64,000 bases of DNA from a bacterium. Lineage in GTDB: Bacteria > UBA8248. The stretch lies in contig OZ242260.1 in assembly GCA_965207065.1 (NCBI GenBank), positions 640,001 through 704,000 of the forward strand. Reading direction: 5' to 3'. The notes beneath the pieces are model-generated. The model was not told where the DNA came from. It made no database searches and was given only the letters and a program-made list of their open reading frames with translations. Below are positions 1 through 64,000 of the stretch, piece by piece. A program made the position numbers and the translations under genes. Position 1 is the stretch's first letter; every line of letters begins with the position of its first letter.

Positions 1-926
1 TCTTCTCTCGCCCGAAGCATCTCCCGGCAGGCTTCCCAGACTTCCCGGCCTCTTGTGGGGGCGGCCACGATTCGCAGGGCATCCGCCGCCAATGGCTCCG
101 CCTCCGCCTCATCGCGCGAGAAGAGCGCCTCGGCCAGACCCGAAAGCGGCCTCGGCGTGTGCAGAGCGATTTCTTCTCTGCGGAATCCCTGCCGCTCCAG
201 CCATTCGAGTAAAGGTTGCGCATGCGCGCATGCGGGCGCGCCCGTTTGCGCGGGCACCAGGGCCTGGGAGTTCGCCTCGCGGCAGACCGCCGCCGCCAGC
301 CTGCGCTGAAGCGCGTTCATCTCGGCGAAGCCGTAGAAGATGGTGGAAACGCGCGGCGGATCAGCTTCCGCCATCTCGCACGCCGTCTCGAATAGCGAGG
401 AGCGGTCGTAGTATTTCCGCTCGCGCATACTCTTATGGAAACGCTCGGCCAGAAACGCCAGATCGCGGAGGCGCGCCGCATCGGAGCCTGATATTTTCCG
501 GCTGAGTTCCCTTAAAATCTCAGGAGAGAGGTTCGCCTCGGCCAGGTCCGTCAGGGTTGCGCAGAGGCTTTCTCCGTATCCTCTCGTATCCGCTTTGAAA
601 AAGGCGAACTCCCCCCGCGCGCTCTCGAACGCTTTTTCCGCCAGGACTTCGGCGAGCGCCGGATGGGGACGCGTGAATCCCGACAGCGCGCGCTGCGGCT
701 CGGCAATCTCGCGCGCCAGATCGATCATGCTCAGAACCTCTACGCCCGCGAAGCCGCCCGCGCGCGCGAGCACGCCCTGGACGTGAGTGCGCAGCCGGTT
801 CGAGATGACGACCACCCGCCTTTGCGCGAGGGGGTCTCCCCCGCCCAGGCTGCGCACGCGCGGCGCGAGGGATGGTTCCAGATGGTGAAAAGGAGCTGCA
901 ATTAGAATTTTGGGGGCCGACGCCAT
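1..926 (-). CDS. AddB/RecC-like helicase-nuclease subunit, N-terminal part (runs off window edge)
   Basis: Not in the ORF track. My manual translation from ATG 926 (alternative in-frame ATG 938) is open to base 1: MASAPKILIAAPFHHLE..DPLAQRRVVVISNRL..IFYGFAEMNALQRRL..LRIVAAPTRGREV, resembling AddB-type inactivated helicase motifs. Confidence 0.6.
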   Translation of the reverse strand, partial: MASAPKILIAAPFHHLEPSLAPRVRSLGGGDPLAQRRVVVISNRLRTHVQGVLARAGGFAGVEVLSMIDLAREIAEPQRALSGFTRPHPALAEVLAEKAFESARGEFAFFKADTRGYGESLCATLTDLAEANLSPEILRELSRKISGSDAARLRDLAFLAERFHKSMRERKYYDRSSLFETACEMAEADPPRVSTIFYGFAEMNALQRRLAAAVCREANSQALVPAQTGAPACAHAQPLLEWLERQGFRREEIALHTPRPLSGLAEALFSRDEAEAEPLAADALRIVAAPTRGREVWEACREMLRARE

Positions 927-988
927 GGGGTGTTCCATATCACCGGTGGTGGGCGGTTCCGCCGGTCGAAGCAAATCCAAACGCTCGA

Positions 989-1954
989 CTAGGTGTTCAG
1001 CACGCTCTCGCCGAACAGATCCTCCACCTCGAGCAGGCCGGGCGTGAGACCCTGCGCGTGGGCGTAGGAGAGGAGCTTTTCGAGTGACGCGCGGTTCGCC
1101 TCCACCCCGTAGGGCCAGAAATCATCGCCGAAAATCTTGCGCGTCTCGTCCATCACCGAGGGCAGAAACGGGATCATGGCCGAGAGCGCGCCGTTGTCGC
1201 TCAGTAGCTCCATCGTTTTCTCGCGCGCCTCGCACATGGCCTCATAGATGGACCCGAGCGCCCAGGGGTTTTGCTCGTGAACGTCCTTTCTCAGCACGAC
1301 GCAGTGCATCATGGGGTGAACGCCCGTTCTCTTGTAATACGCCGTCTCGGCGGCCTTGTAGTCCGGGAACAGGCGCTTGACGCGCGGCGAACCCTTGGCG
1401 AAGCACTCCGGCACCTGATGGATAAGCGCGCCGTCCACCTCGCCCGATTCGAGCATGTTCGACACCGTCTGGCCGGGCTTCATGTAGCGGATACTTGCGC
1501 CGGGCGGCATGGGTATCGGCACACGCGGCTCGATGGCCGCCACCCAGTCCACAGAACTCACGTCGAGGCCGTACTCCTCGGCGAGAATGCCGACTATCCA
1601 CACGACCGCCGTCATCCCCCATTCTCGGATCACGACCCGCTTGCCGTTCAGGTCCGCCACCTCATCGACACCCGCATCGGTGTTCGCGTAGACCATCGAA
1701 TGCCGGAAGACGCGGCTCGGGAAGGCGGGCATCCCCACGAAGGGACTTTCTCCCTCACCCAGCAGGAACATGTGCGCGCCCATCGACATTTCGGACAGGT
1801 CGAACTCCTGGTGCCTGCACATGCGGAAGAATATCTCGGAAGGCGGCAGGGAGAGCACACGGAGGTCCACACCATTCGGGCGAACAGCGCCCATCTTGAG
1901 AATGTTGGTGCGATCGTAATCGCCAAACGCCGCGGTGAGCTCCAGATCCGGCAT
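989..1954 (-). CDS. 4,5-dihydroxyphthalate decarboxylase-like protein (periplasmic-binding-protein fold)
   Basis: DYDRT, FDLSEMS, FPSRVFRHS, HPMMHCVV, DFWPYGVEAN motifs typical of this family. Confidence 0.75.
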   Translation of the reverse strand: MPDLELTAAFGDYDRTNILKMGAVRPNGVDLRVLSLPPSEIFFRMCRHQEFDLSEMSMGAHMFLLGEGESPFVGMPAFPSRVFRHSMVYANTDAGVDEVADLNGKRVVIREWGMTAVVWIVGILAEEYGLDVSSVDWVAAIEPRVPIPMPPGASIRYMKPGQTVSNMLESGEVDGALIHQVPECFAKGSPRVKRLFPDYKAAETAYYKRTGVHPMMHCVVLRKDVHEQNPWALGSIYEAMCEAREKTMELLSDNGALSAMIPFLPSVMDETRKIFGDDFWPYGVEANRASLEKLLSYAHAQGLTPGLLEVEDLFGESVLNT

Positions 1955-2162
1955 CTCTCCCCCTTTCGCGTCATCAAATCGTGAAAGCGCATCTTTGCAA
2001 TGATGGTGGAACGAGCAAACGGTTTCTCATAGTTTTATCCGCTCGGCAACGAGGCGAGTGCTCGGGCTCCTGAAAACGCCCGGTTGACCACCCGCCGCCC
2101 GGCGTGGCATGAAGGGGCGGGAATTCCGGGCATTCCGCATCAACAACCGAAAAGGATGACGC

Positions 2163-3206
2163 TTGGCTGAACAGATTAGAGTGATCGTATGCGGATTCGG
2201 ACGCGTCGGGCGCGAATTCGCGAGACTCATCCAAGAAAAAGCGGAACTCATGCAGGCGTCCTATGCTATAGAACCGATCATCGTCGGCGTGGGCGAACTA
2301 AACGGGAGTCTGTACAGCACCTACGGACTCGACGCGGCGAAGACGGCGGACGCCTTCGAGCGAGAGGGCGGCTTCGGGGGCCATCCTGGTCTCAAGGCGG
2401 ACTGGCAGGGGCTCGACCTGGTTCGCTCCGCACAGGCAGACGCCCTCATCGAGACGACGCCCACCGACATCCGCACGGGCGAACCGGCCTTGAGCCACAT
2501 CCGCGAGGCGCTCGGAAAGGGCATGAACGTGGTGAGCGCGAACAAGGGGCCGTTCATCCGCGCCTACCGGGAACTCACCGGCTTGGCGCGGGAGAGAAAC
2601 GCGGAACTTAAAATCTCCGCCGCCGCGGCAGCCGCGCTCCCGACCATCGACGTGGCCGAGACGTGCCTGGCGGGCGCGGAGATTCTGGGGGTCGAGGGCG
2701 TGCTGAACGGGACGACGAATTTTATTCTCACCCGCATGAGGACGAACGGACAGAGTTATGAAGAAGCGCTCGCAGAGGCGCAGGCGCTCGGAATCGCGGA
2801 GACCGACCCCACGCTCGACGTGGAGGGATTCGACACGGCGAACAAGCTCGCGCTCATCACCAACGTCTGCATGGGTGCGGACCTGACGCCCGATGACGTG
2901 GAGCGGACGGGCATTGCCGGGATGTCTCTCGAAGATGTGCAGCGCGCGAGCGCGGCGGGCAAGATCATGCGCCTCGTGGGCGTCTCGAAGCGGGATGAGG
3001 CCGGGCGCGTCTCGGCCCGCGTCGCGCCCGAACTGCTCTCGCCCGATCATCCCCTGGCGGGCGTGGAGGGGGCGGAGAAGGGCATCACCTACACGAGCGA
3101 TACGATGGATCGCGTCACCGTCGTGGGTGGCAAGAGCGACCCGCGCGGGGCCGCCGCCGCTTTGCTGAAAGACCTCATCAACATTTATCGTCATACATCA
3201 TCCTGA
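2163..3206 (+). CDS. homoserine dehydrogenase-like oxidoreductase (no ACT domain)
   Basis: GFGRVG Rossmann motif, VVSANKGP, GVLNGTTNFIL, AETDPTLDVEGFDTANK. Confidence 0.85.
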   Translation: MAEQIRVIVCGFGRVGREFARLIQEKAELMQASYAIEPIIVGVGELNGSLYSTYGLDAAKTADAFEREGGFGGHPGLKADWQGLDLVRSAQADALIETTPTDIRTGEPALSHIREALGKGMNVVSANKGPFIRAYRELTGLARERNAELKISAAAAAALPTIDVAETCLAGAEILGVEGVLNGTTNFILTRMRTNGQSYEEALAEAQALGIAETDPTLDVEGFDTANKLALITNVCMGADLTPDDVERTGIAGMSLEDVQRASAAGKIMRLVGVSKRDEAGRVSARVAPELLSPDHPLAGVEGAEKGITYTSDTMDRVTVVGGKSDPRGAAAALLKDLINIYRHTSS

Positions 3207-3223
3207 AACCGGAGAGATTATTC

Positions 3224-4825
3224 ATGAACAACGCGGACCTGATCGTCAAAACCATGAAGGAAGCGGGCGTCACGCACTGCTTCGGCATCCCGAGCGGCAA
3301 CGTCCTGCCCATGCTCGAGGCCATGCGCAAGGGGGGGATTACCTTCGTCCTCACCGCGCACGAGGGCTCGGCGAGCTTCGCCGCCGACGTGATGGGCCGC
3401 CTGACGGGCGCGCCCGGTTTCTGCATCGCAACGCTGGGACCCGGCGCCACCAACCTCTCGACCGGCGTGGGCAACGCCTATCTTGACCGCTCCCCGCTCA
3501 TCGCGCTGACCTGCAACCTGCACACGCACCAGCTCGGGCGACGCATCCAGATGTACATCGACCACCACACCCTCTACCGGCCCATATCCAAGGCGAGTCT
3601 TCCGCTCAGAAAAGGCCGCGTCGCCGCCGTACTGGAAGAGGCGATGGGCCTCGCCTTGAGCGAGCCGCACGGCCCGGTGCATCTGGACCTTCCAGAAGAC
3701 GTATCGCTCGCACCCGCCACAGAAGAACTGCCGCCGATTCCTCAGGGAAAGCGCCACCGGGCAGCGCCCGAGAGCGCGTTCGGGAAACTGGAATCACTGC
3801 TACAAAGCGCCAAGCGGCCCGTCGCGGTCTTTGGTTCCACGAGCATGCGGATGGAGAACCCCGCGCTTTTGCGCGACTTCATCGACCGCCACCAGCTTCC
3901 CTTCGCCACGACCACGATGGCGAAAGGAATGATAGACGAGGACCACCCGCTATCGGTCGGCTGCATCGAACGCGGAAAGCGGCAGGTGCAGCGCGAGTTC
4001 CTGAGAAGCGCAGACATGATCCTCGGGGTCGGCTACGACGTGATCGAGGTGGAATACGAGCAATGGATAAAGGACGTGCCCCTCGTGAACGTGGACATCG
4101 ACCCGGTGGACGCGGATTCCTCGGTCGAAATCGCCCATGAGGTGGTGGGCGACCTGGATGCGTCCCTAAGGCGCATGAACGACATGGCGCCCGGCAGCTA
4201 CGAGTGGCCCTCGGACGCCGCCTTGCGGCACAAGGAAAGATTCCAGAAGGCCCTGCGCCCTCAGGTTCCGCACTTCGCGGCTCATGAGGCCATCGACGTG
4301 GTGCGCGAGGTGACGCCAAAGGAGGGGATACTCTCCTTCGACGTGGGCGCGCACACCCACCAGATAGCCAGCCAGTGGACGGTGCACGACCCGCGCACCT
4401 TCCTCATCACGAACGGGTGGTCCTCGATGGGCTTCGGCCTGCCCGGCGCCATCGCCGCGAAACTCGCATGTCCCGACAAACCCGTCGTCGCCCTCATCGG
4501 GGACGGGTGTTTCCAGATGACGTGCGGCGAGGTGGCCGTCGCCAAGAGAATGGGGCTCGCCATCCCCATCGTCGTTCTGGACGACAGGTGGCTCTCGCTC
4601 ATCCAGGTCAAACAGGACAGGCGGGATTACGGCCGCTACGGCACCGAACTCCAGGCAGAGGAATACCAGGCGCCGCCCGCCCATTACTTCGGCGTGCCCG
4701 CCGTGGGCGTGAGAACACCGGAAGAACTCAGGCGCGTGCTCACCGAAGCCTTCCAGGCCGATGGGCCGACAGTCATCGAGGCGGTGGTGGACGCCGCGCA
4801 CTACGACGACACGGTGTTCGACTAG
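3224..4825 (+). CDS. thiamine-diphosphate-dependent enzyme, acetolactate synthase-like
   Basis: FGIPSG, HEGSASF, TLGPGATN, GPVHLDLPED, SSMGFGLPGAIAAK, GDGCFQM ThDP motif. Confidence 0.85.
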   Translation: MNNADLIVKTMKEAGVTHCFGIPSGNVLPMLEAMRKGGITFVLTAHEGSASFAADVMGRLTGAPGFCIATLGPGATNLSTGVGNAYLDRSPLIALTCNLHTHQLGRRIQMYIDHHTLYRPISKASLPLRKGRVAAVLEEAMGLALSEPHGPVHLDLPEDVSLAPATEELPPIPQGKRHRAAPESAFGKLESLLQSAKRPVAVFGSTSMRMENPALLRDFIDRHQLPFATTTMAKGMIDEDHPLSVGCIERGKRQVQREFLRSADMILGVGYDVIEVEYEQWIKDVPLVNVDIDPVDADSSVEIAHEVVGDLDASLRRMNDMAPGSYEWPSDAALRHKERFQKALRPQVPHFAAHEAIDVVREVTPKEGILSFDVGAHTHQIASQWTVHDPRTFLITNGWSSMGFGLPGAIAAKLACPDKPVVALIGDGCFQMTCGEVAVAKRMGLAIPIVVLDDRWLSLIQVKQDRRDYGRYGTELQAEEYQAPPAHYFGVPAVGVRTPEELRRVLTEAFQADGPTVIEAVVDAAHYDDTVFD

Positions 4826-4900
4826 AAAATACCTCGAACCGGGCGATTATGGTAATATTTCCTCAAAAGAATTGGTGACCCTCTACGTAGAGAAAACATC

Positions 4901-5842
4901 ATGCCCAAAACTCACCATAAGTTTCGATATTGGTCCCACATGGTCTTTGTTGCGGCGATATCGGCCATCGCGGCGCTTTCATCCGTCGATGCTGCGCCAT
5001 ACGACATCGTTGCGGAGAGCAAGAAAACCAAAATCCGAATCGGCGGTTACGATTATTCGTTGGAAGGAAGACTGTTTCGTCCCGAAGGCGAGGGCAGATT
5101 TCCCCTGGTCGTCCTCGCGCACGGCGCTTGCGGCAAGAGATGCAGGCGCAAGTATCCGGAAAGCCGTCTGGCTTCTCCCGCGAAAGTATTCGCCCGCTCC
5201 GGCTATATTGCGTACACGTTTAATAGAATCGGATACGGCAATTCCACCGGATACGAGTGGAACGACCACAATCCTTTCGGCAGAACCGGGGGGTGCAGAA
5301 AGCAAAATTACCTCCAAGCGGCGAGAAGTAGCGGACTGGAAATCCGGCTGGTCATAGAAGCTCTGATCCGGCAAGAACTAAAATACGTGAACCCCGAAAA
5401 AATCCTAGCGGTGGGCCAATCCGGAGGAGGCCTGGCCGTGTTCGGCTTGACGGAAGGCCCGAAATCGCATGAACACCTGACCGGCCTTAAGGGAATAATC
5501 AGCACGGCCGGCGCCTTGGGTGGAAGCTGCGCGCGGGGCGATTATCTGGGCCCTCATTTTTTCAACGATAACATGCTCGAAGCGTACAAAACGTTTGGCC
5601 GAAAATCCAAAACGCCGGCTCTGATGGTGTATGCGAAAAACGACACCCGAACCGTCAGGGCCGCTTCCTGGCGTGACGCCTATAACGAGAGCGGTGGCAA
5701 GGCCACGCTGGTCGTACTACCCGACCAGGGTTCCACACCGAGGCAAGGACACGGGTACTTTTACAAATCGTGGTCGACGGAAGCGTGGAAACCCCATTTC
5801 AGCGCATTTCTCTCCTCGCTCGGCCTGCCTGAGTTGAATTGA
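4901..5842 (+). CDS. secreted alpha/beta hydrolase (dienelactone hydrolase-like)
   Basis: Signal-peptide-like N-terminus, FPLVVLAHG, nucleophile GQSGGG, ND..GH catalytic residues; more AT-rich than flanking genes. Confidence 0.7.
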   Translation: MPKTHHKFRYWSHMVFVAAISAIAALSSVDAAPYDIVAESKKTKIRIGGYDYSLEGRLFRPEGEGRFPLVVLAHGACGKRCRRKYPESRLASPAKVFARSGYIAYTFNRIGYGNSTGYEWNDHNPFGRTGGCRKQNYLQAARSSGLEIRLVIEALIRQELKYVNPEKILAVGQSGGGLAVFGLTEGPKSHEHLTGLKGIISTAGALGGSCARGDYLGPHFFNDNMLEAYKTFGRKSKTPALMVYAKNDTRTVRAASWRDAYNESGGKATLVVLPDQGSTPRQGHGYFYKSWSTEAWKPHFSAFLSSLGLPELN

Positions 5843-5921
5843 CGAAAAAACGTCGATTCTCGGGCTTCGATGTCGACGGAGGTTTCTCTCCCGGCGCATC
5901 ATTCTGGCGGTAAATCCAGCC

Positions 5922-6149
5922 ATTATCCTTGCAAATTGGAAGTCAAACTTTTAATTTGCAAGGATAATATGCTTTTTCTCGCATAAAATGCGCCGGATTT
6001 GCCTGATTGTGCAAAGGTTTACAACCTTGTCATGGGTCGCTTTGACGGCCATTATCCTTGTAAATTGAAAGGTAGACTTTAGATTTACTAGGATTTTATT
6101 GTATTATCCTTGCAAATTAAAAGTATATGTTTTAATTTACGAGGATGAT
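5922..6149. repeat. three copies of a 47-bp imperfect palindrome (16-15-16)
   Basis: 5922-5968 attatccttgcaaatt-N15-aatttgcaaggataat (perfect arms); 6051-6097 and 6103-6149 are degenerate copies with identical spacing; the third overlaps ATG 6145. Confidence 0.9.
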
Positions 6150-7323
6150 ACATCGACGCGCATATCAAAACGTACTGAAAGCGCTCGGCAGGCAGGCGTC
6201 CGTCGCCCTGCTCGGGGCGCGTCAGGTCGGCAAGACGACGCTGGCGCTCGAGGTCGCCGAGAGCGCGGAGGCCGTCTATCTCGACCTCGAGTCCCGCGTG
6301 GACCGGGAGAAGCTCGCAGAGCCTGCGCTCTACCTCCGCGAGTACGAGGACCGCCTCGTCATTCTGGATGAGATTCACCGAACGCCGGAGTTGTTCCAGG
6401 AGTTGCGCGGGCTGATCGACCAGGGCCGCAGGCGGGGCAAACGGACGGGCCGCTTCCTGATGCTGGGCTCGGCTTCGCTGGATCTGCTCCGGCAATCGGG
6501 CGAGAGCCTCGCCGGGCGAATCGAATACGTCGAGCTCGACCCGCTCGACATAAGCGAGGCCGCACCCGACGCGCGAACCATGACGGCGCTGTGGGTGCGC
6601 GGCGGCTTCCCGGACAGTTTTCTCGCCGAGGACGACCCCGACAGCATGACCTTCCGGCGGAGCTTCATCCGCTCTTACCTGGAGCGCGACGTAACGCAAT
6701 TCGGCCGGCGAATCCCTGCGGAGACGCTGGAGCGGTTCTGGACCATGCTGGCCCACGGCCAGGGCACGCTGCTCAACGCATCGAAGCTGGCGGCAGGCCT
6801 TTCCGTCAGCGCCCCGACGGTGAGCGGCTACATCGATCTGCTGGTCGACCTGCTACTCGTGCGCCGCCTGCGCCCCTTCCACGCGAACGTGAAAAAGCGT
6901 CTGGTGAAATCGCCCAAGGTCTACGTGCGCGACAGCGGCATCGTCCACGCCCTGCTCGGTATCGAGGTCTACGACGCGCTCGCCGGACACCCGGTCGTCG
7001 GCCCGAGTTGGGAGGGATTCGTGATCGAGAACCTGCTCGCCGTCGCACCGCCCCGGACGATGGCGAGCTTCTACCGCACCCTCGCGGGCGCAGAGATCGA
7101 TCTCTTGCTGGAGATCCCGGGGAAGCGCGGTCCGTGGGCGATCGAGATCAAGCGCGGACTCTCAGGCGGTCCCGGCAAGGGCTTCCACCACGCTTGTGCA
7201 GACGTGAAACCCGAGCGTGCCTTCGTCGTATACTCGGGCGAGGAGCGCTACCCCATCTCGAAGGACGTGGAGGCGGTCGGCCTGCGGGAGATGGTCTCTA
7301 TCATCGAGCGCGGGGGAGAGTAG
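6145..7323 (+). CDS. AAA+ ATPase with DUF4143 domain (AAA_14 family)
   Basis: GARQVGKTT Walker A, ILDEIH Walker B, LGSAS, RGGFP, KSPKVYVRDSG, WEGFV, AEIDLL..AIEIK. Confidence 0.9.
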   Translation: MIHRRAYQNVLKALGRQASVALLGARQVGKTTLALEVAESAEAVYLDLESRVDREKLAEPALYLREYEDRLVILDEIHRTPELFQELRGLIDQGRRRGKRTGRFLMLGSASLDLLRQSGESLAGRIEYVELDPLDISEAAPDARTMTALWVRGGFPDSFLAEDDPDSMTFRRSFIRSYLERDVTQFGRRIPAETLERFWTMLAHGQGTLLNASKLAAGLSVSAPTVSGYIDLLVDLLLVRRLRPFHANVKKRLVKSPKVYVRDSGIVHALLGIEVYDALAGHPVVGPSWEGFVIENLLAVAPPRTMASFYRTLAGAEIDLLLEIPGKRGPWAIEIKRGLSGGPGKGFHHACADVKPERAFVVYSGEERYPISKDVEAVGLREMVSIIERGGE

Positions 7324-7346
7324 CCGGTTCGGGTGCAACGAGGGCC

Positions 7347-7709
7347 TCAAAGAAACCGCGCGTCCTCGATGATGGCTTCGTCGAAGTTCACGCCATCGAT
7401 ATCGGCGCCGACGAGGTCCGCCTCGCGGAAGCTCGCGCCCGCCACGTCCGCGTCGTTCAGGAGCGCGTCGCGGAGGACGGCGCCCTCCAGATCCGCGTTT
7501 CGCAGATCCGTCTCGCGCATGTCCGCGCCAGAGAGATCGGCGCCGCCCAGGTTCGCGCGCACCAGACTCGCCCCCCTCAGATTGGCGTCGGTGAGGTCGC
7601 ATCCGCTCAGGTCCGCCCAGGAGAGGTCCTCGCCCTCCATCGAGAGAGACTCGCCTTTTTGCGCGGCTTCTTCAATCAGTTGCTCCAGCTTCTCGCGCGT
7701 CATGTTCAT
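7347..7709 (-). CDS. pentapeptide repeat protein
   Basis: ADLSG/ANLRG/ADLEG A(D/N)LXX repeats; start probably ATG 7709 or 7703 rather than the ORF-track 7922. Confidence 0.8.
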   Translation of the reverse strand: MNMTREKLEQLIEEAAQKGESLSMEGEDLSWADLSGCDLTDANLRGASLVRANLGGADLSGADMRETDLRNADLEGAVLRDALLNDADVAGASFREADLVGADIDGVNFDEAIIEDARFL

Positions 7710-7920
7710 GATGGGGAAAATCATAAACCGGATCGGCGAACTTGCAAGGCCGGATTGACAAGAATCCGGCGCGAAGCCTACAAATAGACCCACGTGCGAA
7801 CGCTTTGGAGATGAGCAACTGCCCCTCTTCGAAGAATATTCATACTGAAAATGCGGTCTGAAACTGCAAAATCCAGGCGGGGAAACGCGCCTCGTCCAAG
7901 AAAATCGACAGGAGAATTCC

Positions 7921-9702
7921 ATGAAGGTTCAAAAGGCAGGCGTCGTCGGTCTGGGAACGATGGGCTCGAACATCGCTATCGTATGCGCCCGCGGCGGCAA
8001 GGAGACGTTGGTGTACGAGGCGAACCCAGCGGCCATGGAGGCCGGGATGGGCCGGGTGCGCTCGTTCGTGGACGCGGGCGTCGAGAAGGGAAAGACCTCT
8101 CCCGAGGAGAGAGACGCGATGATGGGCCGGATCGGCCAAGCCGAGTCGCTCACGGAACTCGAGGATTGCGACCTGGTGATCGAGGCCATCACCGAAGACC
8201 GCGAGGAGAAGAACAAACTGCTCCGGAGCCTGAACGCCGTACTGGGCGGGAGCGCCATCATCGCGTCCAACACGAGCACGCTCTCCATCTCCCACATGGG
8301 GGCGGCATCGGGGCGGCCGTCCCAGACCATCGGCACCCATTTCTGCCTGCCGGCCGCGCTCAACAAGCTCGTGGAGGTCGTCCCCGGTCTCCTCACGAGC
8401 GATGAGACCACAAGCGCGACGAGCGCCTTTCTGGAGGAAGTCGGGCAGACGCCCGTAACGGTCAAGGACTGGCCCGGCTTCGTGCTCAACTACTTCCTGG
8501 TGGCGTTCCAGAACGACTGCATCCGCCTGATCGAGTCGGGCTACACGAACCCAGCGGACCTGGACGCGGGCGTGCGGCTCGGCCTGGGCTACAGGATGGG
8601 CCCCATGCGCCTGCTCGATATCGAGGGACTCGACATCCACCGCACGGTCTCGCTCTCGATGTACGAACAACTGAAAGACCCGCGCTACATTCCACCGCCG
8701 CTGGTGGACCGCATGATCGACGCAGGTCATCTGGGCGCCAAGACGGGCAAGGGGTTTTACACGTATAAGTCCGCAGGACTATTCGGCGTAGCGGAACCCG
8801 AAGAAGACGCCGCGAATGCGCGCGACCTCTCCCGGGGACAGCCCATCGCGGACGCGGTGAAGAAAGTGGGCGTGGTCGGCCTGGGCGCCATGGGTTCTGG
8901 CATCGCGCAGGTCTGCATTACCGCTGGACTGGAAGTCACCGGCGTGGAGGTGAACCCGGACGCCCTGGAAGCGGGCCTTACCCGCATCCGCAGGAACCTG
9001 GACGGCGCGGTGAAGCGCGGCAAGATGGACGAGGCCCGGAAAGAGGCGACGCTGGCGCGCCTCGGCGGATCGACCGACCTGGAAGCGCTCGCGGACTGCG
9101 ACCTCATCATCGAGGTGATCGTCGAGAACCTGGACGCCAAGCTCGAACTCTTCGAAAAGCTGGGGAACATTGCGAAAGAAGGGGCCGTCATCGCCTCGAA
9201 CACCTCGTGTCTATCGGTGACCGCCATGGCGGCCAAGACGAAAGCCCCCGAGCGTGTGGTGGGCCTCCATTTCTTCAACCCGCCCTACGCGATGCGCCTC
9301 GTCGAGGTGGTCGAGGCCATCCAGACGGCGCCCGAGATCACCGAGTTCGGAATCGCGTTCTGCCGCCGCATCGGCAAGACGCCGATTCCCGTGAAGGACA
9401 GGCCGGGGTTCCTGGTGAACCGCCTGCTCGTGCCCTATCTCAACCACGCCGCCCATGCGTTCGATGAGGGCCTCGCGGACAGGGAGAGCATGGACAAGGC
9501 CATCAGCATGGGACTCGGACACCCCATGGGGCCCCTCACCCTCATCGACCTGGTTGGCATCGACGTGCAGACCTTCGTCGCCGATTCGATGGCCGAAGAG
9601 CTGGGCGAGGCGAGGTTTTATGCGCCGCCCATCCTGCGCCGGATGACCTCGGCGGGTTGGCTGGGCAGAAAAACGGGCAAGGGTTTTTATGACTACGAAT
9701 AA
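7921..9702 (+). CDS. tandem two-module 3-hydroxyacyl-CoA dehydrogenase
   Basis: Two complete units: GLGTMG..SNTS..GTHF..PGFV..GAKTGKGFY and GLGAMG..SNTS..GLHFFNP..PGFLVNR..GRKTGKGFY. Confidence 0.9.
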   Translation: MKVQKAGVVGLGTMGSNIAIVCARGGKETLVYEANPAAMEAGMGRVRSFVDAGVEKGKTSPEERDAMMGRIGQAESLTELEDCDLVIEAITEDREEKNKLLRSLNAVLGGSAIIASNTSTLSISHMGAASGRPSQTIGTHFCLPAALNKLVEVVPGLLTSDETTSATSAFLEEVGQTPVTVKDWPGFVLNYFLVAFQNDCIRLIESGYTNPADLDAGVRLGLGYRMGPMRLLDIEGLDIHRTVSLSMYEQLKDPRYIPPPLVDRMIDAGHLGAKTGKGFYTYKSAGLFGVAEPEEDAANARDLSRGQPIADAVKKVGVVGLGAMGSGIAQVCITAGLEVTGVEVNPDALEAGLTRIRRNLDGAVKRGKMDEARKEATLARLGGSTDLEALADCDLIIEVIVENLDAKLELFEKLGNIAKEGAVIASNTSCLSVTAMAAKTKAPERVVGLHFFNPPYAMRLVEVVEAIQTAPEITEFGIAFCRRIGKTPIPVKDRPGFLVNRLLVPYLNHAAHAFDEGLADRESMDKAISMGLGHPMGPLTLIDLVGIDVQTFVADSMAEELGEARFYAPPILRRMTSAGWLGRKTGKGFYDYE

Positions 9703-9773
9703 GCGCGCCCGCCGTTAGCGGCGCCTGATTCATCGATGCCTTCCACCGCCGCGACCATCGTACGGGGAGAGGA

Positions 9774-10736
9774 GTGTTGAGCCGCGCGTTCGCGAAACCC
9801 ATCGTCGTGGTGAGCAAGTGCCTGGAGTTCGAGGCCTGCCGCTACAACGGCGAACGAATCGCATCATCCTTCATCGAACGGCTCGAACCCCACGTGCGCT
9901 TCCGGCCCGTCTGCCCCGAGGTGGAAATCGGTCTGGGAACGCCGAGAGACCCGATACGCATCTACTCACAAGGCGAGCAGAAGGCCCTCTTCCAGCCCAG
10001 CACGCGCAAACACCTGACGCGCAGGATGAACGCCTTCTCCAGGCGGTATCTGGAAAATCTCGAAGAGGTCGACGGGTTTATCCTGAAAGCGAAATCGCCG
10101 TCTTGCGCGATCACCGACGCCAGGATATTTCCCGCTCCCGACTCGGAGGAGCAAATCGCACAAGGGCCGGGCCTGTTCGCAGGCGCCGCGCTCGAAGCGT
10201 TCGGTTCGCGAGCGTTCGTGGATGAGGCCGGTCTGAACGAGCCGGGCACTCGCGCTGGTTTCCTCACCAGAATCTTCGCGCTCGCCGCCTTCCGCGAAGT
10301 CAAGGAATCTGGCCGCGCCGACTGCCTCACCCGCTACCACGCGGAGAACAAGCTGCTGTTCATGGCCTACCATCAAGAGACAATGCGCGAGATGGGGCGG
10401 ATCGCGGCGAACCTTGATAAACGCGAATTTAGCGAAGTCGCCTCTCTTTACAAAAGCGCGCTCCTGAGACTCCTCACCCGTTCGCCGACGCGCGCCACTT
10501 GGGTGAATGCCCTCGCACACGCGTTGGGACATCTATCTAATAATATCAGTGGAGAAGAAAAGAAGCGTTTTCTCGATGCGATGGAAGAATATCGAGAGGG
10601 CAAAATCCCCCTGGATGGGCCGCTCGAAATCCTTCGGGAATGGAGCAAGCGCTTCGGATCGAAGTACCTGGCAGCGCAGACGATTTTCGAGCCGTTTCCA
10701 GGGGTGTTGGGTTGGGGAGTGGATAACAACAAGTAA
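9774..10736 (+). CDS. DUF523 (2-thiouracil desulfurase-like) + DUF1722 protein (YbgA family)
   Basis: VSKCL..RYNG, VCPEVEIGLGTPR, KSPSC, H..NKLLFMA, YL.Q..F.PFP. Confidence 0.85.
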   Translation: MLSRAFAKPIVVVSKCLEFEACRYNGERIASSFIERLEPHVRFRPVCPEVEIGLGTPRDPIRIYSQGEQKALFQPSTRKHLTRRMNAFSRRYLENLEEVDGFILKAKSPSCAITDARIFPAPDSEEQIAQGPGLFAGAALEAFGSRAFVDEAGLNEPGTRAGFLTRIFALAAFREVKESGRADCLTRYHAENKLLFMAYHQETMREMGRIAANLDKREFSEVASLYKSALLRLLTRSPTRATWVNALAHALGHLSNNISGEEKKRFLDAMEEYREGKIPLDGPLEILREWSKRFGSKYLAAQTIFEPFPGVLGWGVDNNK

Positions 10737-10752
10737 AGGAAATTAAAAGACA

Positions 10753-11186
10753 ATGCGCATAATCTGGTCATATCAAGGTCGCCACATCACCGATTACGAG
10801 AAGCTACCCGATTGCTACAAAAACAATGAATTCGACTCGCCCCAATGCTCGACGGTACCGCTTCTCGCATACTGGCGGACACCCGAGCAGCATCGACTTG
10901 TTACCCAGATGCCAAGAGTCGCCATCTCGTCTGCCAAATGTTCGATGTGGACTCGGCCAAGCGGGATATGTACCTTTCAGACCTCGGAACACTCAGAGGA
11001 CTAGTGAGCCCTGACCGCATGAGCATCCACCTAGTCAAGTGCAGCATCCGGCGCACCCTTCTGCAGGAATGTCTTGAGCGTAGATGGGATAAAGGAGAGC
11101 GCTTTCTTCATGAGCCTGTGCTGTGCGGCTTGAAAAACGGTGACTTGATGGATGTCAAGTTGAAGAAAATCTACACCGTGAAATAA
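10753..11186 (+). pseudogene. frameshifted or internally deleted hypothetical gene
   Basis: Two overlapping lower-GC ORFs (10753-11004, 10845-11186); the protein-like N-part of the first and C-part of the second meet around 10880. Confidence 0.5.
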
Positions 11187-11201
11187 CGGAGGAAGATGCG
11201 C

Positions 11202-11244
11202 GGGCGGCTCGCGAGCCGCCCCTACGGAAGGTTGATGCCCCTAC
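11202..11244 (-). repeat. GTAG-type REP palindrome plus partial second copy
   Basis: gggcggctcgcgagccgcccctac (11202-11225) reads GTAG + GC hairpin on minus; gcccctac again at 11237-11244. Confidence 0.65.
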
Positions 11245-11419
11245 AAACAGGCAAACTCTCTTTCCTCCTCGGTCGATTCCTTCCTCTCCGGCTGGCAATC
11301 CCTCCCCAGAGATTCCAGGTGTATTATCGGCGTGATTTATGGTTTTCCATCAGGAGATGCTGCGATGGCGACCCGCAGTCTTTTCTCTCGTTTCAGGGAA
11401 AATTTCCCCAACCACCTCC

Positions 11420-12232
11420 TCAGCCCGCAGACTCGAAAGTCCGCTCCGTCGGGCCGACCGAGCTGAGGCCGCAGCGCAAGGCTTCGAGATTGAACGTCAT
11501 CCAGGGCGGCACGTTCCCGATGTTCACGTCGGGGCCGAATTCGGTAAGCAGGAATTTCTGGAGTTCGTAGATGACGTTGTTCGTCGTGCCTTCGATCCAC
11601 CAGCCGGGAAGTTCGAAAATGACCTTGCGGACGTCCATCCGGTCGCGGATCGAATCGATCAGGGCGCGGTCCGCCTCGCCGCCGGGCATGAGTTCCGCCG
11701 CCTCGAAGAGCACCACCGAGGCGCCCGCATCCATGCAGATGTTCGCCTGTGAGATCAATTCCGCCACGTCCTGCTTGCCGGTCTTGGAGCCCACCTCGCC
11801 GTGCACCTCGAGGCCTGCGTCCACAGCCGAGCGCACCATCCGCTCTCTCTCATTGTCGGACAAGGAGACGCAGTTGTCGGAAATCTCAATCGCCTCGACC
11901 CCGTACTCCGCCGCCGCCTCGAAATAGGGCTGCACTCCGCCCCAGCCCTGCGTGGCGAAGATGAACTCCAGGAACTGCCCGCCGATGAAGGGCTTGACCT
12001 CGTGGCTTTTGAACAGTTCGAGTTTCTCGCGATAGTAATCCTCGATATACAGGCGCGAAGTGCCCACCGCGATTTTGCCCAGGTCGATGAACGGGCCGCT
12101 CATCCGGAGGAGTCCCTGGAGGTATTCGATGGTCTCCCCCTTGTCGATCATCATGGTGATCCCGCTGGTTCTGGGTTTCTCCATGCTGCGCTCAGCGGGA
12201 AGAGGAACGAAGTCGAAGGCGAATCCGGCCAT
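11420..12232 (-). CDS. comA: phosphosulfolactate synthase family protein (ComA-like)
   Basis: KPRTSGITMMIDKG, IDLGKIAVGTS, IEISD, EVGSK, VIFE, GPDVNIGNV, LEALRCGL. Confidence 0.8.
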   Translation of the reverse strand: MAGFAFDFVPLPAERSMEKPRTSGITMMIDKGETIEYLQGLLRMSGPFIDLGKIAVGTSRLYIEDYYREKLELFKSHEVKPFIGGQFLEFIFATQGWGGVQPYFEAAAEYGVEAIEISDNCVSLSDNERERMVRSAVDAGLEVHGEVGSKTGKQDVAELISQANICMDAGASVVLFEAAELMPGGEADRALIDSIRDRMDVRKVIFELPGWWIEGTTNNVIYELQKFLLTEFGPDVNIGNVPPWMTFNLEALRCGLSSVGPTERTFESAG

Positions 12233-12319
12233 CCCGTACTCCTTTCAGGCTCGTTTTGGTTGATTAGGGTTTCCAGTAAATCGTATCAACCGCGCGGTTG
12301 CAAGGATGAAAATAGCGGG

Positions 12320-12469
12320 GGAGTTACCAGGGATTGTGAAGATCGCCCTCCCCGGTTCCGGCCAACCTGTCGGTTGTCACCGGCATCCGCCGGCATGACG
12401 GACGCAAACGTTCGCTCCTCGCTCGCGTTTGACCCTTCATTCGATGATCGCCTCACCTGATTAGTCTCC
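12320..12469. ncRNA. candidate structured RNA (multi-hairpin junction) between divergent comA and sulfotransferase
   Basis: Long imperfect closing stem enclosing four short hairpins; no family recognised. Confidence 0.3.
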
Positions 12470-12579
12470 GGGCGCGCACGCCCGTATAATGCGCCCATAC
12501 TGAACAATTGCAATGGCGCGGGGACCGAAGGAAAACCCGCCCGTTCAAGTAAATCCCAAAGGATTCAGAAGGAGGAAAC

Positions 12580-13593
12580 ATGCCGGATTTTTCAAGACCC
12601 GTATTCATCGTCAGCGCCCCCCGTTCAGGCTCGACCCTGTTCCGTCTCATTCTGGACGCCCACCCGAGGCTGGCGGTGCCCTCCCCCGCCTGGCTGTACG
12701 AAATGGTCTACCCCTACCTCTACAGCTATGGCGACCTCGCAAGCCCGGAAAATTTCATGGCGCTGGCCGAGGACATCTTCGAAAACCCCTTCATCAAGAA
12801 CATGAAGCTCGACATCACGCCGAAGGACCTCGTTTCCGCCTCCGAAGAACCGACCTTCCGCGGGCTTTACGATGCGCTTCACCGCCACTACGCCGAGCGC
12901 ACGGGCAAGGAGCGGTGGGGCGAGAAATCTCCCCGCAATTCTTTCTGGATGGAGGAGATCAAAGGCGATTTCCCGGATGCGCAATTCGTCCACATCGTGA
13001 GGGACGGGCGCGACATGGCGATCGACATCGCCGATTCGCCCGAGATGCTGCCCGAGAACATATATTCGGGCGCGCACGTCTGGAAGGATTTCACCGGCGC
13101 CGCGCACGCGTCGGGGAAACGCATGGGGGAATCGGATTACTACGTCATCCGCTATGAGGATTTGTGCGCAGAGCCTGAGGATGCACTGAAAAAACTGTGC
13201 GATTTCCTGAAGGAGGATTTCGATGCGCAGATGCTTGCCCACCACGAAACGGAATCCTCGAAAAGTTGGAGTTCTCTTCCCAACCATGTGAAGAGCGGGC
13301 GGCCCATCTCCACGCAATACTGCGAGATGTACAAGACGCGCCTGCCGACGGACGACGTATCCGCGCTCGAGGAAGTGATGGGGGATCTGCTCGTCGAGTT
13401 CGGCTACCCGGTGGGCGAGAGCGCAAAACCTATACCGGAAAAACTCGCGGCCCAGTTGATGGAAAGCGAGATGATATCCGCGCCCCGCGTGATCGCCTAC
13501 CGCAAATGGCATGCCGACAGGCGGCGGGAGCGGCTCTCGGAAGACGTCTGGAAGCTCGAAGACAGGAAATCTCTCCTGCGCTCGCTTTGCTGA
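12580..13593 (+). CDS. sulfotransferase family protein 1
   Basis: 5'-PSB loop SAPRSGSTL, WGEKSP, HIVRDGRD, RYEDL. Confidence 0.9.
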   Translation: MPDFSRPVFIVSAPRSGSTLFRLILDAHPRLAVPSPAWLYEMVYPYLYSYGDLASPENFMALAEDIFENPFIKNMKLDITPKDLVSASEEPTFRGLYDALHRHYAERTGKERWGEKSPRNSFWMEEIKGDFPDAQFVHIVRDGRDMAIDIADSPEMLPENIYSGAHVWKDFTGAAHASGKRMGESDYYVIRYEDLCAEPEDALKKLCDFLKEDFDAQMLAHHETESSKSWSSLPNHVKSGRPISTQYCEMYKTRLPTDDVSALEEVMGDLLVEFGYPVGESAKPIPEKLAAQLMESEMISAPRVIAYRKWHADRRRERLSEDVWKLEDRKSLLRSLC

Positions 13594-13828
13594 TGGCGGG
13601 GAGGCGGCTCACAGCGCATCGGGATTTTCGGGCCGAATAAGGCGCGCTTGTGCCGTCTTCGCGGATTCACTATGATGATCGCCATCCATATATTACTTGA
13701 GTCATGCGCCGTTTGAGGAAGTCCGGTTTATTCACTTTCTCTTTCGCTACGAAAAATCACGAATAAAAGGAGCCGAGCAAACGGAATCGAAACGAAATCT
13801 GGGGAAACCTGATTATGGAGGAAGCACG

Positions 13829-14806
13829 ATGTCCAAGATCATGAAATGCATCATTGCCTTTGGTGTTCTGGTATCAGTGGGGTTCGTCGATTCAGCGACG
13901 GCGGCCTATCCTGAACGCGCCATCAACTACATCGTCGCCTACAGGGTCGGGGGCGGCTCCGACAGGACGTCCCGCGCTTTCGTTCCCTTTCTCGAAAAGC
14001 ACCTGGGCAAAGGCGCCAAGATCGCCATCATCAACAAGCCAGGCGCCGGCGGCAACATCGGGTTCAACGCGATAGCGAACGCCAAGCCCGACGGCTACAC
14101 CATCGGCATGACGAACTTCCCCCAGGCCATCGTCGGCCCCATCATGGGGAAGGTGAAATACACCATCAAGGACTTCGACTTCCTGGGCAACGTGAACAGG
14201 GGGCCGACGACGTTCGCCGTGCTCAAGACGAGCAAGTACAAAACCCTGGCCGATCTCATGGCCGACGTCAAGAAGAACCCCGGCAAAATCTCGATCGGCA
14301 TGGCGGCGCTCAGCAGCGTCCACAGCATCGGGACCAGCAAGTTCTTGGTCAAGACGGGACTCAAAATGAACAAGGTGCCTTTCGGCGGCGGCGGACCCGC
14401 GCGCAACGCTCTTCTTGGCGGCCACGTTCCGGTGCTGGCGATTTCGATGTCCGCCATCGCGAAATTCAAGGACAAGGTCCGCATCCTCGCCCAGGCGGCG
14501 CCCGAGCGGGTGTCGATCGGCTCCTGGGTCCCGACGTTCAAGGAGCAGGGCGTGGACATCACCAATTTCGTCTTCCGTCCCGTGGCCGCTCCCAAGGGCG
14601 TGCCGGCGCCCATACTGGCGAAGCTGCGCGCCGCCTTCAAAAAGGCGATCGCAGATCCCGGATTCCTGAAAGTGGCGAAGAAACAAAGAATTGCGGTGGA
14701 ATACACCAGCGGCGAGGAGATGGGGAAGGTAGCGAACGCGTCTCACATGGCCCACGAACAACTCTGGAAGACGAACCCCTGGATGAAGAAGAAAAAGAAA
14801 AAATAA
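13829..14806 (+). CDS. tripartite tricarboxylate transporter substrate-binding protein (TctC/Bug)
   Basis: Signal peptide, YPERAI..GGGSD, NKPGAGG, KPDGYTI, VPFGGGG, VPTFKEQG; ATG 13829 follows GGAGG. Confidence 0.9.
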   Translation: MSKIMKCIIAFGVLVSVGFVDSATAAYPERAINYIVAYRVGGGSDRTSRAFVPFLEKHLGKGAKIAIINKPGAGGNIGFNAIANAKPDGYTIGMTNFPQAIVGPIMGKVKYTIKDFDFLGNVNRGPTTFAVLKTSKYKTLADLMADVKKNPGKISIGMAALSSVHSIGTSKFLVKTGLKMNKVPFGGGGPARNALLGGHVPVLAISMSAIAKFKDKVRILAQAAPERVSIGSWVPTFKEQGVDITNFVFRPVAAPKGVPAPILAKLRAAFKKAIADPGFLKVAKKQRIAVEYTSGEEMGKVANASHMAHEQLWKTNPWMKKKKKK

Positions 14807-14890
14807 GAAAGATCCGGGACTTCGGCTCACTGAGGACGCAGAAACGCAAACAACCCGAGGGCGCGCACCGTCGGTACGCCTTAAGGTCAG

Positions 14891-15682
14891 GTGGAGCGTA
14901 TGCCGCACATCAACGTATCGGGAGTCGACCTCCACTACGTCGACGAGGGCGCGGGAAAACCCGTATTTTTTCTTCACGGGAACGCGGGTTCGGGCCGCGT
15001 GTGGCGCAAAATCACGCCCGAATTCAGGAAACGCTACCGCGTGTTCGCGCACGATCGCCAGGGGTTCGGTGACTCTGAGAAAAAGGAAACCGGCGATTTC
15101 TCACCGCGCGGATTCGCCGGGGAACTGGCGCGCCTGATGGATGCCCTGGGCGTCGAGAAAGCACACGTATGCGGGCTGTCCATGGGCGGCATGATCGCCC
15201 AGTGCTTCGCTCTCGATTACCCCGAGCGGGTGGACGGGCTGGTGCTCGTGGGGACCATGCCCGACCGGACGGGGCGCAACGTTCCCGAGACGCTGGCCGA
15301 ACTCGAGCGAGACGGATGGCCTGCCGTCGCAGATCGTCTCATCCACCACTGGTTCCGGCCGGGCAGCGATGAGGCGGACATCGCCGAGGCGTATGAAATT
15401 GCGCTCCAGTCGCCGCAAAAATTTCGCGAACTCACCGTTACCGCGCTCGGGACGTTCGACATCAAGGCGGAACTCCCCGACATCAAGGCGCCGACGCTGA
15501 TTCTGAACGGCGAGGCGGACGTCACCAACGTGATGGGCCACGCGGAAATCATGAACGAGGGGATTCCGGGTTCGCGCCTCGTCAGGATTTCCGACTGCGG
15601 ACACCTGATCCCGATAGAAAGACCCGAGGCGTTCTGCCGGCACACGCTCGGGTTCCTGGCGGAGGTCGATGCCGCGCCTTAA
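14891..15682 (+). CDS. alpha/beta hydrolase (enol-lactone hydrolase-like)
   Basis: FLHG, DRQGFG, GLSMGG nucleophile elbow, GEAD, CGH. Confidence 0.85.
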   Translation: MERMPHINVSGVDLHYVDEGAGKPVFFLHGNAGSGRVWRKITPEFRKRYRVFAHDRQGFGDSEKKETGDFSPRGFAGELARLMDALGVEKAHVCGLSMGGMIAQCFALDYPERVDGLVLVGTMPDRTGRNVPETLAELERDGWPAVADRLIHHWFRPGSDEADIAEAYEIALQSPQKFRELTVTALGTFDIKAELPDIKAPTLILNGEADVTNVMGHAEIMNEGIPGSRLVRISDCGHLIPIERPEAFCRHTLGFLAEVDAAP

Positions 15683-15752
15683 CAGAAACGGCGTGTCCTG
15701 AAATTTCGCTTCGGGCAACTCGTCCCTGTCTATTCTCGCGGGGGAAGCGCAC

Positions 15753-16193
15753 GTGTTCGAAAACCATGACAGAGTCGCCTCCGTTATCTTCTTCGTCGTA
15801 ACGACTTTCCTCTATTTCCACGCCGGGAGTTTCCCGGAAGAAGCGGCCTTCTACCCGCGGATGGTCATCGGGTTGATGGTCATTCTCTCCGTACTCATGT
15901 TCATAAAGTCCTGGCTCAAATCAGGCCGTAGCAGGACCTTCGAGCCGTTCTTCATTCACCACAAGCGGTTTTTTCTGAGCGCCCTCCTGGCGCTGGGCTA
16001 CATTGCAGGCGTGCAGTATCTCGGCTACTACAGCGCCTCGCTGATTTTCATCCCCACAGCTGCCTGGGCGCTGGGCTACCGGAACAGGTTCGTCATGGCG
16101 GCGACCACGGTCTGTTATCTCCTGTTCATCTTCGTGGTATTCGACCAGCTTTTCGACCGACCGCTCACGCAGGAATTTTTCCTGCGCCACTAA
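15753..16193 (+). CDS. TctB family membrane protein
   Basis: Four hydrophobic segments, YP motif, directly upstream of TctA. Confidence 0.8.
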   Translation: MFENHDRVASVIFFVVTTFLYFHAGSFPEEAAFYPRMVIGLMVILSVLMFIKSWLKSGRSRTFEPFFIHHKRFFLSALLALGYIAGVQYLGYYSASLIFIPTAAWALGYRNRFVMAATTVCYLLFIFVVFDQLFDRPLTQEFFLRH

Positions 16194-16261
16194 AAGGGAG
16201 TGCGTAACATCGTGACTGGACACCGATTTGTTCCCAAACTCCAAGCCCCGGGAATGAAACC

Positions 16262-17788
16262 TTGATAGAGCCTTTCTACAATTCCCTTTGGGTCATCCTC
16301 GAGTGGCAGAACATTCTCGCCATGGTCGTGGGGGTGATCGGCGGCATCATTTTCGGCGCCATTCCGGGGCTGACGGCTACGATGGGCATCGCCCTCCTCA
16401 TCCCGCTTACCTTCGGCATGTCGCCGCTCATGGCGCTGGGGATGATGGCCGGCATCCACAACGGCGGATCATACGGCGGCGCCATTCCCGCCGTCCTGCT
16501 GCGCATTCCGGGCACGCCGGGCGCCATCGCCACCACGTTCGACGGCTACCCGATGGCCCAGCAGGGTCTCGCCGAACGGGCGCTCAAGATCGCCTGCGTC
16601 TCCTCGGCGGTGGGAGGCATGGTCAGCGCCGTTTCGCTGATGACGCTCTCCCCGCCGCTCGCGGATTTCGCCCTGGCCTTCGGCCCGCCTGAAATCTTCT
16701 GGATCAGCCTGTTCGGCCTCTCCAGCATCGCCGTGCTGCTGGGTTCGGACCCCATCAAGGGCCTCATGGCCTCTTGCGTCGGACTGCTGCTAGGCATGGT
16801 GGGCTTAGACCACGTGACCGGCTATGAGCGCTTCACCTTCGACACCCTGGAGCTTTCGGGTGGGCTGCAACTCATCGTCATCATGGTCGGAGTGTATGCG
16901 CTGCCGCCGGCGTTTCAGATGGCCGAGCGCGCCGTCATGACCGGCGTCAAATCCAAGGACCTCGAATTCGAGGGTAGATCCGACATGGCGAACTGGCCGT
17001 GGGCGCAAATTTTTCCCGCCTGGGTCCGTGCGAACGTCATCGGGATCATCATCGGGATTCTTCCAGGGGTCGGAGGCGTCGTCGGCGCATTTGTCGCCTA
17101 CAACGAAACCAAACGCTCATCGAAAGACCCGGAGAGCTTCGGGAAGGGAAACCCCGTGGGCGTCGCCGTGGCCGAATGCGCCAACAACGCGGACAACGCC
17201 GCCGCCATGATCCCCGCGCTCACGCTGGGGGTTCCCGGCAGCGGGCTGGCCGCCCTGATACTGGCGGGCCTGCTCATCCACGGACTCGAACCCGGCCCGC
17301 GCCTGTTCAAGGAAGCGCCCGACGTGGTCTACGGCTACATGTGGGCGATGCTGTTCACCTCCGCGTCCCTGTTCGTGTTCGGCGGCATCATCGCGACGAA
17401 GCTTTTCGCCAACATCCTTCGCCTGGCGCAGGTGCAACTGATGCCGCTCATCATCGCGCTGACGGTGGTGGGCATCTATTCGTTCGAGAACAGCATCTTC
17501 AACGTCTACCTGATGCTGGGGTTCGGCCTGTTCGGCTACTCGCTGGAGCGGCTGAAGTTCCCCATCGCGCCGCTTATTCTCGGCCTCATCCTGGGGCCAA
17601 AAGTCGAGTTCAACCTCAGGGTCGCGCTCCGGTTGTCGCAGGATGACTGGTCGATCCTGTGGACCCGGCCGATCAGCATCGTCCTCATCATATTGACCGC
17701 GCTCGTGCTCTTGTATCCGGTGATTTCCGCCCTCCTACGCCGGAACAAGGACAGGCCGGAAGAGGAGTTCGCCGTGGGGGAGGAATGA
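16262..17788 (+). CDS. TctA tripartite tricarboxylate transporter permease
   Basis: GAIPGL, YGGAIPAVLLRIPGTP, DGYPMA, ECANNA, LTLGVPG, PGP.LF. Confidence 0.92.
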   Translation: MIEPFYNSLWVILEWQNILAMVVGVIGGIIFGAIPGLTATMGIALLIPLTFGMSPLMALGMMAGIHNGGSYGGAIPAVLLRIPGTPGAIATTFDGYPMAQQGLAERALKIACVSSAVGGMVSAVSLMTLSPPLADFALAFGPPEIFWISLFGLSSIAVLLGSDPIKGLMASCVGLLLGMVGLDHVTGYERFTFDTLELSGGLQLIVIMVGVYALPPAFQMAERAVMTGVKSKDLEFEGRSDMANWPWAQIFPAWVRANVIGIIIGILPGVGGVVGAFVAYNETKRSSKDPESFGKGNPVGVAVAECANNADNAAAMIPALTLGVPGSGLAALILAGLLIHGLEPGPRLFKEAPDVVYGYMWAMLFTSASLFVFGGIIATKLFANILRLAQVQLMPLIIALTVVGIYSFENSIFNVYLMLGFGLFGYSLERLKFPIAPLILGLILGPKVEFNLRVALRLSQDDWSILWTRPISIVLIILTALVLLYPVISALLRRNKDRPEEEFAVGEE

Positions 17789-17792
17789 TCTG

Positions 17793-18143
17793 GGCTGTTG
17801 AAAAAGCCCCCTGACGAAGGGGTGAAAGAAAAGCCCTCGTCGGTCGGTGTTGCGGTTGTCCTTTTGCAGGATGGTTCGAATCGGGACAGGCACGGAGGCC
17901 TGTCCTTACGGGGCGGCGCCTCCTCGGTCGGTTGGATTGCCCTCTTACCTGCATGAAAACCAACCCCCCCTACCCCCCCTTGTCAGGGGTCAAACGCGCG
18001 TGAGGAACGAGCGTTTGCATAAGCCATTGGCGGGAAACGCATCGGCTTGCAATTCCTCCCTCCTCGGTCGGAATTGACCCCTGACAACGGGGGGTAGGGG
18101 GGGTTGCCTTTGTCCTCTGGCAACGCGGTCTTTTTCAACAACC
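17793..18143. mobile_element. non-autonomous MITE-like element (351 bp) with internal REP and 33-bp hairpin
   Basis: Terminal inverted repeats GGCTGTTGAAAAAG / CTTTTTCAACAACC, flanked by CTG direct repeats; no ORF. Confidence 0.7.
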
Positions 18144-18158
18144 CTGAACGGCGCGGGA

Positions 18159-18187
18159 TTGACCCGTAAAATTTTTGTTTGTATAAG
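18159..18187 (+). promoter_or_regulatory. sigma70-like promoter for the TRAP operon
   Basis: TTGACC-17 nt-TATAAG in AT-rich context. Confidence 0.5.
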
Positions 18188-18461
18188 ATTTACATACTTT
18201 TCATTCAGAGCGAGGCGTTTTACCCGGGTTTCAGGAAGGCCGGATTCCCGATGACGAGGATTTCTTGGAGTCCCTGCGTTTCGCGTCGGAAAACCCGGGA
18301 TCGAAACGATGTCTCCCGAACCGCACCAGCGGCCAACCGTCCATGAGAATCTTATTGAGGAACCGCCAGATACGAAGTAATTGAAAATTTCAGAACCCGG
18401 GAAAAAGGAATTTTGGAGATTCCACTTCCGGTAAATACACAGACCACCAGAGGCGAAGCCG

Positions 18462-20384
18462 ATGCAGGATAGAGCCGAGGGAATAGGGTCTCAACACAGG
18501 AGCCTCTCCGGGCCTCTGGCGAAGATCATATTCGCCTTCGGGGCGCTGAGCACCGCCTATCACCTCTACGTTCTCATGGTCCAGCCGATCCAGCCCTGGA
18601 TATTGCGATCTTTTCACCTGACGGCAGCCGGAATCCTCGTTTTCGCGCTCATCCCCTGGAGAGCCGACAAGAAAAACGAAGGCCCCAACCTCCTCGATTA
18701 TTCCCTCGCCTTTCTCCTCGTCACGACGACCATCTTCCTCATCGTCGACTTCGACGAGATGCTCTACCGGGTCGGCGTCGACCCCAACCTATACGACGTC
18801 GTTTTCGCCACCATCACGTTCCTCGTCATCCTGGAGATGGGACGCCGCCTGCAGGGATACGTGCTACCGATCCTCGCCCTCGTATGCCTGGCCTATGCGC
18901 TATGGGGCGACTATCTCCCCGGTCTTTGGGGGCACAGGGGCTATCCATTCCCGCGCACCATCACGTATCTCTTCAGTCTGGAGGGAATTTTCGGACCTCC
19001 GCTGGCAGCCTCCTCCACCTTCATCATCCTCTTCATCCTCTTCGGCTCCGCTCTTCAGAGTTCGGGCGCGGGGCGGCTGTTCATCGACACGTCTTTGGCC
19101 ATCGCAGGCGGGGCGAGGGGCGGGCCGGCCAAGGTGGCGGTCTTCGCCAGCAGCCTTTTCGGCACCATGTCCGGCAGTTCGGTGACGAACGTGGTGACGA
19201 CCGGCACCTTCACCATCCCCCTGATGAAGAGCATCGGCTATCGACCCGCCTTCGCGGGCGCCGTCGAAACCGTCGCCTCCACCGGCGGGCAGCTCATGCC
19301 TCCCGTCATGGGAGTCACGGCGTTCGTGATGGCCGAGGTGACCGGCATCCCCTATCTCAAAATCGCCGCGGCGGGCCTCATACCGGCCATACTGTTCTAC
19401 GTGGCGGTCTATTTCATGATCGGCATCGAGGCGAAAAACCTCGGCTTAAGCGGTCTGCCCAGGAGTGAACTCCCCCGATTGTGGGACGTCTTAAAACAGA
19501 ACGGACACCTGCTTCTGCCCATATTCGTCCTCATCTACTTCCTGGTATACGTGCGGGTTTCGCCGATGAAATCCGCCTTTTACGCCATCGGCGCGGCGGT
19601 AATCGCCAGCTGGTTCCGGCAGGAAACGCGCATGGGAGCCAAAAGGGTGACCGAGGCGCTCTACCGGACAATGGAAGGCGCCATCCACGTCGCGACACCC
19701 AGCGCCCTGGCGGGCGTGGTCGTGGGCGTTTTGTCTCTCACGGGGCTGGGGCTCAAAGTCACGGATCTGCTGCTTTCCTACGTGGGCGAGAGCAAAATGC
19801 TGGGACTCCTCGCCGTCATGCTGGTTTCCATCGTCCTGGGGATGGGCGTACCTACGGTCGCCGCCTACCTCGTCGCCGCCGCCGCGGCAGGCCCCGCTCT
19901 CGTGAAACTGGGGTTTCCGCTCTTGAGCGCGCACATGTTCATTTTCTACTACGCTGTCCTGGCCACCATGACCCCGCCCGTCGCGGCTTCGGCGTTCGCC
20001 GCGGGCGCGCTCGCAGGCGCCCACCCCATGCAGGTCGGCTTCATGGCAGTGCGGCTCGGAATCGCCGCCTACATCGTCCCGTTCCTGTTCGTCTACGGGG
20101 ACTCTCTCCTGATGCAAGGTTCCTGGGGAGGGATCGGGATGGCGGTTGGAACGGCGCTTTTCGGCGTCTACGCCCTGGCGAGGTGCGTCATCGATCAGGG
20201 AATTTCCCTGTGGCGCAGGGCGGTTCTGGGAGTGGCGGCCCTGCTGCTGATCCTCACCGGCGGCCTGACGGACTTAATCGGCCTCGTCGTGCTTGGCCTG
20301 GGGCTGGGGGGCGACCTTCTCGCCTGGCTCCGGAGAATTCGTGAGAATAAGCAAAAAGAGGATGTGACCGAAGAAAGCTCATAA
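18462..20384 (+). CDS. TRAP transporter fused 4TM/12TM permease (TAXI type)
   Basis: HRGY, GGPAKVAV, NVVTTGTFTIP, ASTGGQLMPPVMG, GMGVPT, TPPVA. Confidence 0.92.
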   Translation: MQDRAEGIGSQHRSLSGPLAKIIFAFGALSTAYHLYVLMVQPIQPWILRSFHLTAAGILVFALIPWRADKKNEGPNLLDYSLAFLLVTTTIFLIVDFDEMLYRVGVDPNLYDVVFATITFLVILEMGRRLQGYVLPILALVCLAYALWGDYLPGLWGHRGYPFPRTITYLFSLEGIFGPPLAASSTFIILFILFGSALQSSGAGRLFIDTSLAIAGGARGGPAKVAVFASSLFGTMSGSSVTNVVTTGTFTIPLMKSIGYRPAFAGAVETVASTGGQLMPPVMGVTAFVMAEVTGIPYLKIAAAGLIPAILFYVAVYFMIGIEAKNLGLSGLPRSELPRLWDVLKQNGHLLLPIFVLIYFLVYVRVSPMKSAFYAIGAAVIASWFRQETRMGAKRVTEALYRTMEGAIHVATPSALAGVVVGVLSLTGLGLKVTDLLLSYVGESKMLGLLAVMLVSIVLGMGVPTVAAYLVAAAAAGPALVKLGFPLLSAHMFIFYYAVLATMTPPVAASAFAAGALAGAHPMQVGFMAVRLGIAAYIVPFLFVYGDSLLMQGSWGGIGMAVGTALFGVYALARCVIDQGISLWRRAVLGVAALLLILTGGLTDLIGLVVLGLGLGGDLLAWLRRIRENKQKEDVTEESS

Positions 20385-20441
20385 ACATGGCCTTTTACGT
20401 GAACATTGCAAGCTTCAAATCTCACTCAAAGGAGAAAGACC

Positions 20442-21449
20442 ATGAATTTCCCCGGAAAACAGATTAAACCCATGGTTTTTGCGATTATCGCCGCTTTCGC
20501 CCTCGGGGTCTGGCTGTCCGCTCCCGCCGAGGGGGCGAGAAAAGACTGGCCCAAACGCATCACCATCGGCGGCGGGCCGCTTCAGGGAACCATCCAGTTC
20601 CAGGCGCTGGGCTGGTCCAGCGTGCTGAACAAGGTTCTCAAGCTCAACTCCTCGGTGGAGTCCACCGCGGGCGCGACGGTGAACGCCAGGCTCATCAGCC
20701 AGGGCAGGCAGGACTTCGGCTTCGGCACGAGTTCGAGCATCTCCGACGCCGCCTTTTTCGGCAGAGGGTTCGCCAAGGGCAAACGCTACAAGAACCTCCG
20801 CATCATGTCGCCGGTGGACAGCTCCGGCGTGCAGTTCTGGACCCCGGCGAAAAGCCCCATTATGAAAGCCGAGGACATCCAAGGCAGACGCCTCAATATC
20901 AGCCGTCCGGGCAGCGGCGTGGATCGCTTCGGGCGCAACCTCATGAAGGTGGTCGGCCTCAAGCCCAGTCAGGTCACGAACGTGGGCCACGGCCAGGCGA
21001 ACCGCATGATGCAGGACGGCATACTGGACGTCGCCGCCACGATTGGCGCGCCGCCCCATCCCGCCGTCGCCTCCATTACCTCCCAGCTTCCTTTCCGCGT
21101 GTTCGGACTCGGACACGGGAAGTGGGCGGAGATGATGCTGGCGAAATACCCGTTCTACGTGAAGACCGCCATCGTAGGCGGCATGTACAAGGGGAATCCG
21201 AAGCCCGTCAAGACCATCGGACAAACGAACTGGTTGGGGTCGGGCGCGCACGTGCCGAACGACCTCGTGTATGAAGTGGTAAAGGCGACTTTCGCGAACA
21301 AGAAGGATCTGGTGCTCGCCCACAGGTCATGGGAATCCCTGGACATCAACAAGATGACGAAGGCGAACATACCCGTGCACCCGGGCGCGATTCGCTATTA
21401 CAAGGAGAAGGGCATCAAACTTCCCAAATCGGCCATGATGGCGAAATAA
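20442..21449 (+). CDS. TAXI family TRAP solute-binding protein
   Basis: Signal peptide, STAGATVN, PGSG, DLVYEVVKA, PVHPGAIRYYKEKG; ATG 20442 follows AGGAG. Confidence 0.9.
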   Translation: MNFPGKQIKPMVFAIIAAFALGVWLSAPAEGARKDWPKRITIGGGPLQGTIQFQALGWSSVLNKVLKLNSSVESTAGATVNARLISQGRQDFGFGTSSSISDAAFFGRGFAKGKRYKNLRIMSPVDSSGVQFWTPAKSPIMKAEDIQGRRLNISRPGSGVDRFGRNLMKVVGLKPSQVTNVGHGQANRMMQDGILDVAATIGAPPHPAVASITSQLPFRVFGLGHGKWAEMMLAKYPFYVKTAIVGGMYKGNPKPVKTIGQTNWLGSGAHVPNDLVYEVVKATFANKKDLVLAHRSWESLDINKMTKANIPVHPGAIRYYKEKGIKLPKSAMMAK

Positions 21450-21467
21450 AGAGCCGCTTTGGGTCGG

Positions 21468-21606
21468 GGTTGTTGAAAAAGCCCTCGAAGGGGGCATCGC
21501 TTATACCGGGAAGGCCGCTTCCGCATGCCCCCTTCGTCGGAAGCAACCTTCATGGGGTTTCCCCTTCAAGGGGGTTGCCTTTACCCTGTCAGAGGGGTCA
21601 ACAACC
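21468..21606. mobile_element. short degenerate MITE related to 17793-18143
   Basis: Starts GGTTGTTGAAAAAGCCC, ends TCAACAACC, shares GGGGTTGCCTTT near the right end; internal hairpins. Confidence 0.5.
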
Positions 21607-21758
21607 CCCGGTGCGGAGAGATTTTTAGGGCAATCGAGAGGCGGCATCTCATCTTTGATGAAGGTGCGGGCCGCGTGAGTGAAAACCTGATTCGATGCCG
21701 ACACCAAATCGGGCATCCACAGTAACGGACGCAGGACTGCGTCGGAAAGGCATGGAAC

Positions 21759-23954
21759 GTGCGTCTCCCGGATTGGACGATACAGAGCTGGACGGATGAA
21801 TTGGGCTTCGCCGAGGTGGCGCCCGCCGCCGACGCGGTGGCCGGTGAACTCGGCACATGGCGAATCCGCTACAAGGTGGGTCGCTGGGGGATAGACGAGC
21901 GCGGCTCCATCAAGGTCGCCTTCCGGCAGGTCAGCAACTGGGGCACGCCGCAATTCGATGACCCCGAAGGGGAGAACTACACCACGGTCAGGCTCCATTC
22001 CGAGTCCGAAGCGGTGCTCGCGCCCAGATTCGAGAGGAGAGGATACATCCGCCACTGGCGCCAGGCTTTGACGGTCGACGTTCTGGACGGGTGTCTCTGG
22101 GAGGGCGACAGCATCGATATCACGCTGGGGGATACAAGCGGGGGCGGGCCGGGCCTGCGCGCGCAGACCTTCAGCGAGAGTAATTTCGAGTTCAAGATGT
22201 TCATCGATCCCTTCGGCGCGGGAAACTTTCAGCCCCTGCCCGCTTCGCCGACGCTCCGCATCAAGGGAGGAGAAGCGCGCCGCCTGGTCGCGATCATGAC
22301 TTCAGAGGCCGCCGTCGGCGAAAAGGGATGGCTGCTCGTGAAGGCGGAAGATCGGCACGGCAACATCGCGGAAGGCTGCTCGGAGGAGATTTCTCTCGAA
22401 GCCGAGGGCACGAACCTGGGCCTTCCCGAGGGTCTGCGCTTTGGTGGAGACGGAATCGCGCTGCTGCGGACGGAAGAAATTTCTTTCGAGAGCGAGGGCG
22501 TGGCCCGCGTGCGCGTGAGGGACGGGGCGGGACGCGAGGCGCTCAGCAACCCTGTCGTGGTGCGCGAGCGGATAGAGGGCCCTCGTCTCCACTGGGGGGA
22601 TTTCCACGGGGGCCAGACCGCGGGCACGGTGGGCGTCAACAGTTTTGAGGAATTCTACCGCTTCGCGCGGGACGCGGGCGCGCTCGAGTTCACCACCCAC
22701 CAGGGAAACTGTTTCGAGGTGACGAACGAGGACATGGTTGAGTTGAAAGAGCTGACCCGCGCTTTCCACGAGCCGGGCCGCTTCGTGCCGTTCCTCGGTT
22801 ATGAATGGTCAGGCACGACGCCGATGGGCGGGGATCACGCCATATTCTTCTTCGATGAGGACAACGCTATCCACCGCTGCTCCCATTGGCTGCAAACCGA
22901 CCTCTCAGACGTCGATACCGATCGCGATCACATCACAAAGCTCCATGCGCAACTGCGCGGCGGGGGCGCGATGAGCCTCCCCCACGTGGGCGGGCGTCCG
23001 GCCAACCTGGAATTTCACGACCCCGAACTCGAACCCGTCATCGAGATCCACTCCAAGCACGGCATGTTCGAGTGGATGCTGGAAGAATCCATCGAGCGGA
23101 ACATGAAGGTGGGCTTCGTCGGCGGGAGCGACGATCACTACGGGCAGCCCGGCGCCTGCTACCCGAGTGAGGACGTGAACCATTTCGCCGCCCGCAACGG
23201 CCTGACGGCGCTTTACGCCGGTGATCTGACGCGGGAATCCATCTGGGCCGACATCAAGGCGCGCCGCTGCTACGCCACGAGCGGCGAGCGGATTTACCTG
23301 CGCTTCACCGTGAACGACCGCTGGATGGGCGAGGAGATCGATACGGCCGGAGCGCCCCGTATCTCGGTCGAAGCCGTGGGGACGGCCCCCATCGAGCGAA
23401 TCGAGTTGTATCGCGGCATGACGCGCATCCATACCGAGAAAATCGCACGGGACCAGGAGAGCAACCGGCTGCGCGTCCTGTTCTCGGGAGCGCGCGTGCG
23501 CGGACGGGGGCGCTCGACCTTGTGGGACGGGCGCCTGGACTTGAGGGAGGCGCGAATCCTCGAAGTCGAGCCCGTCGCCTTTGTAGATAACCGCGACCGC
23601 TTTCTCGAAAGCACGGAATCCGGGGTCTCGTGGAGCCTCTATACCGCGGGAGATTCCAGGGGGTTCAACCTCGAACTGGACGGCGAGGCGGGCGATATGA
23701 AGATCAGCACGGAACACGCGGCGCTTCAGGGGAGAATCCGGGATTTGCTCGAAGAAGCAGCCATGGTGGACGCCGGGAGGCTCGGCCAGCGGATGGAAGT
23801 CGGGAGAAGCCCGGCGACGGACGGCCCCTGGGAGGCCCGCTTCGAGCATACGGATCACGATGCTTCACCCGGCCTCAACACGTATTGGGTACGGGTGATT
23901 CAGGTCGATCAGGAAAAAGCCTGGAGCAGCCCCGTCTGGGTGAACCTTGCGTAA
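21759..23954 (+). CDS. DUF3604 / PHP-like metallohydrolase
   Basis: SNP..WGDFHG, FLGYEWS, PHVGG, EIHSKHG, GFVGGSDDH, RRCYATSG, AWSSPVW. Confidence 0.8.
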   Translation: MRLPDWTIQSWTDELGFAEVAPAADAVAGELGTWRIRYKVGRWGIDERGSIKVAFRQVSNWGTPQFDDPEGENYTTVRLHSESEAVLAPRFERRGYIRHWRQALTVDVLDGCLWEGDSIDITLGDTSGGGPGLRAQTFSESNFEFKMFIDPFGAGNFQPLPASPTLRIKGGEARRLVAIMTSEAAVGEKGWLLVKAEDRHGNIAEGCSEEISLEAEGTNLGLPEGLRFGGDGIALLRTEEISFESEGVARVRVRDGAGREALSNPVVVRERIEGPRLHWGDFHGGQTAGTVGVNSFEEFYRFARDAGALEFTTHQGNCFEVTNEDMVELKELTRAFHEPGRFVPFLGYEWSGTTPMGGDHAIFFFDEDNAIHRCSHWLQTDLSDVDTDRDHITKLHAQLRGGGAMSLPHVGGRPANLEFHDPELEPVIEIHSKHGMFEWMLEESIERNMKVGFVGGSDDHYGQPGACYPSEDVNHFAARNGLTALYAGDLTRESIWADIKARRCYATSGERIYLRFTVNDRWMGEEIDTAGAPRISVEAVGTAPIERIELYRGMTRIHTEKIARDQESNRLRVLFSGARVRGRGRSTLWDGRLDLREARILEVEPVAFVDNRDRFLESTESGVSWSLYTAGDSRGFNLELDGEAGDMKISTEHAALQGRIRDLLEEAAMVDAGRLGQRMEVGRSPATDGPWEARFEHTDHDASPGLNTYWVRVIQVDQEKAWSSPVWVNLA

Positions 23955-24043
23955 TCAGATGAGGCTCGCTTAAAGATATCGTCGACCCGAGAGGACCTGA
24001 TATCGGGCGGTTCATAACGCAGGAATCCGGTGAGGAGAACAAC

Positions 24044-24922
24044 ATGTGCACCATAGGCGCCGTTGCGACATCCGACGCAGAAGGAAACCCCGTCGCCTTC
24101 GCGCTCAAGAATTCGGACTACATGCAGGTCGGCCACTGGCACGGCTGCATATCCGGGGGAGCGGGCAATGACTTCATGGGCTTCAACACGGCCTCGCGGC
24201 CCGGCGTGAACTCCGGTATGAACGAAAAGGGTCTGGCCGTCATCCGCTCTTTTCTGGACTACCGGGGGCCTTTCGATGAAAAAGACGAACCCGTAAAAGA
24301 ACAAAAGGACTTCCCGCTCGACGTCGACCGCCGCAGCGCCATCGCCGCAGGTCTCCTGGAAATCTACGAGACCGTCGATGAGACGCTCCCCTACCTGCAC
24401 GACGTCATCCCCAAGCACACGGGCAAGGGCACCGGGCAGCGGGGCGGAAATTTCCTTCTCGCCGACGCGACGGGCAAGGTGGCCGTGCTCGAGCACTGCG
24501 AGGACAGAATCGAATCCCGCGTCTACCCGGCCGGCTGCGCGGCGCGCGGGAACAACGGCCGCCTTATTCTCCTGGAGGAACAAGCCCGCTTGCCCGGACA
24601 CGTTCGCGAGGACAGGGAGACACGCTGTGAATACATGCAGGACACCATGCAGCAGCTTCGCGAATCCATCCCACAGGGGATGAGCAAGGACGAGGCGCTC
24701 GATAGCCTTAAAAGAACGCTCGCCTGGAAGGGACCCGAAGGGGACGGGGGCGTGGGCTCGATCTGCGCGCTTAATCTGCGAGCGCCGGGAGCGCGGACGA
24801 ACAGCGCGCAGCCATGCTCGACCCGCACCGCCGTCATCTTCGACCTGATCGAAAAAAAGATGCACTTCACGCGGGGAAATCCCGACCAATTCCCCTGGGA
24901 GACGATGTGCTTTCCTGCATGA
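24044..24922 (+). CDS. Ntn-hydrolase (C45/choloylglycine hydrolase-like, N-terminal Cys)
   Basis: MCT start, KNSD, GMNEKGL, NFLLADA, GNP near C-terminus. Confidence 0.75.
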   Translation: MCTIGAVATSDAEGNPVAFALKNSDYMQVGHWHGCISGGAGNDFMGFNTASRPGVNSGMNEKGLAVIRSFLDYRGPFDEKDEPVKEQKDFPLDVDRRSAIAAGLLEIYETVDETLPYLHDVIPKHTGKGTGQRGGNFLLADATGKVAVLEHCEDRIESRVYPAGCAARGNNGRLILLEEQARLPGHVREDRETRCEYMQDTMQQLRESIPQGMSKDEALDSLKRTLAWKGPEGDGGVGSICALNLRAPGARTNSAQPCSTRTAVIFDLIEKKMHFTRGNPDQFPWETMCFPA

Positions 24923-25004
24923 AGGACGTTGAAATTCACCCGTTCAAACCATACCCCGGAAAAAGCGGCCAAAGCGCCGGGGCCGTCTTGAGAGGAAGCT
25001 TTTC

Positions 25005-26018
25005 ATGACCGAGAACACAGAACGCCCCGTATTCGTCGTCAGTTCACCCCGTTCAGGCTCTACGCTTCTGAGGTTGATCCTGGACGCCCACCCGCGCCTG
25101 GCGGTGCCCCCGCCCGCATGGCTGACGCATTTCATCTATCCCTATCTGTTCAGCTACGGTGATTTATCGAACGAGGCCAATCTCGCCGAACTGATCGAAG
25201 ACTCCCTCGCCACTCCGACGATCCGCGCATGGCCCATCTCGCCTACGCAAGAGGAAGTGCGCGATGAGATGAAAGAGCCGACTTTTGCGGAGATGTACGC
25301 CGCCCTTCACAGGCTGTATGCGAAATCCGAGGGTAAAGAACGCTGGGGAGAGAAAACGCCCCGCGTCTGCTTCTACATGGAAGACCTGAAATCCATGTAC
25401 CCGGGCGCGCAGTTCGTCCACATCATCAGGGACGGCCGGGACGTCGCCATCGACATCGCGGATTCCGCCCTGTGGCCGAACAACCTTTACGCGACCGCAG
25501 GCGTTTGGCGCGACTTCGTCCGGACCGTGAACGACTCGGCGAAAAAGCTGGGGCCTGAATCCTTTTGCGTCGTCAGTTATGAGGAGCTCTGCGCCGATCC
25601 GGAACCCGTTCTGATGAAGCTTTGTGAATTCCTGGGCGAGGATTTCTCGCCCGCCATGCTCGCCCACCAGGAAACCGACTCGACGAAGCAATGGGCAGAA
25701 ACCCCGATACACGCCAAAACGGCCCGCCCCATCACGACGGATTTCGTCGAGATGTACAAGCATCGCCTGCCCGAGGCGGACGTGGGGGTTATCGAGAGCC
25801 TGATCGGCGAGACATTGGGCGAATTCGGCTACGCGCTCACGGGAGCGCCGGACGACCTTTCCACCTGCGAGAAGCGCCAACTGATCGAGAACGACACCAT
25901 CACCAACATCGCGTCCATCGAGTACAAGCGCTGGCATGACGGAAGAAGGAAAGAGCGGCTCGATCGGGGTGTTTGGAAGCAGGAAGACCGGGATTCCCTC
26001 CTTTGGGGTTTCCATTAA
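25005..26018 (+). CDS. sulfotransferase family protein 2 (paralog of 12580-13593)
   Basis: SSPRSGSTL, WGEKTP, HIIRDGRD; colinear with protein 1 over its full length. Confidence 0.9.
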   Translation: MTENTERPVFVVSSPRSGSTLLRLILDAHPRLAVPPPAWLTHFIYPYLFSYGDLSNEANLAELIEDSLATPTIRAWPISPTQEEVRDEMKEPTFAEMYAALHRLYAKSEGKERWGEKTPRVCFYMEDLKSMYPGAQFVHIIRDGRDVAIDIADSALWPNNLYATAGVWRDFVRTVNDSAKKLGPESFCVVSYEELCADPEPVLMKLCEFLGEDFSPAMLAHQETDSTKQWAETPIHAKTARPITTDFVEMYKHRLPEADVGVIESLIGETLGEFGYALTGAPDDLSTCEKRQLIENDTITNIASIEYKRWHDGRRKERLDRGVWKQEDRDSLLWGFH

Positions 26019-26032
26019 AGGGAGCATCCGGC

Positions 26033-27196
26033 TTGTCCCCACAAAACGACCAGCAGGCGCATCCCTCACTCTTGGTCCCTGAGGAGGAAAGAGCGGCTTT
26101 AGAACGCGAGGCCGCCGATCTGCCCCACCTCTCTCTCAACGCCCGCCAGCTATGCGATCTCGAACTGCTGCTGAACGGCGGGTTCGCTCCCTTAAGTGGA
26201 TATCTATGCCGGAAAGACTACGACTGCGTTCTGGAATCCATGCGTCTTGAAAACGGGGCGTTGTGGCCCATCCCCATCGCCCTCGACGTTTCCGAGAAAG
26301 TGGCGAACGACATCGAAAAGAGTCCCCGGATCGCCCTGCGGGACCCACAAGGAACGCCGCTCGCCATATTGGACGCCGGAGACGTCTGGCGGGCCGATTT
26401 TGATCGAGAAGCGCAAGGCGTATTCGGCACCCTCGACCAGGCGCATCCAGGGGTTCGATATCTTTCCCGGGAAACAGGCCCCTTCTACTTTGGCGGCCGT
26501 CTGCGCGGCATCCGCCTGCCCCGGCACGCCGATTTCCCGGAATATCGCTGCACACCGGGAGAACTGCGCGCACAATTCCGTGCGATGGGATGGAAGCGGG
26601 TCGTCGCCTTCCAGACGCGCAACCCGCTGCACAGGGCGCACGTGGAGCTGACGACGCGGGCCGCTTCCGAGAACGGGGCGAAAATACTCCTGCATCCGGT
26701 AGCGGGAATGACGAAGCCGGGAGACGTCGATCATATCTGCCGGGTGCGCTGCTACGAACACGTTCTCGAGCATTATGCGCCTGATTCCGTCACCCTGGCG
26801 CTTCTGCCCCTGGCGATGCGGATGGCAGGCCCGAGAGAGGCTCTATGGCACGCGCTCATCCGGAAAAACTACGGCTGCACCCACTTCATCGTGGGCAGGG
26901 ATCATGCCGGCCCCGGCGTCGACGGCAGAGGCGAGCCGTTCTATGACCCGTACGCCGCCCAGGATCTGCTGAAAGCCCACCAGGCCGAATGCGGTATCGA
27001 AATGGTCCCGTTCCAGGAGATGGTCTATTCCCTCGATGAAGAAGGCTACCTGCCGATTGATGAGATTCCGGAGAACGGCCGCATCCTGCAGATATCCGGC
27101 ACGCGGTTGCGCGAGATGATGGCGAGTGGGGAGGAAATCCCCGAGTGGTTCACCTACCCGGAAGTCGCCGAGGAACTCAGGCGTTATTCTTCTTAA
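26033..27196 (+). CDS. sat: sulfate adenylyltransferase (ATP sulfurylase), no APS kinase domain
   Basis: DLELLLNGGFAPL, AFQTRNPLHRAH, MRMAGPREA, IVGRDHAG, ISGT, WFTYPEV; TTG 26033 follows GGAG. Confidence 0.92.
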   Translation: MSPQNDQQAHPSLLVPEEERAALEREAADLPHLSLNARQLCDLELLLNGGFAPLSGYLCRKDYDCVLESMRLENGALWPIPIALDVSEKVANDIEKSPRIALRDPQGTPLAILDAGDVWRADFDREAQGVFGTLDQAHPGVRYLSRETGPFYFGGRLRGIRLPRHADFPEYRCTPGELRAQFRAMGWKRVVAFQTRNPLHRAHVELTTRAASENGAKILLHPVAGMTKPGDVDHICRVRCYEHVLEHYAPDSVTLALLPLAMRMAGPREALWHALIRKNYGCTHFIVGRDHAGPGVDGRGEPFYDPYAAQDLLKAHQAECGIEMVPFQEMVYSLDEEGYLPIDEIPENGRILQISGTRLREMMASGEEIPEWFTYPEVAEELRRYSS

Positions 27197-27344
27197 AAAA
27201 AAATCTGACCCGCTTCTCTTGTCGATGAGACCCATCCGGTTTACGAAATAGCGAAGATAATTTCCTGTCCATAAAGCGGCTGGAAACTCGAGATATTTTC
27301 CAGGCAATTTGCAATAATTTTATCCAGCGAAAGCCCGCAAAGAT

Positions 27345-28139
27345 TCAGACGATCGAATGGAATTTGCCGCCGTCGACGTTGATCGTCGCTCCCGTGATGT
27401 AGCTCGCGTGAACCGACGCCAGAAACACCGCCAGCCCCGCCACTTCTTCGGGAGTGCCGAATCGTCCGAGGGGAATTTGCGATTCACGCGCCCGCCGCAT
27501 TTCGTCTGTCGACATCCCGCGTTCTTGGGCGAGTTGCTCCGTCATCCAGTCCTGCATGGGCGTATCGATCTGCCCCAGACAGATCGTGTTCACCAGGATA
27601 CCGTCTTTGACCAGGGACTGGGAGAGACCCTTGCTCAGTCCCAGGAGTGCTGCGTTCGTCGTGCTTCCTCCCAGAACGCCGGGCAGTGGTTCCTTGCCGG
27701 TTCCTCCGATCATGTTGATGATCCGTCCCCCGCCTTGCTTTTTCATGAAATGCGCCGCCTCGCGCGAAATCACGAGATAACCGACGATCTTCGTGTCCAC
27801 GGTCTTCCGGATCTGCGCCGGAGTCAGCGAGGAGAGCGTACTCGGCGCCGCGCGGCCGGCGTTGTTCACGAGGATATCCAGTCGCCCGAAAGTCTCGACC
27901 ACGCGAGACGCAAGCCCGGACGCTTGCTCTTCCACGCCGATGTCCGCACGCAGCGAGAGACCCGCGCCGCCTTGTTCCTCCACCGCCTTATGTGCGGCGT
28001 CCAGGCGGGCTTGATCCCGGCCGCAGAAGGCGACCCTGGCGCCCTGGTCCGCCAGGGCCAAAACAGTCGCCTTTCCGATCCCGCTCGTCCCTCCGGTGAC
28101 GAGAGCAACCTTTCCCTCGAGATCCATGTCCATTGCCAA
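27345..28139 (-). CDS. SDR family oxidoreductase (atypical active site)
   Basis: TGGTSGIG, DILVNNAG, PLGRFGTPEE, VDGG; lacks YxxxK. Confidence 0.85.
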   Translation of the reverse strand: MAMDMDLEGKVALVTGGTSGIGKATVLALADQGARVAFCGRDQARLDAAHKAVEEQGGAGLSLRADIGVEEQASGLASRVVETFGRLDILVNNAGRAAPSTLSSLTPAQIRKTVDTKIVGYLVISREAAHFMKKQGGGRIINMIGGTGKEPLPGVLGGSTTNAALLGLSKGLSQSLVKDGILVNTICLGQIDTPMQDWMTEQLAQERGMSTDEMRRARESQIPLGRFGTPEEVAGLAVFLASVHASYITGATINVDGGKFHSIV

Positions 28140-28290
28140 TCCTCATCGCTGGTGAATGAACTATCGCTTTTCCCGATGTAAGATGCAGGGCGATTCTCTA
28201 TGAAAGCGCCCGGGTCGACATGCGGCGTCGGCCCCCTGGGGTGCGCTCCCAAGGGCGGGAGTCGATGCGGCGAAGAGCGCACAAAGCCCT

Positions 28291-29397
28291 CTATTCCAGA
28301 ACGATTTTCCCCATGCCGTCCTTCCGTGTGATCCGGGTGGCGAACTCTGCCGAGAGCCTCTCCACGAGGTCGATCACCCCTTCGGCTCTCTCCCCTTCGA
28401 CCAAGCCGGAATTACCTGCATCGTCAATCGAAGCGGGAACGAAGCCCAATTCAACTACCCCGTCCTTTTCGACCGTGAGTTCAAAGAGGGCCGTCTGCCT
28501 CGGCATGCGCTTTTTGATGAGTTCGGGCGTCATCACGCCGCCGTAGGAGAGTTCGGGGCTTCCGACATCGGGCAGTTCGTGGAAGATGAAATTCCCGATT
28601 CCGTAGAGGATCGGCTTTCCCTTGTAGATTTCGACCGCCTGAAGCGTGTGGGAGTGATGCCCGAGAACCACATCCGCGCCCGCGTCCACGAGCGCGCGGC
28701 CGACGCACGTCTGGTATTCCGCCAGATCGTAGCGGCTCGCCAGCCCCCAATGACCGGCGATGATCACGACCTCCGCCTCTTGTTTCGCCGCCGCCACGAC
28801 TTTCTGCATGCGCGTGATATCGGCCTGGAGCGGAAAAGTCTTCACCGGAGGGGGCGTGCCGGGTTGTTCCTGGGTTCTCGGGCTCGGCTCCAGGACGAAA
28901 GCGGAAAAGACATGGATGGGCGCGAGGCCCGGGCGCTCCTCACCAGCAGCGCAGCCGAGCGGAAGGGTGGAGGCATAACCCAAAAAAGCCACGCGGACCC
29001 CGGCCTTCTCGATGATGGCCGGCGCGTACGCTTCCTCCAGATTCCGGCCCGCTCCCACGCGCCGGACCCCCTTCTCGTCGAGAAGGGACAGGGTGTCGAA
29101 AAGCGCATCGTAGCCGTAGTCGAGCATGTGGTTGTTCGCGAGGGTGACGACGTCCACCCCCATTTCGTCCAACTCGTCGATCAGGGAAGGGTGGGAGCGC
29201 AGAAACGTGTATTTTTCGGCCGGATAGCCCCTTTCGGAATAAGGGCTCTCCAGGTTGATGAACGTCATGTCGGCCCTTGCCATACGTTCGAACAGGGCGC
29301 GCACGGGTTCCGCCCCCGGCTCTCCCGGACGAGGAAGCTTCTTGCCGATGAACACGTCCCCGGCCAACGCGATGGAAACCGTCCCTTCGTTGGACAT
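28291..29397 (-). CDS. CapA family (metallophosphoesterase-fold) protein
   Basis: AGD, NLES, LANNHMLDYG, HWG, GHHSH, YGIGNFIF. Confidence 0.88.
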   Translation of the reverse strand: MSNEGTVSIALAGDVFIGKKLPRPGEPGAEPVRALFERMARADMTFINLESPYSERGYPAEKYTFLRSHPSLIDELDEMGVDVVTLANNHMLDYGYDALFDTLSLLDEKGVRRVGAGRNLEEAYAPAIIEKAGVRVAFLGYASTLPLGCAAGEERPGLAPIHVFSAFVLEPSPRTQEQPGTPPPVKTFPLQADITRMQKVVAAAKQEAEVVIIAGHWGLASRYDLAEYQTCVGRALVDAGADVVLGHHSHTLQAVEIYKGKPILYGIGNFIFHELPDVGSPELSYGGVMTPELIKKRMPRQTALFELTVEKDGVVELGFVPASIDDAGNSGLVEGERAEGVIDLVERLSAEFATRITRKDGMGKIVLE

Positions 29398-29403
29398 TCC
29401 GTA

Positions 29404-30495
29404 TCACTCCTTCTGCATCGATGAGGCCGCCATTTCTCCGAGCCCGACCATGCCGCGGCCGCCTTCGAGCTCGATCACCGTTCCGTATTTCGCCGACATG
29501 TCGGACACTTCTCCCAGGCTCCGCGCCGCTTCCTTCTCTTCGGCGAGGCGCGGGTGTCCCGACGGGTCCAGAACGAGCGGCGCGAGCGCCAGTTCGCCCA
29601 CTCCATCGACCCCGAGACGGGCTTCCACCAGCAGTTCGTCTTTCGACATGAAATCGTACACGTTCCTGGACATACCTTCGGGAAGCTCGTGAAACAGGAA
29701 ATTGCTCACACCGTAGACAACCGGCGTGTTCCCGGCCATCTCCACCGGCTGAATGCAATGCGCGTGGTGGCCGACGATGAGGTCCGCGCCCGCTGCGGCG
29801 AGAGCGCCTCCGGCGTCGCGCTGGTAATCCATGAGGGCGCTCACGTTCGGCAACCCCCAGTGGGGCAGGACGACCACGATATCGGAGGAGTTTTTCGCCT
29901 CGCGCACCGCGTTCTGGAGGGTCCGGACGTCCTCGGGGGAGGCGAAAGTCATGGCGGGAGGCGGCGTGCCCGGCTGCTCCTGGGTCCGCGCGCTCGGCTC
30001 GACCACCCAGGCCGTGAAGACGTGCAGCGGGTTCACGCCCGGCCTGTCTTCTCCCGCCGCGCTTCCCAGGGGAAGCGTGGCCGCACACGCCAGAAAAGCC
30101 ACGCGGATGCCCCCCGCCTCGAGAACCAGCGGACGCGACGCTTCTTCGATGTTCCTGCCCGCCCCCACGAAGGGGATTCCTTCGCTTTCCAGAACTTCCA
30201 AGGTGTCCAGGAGGGCGTCCGGACCGTAGTCGAGCATGTGGTTGTTCGCTATCGTGACGCAATCGACGCCCAGGTGATGCAGATCTTTCGCGCGCTCCGG
30301 CGCCGCCCGCATGCGGACGATCTTCTCGGCCGGCGCGCCCCGCCGCGAAAGCGGCATCTCCAGAACGCACACCGAAAGATCCGCCGCCCGGAGCCTGTCG
30401 AGCACGGTTTCAAGGCGGGGTTCGTCCCGGGGGAGCGGGCGGTTGACCCAGAAGTCTCCCGCGACGGCCAACGTGATCGTATCGGCTGCGCTCAT
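29404..30495 (-). CDS. CapA family protein
   Basis: AGD, LE, ANNHMLDYG, PHWG, GHHAH, YGVSNF. Confidence 0.88.
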   Translation of the reverse strand: MSAADTITLAVAGDFWVNRPLPRDEPRLETVLDRLRAADLSVCVLEMPLSRRGAPAEKIVRMRAAPERAKDLHHLGVDCVTIANNHMLDYGPDALLDTLEVLESEGIPFVGAGRNIEEASRPLVLEAGGIRVAFLACAATLPLGSAAGEDRPGVNPLHVFTAWVVEPSARTQEQPGTPPPAMTFASPEDVRTLQNAVREAKNSSDIVVVLPHWGLPNVSALMDYQRDAGGALAAAGADLIVGHHAHCIQPVEMAGNTPVVYGVSNFLFHELPEGMSRNVYDFMSKDELLVEARLGVDGVGELALAPLVLDPSGHPRLAEEKEAARSLGEVSDMSAKYGTVIELEGGRGMVGLGEMAASSMQKE

Positions 30496-31892
30496 CGCTT
30501 TTTACCCATCCGCAGGAACCGCCCGTCCGTGCGCCTGAGCCGGGCGATTCGCATGAGCGCCCGGTCTACCTGCTGCGGGCATGTGCCGATGTAGTTTTCC
30601 GGATTTGTGACCTCGTCGATTTCCTCGGCGGTGAGGTGTTTTCGCGCGAGCGGATCCGCGAGGAGGCACTCCTTGAGCGAGCGTCCCTCTTCCCTCGCCA
30701 GTTGGGCGGCGTCATGGCAGATGGTATGGGCTTCGACCTTTCGCTTCGTCTTCTGATACAGGCGCAGCATCACCGCCTCGGTCATGGTGAGCTCCCGTTG
30801 AAGCTCGAGATTGCGCCGCATCGCTTTCTTGTCGACGATGAGGCCGCCGTAGATATGTTTGGCCGCCGCGATAGCGGATGACGCCAAGCCGAAGCTCTCG
30901 GCGATACGCGAGAATTCCACGGCGTAGCGGCTCGCGTCGCGCTCGTGCTGCTGCTGGACATCCATCATGGCGAGCGCATTCGTCCGTGAAAGCTTGGCGA
31001 GTCCTTCCTGCCATTCACTCGTCTCGGGATTGCGTTTGTGTGGGAAGGTGCTGCTGCTGTGCTGGTGTTCGATGTCCCAGGGCTCCGCCACCTCGGCCAC
31101 TTCGGTACGCTGGAGGTCGCGGATATCCATCCCCGCTTCTCCCAGTGTTGAATTGATCAGCGCGAGAATGTTGAGCAATTCCGCAAAGCGGTCCGTCCGG
31201 TGATGCATGCTCATGTAGGGAACATGGAGCGACAGCCGCCTGGCCACCAGCGTTTCCATCCGCCGGGTGGTTTGAAGATCGCTCAGGTAGACGAAAGTGG
31301 ACTGAGCGCCGGTTCCGGAAGAGACGTTCGCGTAAAAAAGCCGCTTGCTGCACTCCTTCAGCCGCTCGACGTGATCCCGGAGCTCGCTGCTGAGAATCGC
31401 CATCTTCTGGCCGTATGTGACGGGAGAGGCCTGCTGCCCCTCCGTTCGACCGGCCATGACGGTGGCGCGATGACGCCGGGCCAGACGGACGAGGATGGAT
31501 TCGAGCGCTCGAAGCTCTTTGAGCAGGAGGACGTAAGACTCGCGTATCTGCAGCGTCAGCCCGCCATCCAGGATGTCCTGGGTCGTCGTTCCGAGATGGA
31601 AATATTCCCCTTCCGGTCCCGACACCTTCGCGAAAGCATGAACCAGCGAAACGATCCAGTGGCGCGCCTTCTCGAACTCGCGGTAGACGAGAAGGGGAGT
31701 GACCTTCTTCGCGTCGCAACCGCGCACGATGGCCCTGGACGCCCATTTCGGAATCATCTTCAGTTCCCCTTGCGACCAGGCGATGGCCGCTTCCACGTCG
31801 AGCCATTTCTGGACCATGTTCTCTTCCGTCCAGACAGCCCGCATCTCGGGCGTGGCGTAATAATCACGAAGCAACAGGCACTGATCTTTCAT
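30492..31892 (-). CDS. adenylosuccinate lyase/CMLE-like fumarase-aspartase superfamily lyase
   Basis: HLGTTTQDI, MAGRTEGQQA, EVAE, SSSTFPHKRNPE, QHERD. Confidence 0.85.
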   Translation of the reverse strand: MKDQCLLLRDYYATPEMRAVWTEENMVQKWLDVEAAIAWSQGELKMIPKWASRAIVRGCDAKKVTPLLVYREFEKARHWIVSLVHAFAKVSGPEGEYFHLGTTTQDILDGGLTLQIRESYVLLLKELRALESILVRLARRHRATVMAGRTEGQQASPVTYGQKMAILSSELRDHVERLKECSKRLFYANVSSGTGAQSTFVYLSDLQTTRRMETLVARRLSLHVPYMSMHHRTDRFAELLNILALINSTLGEAGMDIRDLQRTEVAEVAEPWDIEHQHSSSTFPHKRNPETSEWQEGLAKLSRTNALAMMDVQQQHERDASRYAVEFSRIAESFGLASSAIAAAKHIYGGLIVDKKAMRRNLELQRELTMTEAVMLRLYQKTKRKVEAHTICHDAAQLAREEGRSLKECLLADPLARKHLTAEEIDEVTNPENYIGTCPQQVDRALMRIARLRRTDGRFLRMGKKR

Positions 31893-31942
31893 TTCTTCTC
31901 CGTGTTCATCCGTTGTTTGGAGGAATGAATGGAATCAAAAGC

Positions 31943-33328
31943 TCAATCCAGCGATGGTTGCGCAAAACGGCCGCTGCCCGGCGGGACCACCACATCTCCG
32001 TCCCTGGCGATCAGCTCCCCGCGCAGAAAGGTCATCACCGGCGCGCCCACAAAAGTTCTGTTGGCGAAGGCCGTGTAATTTCCTTTACTTTTCCCCTTCA
32101 CCGGATCGACGAGCACGGTCCGCTCCATATCGACCACCACGAGATCGGCGTCCGCTCCCGTGCGGATCGTCCCCTTTTTCGGGTAAAGGCGGAAAATCCT
32201 CGCCGGCGCCTCGCACAAACGCGCAACGAGCGTCGGGAGCGTCAGGCGACCTTGACTCACTTCGTTCAGCATCGAAGGCAGAAAAATTTCGAGGCCGGGT
32301 CCGCCGGGTGGAGCGATCCATATATTTTCGTTGTTCTTCAGCTCGTTGATCTGGGGGGCGTGGTCGGTTCCCATCGTGTCGATGGTCCCGTCCAGGAACC
32401 CTTCGCGGAGAGCATCGCGATCGGCGGCTGTCTTGACAGGCGGGCTGAATTTTCCCCATGAACCCACCGCGTGAAGGTCCTTGTCGCACAAGAGCAGATT
32501 GCACGGCGCCACTTCGGAGGTGATCTTGGCATTTTTTTTCTTCGCGTTGCGGATGAGTTGAACCGCTTCGGCGCCGATGACATGACAGATATGCAAACGG
32601 GCGCCCGTAGCCGTGGACAGGGTGAGGGCATCGAAGACCGCGAGGTCTTCGGCGAAATTCGGCCGGCTCAGACGCCAGGCGTCGATGTCCGGCTTCATCG
32701 TTTCCTTGCATCGCTCGGTGAAGAGCTCGAGGATCGGATTCGATTCGGCGTGGATTCCAATCTGTCCATCGAAGACCGCGATTTCCTCGAACAGCAGGAA
32801 GAGCTTGTCGATGTCGACTGTAATGTAATTTGCGAAGTCTTCCTTGAAGGCCCCCGTTACGGCGGTGAAAATCTTGTAACCGATAGCGCCCAACTCCTGG
32901 AAGTGATGGAGCTCTTTTCGGTTCTGATCGCAAGCCCAGGCGTAGAGGGCGATATCCGCGTATGTGCGGTTTTCGATGAGCGCTTTTCGTTCGAGAAAAT
33001 CCTCGGGCGTGAGAACGTCGGGTATGCCGTTTGGCATCTGCATCACCGTCGTCACACCGCCGACGGCGGCGCAGGCGGTTCCTGTGGTGAAGTCTTCCTT
33101 TTCGGATTCCCCCATGTCGCGCAGGTGCACGTGGGGGTCGATGATACCCGGCAGAAGGAATTTCCCCCCGAGATCGATCTCCTCCGCACTTCTCCCGGGC
33201 AGGGGGCCCTCTTCGACCGAAGCAATCCGCCCGTCGCGCAGGACCACGTTGGCGCGGCGAATCTCTTCGGGCGTCACAACATTCGCGTTCATCAGATTGT
33301 AATCACGATTTACGTCTGGGGGCGTCAT
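31943..33328 (-). CDS. cyclic amidohydrolase (dihydroorotase/allantoinase/hydantoinase family)
   Basis: IDPHVHLR, GGVTT, MPN, GYKIF, HAE, HICH, TDHAP, GADADLV. Confidence 0.88.
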   Translation of the reverse strand: MTPPDVNRDYNLMNANVVTPEEIRRANVVLRDGRIASVEEGPLPGRSAEEIDLGGKFLLPGIIDPHVHLRDMGESEKEDFTTGTACAAVGGVTTVMQMPNGIPDVLTPEDFLERKALIENRTYADIALYAWACDQNRKELHHFQELGAIGYKIFTAVTGAFKEDFANYITVDIDKLFLLFEEIAVFDGQIGIHAESNPILELFTERCKETMKPDIDAWRLSRPNFAEDLAVFDALTLSTATGARLHICHVIGAEAVQLIRNAKKKNAKITSEVAPCNLLLCDKDLHAVGSWGKFSPPVKTAADRDALREGFLDGTIDTMGTDHAPQINELKNNENIWIAPPGGPGLEIFLPSMLNEVSQGRLTLPTLVARLCEAPARIFRLYPKKGTIRTGADADLVVVDMERTVLVDPVKGKSKGNYTAFANRTFVGAPVMTFLRGELIARDGDVVVPPGSGRFAQPSLD

Positions 33329-35331
33329 CGCTGTTCCTCTCGTGATGGGTAAGAAGACGTAACCTCATCCGCTCCCGCTCCGCGCCGGAGACGCAAGGAA
33401 ACATCTACGGATCTCCAGCGTTGCCAAGCGACCACTGCCAGCAACAGGATGAGGCCGGTTCCGTTCGCTGAAATCGAGAAAGGGATCAACAAAACCCCGG
33501 AGACCACCAGGAGAATGCGCTCCACGATGTGGAGCTCCCGCAGCATTCTTCCCTGAACTCCGTAAGTAAAGGCCAATATCCCCAAAAGGGAAGTCCCGAC
33601 CGAGTATATCACTTCCCAGGGGGTTCCAATAAAAACGAGGCCGGGGCTGTATACGAACATGAACGGGACGATGAACGCCGCCAGCCCGATGCGTATCGCC
33701 GTGAATCCCGTCCGCAATGGAGGCGCCTTGGCGATGGCGGCGCCCGCGTACGCGGCCAATGCGACCGGCGGCGTGATCGCCGAAATAATGCCGGAGTACA
33801 GGACAAAGAGGTGCGCCGATATCTTGGGCACTCCGGCCTTGATCAGGGAAGGTGCAATCAGCACCGCCAGAATAATGTAGGCCGGCATCGTGGGCATCCC
33901 CATCCCGAGAAGAATGCTGGTTATCATGCCGATCACAAGCATCGGGAGCAAAGCTTCATTGGCCAGTTCGAGGAGAGCGAATGAAACCTTCGCCCCCAGA
34001 CCCGTCAGCGTGAAAATGCTCACCACGATCCCCGCACACGCGCAGGCGAGCGCGACCTGCAGCGTGGCCATTGTTCCCGCACGAAGCGCACTGAGAATCT
34101 GCCGGGGCGATAAGCGACTGGCGGCTTTCAGGGAACTGACGGCGACCGTAGCCACAATCGCCCAAAAACCCGATTTTGTCGGGGACCAGTGCATGTACAT
34201 CAACATGAAAACGAGAATGACCGGTGGGGCGAGAAAGGGCCAGCCTTCCGAGAGAAGCCGCAACGGTTTGGGAAGCTCAGAGCGATCCATCCCCCGAAGC
34301 CCCAGTCGCACGGCTTCGAGGTCAACGGCAATGAACACCGCGACGTAATAGAGGATGGCGGGCAGCAGCGCCATGACGATAATCTCTCTGTATGTGACGT
34401 GGATCATCTCGATCATGATGAAAACGGCCGCGCCCATGATGGGGGGCATGAACTGGCCCCCTGTCGAGGACACCGCCTCGACCGCGGCGGCAAAGGTGGG
34501 CTGGTACCCCAGACGCTTCATCATCGGTATTGTGAACGTCCCCGTGCCCACGACGTTGGCCGTGGCGCTGCCCGAAATTGTGCCGAAAAGAGTACTCCCC
34601 ACAACCGCGACCTTTGCCGGCCCGCCTCGCACCCTGCCGAAAAGCCCGAAGGCGAGATCGATGAAAAATCGGCCCGCGCCGGTCTCTTGAAGAAAAGCCC
34701 CGAAGGTGATGAACAGAATGACGAATGTCGCTGAAACTCCGATCGGAAACCCGTAAATACCTTCCGTACTGGTGTAGGAGTGCTGCAAAATCCGCCCCCA
34801 GTCGTAACCGCGGTGCCCGAAGATGCCCGGCATGTTCGGACCCCAATAAGCGTAGATCACGAACGCCACGGCAACCAGAGGCAACGTCCAGCCGATGACC
34901 CTCCGGGTTGCTTCGAGAACCAGGATGATTGCGACGATTCCGAGAAGCATGTCCGTTAAATTCGGATTCCCGTCCCGGAAAGTGAGAACATGGTATTGAT
35001 CGATAATGTAGAGGCCTATGGTGATACTTCCGACAACGAAAATGGTGTCGAGAACTCGACCGAAAACATAGAACCGCTTGTCCGTTGAAGTCGGGTAAAG
35101 AAGGTATGTGAGAATCAGAAGCGGACTCAAGTGAATCGAACGTTGAATAAGCGCACCGTACGCACCGGCGAAGCCCGTGTACAGGTGGAAAACCGCCACT
35201 GCAATGGCCAGCCAGGTGATGACCGGGTTGAGAAAACGCTCGAAGGCGTTGTCCGGACGGGTCCGGCCGTGAACGATCACCCCCGCTTCTTCCGAATCCG
35301 GCGATTGCTTCGGTTCGCCATTCGCGTTCAC
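33325..35331 (-). CDS. TRAP transporter fused 4TM/12TM permease
   Basis: LEATRR, GHRG, GGPAKVAV, STGGQFMPPIMG, GMGMPT, ITPPVALAAY. Confidence 0.92.
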   Translation of the reverse strand: MNANGEPKQSPDSEEAGVIVHGRTRPDNAFERFLNPVITWLAIAVAVFHLYTGFAGAYGALIQRSIHLSPLLILTYLLYPTSTDKRFYVFGRVLDTIFVVGSITIGLYIIDQYHVLTFRDGNPNLTDMLLGIVAIILVLEATRRVIGWTLPLVAVAFVIYAYWGPNMPGIFGHRGYDWGRILQHSYTSTEGIYGFPIGVSATFVILFITFGAFLQETGAGRFFIDLAFGLFGRVRGGPAKVAVVGSTLFGTISGSATANVVGTGTFTIPMMKRLGYQPTFAAAVEAVSSTGGQFMPPIMGAAVFIMIEMIHVTYREIIVMALLPAILYYVAVFIAVDLEAVRLGLRGMDRSELPKPLRLLSEGWPFLAPPVILVFMLMYMHWSPTKSGFWAIVATVAVSSLKAASRLSPRQILSALRAGTMATLQVALACACAGIVVSIFTLTGLGAKVSFALLELANEALLPMLVIGMITSILLGMGMPTMPAYIILAVLIAPSLIKAGVPKISAHLFVLYSGIISAITPPVALAAYAGAAIAKAPPLRTGFTAIRIGLAAFIVPFMFVYSPGLVFIGTPWEVIYSVGTSLLGILAFTYGVQGRMLRELHIVERILLVVSGVLLIPFSISANGTGLILLLAVVAWQRWRSVDVSLRLRRGAGADEVTSSYPSREEQR

Positions 35332-35401
35332 TGAACGACTCCCTTGCGGTGATCGGCGCCCCCGCCCTCAGACGGAGGCGCCGAAATACCCGTACGACAG
35401 C

Positions 35402-36370
35402 TTACTTGATGCCCTTTTCCTTGAAGTAACGCGCGGCGCCGGGATGAATGGGGATGGGAATTTTCCCGGCAGAGCCTGGAAGTTTATATTTCGACCCGGC
35501 GCGGTGAATGGCGGCAAGCTCATCGGTGTGCTCAAGAACAGTTTTCGTCACCGCGTAGACCGTCGCGTTGTCCATATCCGCGTGGGTGATCACGATGGTC
35601 GCCGACGCCATCGCCCCGACGTCTCCCTTCATGCCGCCGTAAGTGCCCTTGGGAATGCTTGATGGGGTCCAATATGGATGAACCTTGCTGATTTTCTTCA
35701 TGTCTTCCATGGAGACGGGAACCAGTCTCACGTCGTGCGTCGTAGTGATGTCTTTTACCGCACCTCCCGGAATTCCGGCGAGTTGAATGGTCGCGTCAAT
35801 GGTTCCATCCTTCAGCGCCGCGACAGCTTCCGTCTGGGTCAGATGATCCGTTCGTGCGAACTGTTTGGTGCTGATCCCCAGAACCTCTAGCATCGCCACA
35901 CCCATTACCGCCGTGGAGCTACCCGGCTGGCCGATGGATATCCGTTTTCCTTTATAGTCATACACGCTCTTGATCCCCGACTTCCTGAGCGTCACGAAAT
36001 GCTCGATACTGGCGTGGCCGCTCATCAGAGCGCGGAGCTTGTATTTCTCTCCCGGCTTGAACCGCCCGCCTCCCTTCACCGCAAAGTAGGCGGCGTCCGG
36101 GGTCGTCAGACCAAAATCGGCTCTCTTGGTTCCGATGAGGCGCGTATTGCCGAAACCGCCTCCCGTGACCTCGGCGTTCGCCCGCATCCCCGAAACGTAT
36201 TTGGACAAGATCTTGGCCATGCCGGTTGCGACCACGATGTAGGTTCCGCCCGAAGCGCCGCCGGCGATGGTTACAAACTTCTTGGCGGCCTGGGCGGAGG
36301 AAATCGTCATCGCCAAAATGGCGACGACCACCACCGCGAACCTGATGAACGTCTTCATTGCGCGCATCAT
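35402..36370 (-). CDS. TAXI family TRAP solute-binding protein
   Basis: GASGGTY, TGGG..N, GQPGS, PIHPGAARYFKEKG. Confidence 0.92.
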   Translation of the reverse strand: MMRAMKTFIRFAVVVVAILAMTISSAQAAKKFVTIAGGASGGTYIVVATGMAKILSKYVSGMRANAEVTGGGFGNTRLIGTKRADFGLTTPDAAYFAVKGGGRFKPGEKYKLRALMSGHASIEHFVTLRKSGIKSVYDYKGKRISIGQPGSSTAVMGVAMLEVLGISTKQFARTDHLTQTEAVAALKDGTIDATIQLAGIPGGAVKDITTTHDVRLVPVSMEDMKKISKVHPYWTPSSIPKGTYGGMKGDVGAMASATIVITHADMDNATVYAVTKTVLEHTDELAAIHRAGSKYKLPGSAGKIPIPIHPGAARYFKEKGIK

Positions 36371-36489
36371 TTTCCGTCCTCCTTGGTTGGATAGACAAAG
36401 AACCTTCCTTGATTACCCGGAAGGATGATGAAGCCACAACAAGAGTCCGTATCAAAATGATTCGCAATAAATTCCCGAAAACAGGTTTC

Positions 36490-37281
36490 CTATTCTTCAG
36501 CTTCCTTCCAGCCCAGGGACGCCGAAACTTCTCGAGCGGCTCCGACGACCTGGACGGCAAGGGTTTCCCGGTTCGAGTTTTCGATCCGGTGAACCGGGGC
36601 CGAGAGCGTCATGGAAGCCGCAACATCGCCCCGTTCATCCAGCACCGGTGCGGAAATCGCCCTGGCCCCGACGATGAACTCCTGGTCGCTGTATGCGTAG
36701 CCCTTCTCACGAATCTCCCGGAGTTCTTTTCTTAATTTGACGGGATCGGTGATCGTATTTTTCGTCACTCTCGAAAGCTTCTGCTGCACGATCATTTCGA
36801 TATCCCGATCCGGCAATAAGGCGAGCAGGGCTTTCGACGCCGCCCCGACGTGCAATGACCGCACCTCTCCCACAAAAAACCGAGAGATGATCCTTTGGCG
36901 ACTTTCGATGCTCTCGATGCAAATGGTTTCCCGGCCCGATTTGATGCACAAAAAAGTCGTTTCCCCCGTTTCCGAGGTAAGCCTTCTCATGACGGGAAGC
37001 GCAAATTCGCAAAGGGTTCCATGATGCCCGTTCCGGGAACTATTATTCGAGAGGAGGGAGAGGGAGGGTCCCAACCGGTATTTTCCGTATTCCGCGGAAG
37101 CGTCCACGAAGCCCCTCGCCTGGAGGGTCTTGAGGAATCGGTAAGTCGTACTTTTGGGTAGCCGAATCTCGGAGGAGAGCTCATCCACAGAAGAAGAGCC
37201 GGACCCATGGGCTATCGCCCAGAGGAGATCGATGGCCTTGTCTATCGTCTTCAGGGAAGAGGCAGACATTGATATTCTCAT
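36490..37281 (-). CDS. IclR family transcriptional regulator
   Basis: LPKSTTYRFL HTH, YRLGP, TGET, GAASKA, GYA, AISAPV; start may be ATG 37269. Confidence 0.92.
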   Translation of the reverse strand: MRISMSASSLKTIDKAIDLLWAIAHGSGSSSVDELSSEIRLPKSTTYRFLKTLQARGFVDASAEYGKYRLGPSLSLLSNNSSRNGHHGTLCEFALPVMRRLTSETGETTFLCIKSGRETICIESIESRQRIISRFFVGEVRSLHVGAASKALLALLPDRDIEMIVQQKLSRVTKNTITDPVKLRKELREIREKGYAYSDQEFIVGARAISAPVLDERGDVAASMTLSAPVHRIENSNRETLAVQVVGAAREVSASLGWKEAEE

Positions 37282-37292
37282 TTATTGAGAAT
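37274..37292. promoter_or_regulatory. putative IclR operator
   Basis: ATTCTCA-tttat-TGAGAAT inverted repeat at the iclR start. Confidence 0.5.
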
Positions 37293-37846
37293 TATTTTCT
37301 TGTATATCAGTAAATATAGGTCTCGCACCCATACTTGTCAACCGATGCTCGTTTTGTCCCAATAGCGAATCTTGCAGCGCGAGAGGAAGCCCGAGATTTT
37401 TTTGTTTGTAGCTTCGGAGCGATAGGGGCAATTGTCCAGAAAGCTAACTGATTAGAGCAAATCATGAGCAAACGGTTCGAGGCAGGGATCCTGCTCTCCA
37501 GGGGATGAACCATTTTCCGGTAGTTTCTCACGGAGCTGACAGAGCGGAGTTTGAGGGCGGATATATCGCCCCGGCAGTAGATGGGACCCGGCGGATGACC
37601 CCGGGAAAATAATGAACCAGGTTTCCGCCCCGACGCGCTCTATCGCCCCGGACGGCTTACGCAAATCGCCGCAGGCCGTGTCGCGTGATCGAGACGAAAA
37701 TCACGGCCTTGACCCCGATTCGAGGCTCATCTAACCTGCTCTCTAAATTGAAAATAAATTTGCGCTGATGTCCGGTTTCAGGTCCCGGACGAATCTGATT
37801 CCGGCTCTTCGGAGTCGTGTGTTTCCATCTTCAAGGGGGGTTTCTC

Positions 37847-39067
37847 ATGTCTGGTCTTGGAAAAAAAATGTTTGTCGCCGCAGTCATGTCTCTGGCGCTC
37901 GCGTCATACGGCGCGTCCACTTCGTTCGCGGCGAAAACCATCAAGATAGGCGTCCTCTCTCCACTGACGGGCCTCTACTCCATCGTGGGGAAACGGACGA
38001 GCCAGGGCATCAACATGGCCGTCAAGGAGATCAACGACGCGGGCGGCGTCCTGGGCCACAAGTTCGAGGCGCTGATCCGCGACTCCGAGACCAACCCGGC
38101 GAGTTCAGTGCGCACGGCGAGGCGCCTGATCCTGCGCGACAAGGTCTTCGCCCTGCTCGGCCCGCTGCACGGGGGAGCGGCCATCGCCGTCCTGCAGGAA
38201 TCGAAAAAGCTCAAGACGATGAACTTCCCCTGGGCTGCGACCGAGGAGATCAACACGAAATTCTGCAGCCGCTACACCTGGCGCGTGGGCAGCAGCGCGC
38301 AGCAGACCTCCCGCGCGGGCGCCGTCATCGCCCACCGGCTGGGCCTGAAGAAGTGGGCGACGATATCTTCTGATTTCTCATACGGCCGCTCCGTCGTCCG
38401 GCAGTTCTGGAACTACCTCAAGGAACGCGACCCGGGCGCGAAACGCCCCTATGCGGCCTGGCCGAAGCTGGGCGAGAACGATTACTCCGCCTACATCAAC
38501 AAGATGCAGAAAGCGAAGCCCGACGCCATCTTCGTCGGCCTGTTCGGGGCCGACCTCATCAAGTTCATGAAGCAGGCCCGCTCTTTCGGCATGTACGAGA
38601 AGGTGAAGATTTTCACCGATTTCGGCGGCAACCACGTCGTGCTCAAGGCGCTCGGGGATCAGGCGCCGTTCGGCCACTGGGCGAGTTCGCGCTATCTGCA
38701 CAACTATCCGGTTTCCGCGGGCAACAAGCGCTTCGTGGACAACTTCCGCAAGGCGTACAACGTCTATCCGGACATGACGGCCGGCGAGGCGTACTCGACC
38801 GTCCACGTCATTGCGGAATCCATCCGCCGCGCGGGCGCCGTGGACAAGGAGAAGGCGATTGACGCCATGGGCGGGGTCGCCTTCAACTCGCCCGAGGGAT
38901 GGATCATCATGCGCCCCTCCGACCACCAGGGCTGGCAGTCCAGCTTCTGGGGCGTGATTTCAAAGAGCAAGAAGTATCCTTTCCCGATCCTCTCGAACAT
39001 TCAGGTGATCTCTCCCGTCGAGGGTTCACACCCCGACGAGAGCACGGGCCAGGGCTGCCGGAAATAA
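37847..39067 (+). CDS. branched-chain amino acid-type ABC substrate-binding protein
   Basis: IKIGVLSPLTG, EINDAGGVLG, DFSYG. Confidence 0.9.
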   Translation: MSGLGKKMFVAAVMSLALASYGASTSFAAKTIKIGVLSPLTGLYSIVGKRTSQGINMAVKEINDAGGVLGHKFEALIRDSETNPASSVRTARRLILRDKVFALLGPLHGGAAIAVLQESKKLKTMNFPWAATEEINTKFCSRYTWRVGSSAQQTSRAGAVIAHRLGLKKWATISSDFSYGRSVVRQFWNYLKERDPGAKRPYAAWPKLGENDYSAYINKMQKAKPDAIFVGLFGADLIKFMKQARSFGMYEKVKIFTDFGGNHVVLKALGDQAPFGHWASSRYLHNYPVSAGNKRFVDNFRKAYNVYPDMTAGEAYSTVHVIAESIRRAGAVDKEKAIDAMGGVAFNSPEGWIIMRPSDHQGWQSSFWGVISKSKKYPFPILSNIQVISPVEGSHPDESTGQGCRK

Positions 39068-39143
39068 ATATCGCGCGTGAAGCCACAGGCGCCCCGGGGA
39101 GTTTCCGGGGCGTCGTTTCACTCTTTTCGGGAGGCCCGGGCGC

Positions 39144-40025
39144 ATGGAATTGGACGTCAGTTTCTGGTTGACCCAGTTCCTGAACGGGTTGGCCAATGCG
39201 ATGGTTCTCTTCCTGATCGCCTCAGGCCTGACGATTCTCCTGGGCGTGCTGGGCGTCCTGAATCTGGCCCATGGCTCGTTCTACATGCTGGGCGCTTTTC
39301 TGATTTTCTCAAGCTCGATCATCAAGAACCCGAGCTGGTTCTGGGTGGGCCTGCTCCTGGCGCCCCTCGTGGTGGCGGGGTTCGGGACCATCATCGAAGC
39401 GTTCTGCCTGCGCCCGCTCTATGGCCGTGAAAGACTCTACACCCTGCTGCTGACATACGGCTTCACGCTCATTCTCGACGACCTGGTTCTGCTGATCTGG
39501 GGCCGGGATTACAAGTCCGTACCCATCCCCGCGCTGTTCGAGGGACGGCTCACCATCGGGGATTTCAGTTACCCCGTGTATTTTCTCTTCATCATCGCGG
39601 TCGGCCCGCTGTTGGGCGTTTTCCTGTGGTTCATTCTGAACAAGACGAATTTCGGGAAACTCATCCGCGCCGCAGCCACGGACAGCGAGATGCTGGACGC
39701 CCTGGGGGTGAACGTGAACCGGGTGTTCACCGGCGTATTCGCCCTGGGCGCCTGGCTCGCGAGCCTGGGCGGCATTCTGGCGGCGCCGATGCGGAGCGTC
39801 GAGCCCGGCATGGGGGTGGAGATCATCATCGAATCGTTCATCGTCGTCATCATCGGGGGGATGGGAAGTTACCTGGGCGCGTTCGTGGGCGCGGTGCTCA
39901 TCGGGATGCTCAAGGCGTTCGGCATCGAGATACTCGAGAATTTCGCGATGATATTCATCTACGCCCTCGTATTGCCGATTCTGATCCTGAGACCCCGCGG
40001 TCTGTTCGGCGAAACGACGATATAG
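39144..40025 (+). CDS. LivH-like ABC permease
   Basis: GLTILLG..NLAHG, FGKLIRA, IIGGMGS, RPRGLFG. Confidence 0.9.
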   Translation: MELDVSFWLTQFLNGLANAMVLFLIASGLTILLGVLGVLNLAHGSFYMLGAFLIFSSSIIKNPSWFWVGLLLAPLVVAGFGTIIEAFCLRPLYGRERLYTLLLTYGFTLILDDLVLLIWGRDYKSVPIPALFEGRLTIGDFSYPVYFLFIIAVGPLLGVFLWFILNKTNFGKLIRAAATDSEMLDALGVNVNRVFTGVFALGAWLASLGGILAAPMRSVEPGMGVEIIIESFIVVIIGGMGSYLGAFVGAVLIGMLKAFGIEILENFAMIFIYALVLPILILRPRGLFGETTI

Positions 40026-40041
40026 GGGCGCGAGAAGACCT

Positions 40042-41070
40042 ATGGAAAGTACATCGGGCAAGAAATCATTATTGAGCCGCCTCATGGAGCGCATCCCCAA
40101 CCGCTTCGGCGTCACGGTCCTGCTCGCCCTGGCCGTTCTCGCGCCTTTCCTGGTGCAGAACGATTATTACATCCAGCTTTGCACGGAAATCCTCATCGCG
40201 AGCCTGCTCGCCATCAGCCTGAATTTTCTCATCGGCTTCACCGGTCTCGTCTCCCTGGGCCACGCGGTGTACCTGGGCGTCGGCGCCTACGCCTTCGCCC
40301 TGCTGACGAAGAACGTGTATCCCTCCATGTGGGCCGGCTTGATAGCGGCGGGCGCGTCGTGCGCCCTTCTCGCCTGGTTCATGGGCGTTTTCTGCGTACG
40401 CCTGGCGGGGCTGTATTTCGCCATGCTGACGCTCGCGTTCTCTCAAGTCGTCTACACCGTCGCCTACTACTGGCGCGACGTCACCGGCGGGGACGACGGG
40501 ATGCTCGGCATCCCGAAGCCCGAGATAGGTGTTCCGGGCGTCTTCAGCATTTCCCTGGAATCGTTCACGAACTTTTATTATTTCGTGCTGATCATCGTGG
40601 CGGCCTTGATATTTCTCGCGTGGAAGATCGCCAACTCCCCTTTCGGCAGGGTTTTGCAGGCGATTCGGGAGAATCCCGAGCGCGTGGAGTTCATCGGCCT
40701 GCCCGTGCACAGGTACAAACTGTACGCCTTCATCATCGCAGGCACCCTCGGCGGTTTCGCGGGCGGCCTCTACTCGACATTTCAGGGCTATATCTCACCC
40801 GACCTGCTCTACTGGACCCAATCGGGCGAGATCGTACTGATGACGATCCTGGGCGGCATGTATTCTTTCTTAGGACCCGCATTCGGCGCGGGGATGCTCC
40901 TGTTCATCCGGGACACGGTGTTGAATTTCATGGAGTACTGGAGAATCGTCGTCGGCGGCATTCTGGTGCTCCTGGTCCTGTTCCTCCCCGGCGGAATCCT
41001 GGGATTCTTCGAGGAGTGGGCCTCCCGATTATCGATTGGCGGAAACGATGGCGACGACGCCCGTTCTTGA
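40042..41070 (+). CDS. LivM-like ABC permease
   Basis: GFTGLVSLGHA, YFAMLTLAF, TGGDDG, SPFGRVLQAIREN. Confidence 0.9.
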   Translation: MESTSGKKSLLSRLMERIPNRFGVTVLLALAVLAPFLVQNDYYIQLCTEILIASLLAISLNFLIGFTGLVSLGHAVYLGVGAYAFALLTKNVYPSMWAGLIAAGASCALLAWFMGVFCVRLAGLYFAMLTLAFSQVVYTVAYYWRDVTGGDDGMLGIPKPEIGVPGVFSISLESFTNFYYFVLIIVAALIFLAWKIANSPFGRVLQAIRENPERVEFIGLPVHRYKLYAFIIAGTLGGFAGGLYSTFQGYISPDLLYWTQSGEIVLMTILGGMYSFLGPAFGAGMLLFIRDTVLNFMEYWRIVVGGILVLLVLFLPGGILGFFEEWASRLSIGGNDGDDARS

Positions 41071-41800
41071 GACCAAGGCTCTCACCAAGTCGTTCGGTTC
41101 GCTCCTGGCGGTGAACGAGGTGGACTTTCAGGTCCCGGAGGGGGAGTTGTGCGCCGTCATAGGCCCCAACGGAGCGGGGAAGACCACCTTCTTCAACCTG
41201 ATCTCGGGGAGGCTCGAACCCACGTCCGGCGGCGTTTTCTTCGAGGGGGAGGACATCACCGGGTATCCTCCGCACGCGGTGGTGAAAAAAGGGGTGGGCC
41301 GTTCTTTTCAGATCACGAACATATTTCCCAGGCTTTCGGTTCTGGACAACGTGCGCATCGCCGTCTTGGCGAGACGGGGAAAGACGCTGGACATGTTCTC
41401 CCCCATCGAGAAGCACACCGAAGAGCAGGAGGAGGCGCTTTCGATCCTCGGCGAGGTGGAACTCGAACACAAGGCGAATCACCCGACCACGGAACTGGGC
41501 CACGGGGAGCGGAGAAACCTGGAACTCGGCATCACGCTGGCGCTGGAGCCCCGCTTGATCCTGCTCGATGAGCCGACGGCCGGCATGTCGATCGAGGAGA
41601 CGTCGAACACGATAGATCTCGTGAAAAAGATATCCAGCGATAAAACGGTCGTCTTCACCGAGCATGACATGAGCGTGGTTTTCTCGATCGCCGATCGCAT
41701 ATCCGTTCTGCATCAGGGAAGCATCATCGCCGAGGGAACGCCGGATGAGATTCGAAACGACGACCTCGTCCGCCTCGCCTACCTGGGGGAAGAGGTGTGA
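41048..41800 (+). CDS. LivG-like ABC ATPase
   Basis: GPNGAGKTT, RSFQI, LLDEPTAG, EHDM, AYLG. Confidence 0.92.
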   Translation: MATTPVLETKALTKSFGSLLAVNEVDFQVPEGELCAVIGPNGAGKTTFFNLISGRLEPTSGGVFFEGEDITGYPPHAVVKKGVGRSFQITNIFPRLSVLDNVRIAVLARRGKTLDMFSPIEKHTEEQEEALSILGEVELEHKANHPTTELGHGERRNLELGITLALEPRLILLDEPTAGMSIEETSNTIDLVKKISSDKTVVFTEHDMSVVFSIADRISVLHQGSIIAEGTPDEIRNDDLVRLAYLGEEV

Positions 41801-42498
41801 TTCTCAGCGTCGAGAAAATAAACACGTTCTATGGGGACAGCCATATTCTGTTCGACGTGGATATGAGTATCGCCGAGGGAGAGGTGGTGAGCCTCCTCGG
41901 CAGGAACGGCGCGGGAAAGACGACGACGCTCCGCTCCATCATGGGGCTGACGTCCCCGCGGGCGGGGAGCGTGTGCTGGCTGGGCGAGGAGGTGCAGCGC
42001 CTGAAACCTCACGAGATTGCGAGAAAAGGGGTAGGTTTCGTGCCCGAGGACAGGAGGATATTCTCCCGTCTGAGCGTGGAAGAAAACCTTGAGATAGGCG
42101 CTTTCAAGCTGGAGGGGCCAAGCGGCTGGACACTCGAGCGGATATATGGTCTTTTCCCCAAGCTTGAGCAATTGAAAGCCCACAAGGGGAACGAGCTCAG
42201 CGGCGGTGAGCAGCAGATGCTGGCCATCGCCCGCGCGTTGATGGGGGCGCCCAAGCTCGTTCTGCTCGACGAACCCTCGGAAGGCCTCGCGCCGGCCATC
42301 GTGAAAGACGTGGGCGAGATGATCGGCAGGCTCAAGGACGAGGGAATCGCCGTATTGCTTGTGGAGCAGAACACCCGCTTTGCCTGCCGGCTCTCCGATC
42401 GCGTCTACATCATCGACAACGGCAGGGTGCGTTTCGGTGGCACGGTGGCGCAGCTCGAAGCGGATGAGGAACTGAAATCGCGCTACCTGGCCGTTTGA
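41797..42498 (+). CDS. LivF-like ABC ATPase
   Basis: GRNGAGKTT, LSGGEQQM, LDEPSEGLAP, VEQN. Confidence 0.92.
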   Translation: MILSVEKINTFYGDSHILFDVDMSIAEGEVVSLLGRNGAGKTTTLRSIMGLTSPRAGSVCWLGEEVQRLKPHEIARKGVGFVPEDRRIFSRLSVEENLEIGAFKLEGPSGWTLERIYGLFPKLEQLKAHKGNELSGGEQQMLAIARALMGAPKLVLLDEPSEGLAPAIVKDVGEMIGRLKDEGIAVLLVEQNTRFACRLSDRVYIIDNGRVRFGGTVAQLEADEELKSRYLAV

Positions 42499-42538
42499 TT
42501 TTTTCTTTTTCCATTAATGGAGACGAGGAGGATTCTGT

Positions 42539-43546
42539 ATGAACTCCCGTGTTGAATTCGGTTTGATCATGGCCCTGACCATCCGTGGGCTCGCCGTCGG
42601 TAACTTCGAGGACATGAAATCGGTGGCCCGGGAGGCGGAGAGGCTGGATTTCGATTCGGTATGGCTCTGCGACCACTTCCTGACGCTCGACCCGAGTTCG
42701 TACGCCAAAGACGCCGGCTTCGAGGATGACAGGGACTCGGAAGGCGTCGGCTCGGGCTCCATCCCCCTGCTCGAAACCTGGACGGCGCTCAGCGCCCTGT
42801 CTCAAGTGACGAGCAAACTCCGCCTGGGCACCAGCGTCCTCAGCAACTCCTACCGCATCCCCTCGGTGCTGGCGAAGATGGGCGCGACGCTGGACCATAT
42901 CAGCGGCGGGCGGCTCGAGCTGGGCCTCGGCGCGGGCTGGATGCAGGAGGAGTACGAAGCCTACGGCATCCCCTTCCCGAGGGCTTCGGTCCGCATCGCC
43001 CAGATGGAAGAGGCGGTTCAGCTGATCCGCAAGATATGGACGGAGCCCAACCCCACGTTCGAGGGGGAGCACTACACGATAAAAGGCGCGGTGTGCGATC
43101 CCCCGCCGGTTCAGAAGCCCTCGCCCCCGATTTGGATCGGCGGGGAGGGAAAGAAAGTCCTTCGCGCCGCGGCGAGGCATGCCGATGGATTCAACGTGCG
43201 CTGGTGGCCGCCGGAGCGCTATCTCGAACGAAAAGACGAGATCGACGCCAACTGCGCAGAGGCGGGCCGCGACCCCGAAGCGTTCCGGCGCTCCTTGATG
43301 TGCCTGCTTTTGCCGAGCCATGACCGCACGAGGGTCGAGGCCGAAAAAAAGCGATTTGCCGCCATTCCTCAAACGGGTATAATCGCGGGCGAACCCAAGG
43401 AATGCGTGGAAAAAATGATGGAATACGTCGACGCGGGCGTCAGGCATTTTCTGTATACGATCCCCGACGTCGCCGACATGGATATGCTTCGCCTCGCGGG
43501 AGAAGAGATTCTTCCCGAGGTCAGGAATCTGTCGAACGGGGGCTGA
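42539..43546 (+). CDS. LLM-class (luciferase-like) flavin/F420-dependent oxidoreductase
   Basis: FDSVWLCDH, LAKMGATLDHISGGRLELGLGAGW, PPIWIGG, AARHADG. Confidence 0.9.
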   Translation: MNSRVEFGLIMALTIRGLAVGNFEDMKSVAREAERLDFDSVWLCDHFLTLDPSSYAKDAGFEDDRDSEGVGSGSIPLLETWTALSALSQVTSKLRLGTSVLSNSYRIPSVLAKMGATLDHISGGRLELGLGAGWMQEEYEAYGIPFPRASVRIAQMEEAVQLIRKIWTEPNPTFEGEHYTIKGAVCDPPPVQKPSPPIWIGGEGKKVLRAAARHADGFNVRWWPPERYLERKDEIDANCAEAGRDPEAFRRSLMCLLLPSHDRTRVEAEKKRFAAIPQTGIIAGEPKECVEKMMEYVDAGVRHFLYTIPDVADMDMLRLAGEEILPEVRNLSNGG

Positions 43547-43575
43547 GGCCCTCTTATAAGCAGGGAGATTTTCCA

Positions 43576-44265
43576 ATGAACGAACACCAGGAAATGGCCG
43601 ATTATCTGAAACCCACCGAATTCATCGATTCGGACAATCCCGACATCGTCTCGAAAGCCGAAGAACTCACCGAAGGCTGCGCGGACGAGAAGGAAAAACT
43701 CGGCAACATCTATTACTTCGTCCGGGATTTTCCCTACGACATTCTCGACTCGTTCCGCTACCTCGCGGAGGGAAAACGCCAGGCGAGCGACGTGCTGAAC
43801 AACGGCAAGGCGTTCTGCATGGGCAAGGCCAGCATGTTCGCCGCCCTGTGCCGGGCGTCGGGCATCCCCTCGCGCATCGGCTTCCAGCAGCTTCATTGCC
43901 CCGACAAGCCATTCATGAACGAGGAGGTCGCCAAGATATGGGGCGACCGCAAGCTGCCGTGGCACTCGCTGGGTGAGGCGTATCTCGACGGCAAGTGGCT
44001 CAAGCTCGACGCCACAATAGACAAGGAATTCGCCGCGCGGAAAGGGCGGGTATATTCCCAGGAGTTCGACGGCGTAAGCGACATTCCCTCCGTGGAAGGC
44101 CCCCTCATCAAGGACCTCCCCAGCCACACGGACTACCCCAAAGACGTGGCCGACTGGTATGAGCAGGTCGCCAAGGACGTGGTCTCTTCCGTCGAGGAAG
44201 ACGTGGTCCACAAGGACGTTCTCAGCGATCAGGAATGGTCCGGCCCGGAGGCCGAGAAACTGTAG
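43576..44265 (+). CDS. transglutaminase-like domain protein
   Basis: YLKPTEFID, FVRD, C-H-D triad (AFCMGKA, WHSLGE, LDAT); ATG 43576 follows GGAG. Confidence 0.85.
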   Translation: MNEHQEMADYLKPTEFIDSDNPDIVSKAEELTEGCADEKEKLGNIYYFVRDFPYDILDSFRYLAEGKRQASDVLNNGKAFCMGKASMFAALCRASGIPSRIGFQQLHCPDKPFMNEEVAKIWGDRKLPWHSLGEAYLDGKWLKLDATIDKEFAARKGRVYSQEFDGVSDIPSVEGPLIKDLPSHTDYPKDVADWYEQVAKDVVSSVEEDVVHKDVLSDQEWSGPEAEKL

Positions 44266-44325
44266 AGCCGGGCCGCCTCTGCGGGCTGCTTGGCCGATAT
44301 ATTCGTTCAACCAAAGGAGTTTTTG

Positions 44326-45834
44326 ATGTCAGGTAGCCTTGTGAAGGTAACCGAGTTTCCCCTCACCCAGGAGGTGGAACAGCAATTCATCGACGGCGCC
44401 TGGGTGAAAGGCGAACGCGGCGATCCGATAGACGTGCTCAATCCCTCGAACAACGAGACGATTTTCCAGTTGTTCCCCGCTTCTGACGCGCAGGTAGACG
44501 AAGCCGTCGCCTCCTGCTGGCGGGCGTTTCATGACCCGTCCTGGAAGAAGATGCCCGCGCTAGAGCGCGGAAAACTGATAACGAAACTCGCAGGCCTGAT
44601 GCGCGAAAACGCGGAAACCCTCGCGAGACTGGAAGCAATCAACACGGGCATCCCCATCAAGGAGAGCCGCCTGGAATCCGCCTCCTCCGCGCGTCATTTC
44701 GAGTATTTCGCCGGGTGGGCCGGCAAGGTGGAAGGCAGCGCGCTGCCCCTCATGAACGATCGCCTCATGTATTCGACGAGAGAACCCCTGGGCGTCGTGG
44801 CCATCATCGTTCCCTGGAACACCCCGCTCAAGCTCATGTCCAGGGGTCTGGCCGCCGCTCTGGCTTGCGGCAACACTGTGGTCATCAAGCCCTCCGCCGT
44901 CGCCCTCGCCTCGGTGCTCTATTTCGGAAAACTGGTCGAAGAGGCCGGGTTCCCGCCGGGGGTGATCAACATCGTCGCGGGTTCGGGGCGCTCGACGGGC
45001 GCGAAGCTCGTGGGCCATCCCGACATCAGAAAAATCGTCTTCACCGGCGGCACGGAAGGCGGCCTGGAAGTCCTCGGACTCGCCGCCGCGAACGTGACGC
45101 CCGTGCTGGCGGAGCTTGGCGGCAAAGGCCCCATCATCGTTTGTGAAGACGCCGACCTGGATGAGGCCGCCGACGGCGTCATGAGCCAGGTGTTCGCCCG
45201 CCAGGGCGAGGTATGCTTCGCCGGAACCCGCCTGTTCCTCCCGCCATCCATCCACGATGCGTTTGTCGAGAAGATCAAAGATCGCGTCGAGGGGATAAAC
45301 GTGGGCGACGCCATGGATGAAGAGACGGATATGGGGCCGCTCATCTCTCCCGATCATCTCGCCGACGTCGTCGGTTACGTCGAATCGGCGCTCGGTGATG
45401 GTGCCAGCGTCGCCTGCGGGGGAGACCGCGCAAAGCCCGAAGGGGGGCCGGACGGGAACTTCATGCAGCCCACGGTGCTCACGGGCGTAAACCAGGGAAT
45501 GAAGGCGGCGTGCGATGAGATTTTCGGCCCCGTTCTCACCGTGCACGAATACGACTCTCTCGACGATGCGGTCAGGGACGCCAACGCCACGGACTTCGGG
45601 TTGGCGAGTTACGTCTGGACGAGCGACCTGCGCCGGGCGCATCGGCTCGCTCAGGATCTTGACAGCGGAAACGTGTTCATCAACACCTACCGCTACGGCT
45701 CGGAAATCCCCTTCGGCGGCGTGAAGAAAAGCGGCATCGGCAGGGAGCATGGCGAGGAGGCGCTGCGTGAATACACCGAGGTGAAAAGCGTCTGCATCGG
45801 CCTTTCGAGATGGCATTCCTGGAATCGGGACTAA
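44326..45834 (+). CDS. aldehyde dehydrogenase
   Basis: PWN, FTGG, ELGGK, QGEVC, EIFGPV, PFGGVKKSG. Confidence 0.92.
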   Translation: MSGSLVKVTEFPLTQEVEQQFIDGAWVKGERGDPIDVLNPSNNETIFQLFPASDAQVDEAVASCWRAFHDPSWKKMPALERGKLITKLAGLMRENAETLARLEAINTGIPIKESRLESASSARHFEYFAGWAGKVEGSALPLMNDRLMYSTREPLGVVAIIVPWNTPLKLMSRGLAAALACGNTVVIKPSAVALASVLYFGKLVEEAGFPPGVINIVAGSGRSTGAKLVGHPDIRKIVFTGGTEGGLEVLGLAAANVTPVLAELGGKGPIIVCEDADLDEAADGVMSQVFARQGEVCFAGTRLFLPPSIHDAFVEKIKDRVEGINVGDAMDEETDMGPLISPDHLADVVGYVESALGDGASVACGGDRAKPEGGPDGNFMQPTVLTGVNQGMKAACDEIFGPVLTVHEYDSLDDAVRDANATDFGLASYVWTSDLRRAHRLAQDLDSGNVFINTYRYGSEIPFGGVKKSGIGREHGEEALREYTEVKSVCIGLSRWHSWNRD

Positions 45835-45899
45835 GACGGCATCATGAAACTTGAGAATTTTCTCAACGCATTTCTAGCGCAATACAAGGAGGTAACATC

Positions 45900-46862
45900 A
45901 TGAAGAAGTTCTTGCTGGTTTTCGCACTCGCCTTCGTCGTCGCGGCGGTATCGGTTGCACCCGCCTCGGCCGCCTATCCGACGAAGCCCGTCGAGATGAC
46001 CATCACCTTCAAGCCCGGCGGCGCTGCTGACATCTCCGGCCGCACCGTGGCGAAAGCGGCCGAGAAAGTGTTCGGCCAACCCATCGTCGCCGTAAACCGG
46101 CCGGGAGCGGGCGGCACGATCGGCTTCGCCTACGTCAAGACCGCGCCTCCCACCGGATACAAGATCGGCTGGCTTTCGGCCTCGATCCTCACCGGTACGA
46201 CCATGGGGAAATTGCCCTATGACTACCGCGCATGGGATTACGTTTCCCGCCTGGTTTTCGAAGGAACCGCAATCGTCGTCCGGGCCGATTCCCCGTATAA
46301 GTCGCTGCCTGAACTCGTAAAGGCGGCCAAGTCGAAGACGCTCAAGATCGGAAGCGCCGGAGCCGGCAGCTTCACGCGGCTCACGGCATCCGCACTCGCC
46401 CAAAAGGCGGGCTTCAAGTTCCGTCACATCCCCCTGGGCAAGCGCCGCGTGCCCAGCCTGCTGGGCGGCGAGGTCGACGCGATTTCCGTCCATCCGCCCG
46501 AGGTACTGGCCCTTCACAAGGCGGGCAAAGTCCGCATGCTGGCCGTTTCCTTCCCGAAGCGCCATCCGGCCTATCCCAAGGTTCCCCTGTTCAGCGAACA
46601 CGGGTGGGACGTCGGTTTCTATCAGTTCCGTGGGCTGCACGTTCCCAAGGGAACGCCCAAAGAAGCGGTTCAAGCGCTCCACAAAGCCTTCGAGGTTGCC
46701 GCCAAGGACCCGAAAGTCCTGGCCACCGCCGAGAAGAGAGGTTTCCTGGTCTCATATATGGGTCCGGACAAGTTCCCGGCCTTCGTGGCCAAGCAGAACG
46801 CCCTGATCAAGGAGGTCGTCGTTTCGCTGGGTCTGGACAAGAAAAAGAAGATGAAGAAATAG
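45900..46862 (+). CDS. TctC/Bug substrate-binding protein
   Basis: YPTKPV..PGGAAD, NRPGAGG, LLGGEVD. Confidence 0.9.
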   Translation: MKKFLLVFALAFVVAAVSVAPASAAYPTKPVEMTITFKPGGAADISGRTVAKAAEKVFGQPIVAVNRPGAGGTIGFAYVKTAPPTGYKIGWLSASILTGTTMGKLPYDYRAWDYVSRLVFEGTAIVVRADSPYKSLPELVKAAKSKTLKIGSAGAGSFTRLTASALAQKAGFKFRHIPLGKRRVPSLLGGEVDAISVHPPEVLALHKAGKVRMLAVSFPKRHPAYPKVPLFSEHGWDVGFYQFRGLHVPKGTPKEAVQALHKAFEVAAKDPKVLATAEKRGFLVSYMGPDKFPAFVAKQNALIKEVVVSLGLDKKKKMKK

Positions 46863-46910
46863 ACTTCTGAATCGTGCCGAGGACGAAAAGCCACAAGGGA
46901 CCGGGTGTTC

Positions 46911-47396
46911 ATGGCGGAGGAGAGCAAAAAAATCAAACGCACCGTCGGACGCCTCGCCGTTCCGATTCTCCTGGTGGTTTTTTGCATCTGGTATGGTTCG
47001 ATTATTCTGGAGTTGCCCCAGGGGCCTGGAGCAGAAGGTCCCCTGGGGCCTTCTTTTGTCCCCTGGGTGTGGGCTGCGCTGCTGGTCGTCCTCACGCTGG
47101 TCGATATCGGGACGGACTACCTCGGTAAGGCGCAGGATAAAGCGCACGTCGCCATCGAGCGAAAGGGCGTTTTCGACGCCTTTACCCTCTGCCTCATGCT
47201 GGTGGGCCTGGCGCTCCTGATGCAGTATGTCGGCTTTACAGCCGCGGTCATCGCCTTTCTCGCCGTCTCCATCCGGTGGAGCGGAATCCGCTCCTGGAAA
47301 GTCATACTCCCCTACGTCGTCATCTTCGCCCTTGTGGTGAACTACGTCTTTCACCACATCCTCAAGGTGCCCCTGCCCCAGGACTGGCTCTTCTAA
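46911..47396 (+). CDS. TctB family membrane protein
   Basis: GP..VP, four TM segments, LKVPLP. Confidence 0.82.
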   Translation: MAEESKKIKRTVGRLAVPILLVVFCIWYGSIILELPQGPGAEGPLGPSFVPWVWAALLVVLTLVDIGTDYLGKAQDKAHVAIERKGVFDAFTLCLMLVGLALLMQYVGFTAAVIAFLAVSIRWSGIRSWKVILPYVVIFALVVNYVFHHILKVPLPQDWLF

Positions 47397-47398
47397 AG

Positions 47399-48889
47399 AT
47401 GGACCTCCTGGTGGACGGCCTCATCCAGGCCCTGGCGTGGAAGCCTCTTCTGTTCGCCGTACTGGGAAGTTTTCTCGGCATCGTATTCGCGGCCATACCG
47501 GGCCTCACGGTGAGCATGGGCATCATCTTGCTGCTGCCTTTCACCTTCCACATGGCGAGCGTGACTTCCATGAGCCTTCTGGTGGGCGTATTCGTCGGCG
47601 GGATGACGGGGGGCAGCATCTCGTCCATTCTCCTCAACATCCCCGGCAACCCCGCCGCCATCGTCACGAGCCTGGACGGTCACCCCCTCGCCCGGCAGGG
47701 CCGGGCCGGGGTCGCGCTGGGCGTGGCTTTTTTCTCGAGTTTCCTGGGCGGGCTGTTCAGCCTCGTCTGCCTGATCACCATCGCCCCCCAGCTGGCGGAA
47801 TTCGCCCTGAACTTCGGCGCGCCCGAACTGGCGTCGCTGGTCCTGCTGGGTCTCTGCCTCATCTGCGGATTCGCGCAAACCTCGATGAGCAAGGCGCTCA
47901 TTTCGGGCCTGCTGGGCCTGAGTTTTTCCACCGTGGGCATGGACCCCATCGATTCCATACCGCGCTTCACGTTTTCCGTCGTACAGATTCAGCAGGGCGT
48001 CTCTTTCCTGCCGGTGATGATTGGACTTTTCGCGGTGCCCGAGATCATCTCCGGCATGCGCGGCTCCGTCGTCTCCCTGCCGGATTTCTCGACGCGCCTG
48101 CGCGACCTGCTGCCATCGCCGGGAACCTTGGCAGGCCTTTGGAAGACGCTCGCGCAATCCTCCCTCATCGGGACCACCATCGGACTCTTGCCGGGTACGG
48201 GAAGCGCCGTCGCCGCCTTGCTGAGCTACAACACGGCGCAGCGCCGCTCGCCGGAGCCCGAATCGTTCGGCACGGGAAAGCTCGAGGGCGTATCGGCACC
48301 CGAGGCCGCCAACAGCGCGATGACCGGCGGCGCGATGATCCCCATGCTCACGCTGGGAATCCCCGGCGACCCCGTCACCGCCGTCATGCTCGGCGCCCTC
48401 ACCATCCAGGGGCTCGCGCCGGGACCGCTTCTGTTCGAGAGCCACGGCGGTTTCGTGTTCTCGATATTCGGGTCCTTCTTTATCGCGCTTTTCCTGACCA
48501 TCGTCATCGCGCTTCTGGGCATACGCCTGTTCGTCCAGGTGCTGCGCGTGCCGCCCGGGCTGCTCTTCCCGAGCATCGCGGTGTTCTGCGTCATCGGCGC
48601 GTTCGCGCTCCAGAACAGCTTTTTCGACGTTTTCCTGATGATCGGCTTCGGGCTGCTCGGCTATTTCATGCAGAAGTTCGACTTTCCGATCATGCCCCTG
48701 CTGCTGGCGATCATCCTCGGGCCGGTGTTCGAGAAAAACGCGCGAATGTCGCTCATCCTCTCGGACGGCGACCCCGGCATTTTCTTCCGCAAGCCGATCA
48801 GCCTGGTGTTTCTGGCCCTGGCGCTCCTCTACCTCGTCAGCGTGTTTCTGAAGAGGACTTCATTTCTCAACAGGCGGGGGTCCGCCTGA
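47399..48889 (+). CDS. TctA permease
   Basis: AIPGL, ILLNIPG, DGHPL, PEAAN, LTLGIPGD; ATG 47399 directly follows tctB. Confidence 0.92.
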   Translation: MDLLVDGLIQALAWKPLLFAVLGSFLGIVFAAIPGLTVSMGIILLLPFTFHMASVTSMSLLVGVFVGGMTGGSISSILLNIPGNPAAIVTSLDGHPLARQGRAGVALGVAFFSSFLGGLFSLVCLITIAPQLAEFALNFGAPELASLVLLGLCLICGFAQTSMSKALISGLLGLSFSTVGMDPIDSIPRFTFSVVQIQQGVSFLPVMIGLFAVPEIISGMRGSVVSLPDFSTRLRDLLPSPGTLAGLWKTLAQSSLIGTTIGLLPGTGSAVAALLSYNTAQRRSPEPESFGTGKLEGVSAPEAANSAMTGGAMIPMLTLGIPGDPVTAVMLGALTIQGLAPGPLLFESHGGFVFSIFGSFFIALFLTIVIALLGIRLFVQVLRVPPGLLFPSIAVFCVIGAFALQNSFFDVFLMIGFGLLGYFMQKFDFPIMPLLLAIILGPVFEKNARMSLILSDGDPGIFFRKPISLVFLALALLYLVSVFLKRTSFLNRRGSA

Positions 48890-49428
48890 GCATCGCTTTA
48901 CGCGGATAACAGGATTCCGGAAGCGGACGATGCGGGATGGGAGGATGCCGGGGAACGCGGTTTGCGGCCGCGCAATTGCCCGCATTTTCGGCTACCGCGT
49001 TTTTCGGGGATGCGCGAGAATCTCCCCGGGAAAGGAGGCGTTCTCATGAGCACGGCCTGTATGAAAAAGGGAATACCGCGGTCCACTCCCGGACGAGGAA
49101 ACGGCGCCTTTCCATCCGGCCGGCAACTATTCTTTCACGAACCGGGAGTGCGCTTTCGCGCCCGGGGACGAACCGGAAAGAACGCGCCGTGAATTTCGAT
49201 ACAATACCGAACAATTCGGTAAATATCGATAAATTCACGGGGTTTTTCGATAAAATAAACGCGCCGGACATCATTGTAACACATTGTAATTCAACGGATA
49301 TCAGCATGAATCTTAGCGCGGACGACTCAAATATGACCGAAAAAATTTTCAGGCGCCGCATTTGCCCGCATTTGGGATGAAATGGGCGTGCCTCCCCGCA
49401 TATCCCCGCAACAGGGTTCAGTACCGCA

Positions 49429-50325
49429 TCACGGGTTAATCCTCGAAGGCAGGCCCCCCATCTCGCGCAGCACCTCGTAGAAGGCGACGGTGTCCTCTTC
49501 CGCATAGCCCTTCTCATAGGCCACCTGCATCACCTGGGACCAGAGGTTCGTCATCAGCATGGGCGAGCCGTGGAGCTGGCCCTGCTCCAGCATGAGGCGC
49601 GAATCCTTGAGGGAGGTCTTCACCTGGCCCTGTTTCGAGTAATCCGCGTGGATCATCTTGGGGCCCTTGTCGATCATGGTCTTGGAGGAACACGCACCGT
49701 CTTTCAGCACTTCCAAAAGGGTGTCCATCTCGAGGCCCACCTTCGTGCCCAGCATAAGCCCCTCCGCCAGGGCGAGCCGGTTGCCCGCCAGGATCATGTT
49801 GATGACGAGCTTCGTCCGCGCGCCCGACCCCACCGGACCCATATGGTAGGCCGCCCGGCTGAAGCCGGCGAAGACGGCGCGGCAGGCGTCGAAATCCTCC
49901 GCCTCACCGCCTGCGATGACCACGAGATCCTTCGCGGCCGCCATCGTGCTCGTCCCGCTCACGGCGGAATCGAGAAAGCGGATTCCCCGCCCGGCCAAAT
50001 CGCCGGAGAGGCGAACCGAGTCCTCAGGACGCGAGGTCGTCGTATCGAGAAGGTAAAGGCCCTCTTTCGCGCCCTCGGCGATGCCGCCGGTACCCAGAGT
50101 CGCCTCGCGCGCGACGTCGCTGGTGGGCAGGGAGGTGATGACGAAATTCACGCCCCTGGCGGCTTCAGCCGGCGTCTCGACGGGCTGTCCGCCTTTTTCG
50201 CGTAAATCGTCCATGCGCGGCGGGTCCACGTCGAAGCCCTGCACCTCGAAGCCCGTCTCTCGCATGTTCTTGATGAAGGCCTGGCCCATCAGCCCCATGC
50301 CCACGATACCCACACGTTGCGACAT
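49429..50325 (-). CDS. beta-hydroxyacid dehydrogenase (3-hydroxyisobutyrate DH family)
   Basis: GMGLMG, LDSAVSG, GSGARTKLVIN, LKD. Confidence 0.88.
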   Translation of the reverse strand: MSQRVGIVGMGLMGQAFIKNMRETGFEVQGFDVDPPRMDDLREKGGQPVETPAEAARGVNFVITSLPTSDVAREATLGTGGIAEGAKEGLYLLDTTTSRPEDSVRLSGDLAGRGIRFLDSAVSGTSTMAAAKDLVVIAGGEAEDFDACRAVFAGFSRAAYHMGPVGSGARTKLVINMILAGNRLALAEGLMLGTKVGLEMDTLLEVLKDGACSSKTMIDKGPKMIHADYSKQGQVKTSLKDSRLMLEQGQLHGSPMLMTNLWSQVMQVAYEKGYAEEDTVAFYEVLREMGGLPSRINP

Positions 50326-50442
50326 TCTCGTTTCTCCTTTGGTGGTGATGAATTTCGCTCCCTTTTAGTGCTTTCGCGCTGCGAGAACAAGCGTCACAAC
50401 TCCCGCAGGGCAACTTGTGCGAGCGAAACCCCTTATGGCGCT

Positions 50443-50471
50443 TTCAGAAGCATCCCCAGCCGTTGTATTCT
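50443..50471 (+). promoter_or_regulatory. possible sigma70 promoter of selC
   Basis: TTCAGA-17 nt-TATTCT just upstream of the tRNA. Confidence 0.35.
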
Positions 50472-50477
50472 CTCGTT

Positions 50478-50574
50478 GGGAGCGCATCGGTGCTGGTGTG
50501 CCGCCTGGACTTCAAATCCAGTGGACGGGGCTAATCACTTCGTCGGTGGGTTCGACTCCCACGCGTTCCCGCCA
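50478..50574 (+). tRNA. selC: tRNA-Sec (UCA)
   Basis: 8-bp acceptor GGGAGCGC/GCGTTCCC plus GCCA end; anticodon arm ctggac-TTCAAA-tccag; long variable arm; T-loop GGTTCGACTCC; 97 nt. Confidence 0.95.
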
Positions 50575-50592
50575 TTTTCACGCCCTGTAACA

Positions 50593-51336
50593 TCACACGA
50601 TGGTCAAACCGCCATCCAATACCAGAATCTGGCCCGTCATGTAGGACGAGCGGGGCGTCACCAGATACTCCATCGCGTCGAGCACCTCATCGACGCGGCC
50701 GAACCTGCCCATGGGGGATTTGCGGTAGCGCTCCGCCATGTTCTCGGGGTCGCCGTCTCCCTGTCCTTCTCTGAGCTTCGTGAGCACCGGACCCGCCGCG
50801 ATGGCGTTCACACGGATGTTCGAATCCGCGAGTTCGACGGCCAGCGCGCGCGTGAGGCCCTCGACGCCACCCTTTACGGCGACGTATACCACGCGCTCCT
50901 TGGCCGGCGTGTGCGCGTAGAAGCTCGACATGTTGACGATGGCGCCGCCACCGCGTTTTCTCATCTCCTCCGCCGCGCGCTTCGCGCACAGGATGTTGCC
51001 CTTGAGCCCCACGGCCAGCGCAAGGTCGACCGTGGCTTCCTCAACCTCCGCCAGAGGGCCGTTCCCCCGAATCACGGCGCAGTTGATGAGAATGTCCACG
51101 CCGCCGAATCTCGCCACCGCCGCGTCGAAAGCGCTTTCGACACCCTTTTCATTCGAGATGTCCGCACGCACGCCGAGGATGGAGCCATCCGCTTCGGTTT
51201 CCAGCCTGCGCAGGCCGTCTTCATCCACGTCCAGGGCCGCCACTTTCGCGCCCATGCCCGAAAAACGCCGCGCGGCGTCCGCGCCGATCCCCCGGGCCGC
51301 GCCCGTGATGACGAATATTTTCCCCTTTAGCTCCAT
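50593..51336 (-). CDS. SDR family oxidoreductase
   Basis: TGAARGIG, NMSS, YVAVK, IRVNAI, LDGG; start at MELKGK (51336). Confidence 0.88.
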   Translation of the reverse strand: MELKGKIFVITGAARGIGADAARRFSGMGAKVAALDVDEDGLRRLETEADGSILGVRADISNEKGVESAFDAAVARFGGVDILINCAVIRGNGPLAEVEEATVDLALAVGLKGNILCAKRAAEEMRKRGGGAIVNMSSFYAHTPAKERVVYVAVKGGVEGLTRALAVELADSNIRVNAIAAGPVLTKLREGQGDGDPENMAERYRKSPMGRFGRVDEVLDAMEYLVTPRSSYMTGQILVLDGGLTIV

Positions 51337-51385
51337 GATGAATTTTCCGCGCTGTTCTGCCCGAAAAAGAGCGAAAAAATCATGG

Positions 51386-52396
51386 TCAAAGCGCCACCTT
51401 TCCTTCACTCCCGGATATATCGAGCTGCGTACCCAGCTTTTCCGAAAGGGTTTTGAGAGCACCCAGAATTTCCGCCGATTTTGGCTCCTCAGGTCCCGGA
51501 ATCCGAGGGCTGCCGTCCTCTTCTATCAAAACGGGCGCTATCGTTACCCGGCTGAGCGCTCCGCCTTTGAGGTTCAACTTCAGACAAATCGACTCGCGCG
51601 CCGTGGGCAGGAACATCGGGTGGTCATGATCGAGGACAAAATTACCCAAGGCGTAAAAAATTGGCCGCCCGTGATACACCTCGACACCTTGCAGGATGTG
51701 GGGATGGTGGCCGACGACAACGTCCACACCGGATTCGACCGCCGCATGCGCCACCGCCTGCTGGGAAAGCGTGAGTGTGCGGCTCTGGCTCGCGCCCCAG
51801 TGGAACGAGGCCATAAGAAAATCGACCCTCGGCCGCGTGCGCTCGATGTCGGCGATCATCGCATCTAAATCCTCTTCGTTGACATATGGAGGACCATAAA
51901 GCGCATCCTGACGTATGGGCGCGACGCCCGGCTTTTTAGGGCCTGCCCCCCAGCCCAGGGGGAGTTCCAGCACATAAGATAAAAAACCGTATCGCACGCC
52001 TTCTTGTTCGAGAACGGCGGGCGTTCGCGCTTCTTGAATGTTCCGGCCCGCTCCCGAATATGCGATTCCGTTTCGCTCAAGCAGTTCCATCGTCTCGACG
52101 AACGGCTCGACCCCGTAGTCCATGCAATGATTGCTGGCAAACGCCAAGACGTCGAAGCCGCCTTCGAGATAGCCCTGAATCATCTCCGGGTCGTGGCGCA
52201 TCACGATCTTTCCTGTCGCGGGCGCGCCTATATGGGACATCGAGGCTTCGAGGCCGCCGAAGCGCAAGTCGGCCGCATCCAGATAAGAGGCAACTTTGGA
52301 GAAAGTTTTTTTTGGCTCGGGGCGGTCGATTTCCATATCGCCCACCACGACGAGCGTGGATTCTTTGACCTGAACATCTCCCGCTTCACCCGGCAA
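51386..52396 (-). CDS. CapA family protein (third paralog)
   Basis: VGD, LE, SNHCMDYG, HWG, GHHPH, YALGNF. Confidence 0.88.
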   Translation of the reverse strand: MPGEAGDVQVKESTLVVVGDMEIDRPEPKKTFSKVASYLDAADLRFGGLEASMSHIGAPATGKIVMRHDPEMIQGYLEGGFDVLAFASNHCMDYGVEPFVETMELLERNGIAYSGAGRNIQEARTPAVLEQEGVRYGFLSYVLELPLGWGAGPKKPGVAPIRQDALYGPPYVNEEDLDAMIADIERTRPRVDFLMASFHWGASQSRTLTLSQQAVAHAAVESGVDVVVGHHPHILQGVEVYHGRPIFYALGNFVLDHDHPMFLPTARESICLKLNLKGGALSRVTIAPVLIEEDGSPRIPGPEEPKSAEILGALKTLSEKLGTQLDISGSEGKVAL

Positions 52397-52463
52397 GGCT
52401 CACCCCCGTTGCTGATTTACTTCTCTCGCTCCTCATCCATTCAGAAAGAGCGCGTGAGATACC

Positions 52464-53375
52464 CTATTTCTTGTTTTCCCGCTCCAGATAGGAGAGATAC
52501 ACCGCCGCGCTGTCCAATTCTCCATTGCCTGCACGCGCGCCTTCCCTGTACAGCGGCGCGCATGCGTTGCCTACCGGCGTCACAGCGCCGTTTCTCCTGG
52601 CGAGCCTGAGGCCAAGCCCGATGTCCTTCCGTATGACGTTCAAGGTGCTCCGGGGACGGCTATACCGGCCCCGCACCATGATGCCGCCGTGGCCATGGAA
52701 CCCGCTTGAGTCGCCCGCGCGGCTTCTCTTGAGCGTGTCGAACAGAAAATCTTTCCCGAATCCGCTGCGCATCCCCAGCCGCAGGCCCTCGGCGATGACG
52801 CAGCGCCCCATGGATGTCATGTAGTTCACGACCACTTTCATTGCGGCCCCGGAGCCGGAAGGTCCGCAATGAACCTGATCGGATAGCATCGTCTCCAAAA
52901 GCGGCGCCACCTTCTCGTAGGCTTTCCTGTTCCCGCCCACGAGAAACAAGCCTTCCCGATTCGTCACATGGTCGCTGTTGCCGCTTACGCTGGCGTCCAG
53001 GTAGGTAATTCTTTTCTTCCGGCACAGTTCGGCGTGTTTTTTCGAATCCTCCGGGTCCGACGTCGTCGTGTCGAGCACGACTTCTGGCGCCAGTTCGGGC
53101 GAGAAGGCCAGATACCCATTTTTCCCACGTGCGGTCTGAAGGGATATCTTGGAATTGGGAACGGAGATGAACACCACCTCGGCGGCTTCGGCCACGTCTC
53201 GGGGCGATTCCAAGGCCTCTCCCCCCAGGCGCTTGAACTTCCGCCTCGCCCCCGCCAGCACATCGGTTCCCACGAGGCGATGGCCGTCTGCTATGAGGTT
53301 TTTGGAAAACGCCTGGCCCATGAGGCCCAGGCCGATGAAGCCGATGGTTCTTTTCGTACTCTTCTTTTTTGGCAT
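52464..53375 (-). CDS. beta-hydroxyacid dehydrogenase family protein
   Basis: GLGLMG, LDASVSG, GSGAAMKVVVN, KDI. Confidence 0.85.
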   Translation of the reverse strand: MPKKKSTKRTIGFIGLGLMGQAFSKNLIADGHRLVGTDVLAGARRKFKRLGGEALESPRDVAEAAEVVFISVPNSKISLQTARGKNGYLAFSPELAPEVVLDTTTSDPEDSKKHAELCRKKRITYLDASVSGNSDHVTNREGLFLVGGNRKAYEKVAPLLETMLSDQVHCGPSGSGAAMKVVVNYMTSMGRCVIAEGLRLGMRSGFGKDFLFDTLKRSRAGDSSGFHGHGGIMVRGRYSRPRSTLNVIRKDIGLGLRLARRNGAVTPVGNACAPLYREGARAGNGELDSAAVYLSYLERENKK

Positions 53376-53432
53376 CTTGCCCCTCCCATCCAGCGATAGT
53401 TTGGAAAAGCGCGCAGCACGAGACGCGAGGGA

Positions 53433-54176
53433 CTACTCGCTTACGAGTTCCACTCTGTATCGGTGCTGATCTCCGCGGTAATAAATCTGGGAAAATTCGA
53501 CGGGTTCCCCGCTTTTACTGTGGACGAAGGTTTCCACATACAAGACCGGCGCCAGGACGCCGATGGAAAGATGGTCCGCGACATCACTATCCGCGACACG
53601 GGCTTCGAGCGTCTGGTGTATTTTGCCCAACGGAATTTGCAGTCGATTTTTCAGGATGTGGAGCATGCTACGAGTGCGGATATCCTCATGCGGAATGTCT
53701 TTTGCCAGCTTTTGCGGCAGATAATTCATCACGTAGCAAAGGGGGGTTTCCTCCGCCATCCTCAGGCGCTGGACCCTGGTCAGACTTTCCCCATCATCTG
53801 AGCCGAAAAATTCTTGTAACCGAGACGAAGCGTCCATTTCCTCTATCGAAATGACCCGTATATCCCCGCCAACGGCGTCTTCCTCCCATACGGCGCCGGT
53901 GAGTTGAATCATCTTCGATTTCACGCCACCGCGGTTGACGAAAGTGCCTTTGCGGCGCTCACGCGTCACCAGCCCTTCTTTCTCCAATATGGCGAGGGCC
54001 TGACGCAGAGTGACCCGGCTGACGCCGAAATGCTTCGAAAGATCCAACTCCTTGGGGAGCTTCATACCCGCTATCAGTTCCCCGCTCTCTATTTTACCGC
54101 GCAAGAGATTGGCGATTTGGTAGTAATAGGGGATGAATTCGTTCGAAAATGGTTTTTCTGCGAACAGTTCCCGCAT
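53433..54176 (-). CDS. GntR (HutC/UTRA) transcriptional regulator
   Basis: PYYYQI, LPKE..L..FGVSRVTLRQA, GTFV, UTRA-like C-terminus. Confidence 0.92.
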   Translation of the reverse strand: MRELFAEKPFSNEFIPYYYQIANLLRGKIESGELIAGMKLPKELDLSKHFGVSRVTLRQALAILEKEGLVTRERRKGTFVNRGGVKSKMIQLTGAVWEEDAVGGDIRVISIEEMDASSRLQEFFGSDDGESLTRVQRLRMAEETPLCYVMNYLPQKLAKDIPHEDIRTRSMLHILKNRLQIPLGKIHQTLEARVADSDVADHLSIGVLAPVLYVETFVHSKSGEPVEFSQIYYRGDQHRYRVELVSE

Positions 54177-54298
54177 ACTTTCCTCGCTTTCCGCGTCCTA
54201 TTAAACTGACGGGCTTCGGGCCCCAAGCAAGGCGCAAGTTTCACATATTGCAACTTCGTTGAAAATGGCTCTCTTTCTAAAATAACACTTGCGGTCAT

Positions 54299-54324
54299 TA
54301 ATGGTATTAAATATAATACCATTA
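54299..54324. promoter_or_regulatory. putative GntR operator in divergent promoter region
   Basis: Perfect 11-bp inverted repeat TAATGGTATTA-aata-TAATACCATTA. Confidence 0.65.
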
Positions 54325-54432
54325 TTCAAGATTTAATTGACTCTTTTTTACGTCAAGGTTCCAGGGGCGAGAATTGTTTTCTTTGGTCGCAAAAGTTCAT
54401 AATTATTCGTTCACGCTTTGGATGAGTGGCGC

Positions 54433-55185
54433 ATGAAACTGAAAGAACGCACCGCGCTCGTCACCGGCGCAACGCGCGGCATCGGCAAAGCCATCGCCCA
54501 GACATTGGCGCGCGAAGGCGCCGCCGTCGCCGTGCATTACCACGCAGGTGAGGCGGCGGCGCAAGAAATAGTGAGCGGAATTAGAGAAGGAGGCGGCAGC
54601 GCCTTCAGCGTCCAGGCCGACGTGAGCCGGCATGACGAGGTGGAGCGCATGTTCGAAAAATGCGGGCAGGAGATGGGGCGCGTCGACATCCTCGTCAACA
54701 ACGCGCGCAGGCTCGTGAAGGGCAGAGCTTTTATGGAGATGAGCTGGGAGGAAGATTACGAGCCCCAGATTCAGGTGATGCTCAAAGGCGCGTTCCATTG
54801 CTGCCAAGCGGCGCTGCCGGGTATGCGGGAGAGGGGCTGGGGCCGTATCGTGAATGTGCTGTCCACCGTCCTAGGCGAGAAACGCGCGCGAACGAATTCC
54901 TACGGGTCCGTCAAATCCGCTCTCTTGTATTTCTCGCAAAACCTGGCCGTGGAAATGGGCCCCAGCGGCATCACGGTCAACATGGTTTCCCCCGGCCTCA
55001 CCGAAACGGAGCGGCCCATCCTACATTCGGATGATTATCAACGAGAATATATCGACACCATTCCGATGAAGCGCCTGGGGCGCTCCGAAGACGTCTCGGG
55101 CGCCGTGGTGTTTTTCTGCAGCGATGAAGCCGCCTATGTGACGGGCGTGAACATGGCCGTCTCGGGCGGTAAAGTGATCTTTTAA
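54433..55185 (+). CDS. SDR family oxidoreductase (FabG-like)
   Basis: TGATRGIG, ILVNNA, YGSVK, ITVNMVSPG. Confidence 0.88.
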   Translation: MKLKERTALVTGATRGIGKAIAQTLAREGAAVAVHYHAGEAAAQEIVSGIREGGGSAFSVQADVSRHDEVERMFEKCGQEMGRVDILVNNARRLVKGRAFMEMSWEEDYEPQIQVMLKGAFHCCQAALPGMRERGWGRIVNVLSTVLGEKRARTNSYGSVKSALLYFSQNLAVEMGPSGITVNMVSPGLTETERPILHSDDYQREYIDTIPMKRLGRSEDVSGAVVFFCSDEAAYVTGVNMAVSGGKVIF

Positions 55186-55212
55186 CGGTGCGCAACACGA
55201 AGGAGAGGAAAG

Positions 55213-56355
55213 TTGGGACTATCGACCAAAGAACGTGACCGCCGCCATGCGAATCTAAGAGCGGCCATGGAGCGCGAGGGTCTGGATATCCTCGTCGTCT
55301 ACGGCAACAGCGGCCGCCAGGGACCGCGTACGGGGAATCTCGCCTACGTCAGCAATTTTATCTCGTTCTCCGGCCAGCAGATACTGGTCTTCCCGCGCGA
55401 GGGGGAACCCGTCCTGTTCGTAGGGGTGGAGAACCAGCGAATCGAATCCCTGCGAAACGGATGGATCGCCGACACACGCTGCGAGGCCATGACGCCCGTT
55501 CCGAAGCAGGCATGCAACCATCTGAGCGAAATCGCCGGTTCGAATACGAGAATCGGCATCTCCTCGCTCGCCATCATGCCCGTCGCCTGGCACCAGCAGC
55601 TTCAGGACCAGGTGAGCGCGAAAGAATGGGTGGAGGCGGGCGAACTCGTCTGGAAGCTGCGCCTGGTGCAAAGCGAAGAGGAAATCGCCATGTCGCGCCA
55701 CGCGGCCCAACTTGGTGATAAGGTGTGGAATCATCTCTGCGGTTTCATTCGTGAAGGGGTGACCGAGCTCGACATGCGCGCCGAGATGGACCGGGTAATC
55801 ATCCCCGAGGGCGGGACGGAGAACTTCAACATGATGGGCCTGGCGAGCATGGCCGGCGGCGGCGAAGCGCCCTGGGGCTACGTCATCCCCCAGACGGATC
55901 GGCCCATCAAGAACGGCGACGCCGTTTTGCTGGAAATTTCCCCGCGCGTTAAGGGATACTGGAATCAAATCGTACGGGTTCTGGCGCTGGGCGAGGCGGA
56001 AAAATGGCTGGTCGACGCCCACCAGGTCGTGCGAGAGGCGCGCGACGCCTCGCTGGAGCATCTTGGGCCGGGTAAGCCGATGGTCGGCATGGTCACGGCG
56101 ATGAACGACGTGTTCGAGAAACACGGCTACGAGGTGTGGCCCTACGGGCTGGTGCATCTCACGGGCCTCGACCTCACGGATTACATGATCACGCCGGTGT
56201 CCGAGGGAGACCTTGAACCCGGAATGGTGGTGACAACGCATCCCATGTTCAACCTGGGACCCGACCGCCAGATTTTCTGGGGTGAAACCTATCTGGTGAC
56301 GGATGATGGCTATGAACCACTGAACACGAGTACGGATGAATTGGTTTGTCTCTAA
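55213..56355 (+). CDS. M24 (creatinase/prolidase) fold protein with altered metal site
   Basis: Creatinase-like N-domain, SEEEI, LLEI..GYWNQ, HLTG, PGMVVTTHP, GETYLVT. Confidence 0.8.
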   Translation: MGLSTKERDRRHANLRAAMEREGLDILVVYGNSGRQGPRTGNLAYVSNFISFSGQQILVFPREGEPVLFVGVENQRIESLRNGWIADTRCEAMTPVPKQACNHLSEIAGSNTRIGISSLAIMPVAWHQQLQDQVSAKEWVEAGELVWKLRLVQSEEEIAMSRHAAQLGDKVWNHLCGFIREGVTELDMRAEMDRVIIPEGGTENFNMMGLASMAGGGEAPWGYVIPQTDRPIKNGDAVLLEISPRVKGYWNQIVRVLALGEAEKWLVDAHQVVREARDASLEHLGPGKPMVGMVTAMNDVFEKHGYEVWPYGLVHLTGLDLTDYMITPVSEGDLEPGMVVTTHPMFNLGPDRQIFWGETYLVTDDGYEPLNTSTDELVCL

Positions 56356-56393
56356 CGGCTTGGTTGATTCTTATTTAAAAGGAGGAACACGAG

Positions 56394-57908
56394 ATGAAGA
56401 GGCTATGGCTTTGGATGGTTGTTCTGTCGTTGCTGCTGCTCCCCGTGGGAGCGAAGGCGGCACCCAAGGGGAAGGTGGTGCTGGGGATGGCCGGCGCTTT
56501 GACCACGTTCGATCCGCACACTTTCAGTTCCCTGCCGATTTCGATGCATCACCCGAACGTCTTCGAGACGCTGCTCGCACGCGCTCCCGATGGCTCCATG
56601 ACGAACCAGCTCGCCGAGAGCTACAAGATGGTGAGCCCCAAGGTGTGGGAGTTCAAAATCAGGAAGGGCGTGAAGTTCAGCAACGGGGACCCCGTGAACG
56701 CAGAGGCCGTGAAGTTCAGCTTCGAGCGGATTCTCGACCCCAAGATGAAATCGAGGCAGTACCGCTACTTTAAGAGCATGGCGAAATTAGAGGTGGTGGA
56801 TGAGCACACGGTCCGGATTCACACGAAAAAGCCCGACCCCATGCTCCCGCCGTTCCTGGCGATCTACGGCTTCATCGTGCCGCCGAAGTATTATATGAAA
56901 CACGACAAGAAACATCTCTCCCGCAATCCCGTGGGCAGCGGGCCCTTCGTGATGAAGAAATGGCGCAAGGGACAGGAAGTCGTCTATGAGGCGAACCCCA
57001 ACGCCTGGAGAAAGCCCAGGGTGAAGACGGCGGTGGTCAAGTTCATCCCCGAGTCCACCACGCGCGTATCCGCGCTCATCTCCGGCGACGTGGACGTCAT
57101 CGACAACCTGCCCCCGGCCTTGAGCGACCGCGTCCGGGCGGGCGGCAAAACGGACGTCATCGCCAAACAGTCGCCGCGTACGAACTACATCCTGATGGTG
57201 ATCAAAGAAGGCGCGCCCTGGATGGACGTCCGGGTCCGCAGGGCCATGAACCTCGCCATCAACCGCGAGGCCATCACCAAGAACGTGATGATGGGCTTCG
57301 CCAAGTCGGTGGCGATCATTCAGGGTCCCGCGAGCTTCGGCTTCAACCCCGAACTCAAACCCTATCCCTACGACCCCGCCCAGGCGAAGAAGCTGCTCGC
57401 CGAGGCCGGATTCGCGAAAGGGTTTTCCTTCGACGTGTACATCCCCCGCGGACGCTTCATGATGGGTAAAGAGGCGCTCGAGGGCATCGCCGGCCAGTGG
57501 GGGAAAGTCGGCCTCAAGGCGAACGTCCGCGTGATGGAATGGGGCGCGATGAAGAAGATCATCTTCAGCAAGTACAAGAAAAACGTTAAGCCGTTCCTGT
57601 ACTATCTCGCGCGCATGAACACGGCCTTCAGCGCGGAGCACATGTTCGCCGGCGCCATCAGCAGCCGTTCGGCCTACGGCGGATTCCGCGACAAGGCCGT
57701 GGACGGGATGATCAACGAAGCGCGCTCCACGCTGGACAACAAGGCGCGGGAGAAGAAATACCAGGAAATCGCCCGCGTTCTGCGCCACGAGAAAGTGCCG
57801 ATCGTTCCGCTGTATCAGACTTTCCGCATCTTCGGCGCGAACAAGAAGATAGACTGGAAGCCGCGCGCCGACGGTAAACTGATAGCCGCCGAGGTCGGCC
57901 TCAAGTAG
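56394..57908 (+). CDS. Dpp/Opp-type ABC substrate-binding protein (family 5)
   Basis: FDP, LAES, GVKFSNG, PVGSGPF, VRRAMNLAINRE, YDPAQAKKLLAEAG. Confidence 0.92.
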   Translation: MKRLWLWMVVLSLLLLPVGAKAAPKGKVVLGMAGALTTFDPHTFSSLPISMHHPNVFETLLARAPDGSMTNQLAESYKMVSPKVWEFKIRKGVKFSNGDPVNAEAVKFSFERILDPKMKSRQYRYFKSMAKLEVVDEHTVRIHTKKPDPMLPPFLAIYGFIVPPKYYMKHDKKHLSRNPVGSGPFVMKKWRKGQEVVYEANPNAWRKPRVKTAVVKFIPESTTRVSALISGDVDVIDNLPPALSDRVRAGGKTDVIAKQSPRTNYILMVIKEGAPWMDVRVRRAMNLAINREAITKNVMMGFAKSVAIIQGPASFGFNPELKPYPYDPAQAKKLLAEAGFAKGFSFDVYIPRGRFMMGKEALEGIAGQWGKVGLKANVRVMEWGAMKKIIFSKYKKNVKPFLYYLARMNTAFSAEHMFAGAISSRSAYGGFRDKAVDGMINEARSTLDNKAREKKYQEIARVLRHEKVPIVPLYQTFRIFGANKKIDWKPRADGKLIAAEVGLK

Positions 57909-57933
57909 TTTTGATACTTTATTTCGAGGGACA

Positions 57934-57972
57934 CTCCGGCCAGGGCGCGAATCAATCCTGCCCTGGCCGGAG
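57934..57972 (+). terminator. GC-rich hairpin after the SBP gene (attenuator or mRNA stabiliser)
   Basis: 13-bp perfect IR ctccggccagggc/gccctggccggag; no strong U-tract. Confidence 0.5.
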
Positions 57973-58079
57973 GCTTTCGCGAAACGCCTATGCCTAGTGA
58001 TTTTCTACGGGCGCAATCCTCTCGTTAAGCGGAGAAGGTTTCCCTCGAATCAGGTGGTTCCATATCGCTGGGTGGTTCT

Positions 58080-58997
58080 ATGGCTGGATATGTCTTCAAG
58101 CGCTTGATTCAGGCGGTAGTCCTCCTCAAGTGCGTCATGATCATCGTGTTTCTCCTGCTTCACATGACGGGCGACCCCGTCCTGGTGATGCTCGATACCG
58201 ATGCGACTCACGAAGACATCGAGTACTTGAGAAAACTCATGGGGCTCGACCAGCCGCTCCACGTGCAGTACTGGCGTTTCCTGAAAAACGCGCTGCAGGG
58301 GAATTTCGGGGAATCCACCGAACACGGCGAATCGGCCATGGGCCTCGTTCTGGAGCATTTCCCGGCAACGATCGAGATGGCGGTCGGGGCATTCGTTTTC
58401 GCCGTCGTCATCGGAATTCCATTCGGCTGCCTGGCGGCTTTCAAAGAAGGCTCATCCTACGACAAGGGCTGCGTAGGCATCACGGTGCTGATGCAGGCGG
58501 TTCCCGATTTCTGGCTGGCGATCATGTTCATCATGTTCTTCTCGGTGACGCTGGGGCTTCTGCCCTCTTTCGGCCGCGGCGGCTGGGAGCACTTCATCAT
58601 GCCGGCTTTCGCCGCCTCCACGTATCATCTCGCCCGGCTCGCGAGGCTCATGCGCTCCCAGATGCTCGAGGTGCTGCGCCAGGACTACATTACGACGGCG
58701 CGGGCGAAGGGGCTTAGCGAAAAAATCGTGCTCATGGTTCACGCGTTAAAGAACTCCTCGATTCCCATCGTGACCGTCATGGGGCTGGATTTGGGGATTC
58801 TGCTCGGCGGAACCGTTATTATCGAGGTCGTTTTCGCATGGCCGGGGGTCGGGCGACTGGTGGTCGATTCGATCGCGAACCGTGATTTCCCGATCGTCCA
58901 GGCCGCCGTGTTTCTTCTGGCGTCGGGGTTCGTGATCATCAACCTGACGGTGGACCTCGTCTACGCCTATCTCGACCCAAGGATTTCATACGAATGA
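58080..58997 (+). CDS. DppB-like ABC permease
   Basis: GDP, GLDQP..QY, DYITTARAKGL, EVVFAWPGVG, LDPRI. Confidence 0.92.
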   Translation: MAGYVFKRLIQAVVLLKCVMIIVFLLLHMTGDPVLVMLDTDATHEDIEYLRKLMGLDQPLHVQYWRFLKNALQGNFGESTEHGESAMGLVLEHFPATIEMAVGAFVFAVVIGIPFGCLAAFKEGSSYDKGCVGITVLMQAVPDFWLAIMFIMFFSVTLGLLPSFGRGGWEHFIMPAFAASTYHLARLARLMRSQMLEVLRQDYITTARAKGLSEKIVLMVHALKNSSIPIVTVMGLDLGILLGGTVIIEVVFAWPGVGRLVVDSIANRDFPIVQAAVFLLASGFVIINLTVDLVYAYLDPRISYE

Positions 58998-59899
58998 GAG
59001 AACAAGCGCTCACCTTTCAGGATTCCATGGAGATCGAGGAACTCCCCGATCGCCCGAGGATATGGGCGTCCCTGTGGAAGGACAAATCCGCGCTCCTGGG
59101 CTGCGTCATTCTCATAACAGTGGTGGTGATGGCCGTCTTCGCGCCGCTGCTCGCGCCCATGGACCCCCAGGCCCAACTCCTGGACAGGAACCTCAAACCG
59201 CCCATGTGGTCGGACGGCCAGCAAATCTATCTGCTCGGTACGGACCACCTGGGGCGGGATTTTCTGAGCCGTCTCATCTACGGCGCGCGCATTTCGCTGC
59301 TGGTGGGGTTTTTCGCCGTTTTGCTCACGGGATGCTTCGGGCTTTGCGTGGGACTGGTGGCTGGATATTTCGGCGGAAAAGTGGATTTTCTGCTCATGCG
59401 GCTCGTGGACCTGGTTCTCTCCTTTCCGTTCATACTGCTGGCCCTGGCGACCATCGCCATCGTGGGGCCGAGCCTGGTCGTCCTGATACTCGTGATGTCG
59501 ATGCGCATCTGGGTCATCTACGCCCGCGTCGTGCGCGGCGAGGTGCTCACGCTGCGCGAGCAGGAGTTCGTCCAGGCAGCGCGGAGCATCGGCGGGAGTC
59601 ATTTCCGGATCATCGTCCGCCACATTCTCCCGAACGTGCTGGCGCCCGTCATCATCATCGCGTCCCTATATCTGGGGCGGATGATCATCATCGAGGCGGG
59701 CCTGAGCTTCCTGGGGCTCGGCGTGCCGCCGCCCACACCCACATGGGGCGGTCTGCTGAGCGACGGGAAGGTGCACCTCTACACATCCTGGTGGGTCGTC
59801 ACCCTGCCCGGTCTGGCGATTACGGTGACGGTGCTGGGTGCGAACCTTGTGGGGGATTGGCTGAGAAACGTGCTGGACCCGCGTTTGAAATCGTTATGA
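58994..59899 (+). CDS. DppC-like ABC permease
   Basis: LGTDHLGRD, EFVQAARSIG, RHILPN, LSFLGLG, LDPR. Confidence 0.92.
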   Translation: MREQALTFQDSMEIEELPDRPRIWASLWKDKSALLGCVILITVVVMAVFAPLLAPMDPQAQLLDRNLKPPMWSDGQQIYLLGTDHLGRDFLSRLIYGARISLLVGFFAVLLTGCFGLCVGLVAGYFGGKVDFLLMRLVDLVLSFPFILLALATIAIVGPSLVVLILVMSMRIWVIYARVVRGEVLTLREQEFVQAARSIGGSHFRIIVRHILPNVLAPVIIIASLYLGRMIIIEAGLSFLGLGVPPPTPTWGGLLSDGKVHLYTSWWVVTLPGLAITVTVLGANLVGDWLRNVLDPRLKSL

Positions 59900-59927
59900 G
59901 TCGTTACGGAATGAGGAGAAATACCAG

Positions 59928-60959
59928 ATGAGCGATCCATTGAGGGTAGCCGTGGTCGGGCTGGGCCGCTGGGGCAACACACTGGCGTCCTACATCGAAA
60001 GAACGCCCGGGATGAAAATCACCACGTGCTTCACCAGGACGCCCGAAAAACGAAAGGCGTTCAGCGAAAAATTCTCATGCGGTGAAGAGGAGAGCTACGA
60101 GGCGGTTGTCCGCCACCCCGATGTGGACGCCGTGGTTATCGCGGCGCCCAACAACAAGCACGCCGAACTTGCGATGGCGGCGGCCGAGCAGGGGAAACAC
60201 ATACTCGTCGACAAGCCGATCGCCGCCTCCATCGCGGATGCCAAAAAGATGATCCGCGCTTGTGAGGATGCCGGCGTCACCCTGGCGGTCGGCGCGAGCT
60301 CTAGATGGCTCAGAGGCCACCGCCTCTTCAAGCAAATGCTCGATGAGGGAACCATCGGCACCCTCGCGATGGCCGAGACCAACTACTCGAACGACCGGGG
60401 GCTCCACTACACGCCGGACAACTGGCAATGGTATGCGGAAGGCTCCCCGGGCGGCCCGCTGCTCCAGGTGGCCATCCACCAGGTGGACAACCTCCTGTAC
60501 CTCTACGGGCCGATAAAGCGCGCGTCGGCGGCGTTCAGCAAAATAAAGACAAAATCGGAAATCCCCGACGTGAGCGTCGTGTGGTTCGAGTTCGAGTCCG
60601 GCCTGCTCGGCACCCTGGGGACGAGCTTCATCAGCCCGCGCACGCCGAACGGGCGATACACCTATTTCATGAACGCCTACGGGGATGAGGCGAACCTCTA
60701 CCACGACAGGTGGGAGGGCATCAAAATCCTCAAAAAAGACGGGGAGAAACGTGAGGAAATCCCGTATGAGGAATACCCCAGACAGGATTACCTGATAGAG
60801 GAATTCAAGGATTTCGCAGGCGCCGTCCGGGAAAAGCGTCCACCCGAGGTGGGCGGAGCGGAAGGACTCCACGTTCTCGGCGCCGTGTGGGCGGCCATGC
60901 GCTCATGGGAGCGCGGCGAACCCGTGGAAGTGGCGGAGATACTCGAAGAAGACGACTAG
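59928..60959 (+). CDS. Gfo/Idh/MocA family oxidoreductase
   Basis: GLGRWG, GKHILVDKP, GGPLLQVAIHQVD. Confidence 0.88.
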   Translation: MSDPLRVAVVGLGRWGNTLASYIERTPGMKITTCFTRTPEKRKAFSEKFSCGEEESYEAVVRHPDVDAVVIAAPNNKHAELAMAAAEQGKHILVDKPIAASIADAKKMIRACEDAGVTLAVGASSRWLRGHRLFKQMLDEGTIGTLAMAETNYSNDRGLHYTPDNWQWYAEGSPGGPLLQVAIHQVDNLLYLYGPIKRASAAFSKIKTKSEIPDVSVVWFEFESGLLGTLGTSFISPRTPNGRYTYFMNAYGDEANLYHDRWEGIKILKKDGEKREEIPYEEYPRQDYLIEEFKDFAGAVREKRPPEVGGAEGLHVLGAVWAAMRSWERGEPVEVAEILEEDD

Positions 60960-61013
60960 ACACAAATGGCTCCGGCGGGGTAGACCCGCCCATCACTGGA
61001 AGGAAGGAGACCC

Positions 61014-62291
61014 ATGTTCGACTACCGAATGACCGATGAACAACAAGAATATCAAAGAATTGCGCATGAATTCGCGCGGGATGAAATCCGGCCCATCAGC
61101 CTGGAACTGGACCATCAGCAGGACCCGCTCAATTGCGCCTACATGCCCCATCTTCTCGAAAAACTCGACAAGACGGGCCTCAGAACGATGAGCATCCCCA
61201 AGGAATACGGCGGCGGCGGCGTGGAAGACCTGCTCACCCACTGCATCGTGGGCGAGGAGATTTCCTGGGGCGACAGGGGCGCCACGGGGTTCATGCTGTC
61301 TTCCACGAAGATATCCCACATCCTTGCGAGCGAGCTTCTGGGAGACGCGGAACTGGCGGACTACTGGATGCGCGAGTACGTAAGCGACCCCACCTTCCTC
61401 ATCGGCACGGCGACGACCGAGCCCGCCTCGGGATCCGAGAACCAGATTCCCTACAACGGGGCGGACGGCGGATACCAGACCACCGCCGTGCTCGACGGCG
61501 ACAACTACATCGTGAACGGGAAGAAGCACTTCATCTCAAACGTCGGCTGGGCGCGGCTCATGTTCACGTTCGTGCGCACGAACCCCGACGTAGGCGTCGA
61601 ACAGGGGGCTTCCCTCCTCATGGTGCCGATGGACGCACCCGGCGTGAAGATGGGCAAGGTGCACAACAAGATGGGCTACCGCCTGAACCAGAACGCCGAG
61701 ATCATCTTCGATAACGCGATAGTCCCCGCGAAATACCGCCTGGGACCCGAGAACTGCGGCGTCTCCTACATCAGGCGGCACCTGCGTGGCGACGCCCTCA
61801 TCAACGCGGCGGGCCAGATTGGCGTGGCGCGCGCGGCGTATGAGAAATCGCTCGAATTCGCGCAAAACCGGCACCAGAGCGGGCGCCCCATCGCGCATCA
61901 CCAATCCGTCGGCATCAAGCTCGTCGACATGTATACGAAAATCCAGGCGGCGCGCGCCTACGTGCACTACGCGGCATGGCGTCAGGACATGCGTCACGAG
62001 ATTCCCATCGACCCGCCCATGACGCTCACCGCCAGCGCGTTCGCGCACGAGATCTCCTGCGACGTCACCAAGATGGCGATGGAGATACACGCGGGCGTGG
62101 GCGTGCAGCGCGAGAATTTCCTGGAGAAATGGTTCCGCGATACGCACAACATGCTCTTCTCGAGCGACGGCGGAAACAACATGAAGAAGGTGCGGGCGAT
62201 GTACGCCATCACCGGCCAGTGGGGCGCGCGAAACGACGATGAGAATCCCGTGCCCGGCGGCGCATACGTCGCCGTCGGTGACGGCCTCTAG
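61014..62291 (+). CDS. acyl-CoA dehydrogenase family protein
   Basis: IPKEYGGGG, TEPASGS, NGKKHFISN, KMG, R.Q.GRPI..HQ, EKWFRD. Confidence 0.9.
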   Translation: MFDYRMTDEQQEYQRIAHEFARDEIRPISLELDHQQDPLNCAYMPHLLEKLDKTGLRTMSIPKEYGGGGVEDLLTHCIVGEEISWGDRGATGFMLSSTKISHILASELLGDAELADYWMREYVSDPTFLIGTATTEPASGSENQIPYNGADGGYQTTAVLDGDNYIVNGKKHFISNVGWARLMFTFVRTNPDVGVEQGASLLMVPMDAPGVKMGKVHNKMGYRLNQNAEIIFDNAIVPAKYRLGPENCGVSYIRRHLRGDALINAAGQIGVARAAYEKSLEFAQNRHQSGRPIAHHQSVGIKLVDMYTKIQAARAYVHYAAWRQDMRHEIPIDPPMTLTASAFAHEISCDVTKMAMEIHAGVGVQRENFLEKWFRDTHNMLFSSDGGNNMKKVRAMYAITGQWGARNDDENPVPGGAYVAVGDGL

Positions 62292-62326
62292 GCTCTGAAC
62301 CCATCACCAACAAGGGAGGAAACAGG

Positions 62327-62710
62327 GTGGCCTCACGAACCCATCACGTGCACCACGTCGCCAAGGATCCCCAGGCGGCGGCGGATTTCTACATCAACCA
62401 CTTCGGCGGCGAGCTTTACACGCCCGAGATTGAATACCGGGGTTCTCCCTACATCAGCGTGATGCTCGGGGAGGTGGAAATCCGCATCCGCGGCCTGAGA
62501 GCCGATGAGGACGATTCCATGGCGAAGGTGGGCCGCGGACTCCACCACTTCGGAATCCAGGTGGACGGCATCGACGAAGTGGCCGAACGCCTGGAGAAAG
62601 CGGGCGTCGTCTTCACGAAAAAACCGGGAGACGGCGTTCTGGGTTCGAGGACGGCCTTCATCATCGCGCCCGATAACGTCGTGATCGAACTGGTGGAAGA
62701 ACCTGAATAA
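62327..62710 (+). CDS. VOC/glyoxalase family protein
   Basis: HHVH, FY, HHFGIQVD, APDNVVIELVE. Confidence 0.88.
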   Translation: MASRTHHVHHVAKDPQAAADFYINHFGGELYTPEIEYRGSPYISVMLGEVEIRIRGLRADEDDSMAKVGRGLHHFGIQVDGIDEVAERLEKAGVVFTKKPGDGVLGSRTAFIIAPDNVVIELVEEPE

Positions 62711-62800
62711 CGGTTCATTTTTCATGAAATACATACGGGGCGTCAGTCGCGGTTTACTATTCCAGCCGCGAGAGCATCCCTACAACAGGAGATGAAATTC

Positions 62801-64000
62801 ATGCCGGGATTCGCGCGGGGCCAATTCAACGTCGACTACGAGGAGCGCGTCGACGTGGGCGCGCTTCGCCAAAAGCGCGTGGACAAGGCGCAAAGGGCGA
62901 TGGCCGAAGCGGATATCGACGCCCTGTTCCTCTGGAAGGTGGAGAACGTGCGCTATCTCACGAGCATGAGGTCTTCTTTTCTGGCGCACCGCGAGGGAAC
63001 GAGAAACGCCGTCATCCTCCCGCGAGAGGGAAGAGCGCACGTCATGACCAACGGCGGGGAGATACCCCGCGTCTCGCGCGACATGCCCTGGATAGAGAAA
63101 TTTCATCACCTGGCTAAAATGGAGGAACAACCCCTCGTGGACAAGATGATCCGCGAGACGCTGCGACCCCTCTTCGAAGAGCTGGGCCTCATCGGCAAGC
63201 GGGTGGGCCTGGATCTCATGACGTTCATTCAGTTCAGCGCCTACCAGAAGCATCTGGACGACGTGGAGTTCGTGAACGGCGATTCGTTCATGCACAAGGT
63301 GCGCAGGCACAAGATGCCCGAGGAGGTCTACATGATCCGCGAGGCCTGCGCGATAGCCGACGCCGTCAATGAGGAGGCGATGGACAGCGTACGGGCCGGA
63401 AAACGCGAGTGCGACGTGGCCGCCGACGCCATGAAGGTGCTCCACCACTACGGGGGCGAAATGGCGCACCTGGTCTCCCCCTTCGTGGCCTCGGGCGAGC
63501 ACATGTCGCCCCCCTACCGCTTCGCGAGCGACAAGATTATCCGCAGCGGCGACATGGTGTTCATCGACATCGGCGCGCAGTGGAACGGGTATTTCGGCGA
63601 CGTGGCCCGGACGATGATCTGCGGGAAACCCTCGAAGCGGCAAAAGGAAATCTACACCGCCGTACACGAATCCCTGCAGTTGGGACTCGAACGCACCCGC
63701 CCCGGCTTCACGAACAAGCAGGTGGCCGAGCGAATCTGGGAGACGGGCGAGAAATACGGCTTGCGGAAGAACTGGTTCTCGCTCAGCATCGGCCACGCGC
63801 TGGGCACCTCGCCCAACGAGCCTCCCTACATCGGAGAACCGGACCCTGATTCCGAGGAAGTCGACCTGGAACCGGGCATGGTGTTCGCCATCGAGCCGCT
63901 CATCTGGGTGCCCGACGTGCCCGGAGGCGGCGGCGTACGCATCGAGGAGACGGTGCTCATCACCGAAGAGGGAAACGAGGTGCTGACGCGCTCGCGCATG
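62801..64000 (+). CDS. Xaa-Pro peptidase (M24) family protein, 3' end beyond window
   Basis: Not in the ORF track. Manual translation MPGFARGQFNVDYEERVD..NVRYLT..FIDIG..GYFGDVART..GHALG..FAIEP..GVRIEETVLIT. Confidence 0.85.
   Translation, partial: MPGFARGQFNVDYEERVDVGALRQKRVDKAQRAMAEADIDALFLWKVENVRYLTSMRSSFLAHREGTRNAVILPREGRAHVMTNGGEIPRVSRDMPWIEKFHHLAKMEEQPLVDKMIRETLRPLFEELGLIGKRVGLDLMTFIQFSAYQKHLDDVEFVNGDSFMHKVRRHKMPEEVYMIREACAIADAVNEEAMDSVRAGKRECDVAADAMKVLHHYGGEMAHLVSPFVASGEHMSPPYRFASDKIIRSGDMVFIDIGAQWNGYFGDVARTMICGKPSKRQKEIYTAVHESLQLGLERTRPGFTNKQVAERIWETGEKYGLRKNWFSLSIGHALGTSPNEPPYIGEPDPDSEEVDLEPGMVFAIEPLIWVPDVPGGGGVRIEETVLITEEGNEVLTRSRM

Follow-up and report, generated by a model that had tools for sequence, protein, structure and literature searches.

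The window (the whole 64,000-nt stretch of DNA analysed) contains two paralogous genes for sulfotransferase-fold proteins, one of which is directly followed by a gene for ATP sulfurylase (Sat). ST2 (25005–26018, forward strand) encodes a cytoplasmic protein of 337 aa that matches PF13469 (E-value, 1.1e-33), whereas its paralog ST1 (12580–13593, forward strand; PF13469, E-value 8.8e-30) is 51% identical and carries the same motif. Sat (26033–27196, forward strand) is a 387-aa protein with PUA_2 and ATP-sulfurylase domains and without an APS-kinase domain. It starts with a TTG codon at 26033, preceded by AAAGGGA, and the stop codon of ST2 ends at 26018, which leaves the 14-nt gap given in the preliminary description of this DNA. 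Homologues of Sat (387–391 aa) open with MSPQNDQQ, consistent with the TTG start. The protein matches PF01747 (E-value, 1.9e-86) and PF14306 (E-value, 1.6e-45), scores 445.7 bits against TIGR00339 (cut-off, 322.95), and contains QTRNPLHRAH and GRDHAG, which we take to be its active-site motifs. Its best NCBIfam model is that of the bifunctional Sat/APS-kinase, covered over positions 8–388 of 572 only, and its C-terminus reads EELRRYSS; the likeness to the N-terminal domain of Sat-CysC enzymes that had been suspected from the sequence is therefore borne out. The gene after Sat is a convergent SDR (27345–28139).

The importer and two hydrolases previously noted upstream of ST2 were identified as a TAXI-type TRAP importer (18462–21449), a DUF3604/CehA-McbA-like metallohydrolase (731 aa; 21759–23954) and an Ntn-hydrolase-like protein (C45/CBAH/AAT-like, 292 aa; 24044–24922), all on the forward strand. 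The importer, consisting of a fused DctM-type permease (18462–20384) and an NMT1_3 binding protein (20406–21449), is syntenic in loci L003–L005, and wherever a genome has ST2, the gene immediately before it encodes the Ntn-hydrolase. ST1 is followed on the same strand (13697–17788) by genes for a TctC receptor (13697–14806), an alpha/beta hydrolase (14891–15682), TctB (15753–16193) and TctA (16262–17788), a set that is syntenic in L003 and L004. The gene context of ST2 and ST1 is catabolic or scavenging. The ORF upstream of ST1 (11801–12460) has no family match; it was considered as a counterpart of the Ntn-hydrolase upstream of ST2, and comparison revealed that the two are unrelated. A promoter and terminator scan of positions 17500–28500 gave nothing over the shuffled expectation. 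In the literature searched, DUF3604 is mentioned in two papers only.

Around the motif, the translation of ST2 contains HIIRDGRDVAIDIADS and that of ST1 contains HIVRDGRDMAIDIADS. In both proteins R-x7-D is found at the place of the R-x7-S of PAPS-dependent sulfotransferases, with R142 (codon 25428–25430) and D150 (25452–25454) in ST2, and R141 and Asp149 (13024–13026) in ST1, so that the motif and Asp codons described earlier are confirmed from the translations. In the phmmer alignment, D150 is paired with the motif Ser of OLS-ST (4gox), CurM-ST (4gbm) and two TPSTs, and the Arg-Ser/Asp spacing is free of gaps, which places the Asp at the position of the Ser of the 3'-PB motif, as had been proposed. 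The 5'-PSB motif PRSGST and K117 are also present in ST2, their alignment partners being the PRSGTT and NKDP segments of TPST. The same alignment sets P37 (25113–25115) at the position of the catalytic base, a Glu that is named E99 in TPST2 and E100 in TPST1 in PMC5562738. The loss of this base had escaped the preliminary description.

The predicted model of ST2 (pLDDT 87.3) has a strand at 136–141 and a helix at 144–152 around D150; in this model the residue is located in the strand–helix element expected for a 3'-PB motif. Comparison of the model with TPST1/2, OLS-ST and CurM-ST yielded VIA Z values of 22.4–24.0 over 242–250 aligned residues, all within residues 1–281, and the Foldseek E-values against solved sulfotransferases were about 1e-12. 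The C-terminal extension (295–337) lies outside all of the solved-structure matches. Neither ST1 nor ST2 has a match to PF05935 or PF14269 (ASST) at E ≤ 0.001; the fold present in both proteins is the alpha/beta fold of sulfotransferases. Prediction of an ST2–Sat complex returned a score of 0.00 in two runs made without controls, a result that we count neither for nor against such a complex.

Asp occupies the motif position in all 122 of the proteins compared (ST1, ST2 and the best 120 homologues), and Ser in 105/105 Ser-type rows of a 151-row alignment, so that the Asp of ST1 and ST2 is no accident. When a tree was built from the 151 rows with the motif columns removed, the 43 Asp/Glu rows formed one side of a branch with an SH-like support of 98. 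The Asp/Glu variant marks a single, well-supported branch of Sulfotransfer_3 and has a single origin; to judge from the alignments, the change is natural, widespread, ancient and clade-wide. The catalytic-base position is Pro, Val or Ala in 49/49 clade loci, as against Glu in 22/27 Ser-type loci and in 88% of the 105 Ser-type rows, and each of the 49 Asp/Glu loci has thus replaced both the 3'-PB Ser and the base. Further differences of the clade are H39 → W, W251 → Y and the conserved C-terminal extension. R16, S17, G18, T20 and K117 vary little or not at all, both in the clade and among its Ser-type relatives; R142 occurs in 100% of the members of either group, and no other residue of the RDGRD motif has changed. 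S154 (25464–25466 in ST2), one helical turn past D150, is shared by 91% of the clade. C207 is common to the clade and the Ser type, and no clade-specific Cys was found in the alignment. Like the PAPS-dependent TPST1/2, CurM-ST and OLS-ST, ST2 has the fold, the 5'-PSB loop, the catalytic Arg and Lys and the 3'-PB Arg, whereas the clade differs from these enzymes in the two replaced residues, in its extra C-terminal segment and in its catabolic or scavenging context, theirs being biosynthetic. Given the conservation of R16, K117 and the 5'-PSB loop, the enzymes probably still transfer sulfuryl groups; the loss of the catalytic-base Glu suggests that the acceptor-side chemistry is also different, and it may even point to an altogether different reaction. 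None of 61 longer proteins is a fusion of a clade member with Sat or APS kinase, but this counts for little, since most of the 61 are Ser-type enzymes in tandem or joined to glycosyltransferase or PKS parts. Neither a natural APS-specialised sulfotransferase nor a description of the Asp/Glu clade was found in the searched literature outside subscription journals.

The genome that carries the window (G000) is a single contig of 4.48 Mb, 96% complete. As reported before for the window, no APS kinase gene (cysC) is present: PF01583 had 0 matches in the window and in the whole genome, with 45 candidates scored, while the same search was positive in 11 of 14 control genomes. Neither CysH nor CysD was detected in this genome (PF01507, 0 matches), and no AprA exceeded the cut-off. 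It has one Sat, no Sulfotransfer_3 genes other than ST1 and ST2, and NIR_SIR-type reductases. On this gene content, none of the known routes to PAPS is open to the organism, and its Sat has no other known partner for APS.

Within the genus, the Ntn-hydrolase, ST2 and Sat occur together in 12 of 23 genomes (adjacent in 11, split over contigs in 1), and all three are missing in 9. Across the genus, ST2 and Sat behave as one inherited unit. PF01583 has no match in the genome under study, nor in 8 further genomes of the genus that carry the module. Two more module-bearing genomes, G089 and G097, also have APS kinase, located elsewhere, in a PKS cluster, and the sulfotransferase beside CysD-CysNC in G089 is Ser-type. 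In G010 and G093 a cysC fragment was found at the end of a contig, where the gene is broken and its C-terminal half is left. The fragment has its orthologue in the cysC of G097, which is intact, and the genes next to it reach no more than about 25% identity with anything in the genome under study.

The Sat half of Sat-CysC enzymes (PAPS synthase type) is 57–63% identical to the Sat of the window, which differs from both Sat-CysC and CysD-CysNC in being without a kinase domain. Relatives of Sat at 45–63% identity are Sat-CysC in 99/102 cases among the matches listed and at 76/76 assessable loci. A metagenome scan for close relatives recovered proteins 45–61% identical, all of them fused forms, and no further ST2–Sat loci. 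In a Sat tree with two distant Sats as the root, the 14 stand-alone rows form a sister group of the fused clade and are not nested in it, and the idea that Sat lost its kinase domain is thereby unsupported.

The preliminary description had expected the Asp variant to go together with absence of cysC. This gene was detected in 35/49 Asp/Glu-type genomes and 23/27 Ser-type genomes (Fisher p = 0.26), most of them MAGs of unknown completeness, the Ser-type tally including two genomes flagged as unpublished (G070 and G076, both cysC-positive; 21/25 without them). The proposed general link was rejected on these counts and fails outside this lineage. At the level of gene neighbourhoods, 9 of the 48 Asp/Glu loci have TauE, 5 each have Sat, DASS and a DUF3604 relative, and 5–6 have an AsfA/AprA-like flavoprotein. 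None has cysC, routine adjacency to which had been named as an argument against the APS reading; the corresponding counts for 32 other loci are 0 throughout, with cysC in 1. Every Sat adjoining Asp/Glu-type genes is kinase-less (window, L003, L004, L018, L023 and L025), and all three sulfotransferases beside Sat-CysC fusions are Ser-type, a comparison of six kinase-less Sat loci with four Ser-type sulfotransferases beside kinase genes (the one of G089 included) that represents few independent events, adjacency of sulfotransferase and Sat occurring in two lineages only.

Since one sulfotransferase is locked to Sat in a genome without a known route to PAPS, and the residue for the 3'-phosphate has been lost, the enzymes probably work with APS. 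The reading that we favour, with a probability of roughly 40%, is that ST2 and ST1 are sulfuryl transferases of a distinct clade that use APS/AMP, with ST2 coupled to Sat in the catabolic direction. Of the earlier APS/AMP interpretation, the motif position, the missing PAPS route, the ST2–Sat unit and the catabolic context have stood, and the general association with absence of cysC has not. The fixed module of the genus comprises the Ntn-type hydrolase, ST2 and the kinase-less Sat, behind the DUF3604 metallohydrolase and the TAXI-TRAP importer. An organic anion would be imported and then trimmed by the hydrolases, ST2 would move the O-, N- or S-linked sulfuryl group of this anion onto AMP to give APS, and Sat would convert APS and PPi to ATP and sulfate. 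How favourable the formation of APS from alkyl sulfates would be thermodynamically is uncertain. ASST (PF05935) resembles the proposed system in moving sulfuryl groups without PAPS, but has an unrelated fold and is nucleotide-free. The last step, APS + PPi to ATP + sulfate, is shared with the reverse Sat and AprBA of sulfur oxidisers, whose APS is formed from sulfite and AMP via APS reductase (background in PMC3779200), whereas here AprA is absent and the proposed source is a sulfotransferase-fold enzyme.

According to Xu et al. 2023 (PMC10638397), canonical sulfotransferases use APS with a 2–5 fold lower kcat/Km, and 3'-PB changes, including S140E in AST IV, raise APS activity. Because canonical enzymes already accept APS, the Ser → Asp/Glu substitution is not strictly required. 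The engineered APS-using variants of that paper resemble the clade in the 3'-PB change, including Ser → Glu, and in the use of ATP sulfurylase without APS kinase; they are laboratory mutants of PAPS enzymes from which the motif Arg was often removed, whereas the clade is natural, has kept the Arg and has lost the base. The invariance of R142 counts against the APS/AMP reading, as does S154, which could in principle reach a shifted 3'-phosphate.

The same cofactor might also serve the reverse direction, in which Sat would make APS and ST2 would sulfate an imported or hydrolase-released compound, in biosynthesis, in detoxification or as a compatible solute. This is unlikely because the neighbours are importers and hydrolases with no biosynthetic genes among them, the sister clades have scavenging or catabolic contexts, with sulfatase, ASST, TauE and ABC importers of the sulfonate type, the base needed for activating a hydroxyl acceptor is missing, and APS formation, strongly unfavourable in itself, needs a step that pulls it. 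A Sat without kinase or reductase nevertheless suits both directions, the sulfuryl-transfer residues are conserved in the clade, and APS is a donor for canonical enzymes according to PMC10638397.

Quite unlikely is the alternative that ST1 and ST2 are ordinary PAPS-dependent enzymes in which Asp/Glu is tolerated or substrate-related, PAPS being supplied by an unrecognised kinase or from outside. The frequency of cysC among variant-bearing genomes, the unchanged R142 and remaining RDGRD residues, and the conserved S154 are consistent with such enzymes, but PF01583 is missing in the nine module-bearing genomes mentioned above, cysC lies in none of the 48 Asp/Glu loci, the adjoining Sats are all kinase-less, and kinase genes are adjoined by Ser-type enzymes, even in the same genus; a carboxylate next to the phosphate would, in addition, be unfavourable.

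The replacement of both the base Glu and the 3'-PB Ser in all clade loci, together with H39 → W, W251 → Y and an extension outside any solved match, would also agree with a protein that is no nucleotide-dependent hydroxyl sulfotransferase at all, but another enzyme (with, for example, a different anionic group as its target) or a protein of this fold that serves in binding. The invariant 5'-PSB loop, R16 and K117, and a linkage to Sat that suggests an adenylyl-sulfate nucleotide, make this improbable. An APS:thiol sulfotransferase replacing APS reductase, with APS from Sat passed to a thiol, sulfite released and sulfite reductase acting on it, would fit a genome with Sat and NIR_SIR-type reductases but no CysH or CysD, and a thiolate acceptor should not need the base, but it is very improbable given that the module is missing in 9/23 genus genomes, CysH is absent from most of the family anyway, most other clade-bearing genomes have cysC, and C207, shared with the Ser type, leaves the clade without a Cys of its own.

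For enzymes of the sulfotransferase fold, PAPS is taken to be the universal donor of sulfuryl groups. If a natural clade were tuned to APS/AMP, 'sulfotransferase' annotations in thousands of genomes would have to be reread, orphan ATP sulfurylases would be explained where APS is neither reduced nor phosphorylated, and ready catalysts would be at hand for PAPS-free sulfation, which is now sought by engineering. Should organosulfates indeed be converted to APS, the energy of the sulfate-ester bond would be kept as ATP, or the ATP for sulfate activation spared, which would be relevant to gut sulfate reducers and to microbes on sulfated organic matter. It is conceivable, if rather doubtful, that the whole Asp/Glu clade performs a widespread AMP-dependent 'sulfuryl salvage', in which organosulfates (or sulfamates or thiosulfonates) would yield APS for ATP formation by Sat in the present organism, for the respiration of Desulfovibrio piger and other sulfate reducers, and for assimilation through APS reductase in bacteria starved of sulfur. 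Such salvage would be an alternative to sulfatases that is nucleotide-conserving, and would add to the sulfur cycle a branch that has gone unrecognised. In the isolate genome of D. piger, a clade member (L034) lies beside TauE and APS kinase is absent, and at a Methylomonas methanica locus (L016) the Glu-type member is accompanied by genes for a sulfatase, for an ASST and for an ABC importer of the sulfonate type.

Genome G000, the source of the window (C1:640001–704000), is a single contig of 4,476,866 bases (96% complete, 4.95% contamination). The gene for the Asp-variant sulfotransferase ST2 (25005–26018, as with all genes of this group on the forward strand) is preceded by those for the permease (18462–20384) and binding protein (20406–21449) of a TAXI-type TRAP importer, a DUF3604/CehA-McbA-like metallohydrolase (21759–23954) and an Ntn-hydrolase-like protein (24044–24922), and is followed by that for Sat (26033–27196, TTG start), an ATP sulfurylase that has no APS-kinase domain. 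The short gaps from the metallohydrolase to Sat (89, 82 and 14 nt) suggest that these last four genes form an operon. Beyond Sat lies an SDR gene in convergent orientation, and a simple promoter/terminator scan (17500–28500) contributed nothing to the operon picture. ST1 (12580–13593, +), a paralog with 51% identity to ST2, is followed by TctC, an alpha/beta hydrolase, TctB and TctA. When translations and motif positions were checked, every coordinate and residue of the preliminary description proved right. A candidate ORF without a family match (11801–12460, +) is found 5' of ST1, and has counterparts (69–72% identity) at L010:3083–3616 and L012:9143–9670, two loci of related genomes where ST1 is 92% identical.

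Phmmer alignment to solved structures revealed that the RDGRDVAID stretch of ST2 matches, free of gaps, the R-x7-S motif found in two tyrosylprotein sulfotransferases and in the sulfotransferase domains of olefin synthase and CurM, which bears out the placement of Asp (D150) at the position of the 3'-phosphate Ser. In the AlphaFold2 model of ST2 (30-sequence alignment, pLDDT 87.3), strand 136–141 and the subsequent helix 144–152 correspond to the strand-helix element bearing the 3'-PB motif, named beta6/alpha7 for TPST1 in PMC5562738. The model resembles TPST1/2 (Z 23.7–24.0; rmsd 3.5–4.3 Å over 242–250 residues), OLS-ST (Z 23.1) and CurM-ST (Z 22.4), with Foldseek E-values of about 1e-12 for these sulfotransferases.

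A word-indexed search returned 1112 relatives, and Asp occupies this position in all of the best 120 listed as well as in ST1 and ST2; with an exhaustive search at E ≤ 0.001 the number rose to 22,334 (best 150 listed). An alignment of 151 rows was composed of 30 genome-locus translations, ST1, ST2, 12 chosen representatives and 107 single-domain representatives (290–400 aa), with multi-domain and shorter rows left out; the residue is Ser in 105 rows, Asp in 28, Glu in 15, Ala in two and Gly in one. Since the 43 Asp/Glu rows are split off by one branch (SH-like support 98; unrooted FastTree tree, motif columns removed), a single origin would be the simplest reading for the variant. The observation of the Asp variant is real, and stronger than the preliminary description knew. 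Other residues change with it. Position 37, matched by phmmer to the catalytic base (TPST1 E100, TPST2 E99, as named in PMC5562738), is Pro, Val or Ala in 49/49 loci of the Asp/Glu clade, whereas Ser-type enzymes have Glu in 88% of rows and 22/27 loci. Likewise, the clade has Trp (95%) instead of mostly His at position 39, Ser at position 154 (91% versus 9%), Tyr instead of Trp at position 251, and a conserved extension (residues 295–337) that is absent from the Ser type.

Whole-genome searches of G000 detected a single Sat gene, two Sulfotransfer_3 genes (ST1 and ST2) and three classical sulfatases, while no match was obtained for APS kinase (PF01583; controls positive in 11/14 genomes), PAPS_reduct (PF01507, CysH and CysD; controls positive in 14/14) or, over the cut-off, AprA. 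G000 is therefore without a recognised route to make or otherwise use PAPS/APS, and Sat has no known partner besides the adjacent sulfotransferase. The 18 closest listed relatives of Sat are also stand-alone proteins (78–97% identity, 320–391 aa), and 99 of the next 102 contain an APS-kinase domain, confirming the likeness to the N-domain of bifunctional Sat-CysC enzymes. In 76 of 80 metagenome Sat loci (45–61% identity) the kinase is located directly downstream, the other four ending too early to tell; the three sulfotransferases within these loci are all Ser-type. Loss of a kinase domain by the window's Sat found no support, as the stand-alone clade comes out as sister to the fused clade when two distant kinase-less Sats serve as the root of the tree.

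The order-level survey comprised 44 genomes including G000, 23 of them in its genus (G098 = G001, G102 = G002, G086 = G008 and G093 = G010 being duplicate handles). The Ntn-hydrolase, ST2 and kinase-less Sat occur together in 12/23 genus genomes, adjacent in 11 and split across short contigs in G093; nine have none of the three, and G091 (79% complete) has an ST1-like gene only. G100 alone in the genus has, of this set, only a fused Sat-CysC (590-aa frame) and no ST2; at about 8 Mb in 70 contigs it is twice the usual size and may be a mixed bin. In the single-contig genome G111 of a neighbouring genus, the Ntn-hydrolase and sulfotransferase are adjacent and a kinase-less Sat lies elsewhere, with no APS kinase or PF01507 match genome-wide. 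APS kinase is absent from 9/12 module-bearing genomes; of the remaining three, G093 retains a broken fragment. G089 encodes the kinase as the CysC portion of CysNC, next to CysD, a PKS and a different, Ser-type sulfotransferase (RDGRDTAIS, Glu kept), and G097 has an intact 211-aa cysC adjoining a cysD remnant and a PKS of that kind. Judging by these PKS loci, within the genus the kinase travels with the Ser-type enzyme, and the kinase-less Sat with the Asp type. The clusters (L171:958–6291 and 8979 onward in G089; L170:7612–8058 and 12088 onward in G097) suggest a pathway to a polyketide that is sulfated or sulfate-activated, with its own PAPS supply in a lineage otherwise lacking one. True CysH/CysD pairs were found only in three other genera of the order, in addition to CysD in G089; as these and APS kinase are absent from most genomes of the family, most are probably incapable of assimilating sulfate by the standard route.

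Across genomes, the predicted co-occurrence of the Asp variant with absence of cysC, the main computational check of the preliminary description, failed: among genomes that are mostly MAGs, with completeness not given, cysC (E ≤ 1e-10) accompanies 35/49 Asp/Glu-type and 23/27 Ser-type loci (Fisher p = 0.26; Ser type 21/25 minus two unpublished genomes). Since cysC has other clients, its presence is compatible with APS use, and only the predicted correlation is removed. Neighbourhoods were counted for 48 Asp/Glu and 32 other loci, two of the latter subsequently typed as Asp/Glu. Kinase-less Sat, DASS transporter, HEAT-repeat protein and DUF3604 relative each occur in 5/48 versus 0/32, TauE/SafE-type exporter in 9/48 versus 0/32, and AsfA/AprA-like flavoprotein in 5–6/48 (one at only 26% identity) versus 0/32, while cysC is beside 0/48 and 1/32. 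The flavoprotein presumably resembles AsfA of Pseudomonas putida. Pfam scans of Asp/Glu loci also detected sulfonate/taurine-type ABC importers and LysR, GntR and sigma-54 regulators. In Methylomonas methanica (L016) the genes run from ASST and sulfatase through GntR and the flavoprotein (PRK08275, 1086 bits) to the Glu-type sulfotransferase, ABC importer and HEAT protein. In six Desulfovibrio loci (L034 of D. piger ATCC 29098, L031, L035, L046, L054, L076) the Asp-type member directly follows a TauE/SafE-type gene, and L031 and L040 continue with a DASS/CitMHS transporter and a sigma-54 PrpR-type activator; for D. piger the APS-kinase model had no genuine match, only a hit at P-loop level (4e-4). 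These contexts are sulfur-scavenging or dissimilatory, unlike those of Ser-type relatives (glycosyltransferase, PKS, tandem-repeat).

The best mechanism, to which we assign a probability of about 0.6, is that ST2 would transfer sulfuryl groups with APS/AMP as its nucleotide and in coupling with Sat, the cofactor claim covering both directions. According to Xu et al. 2023 (PMC10638397), APS is used by Stf0, NST, C4ST, AST IV and EST at a kcat/Km 2–5 fold below that for PAPS, saturation mutagenesis at the Arg and Ser of the 3'-PB motif produced better APS enzymes, and S140E and S140I of AST IV were positive single changes. This directly supports a carboxylate at the Ser position favouring APS, an idea that is accordingly not wholly new; our literature search yielded neither a natural APS-specialised sulfotransferase nor an account of this clade. 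As to direction, the importers and hydrolases next to ST2 and the sister clade's organosulfur-utilisation loci tentatively favour catabolic flux, which would yield ATP and, if confirmed, represent a new pathway. The same coupling run biosynthetically shares the cofactor evidence, is at odds with those neighbours, and seems unlikely. Still less likely is a plain PAPS enzyme: the retained R142 and conserved S154 are cautions in its favour, set against a genome with no recognised PAPS supply. Different chemistry, which the altered position 37 might suggest, is rather improbable, because the clade keeps the 5'-PSB loop, R16, K117 and R142 and so has the appearance of an active sulfuryl transferase in which both the nucleotide 3' pocket and acceptor site are altered. 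A substitute for the missing CysH is very improbable, even with two NIR_SIR reductase loci in G000 (C1:2017404–2018513 and C1:4125673–4126977).

The M. methanica NCIMB 11130 stretch L016:3559–14772 is a compact organosulfur locus with a sulfonate-type ABC importer; its flavoprotein and HEAT genes are paired again in L015, L027, L029 and L037. In the window itself, 9774–10736 (+) encodes a 320-aa protein in which a 2-thiouracil desulfurase domain is joined to DUF1722. On the reverse strand (28291–33328), tandem PGA_cap (CapA-like) paralogs (28291–29397 and 29404–30495) are followed by an adenylosuccinate-lyase-family gene (30492–31892) and an amidohydrolase (31943–33328), and overlapping ends suggest a single operon.
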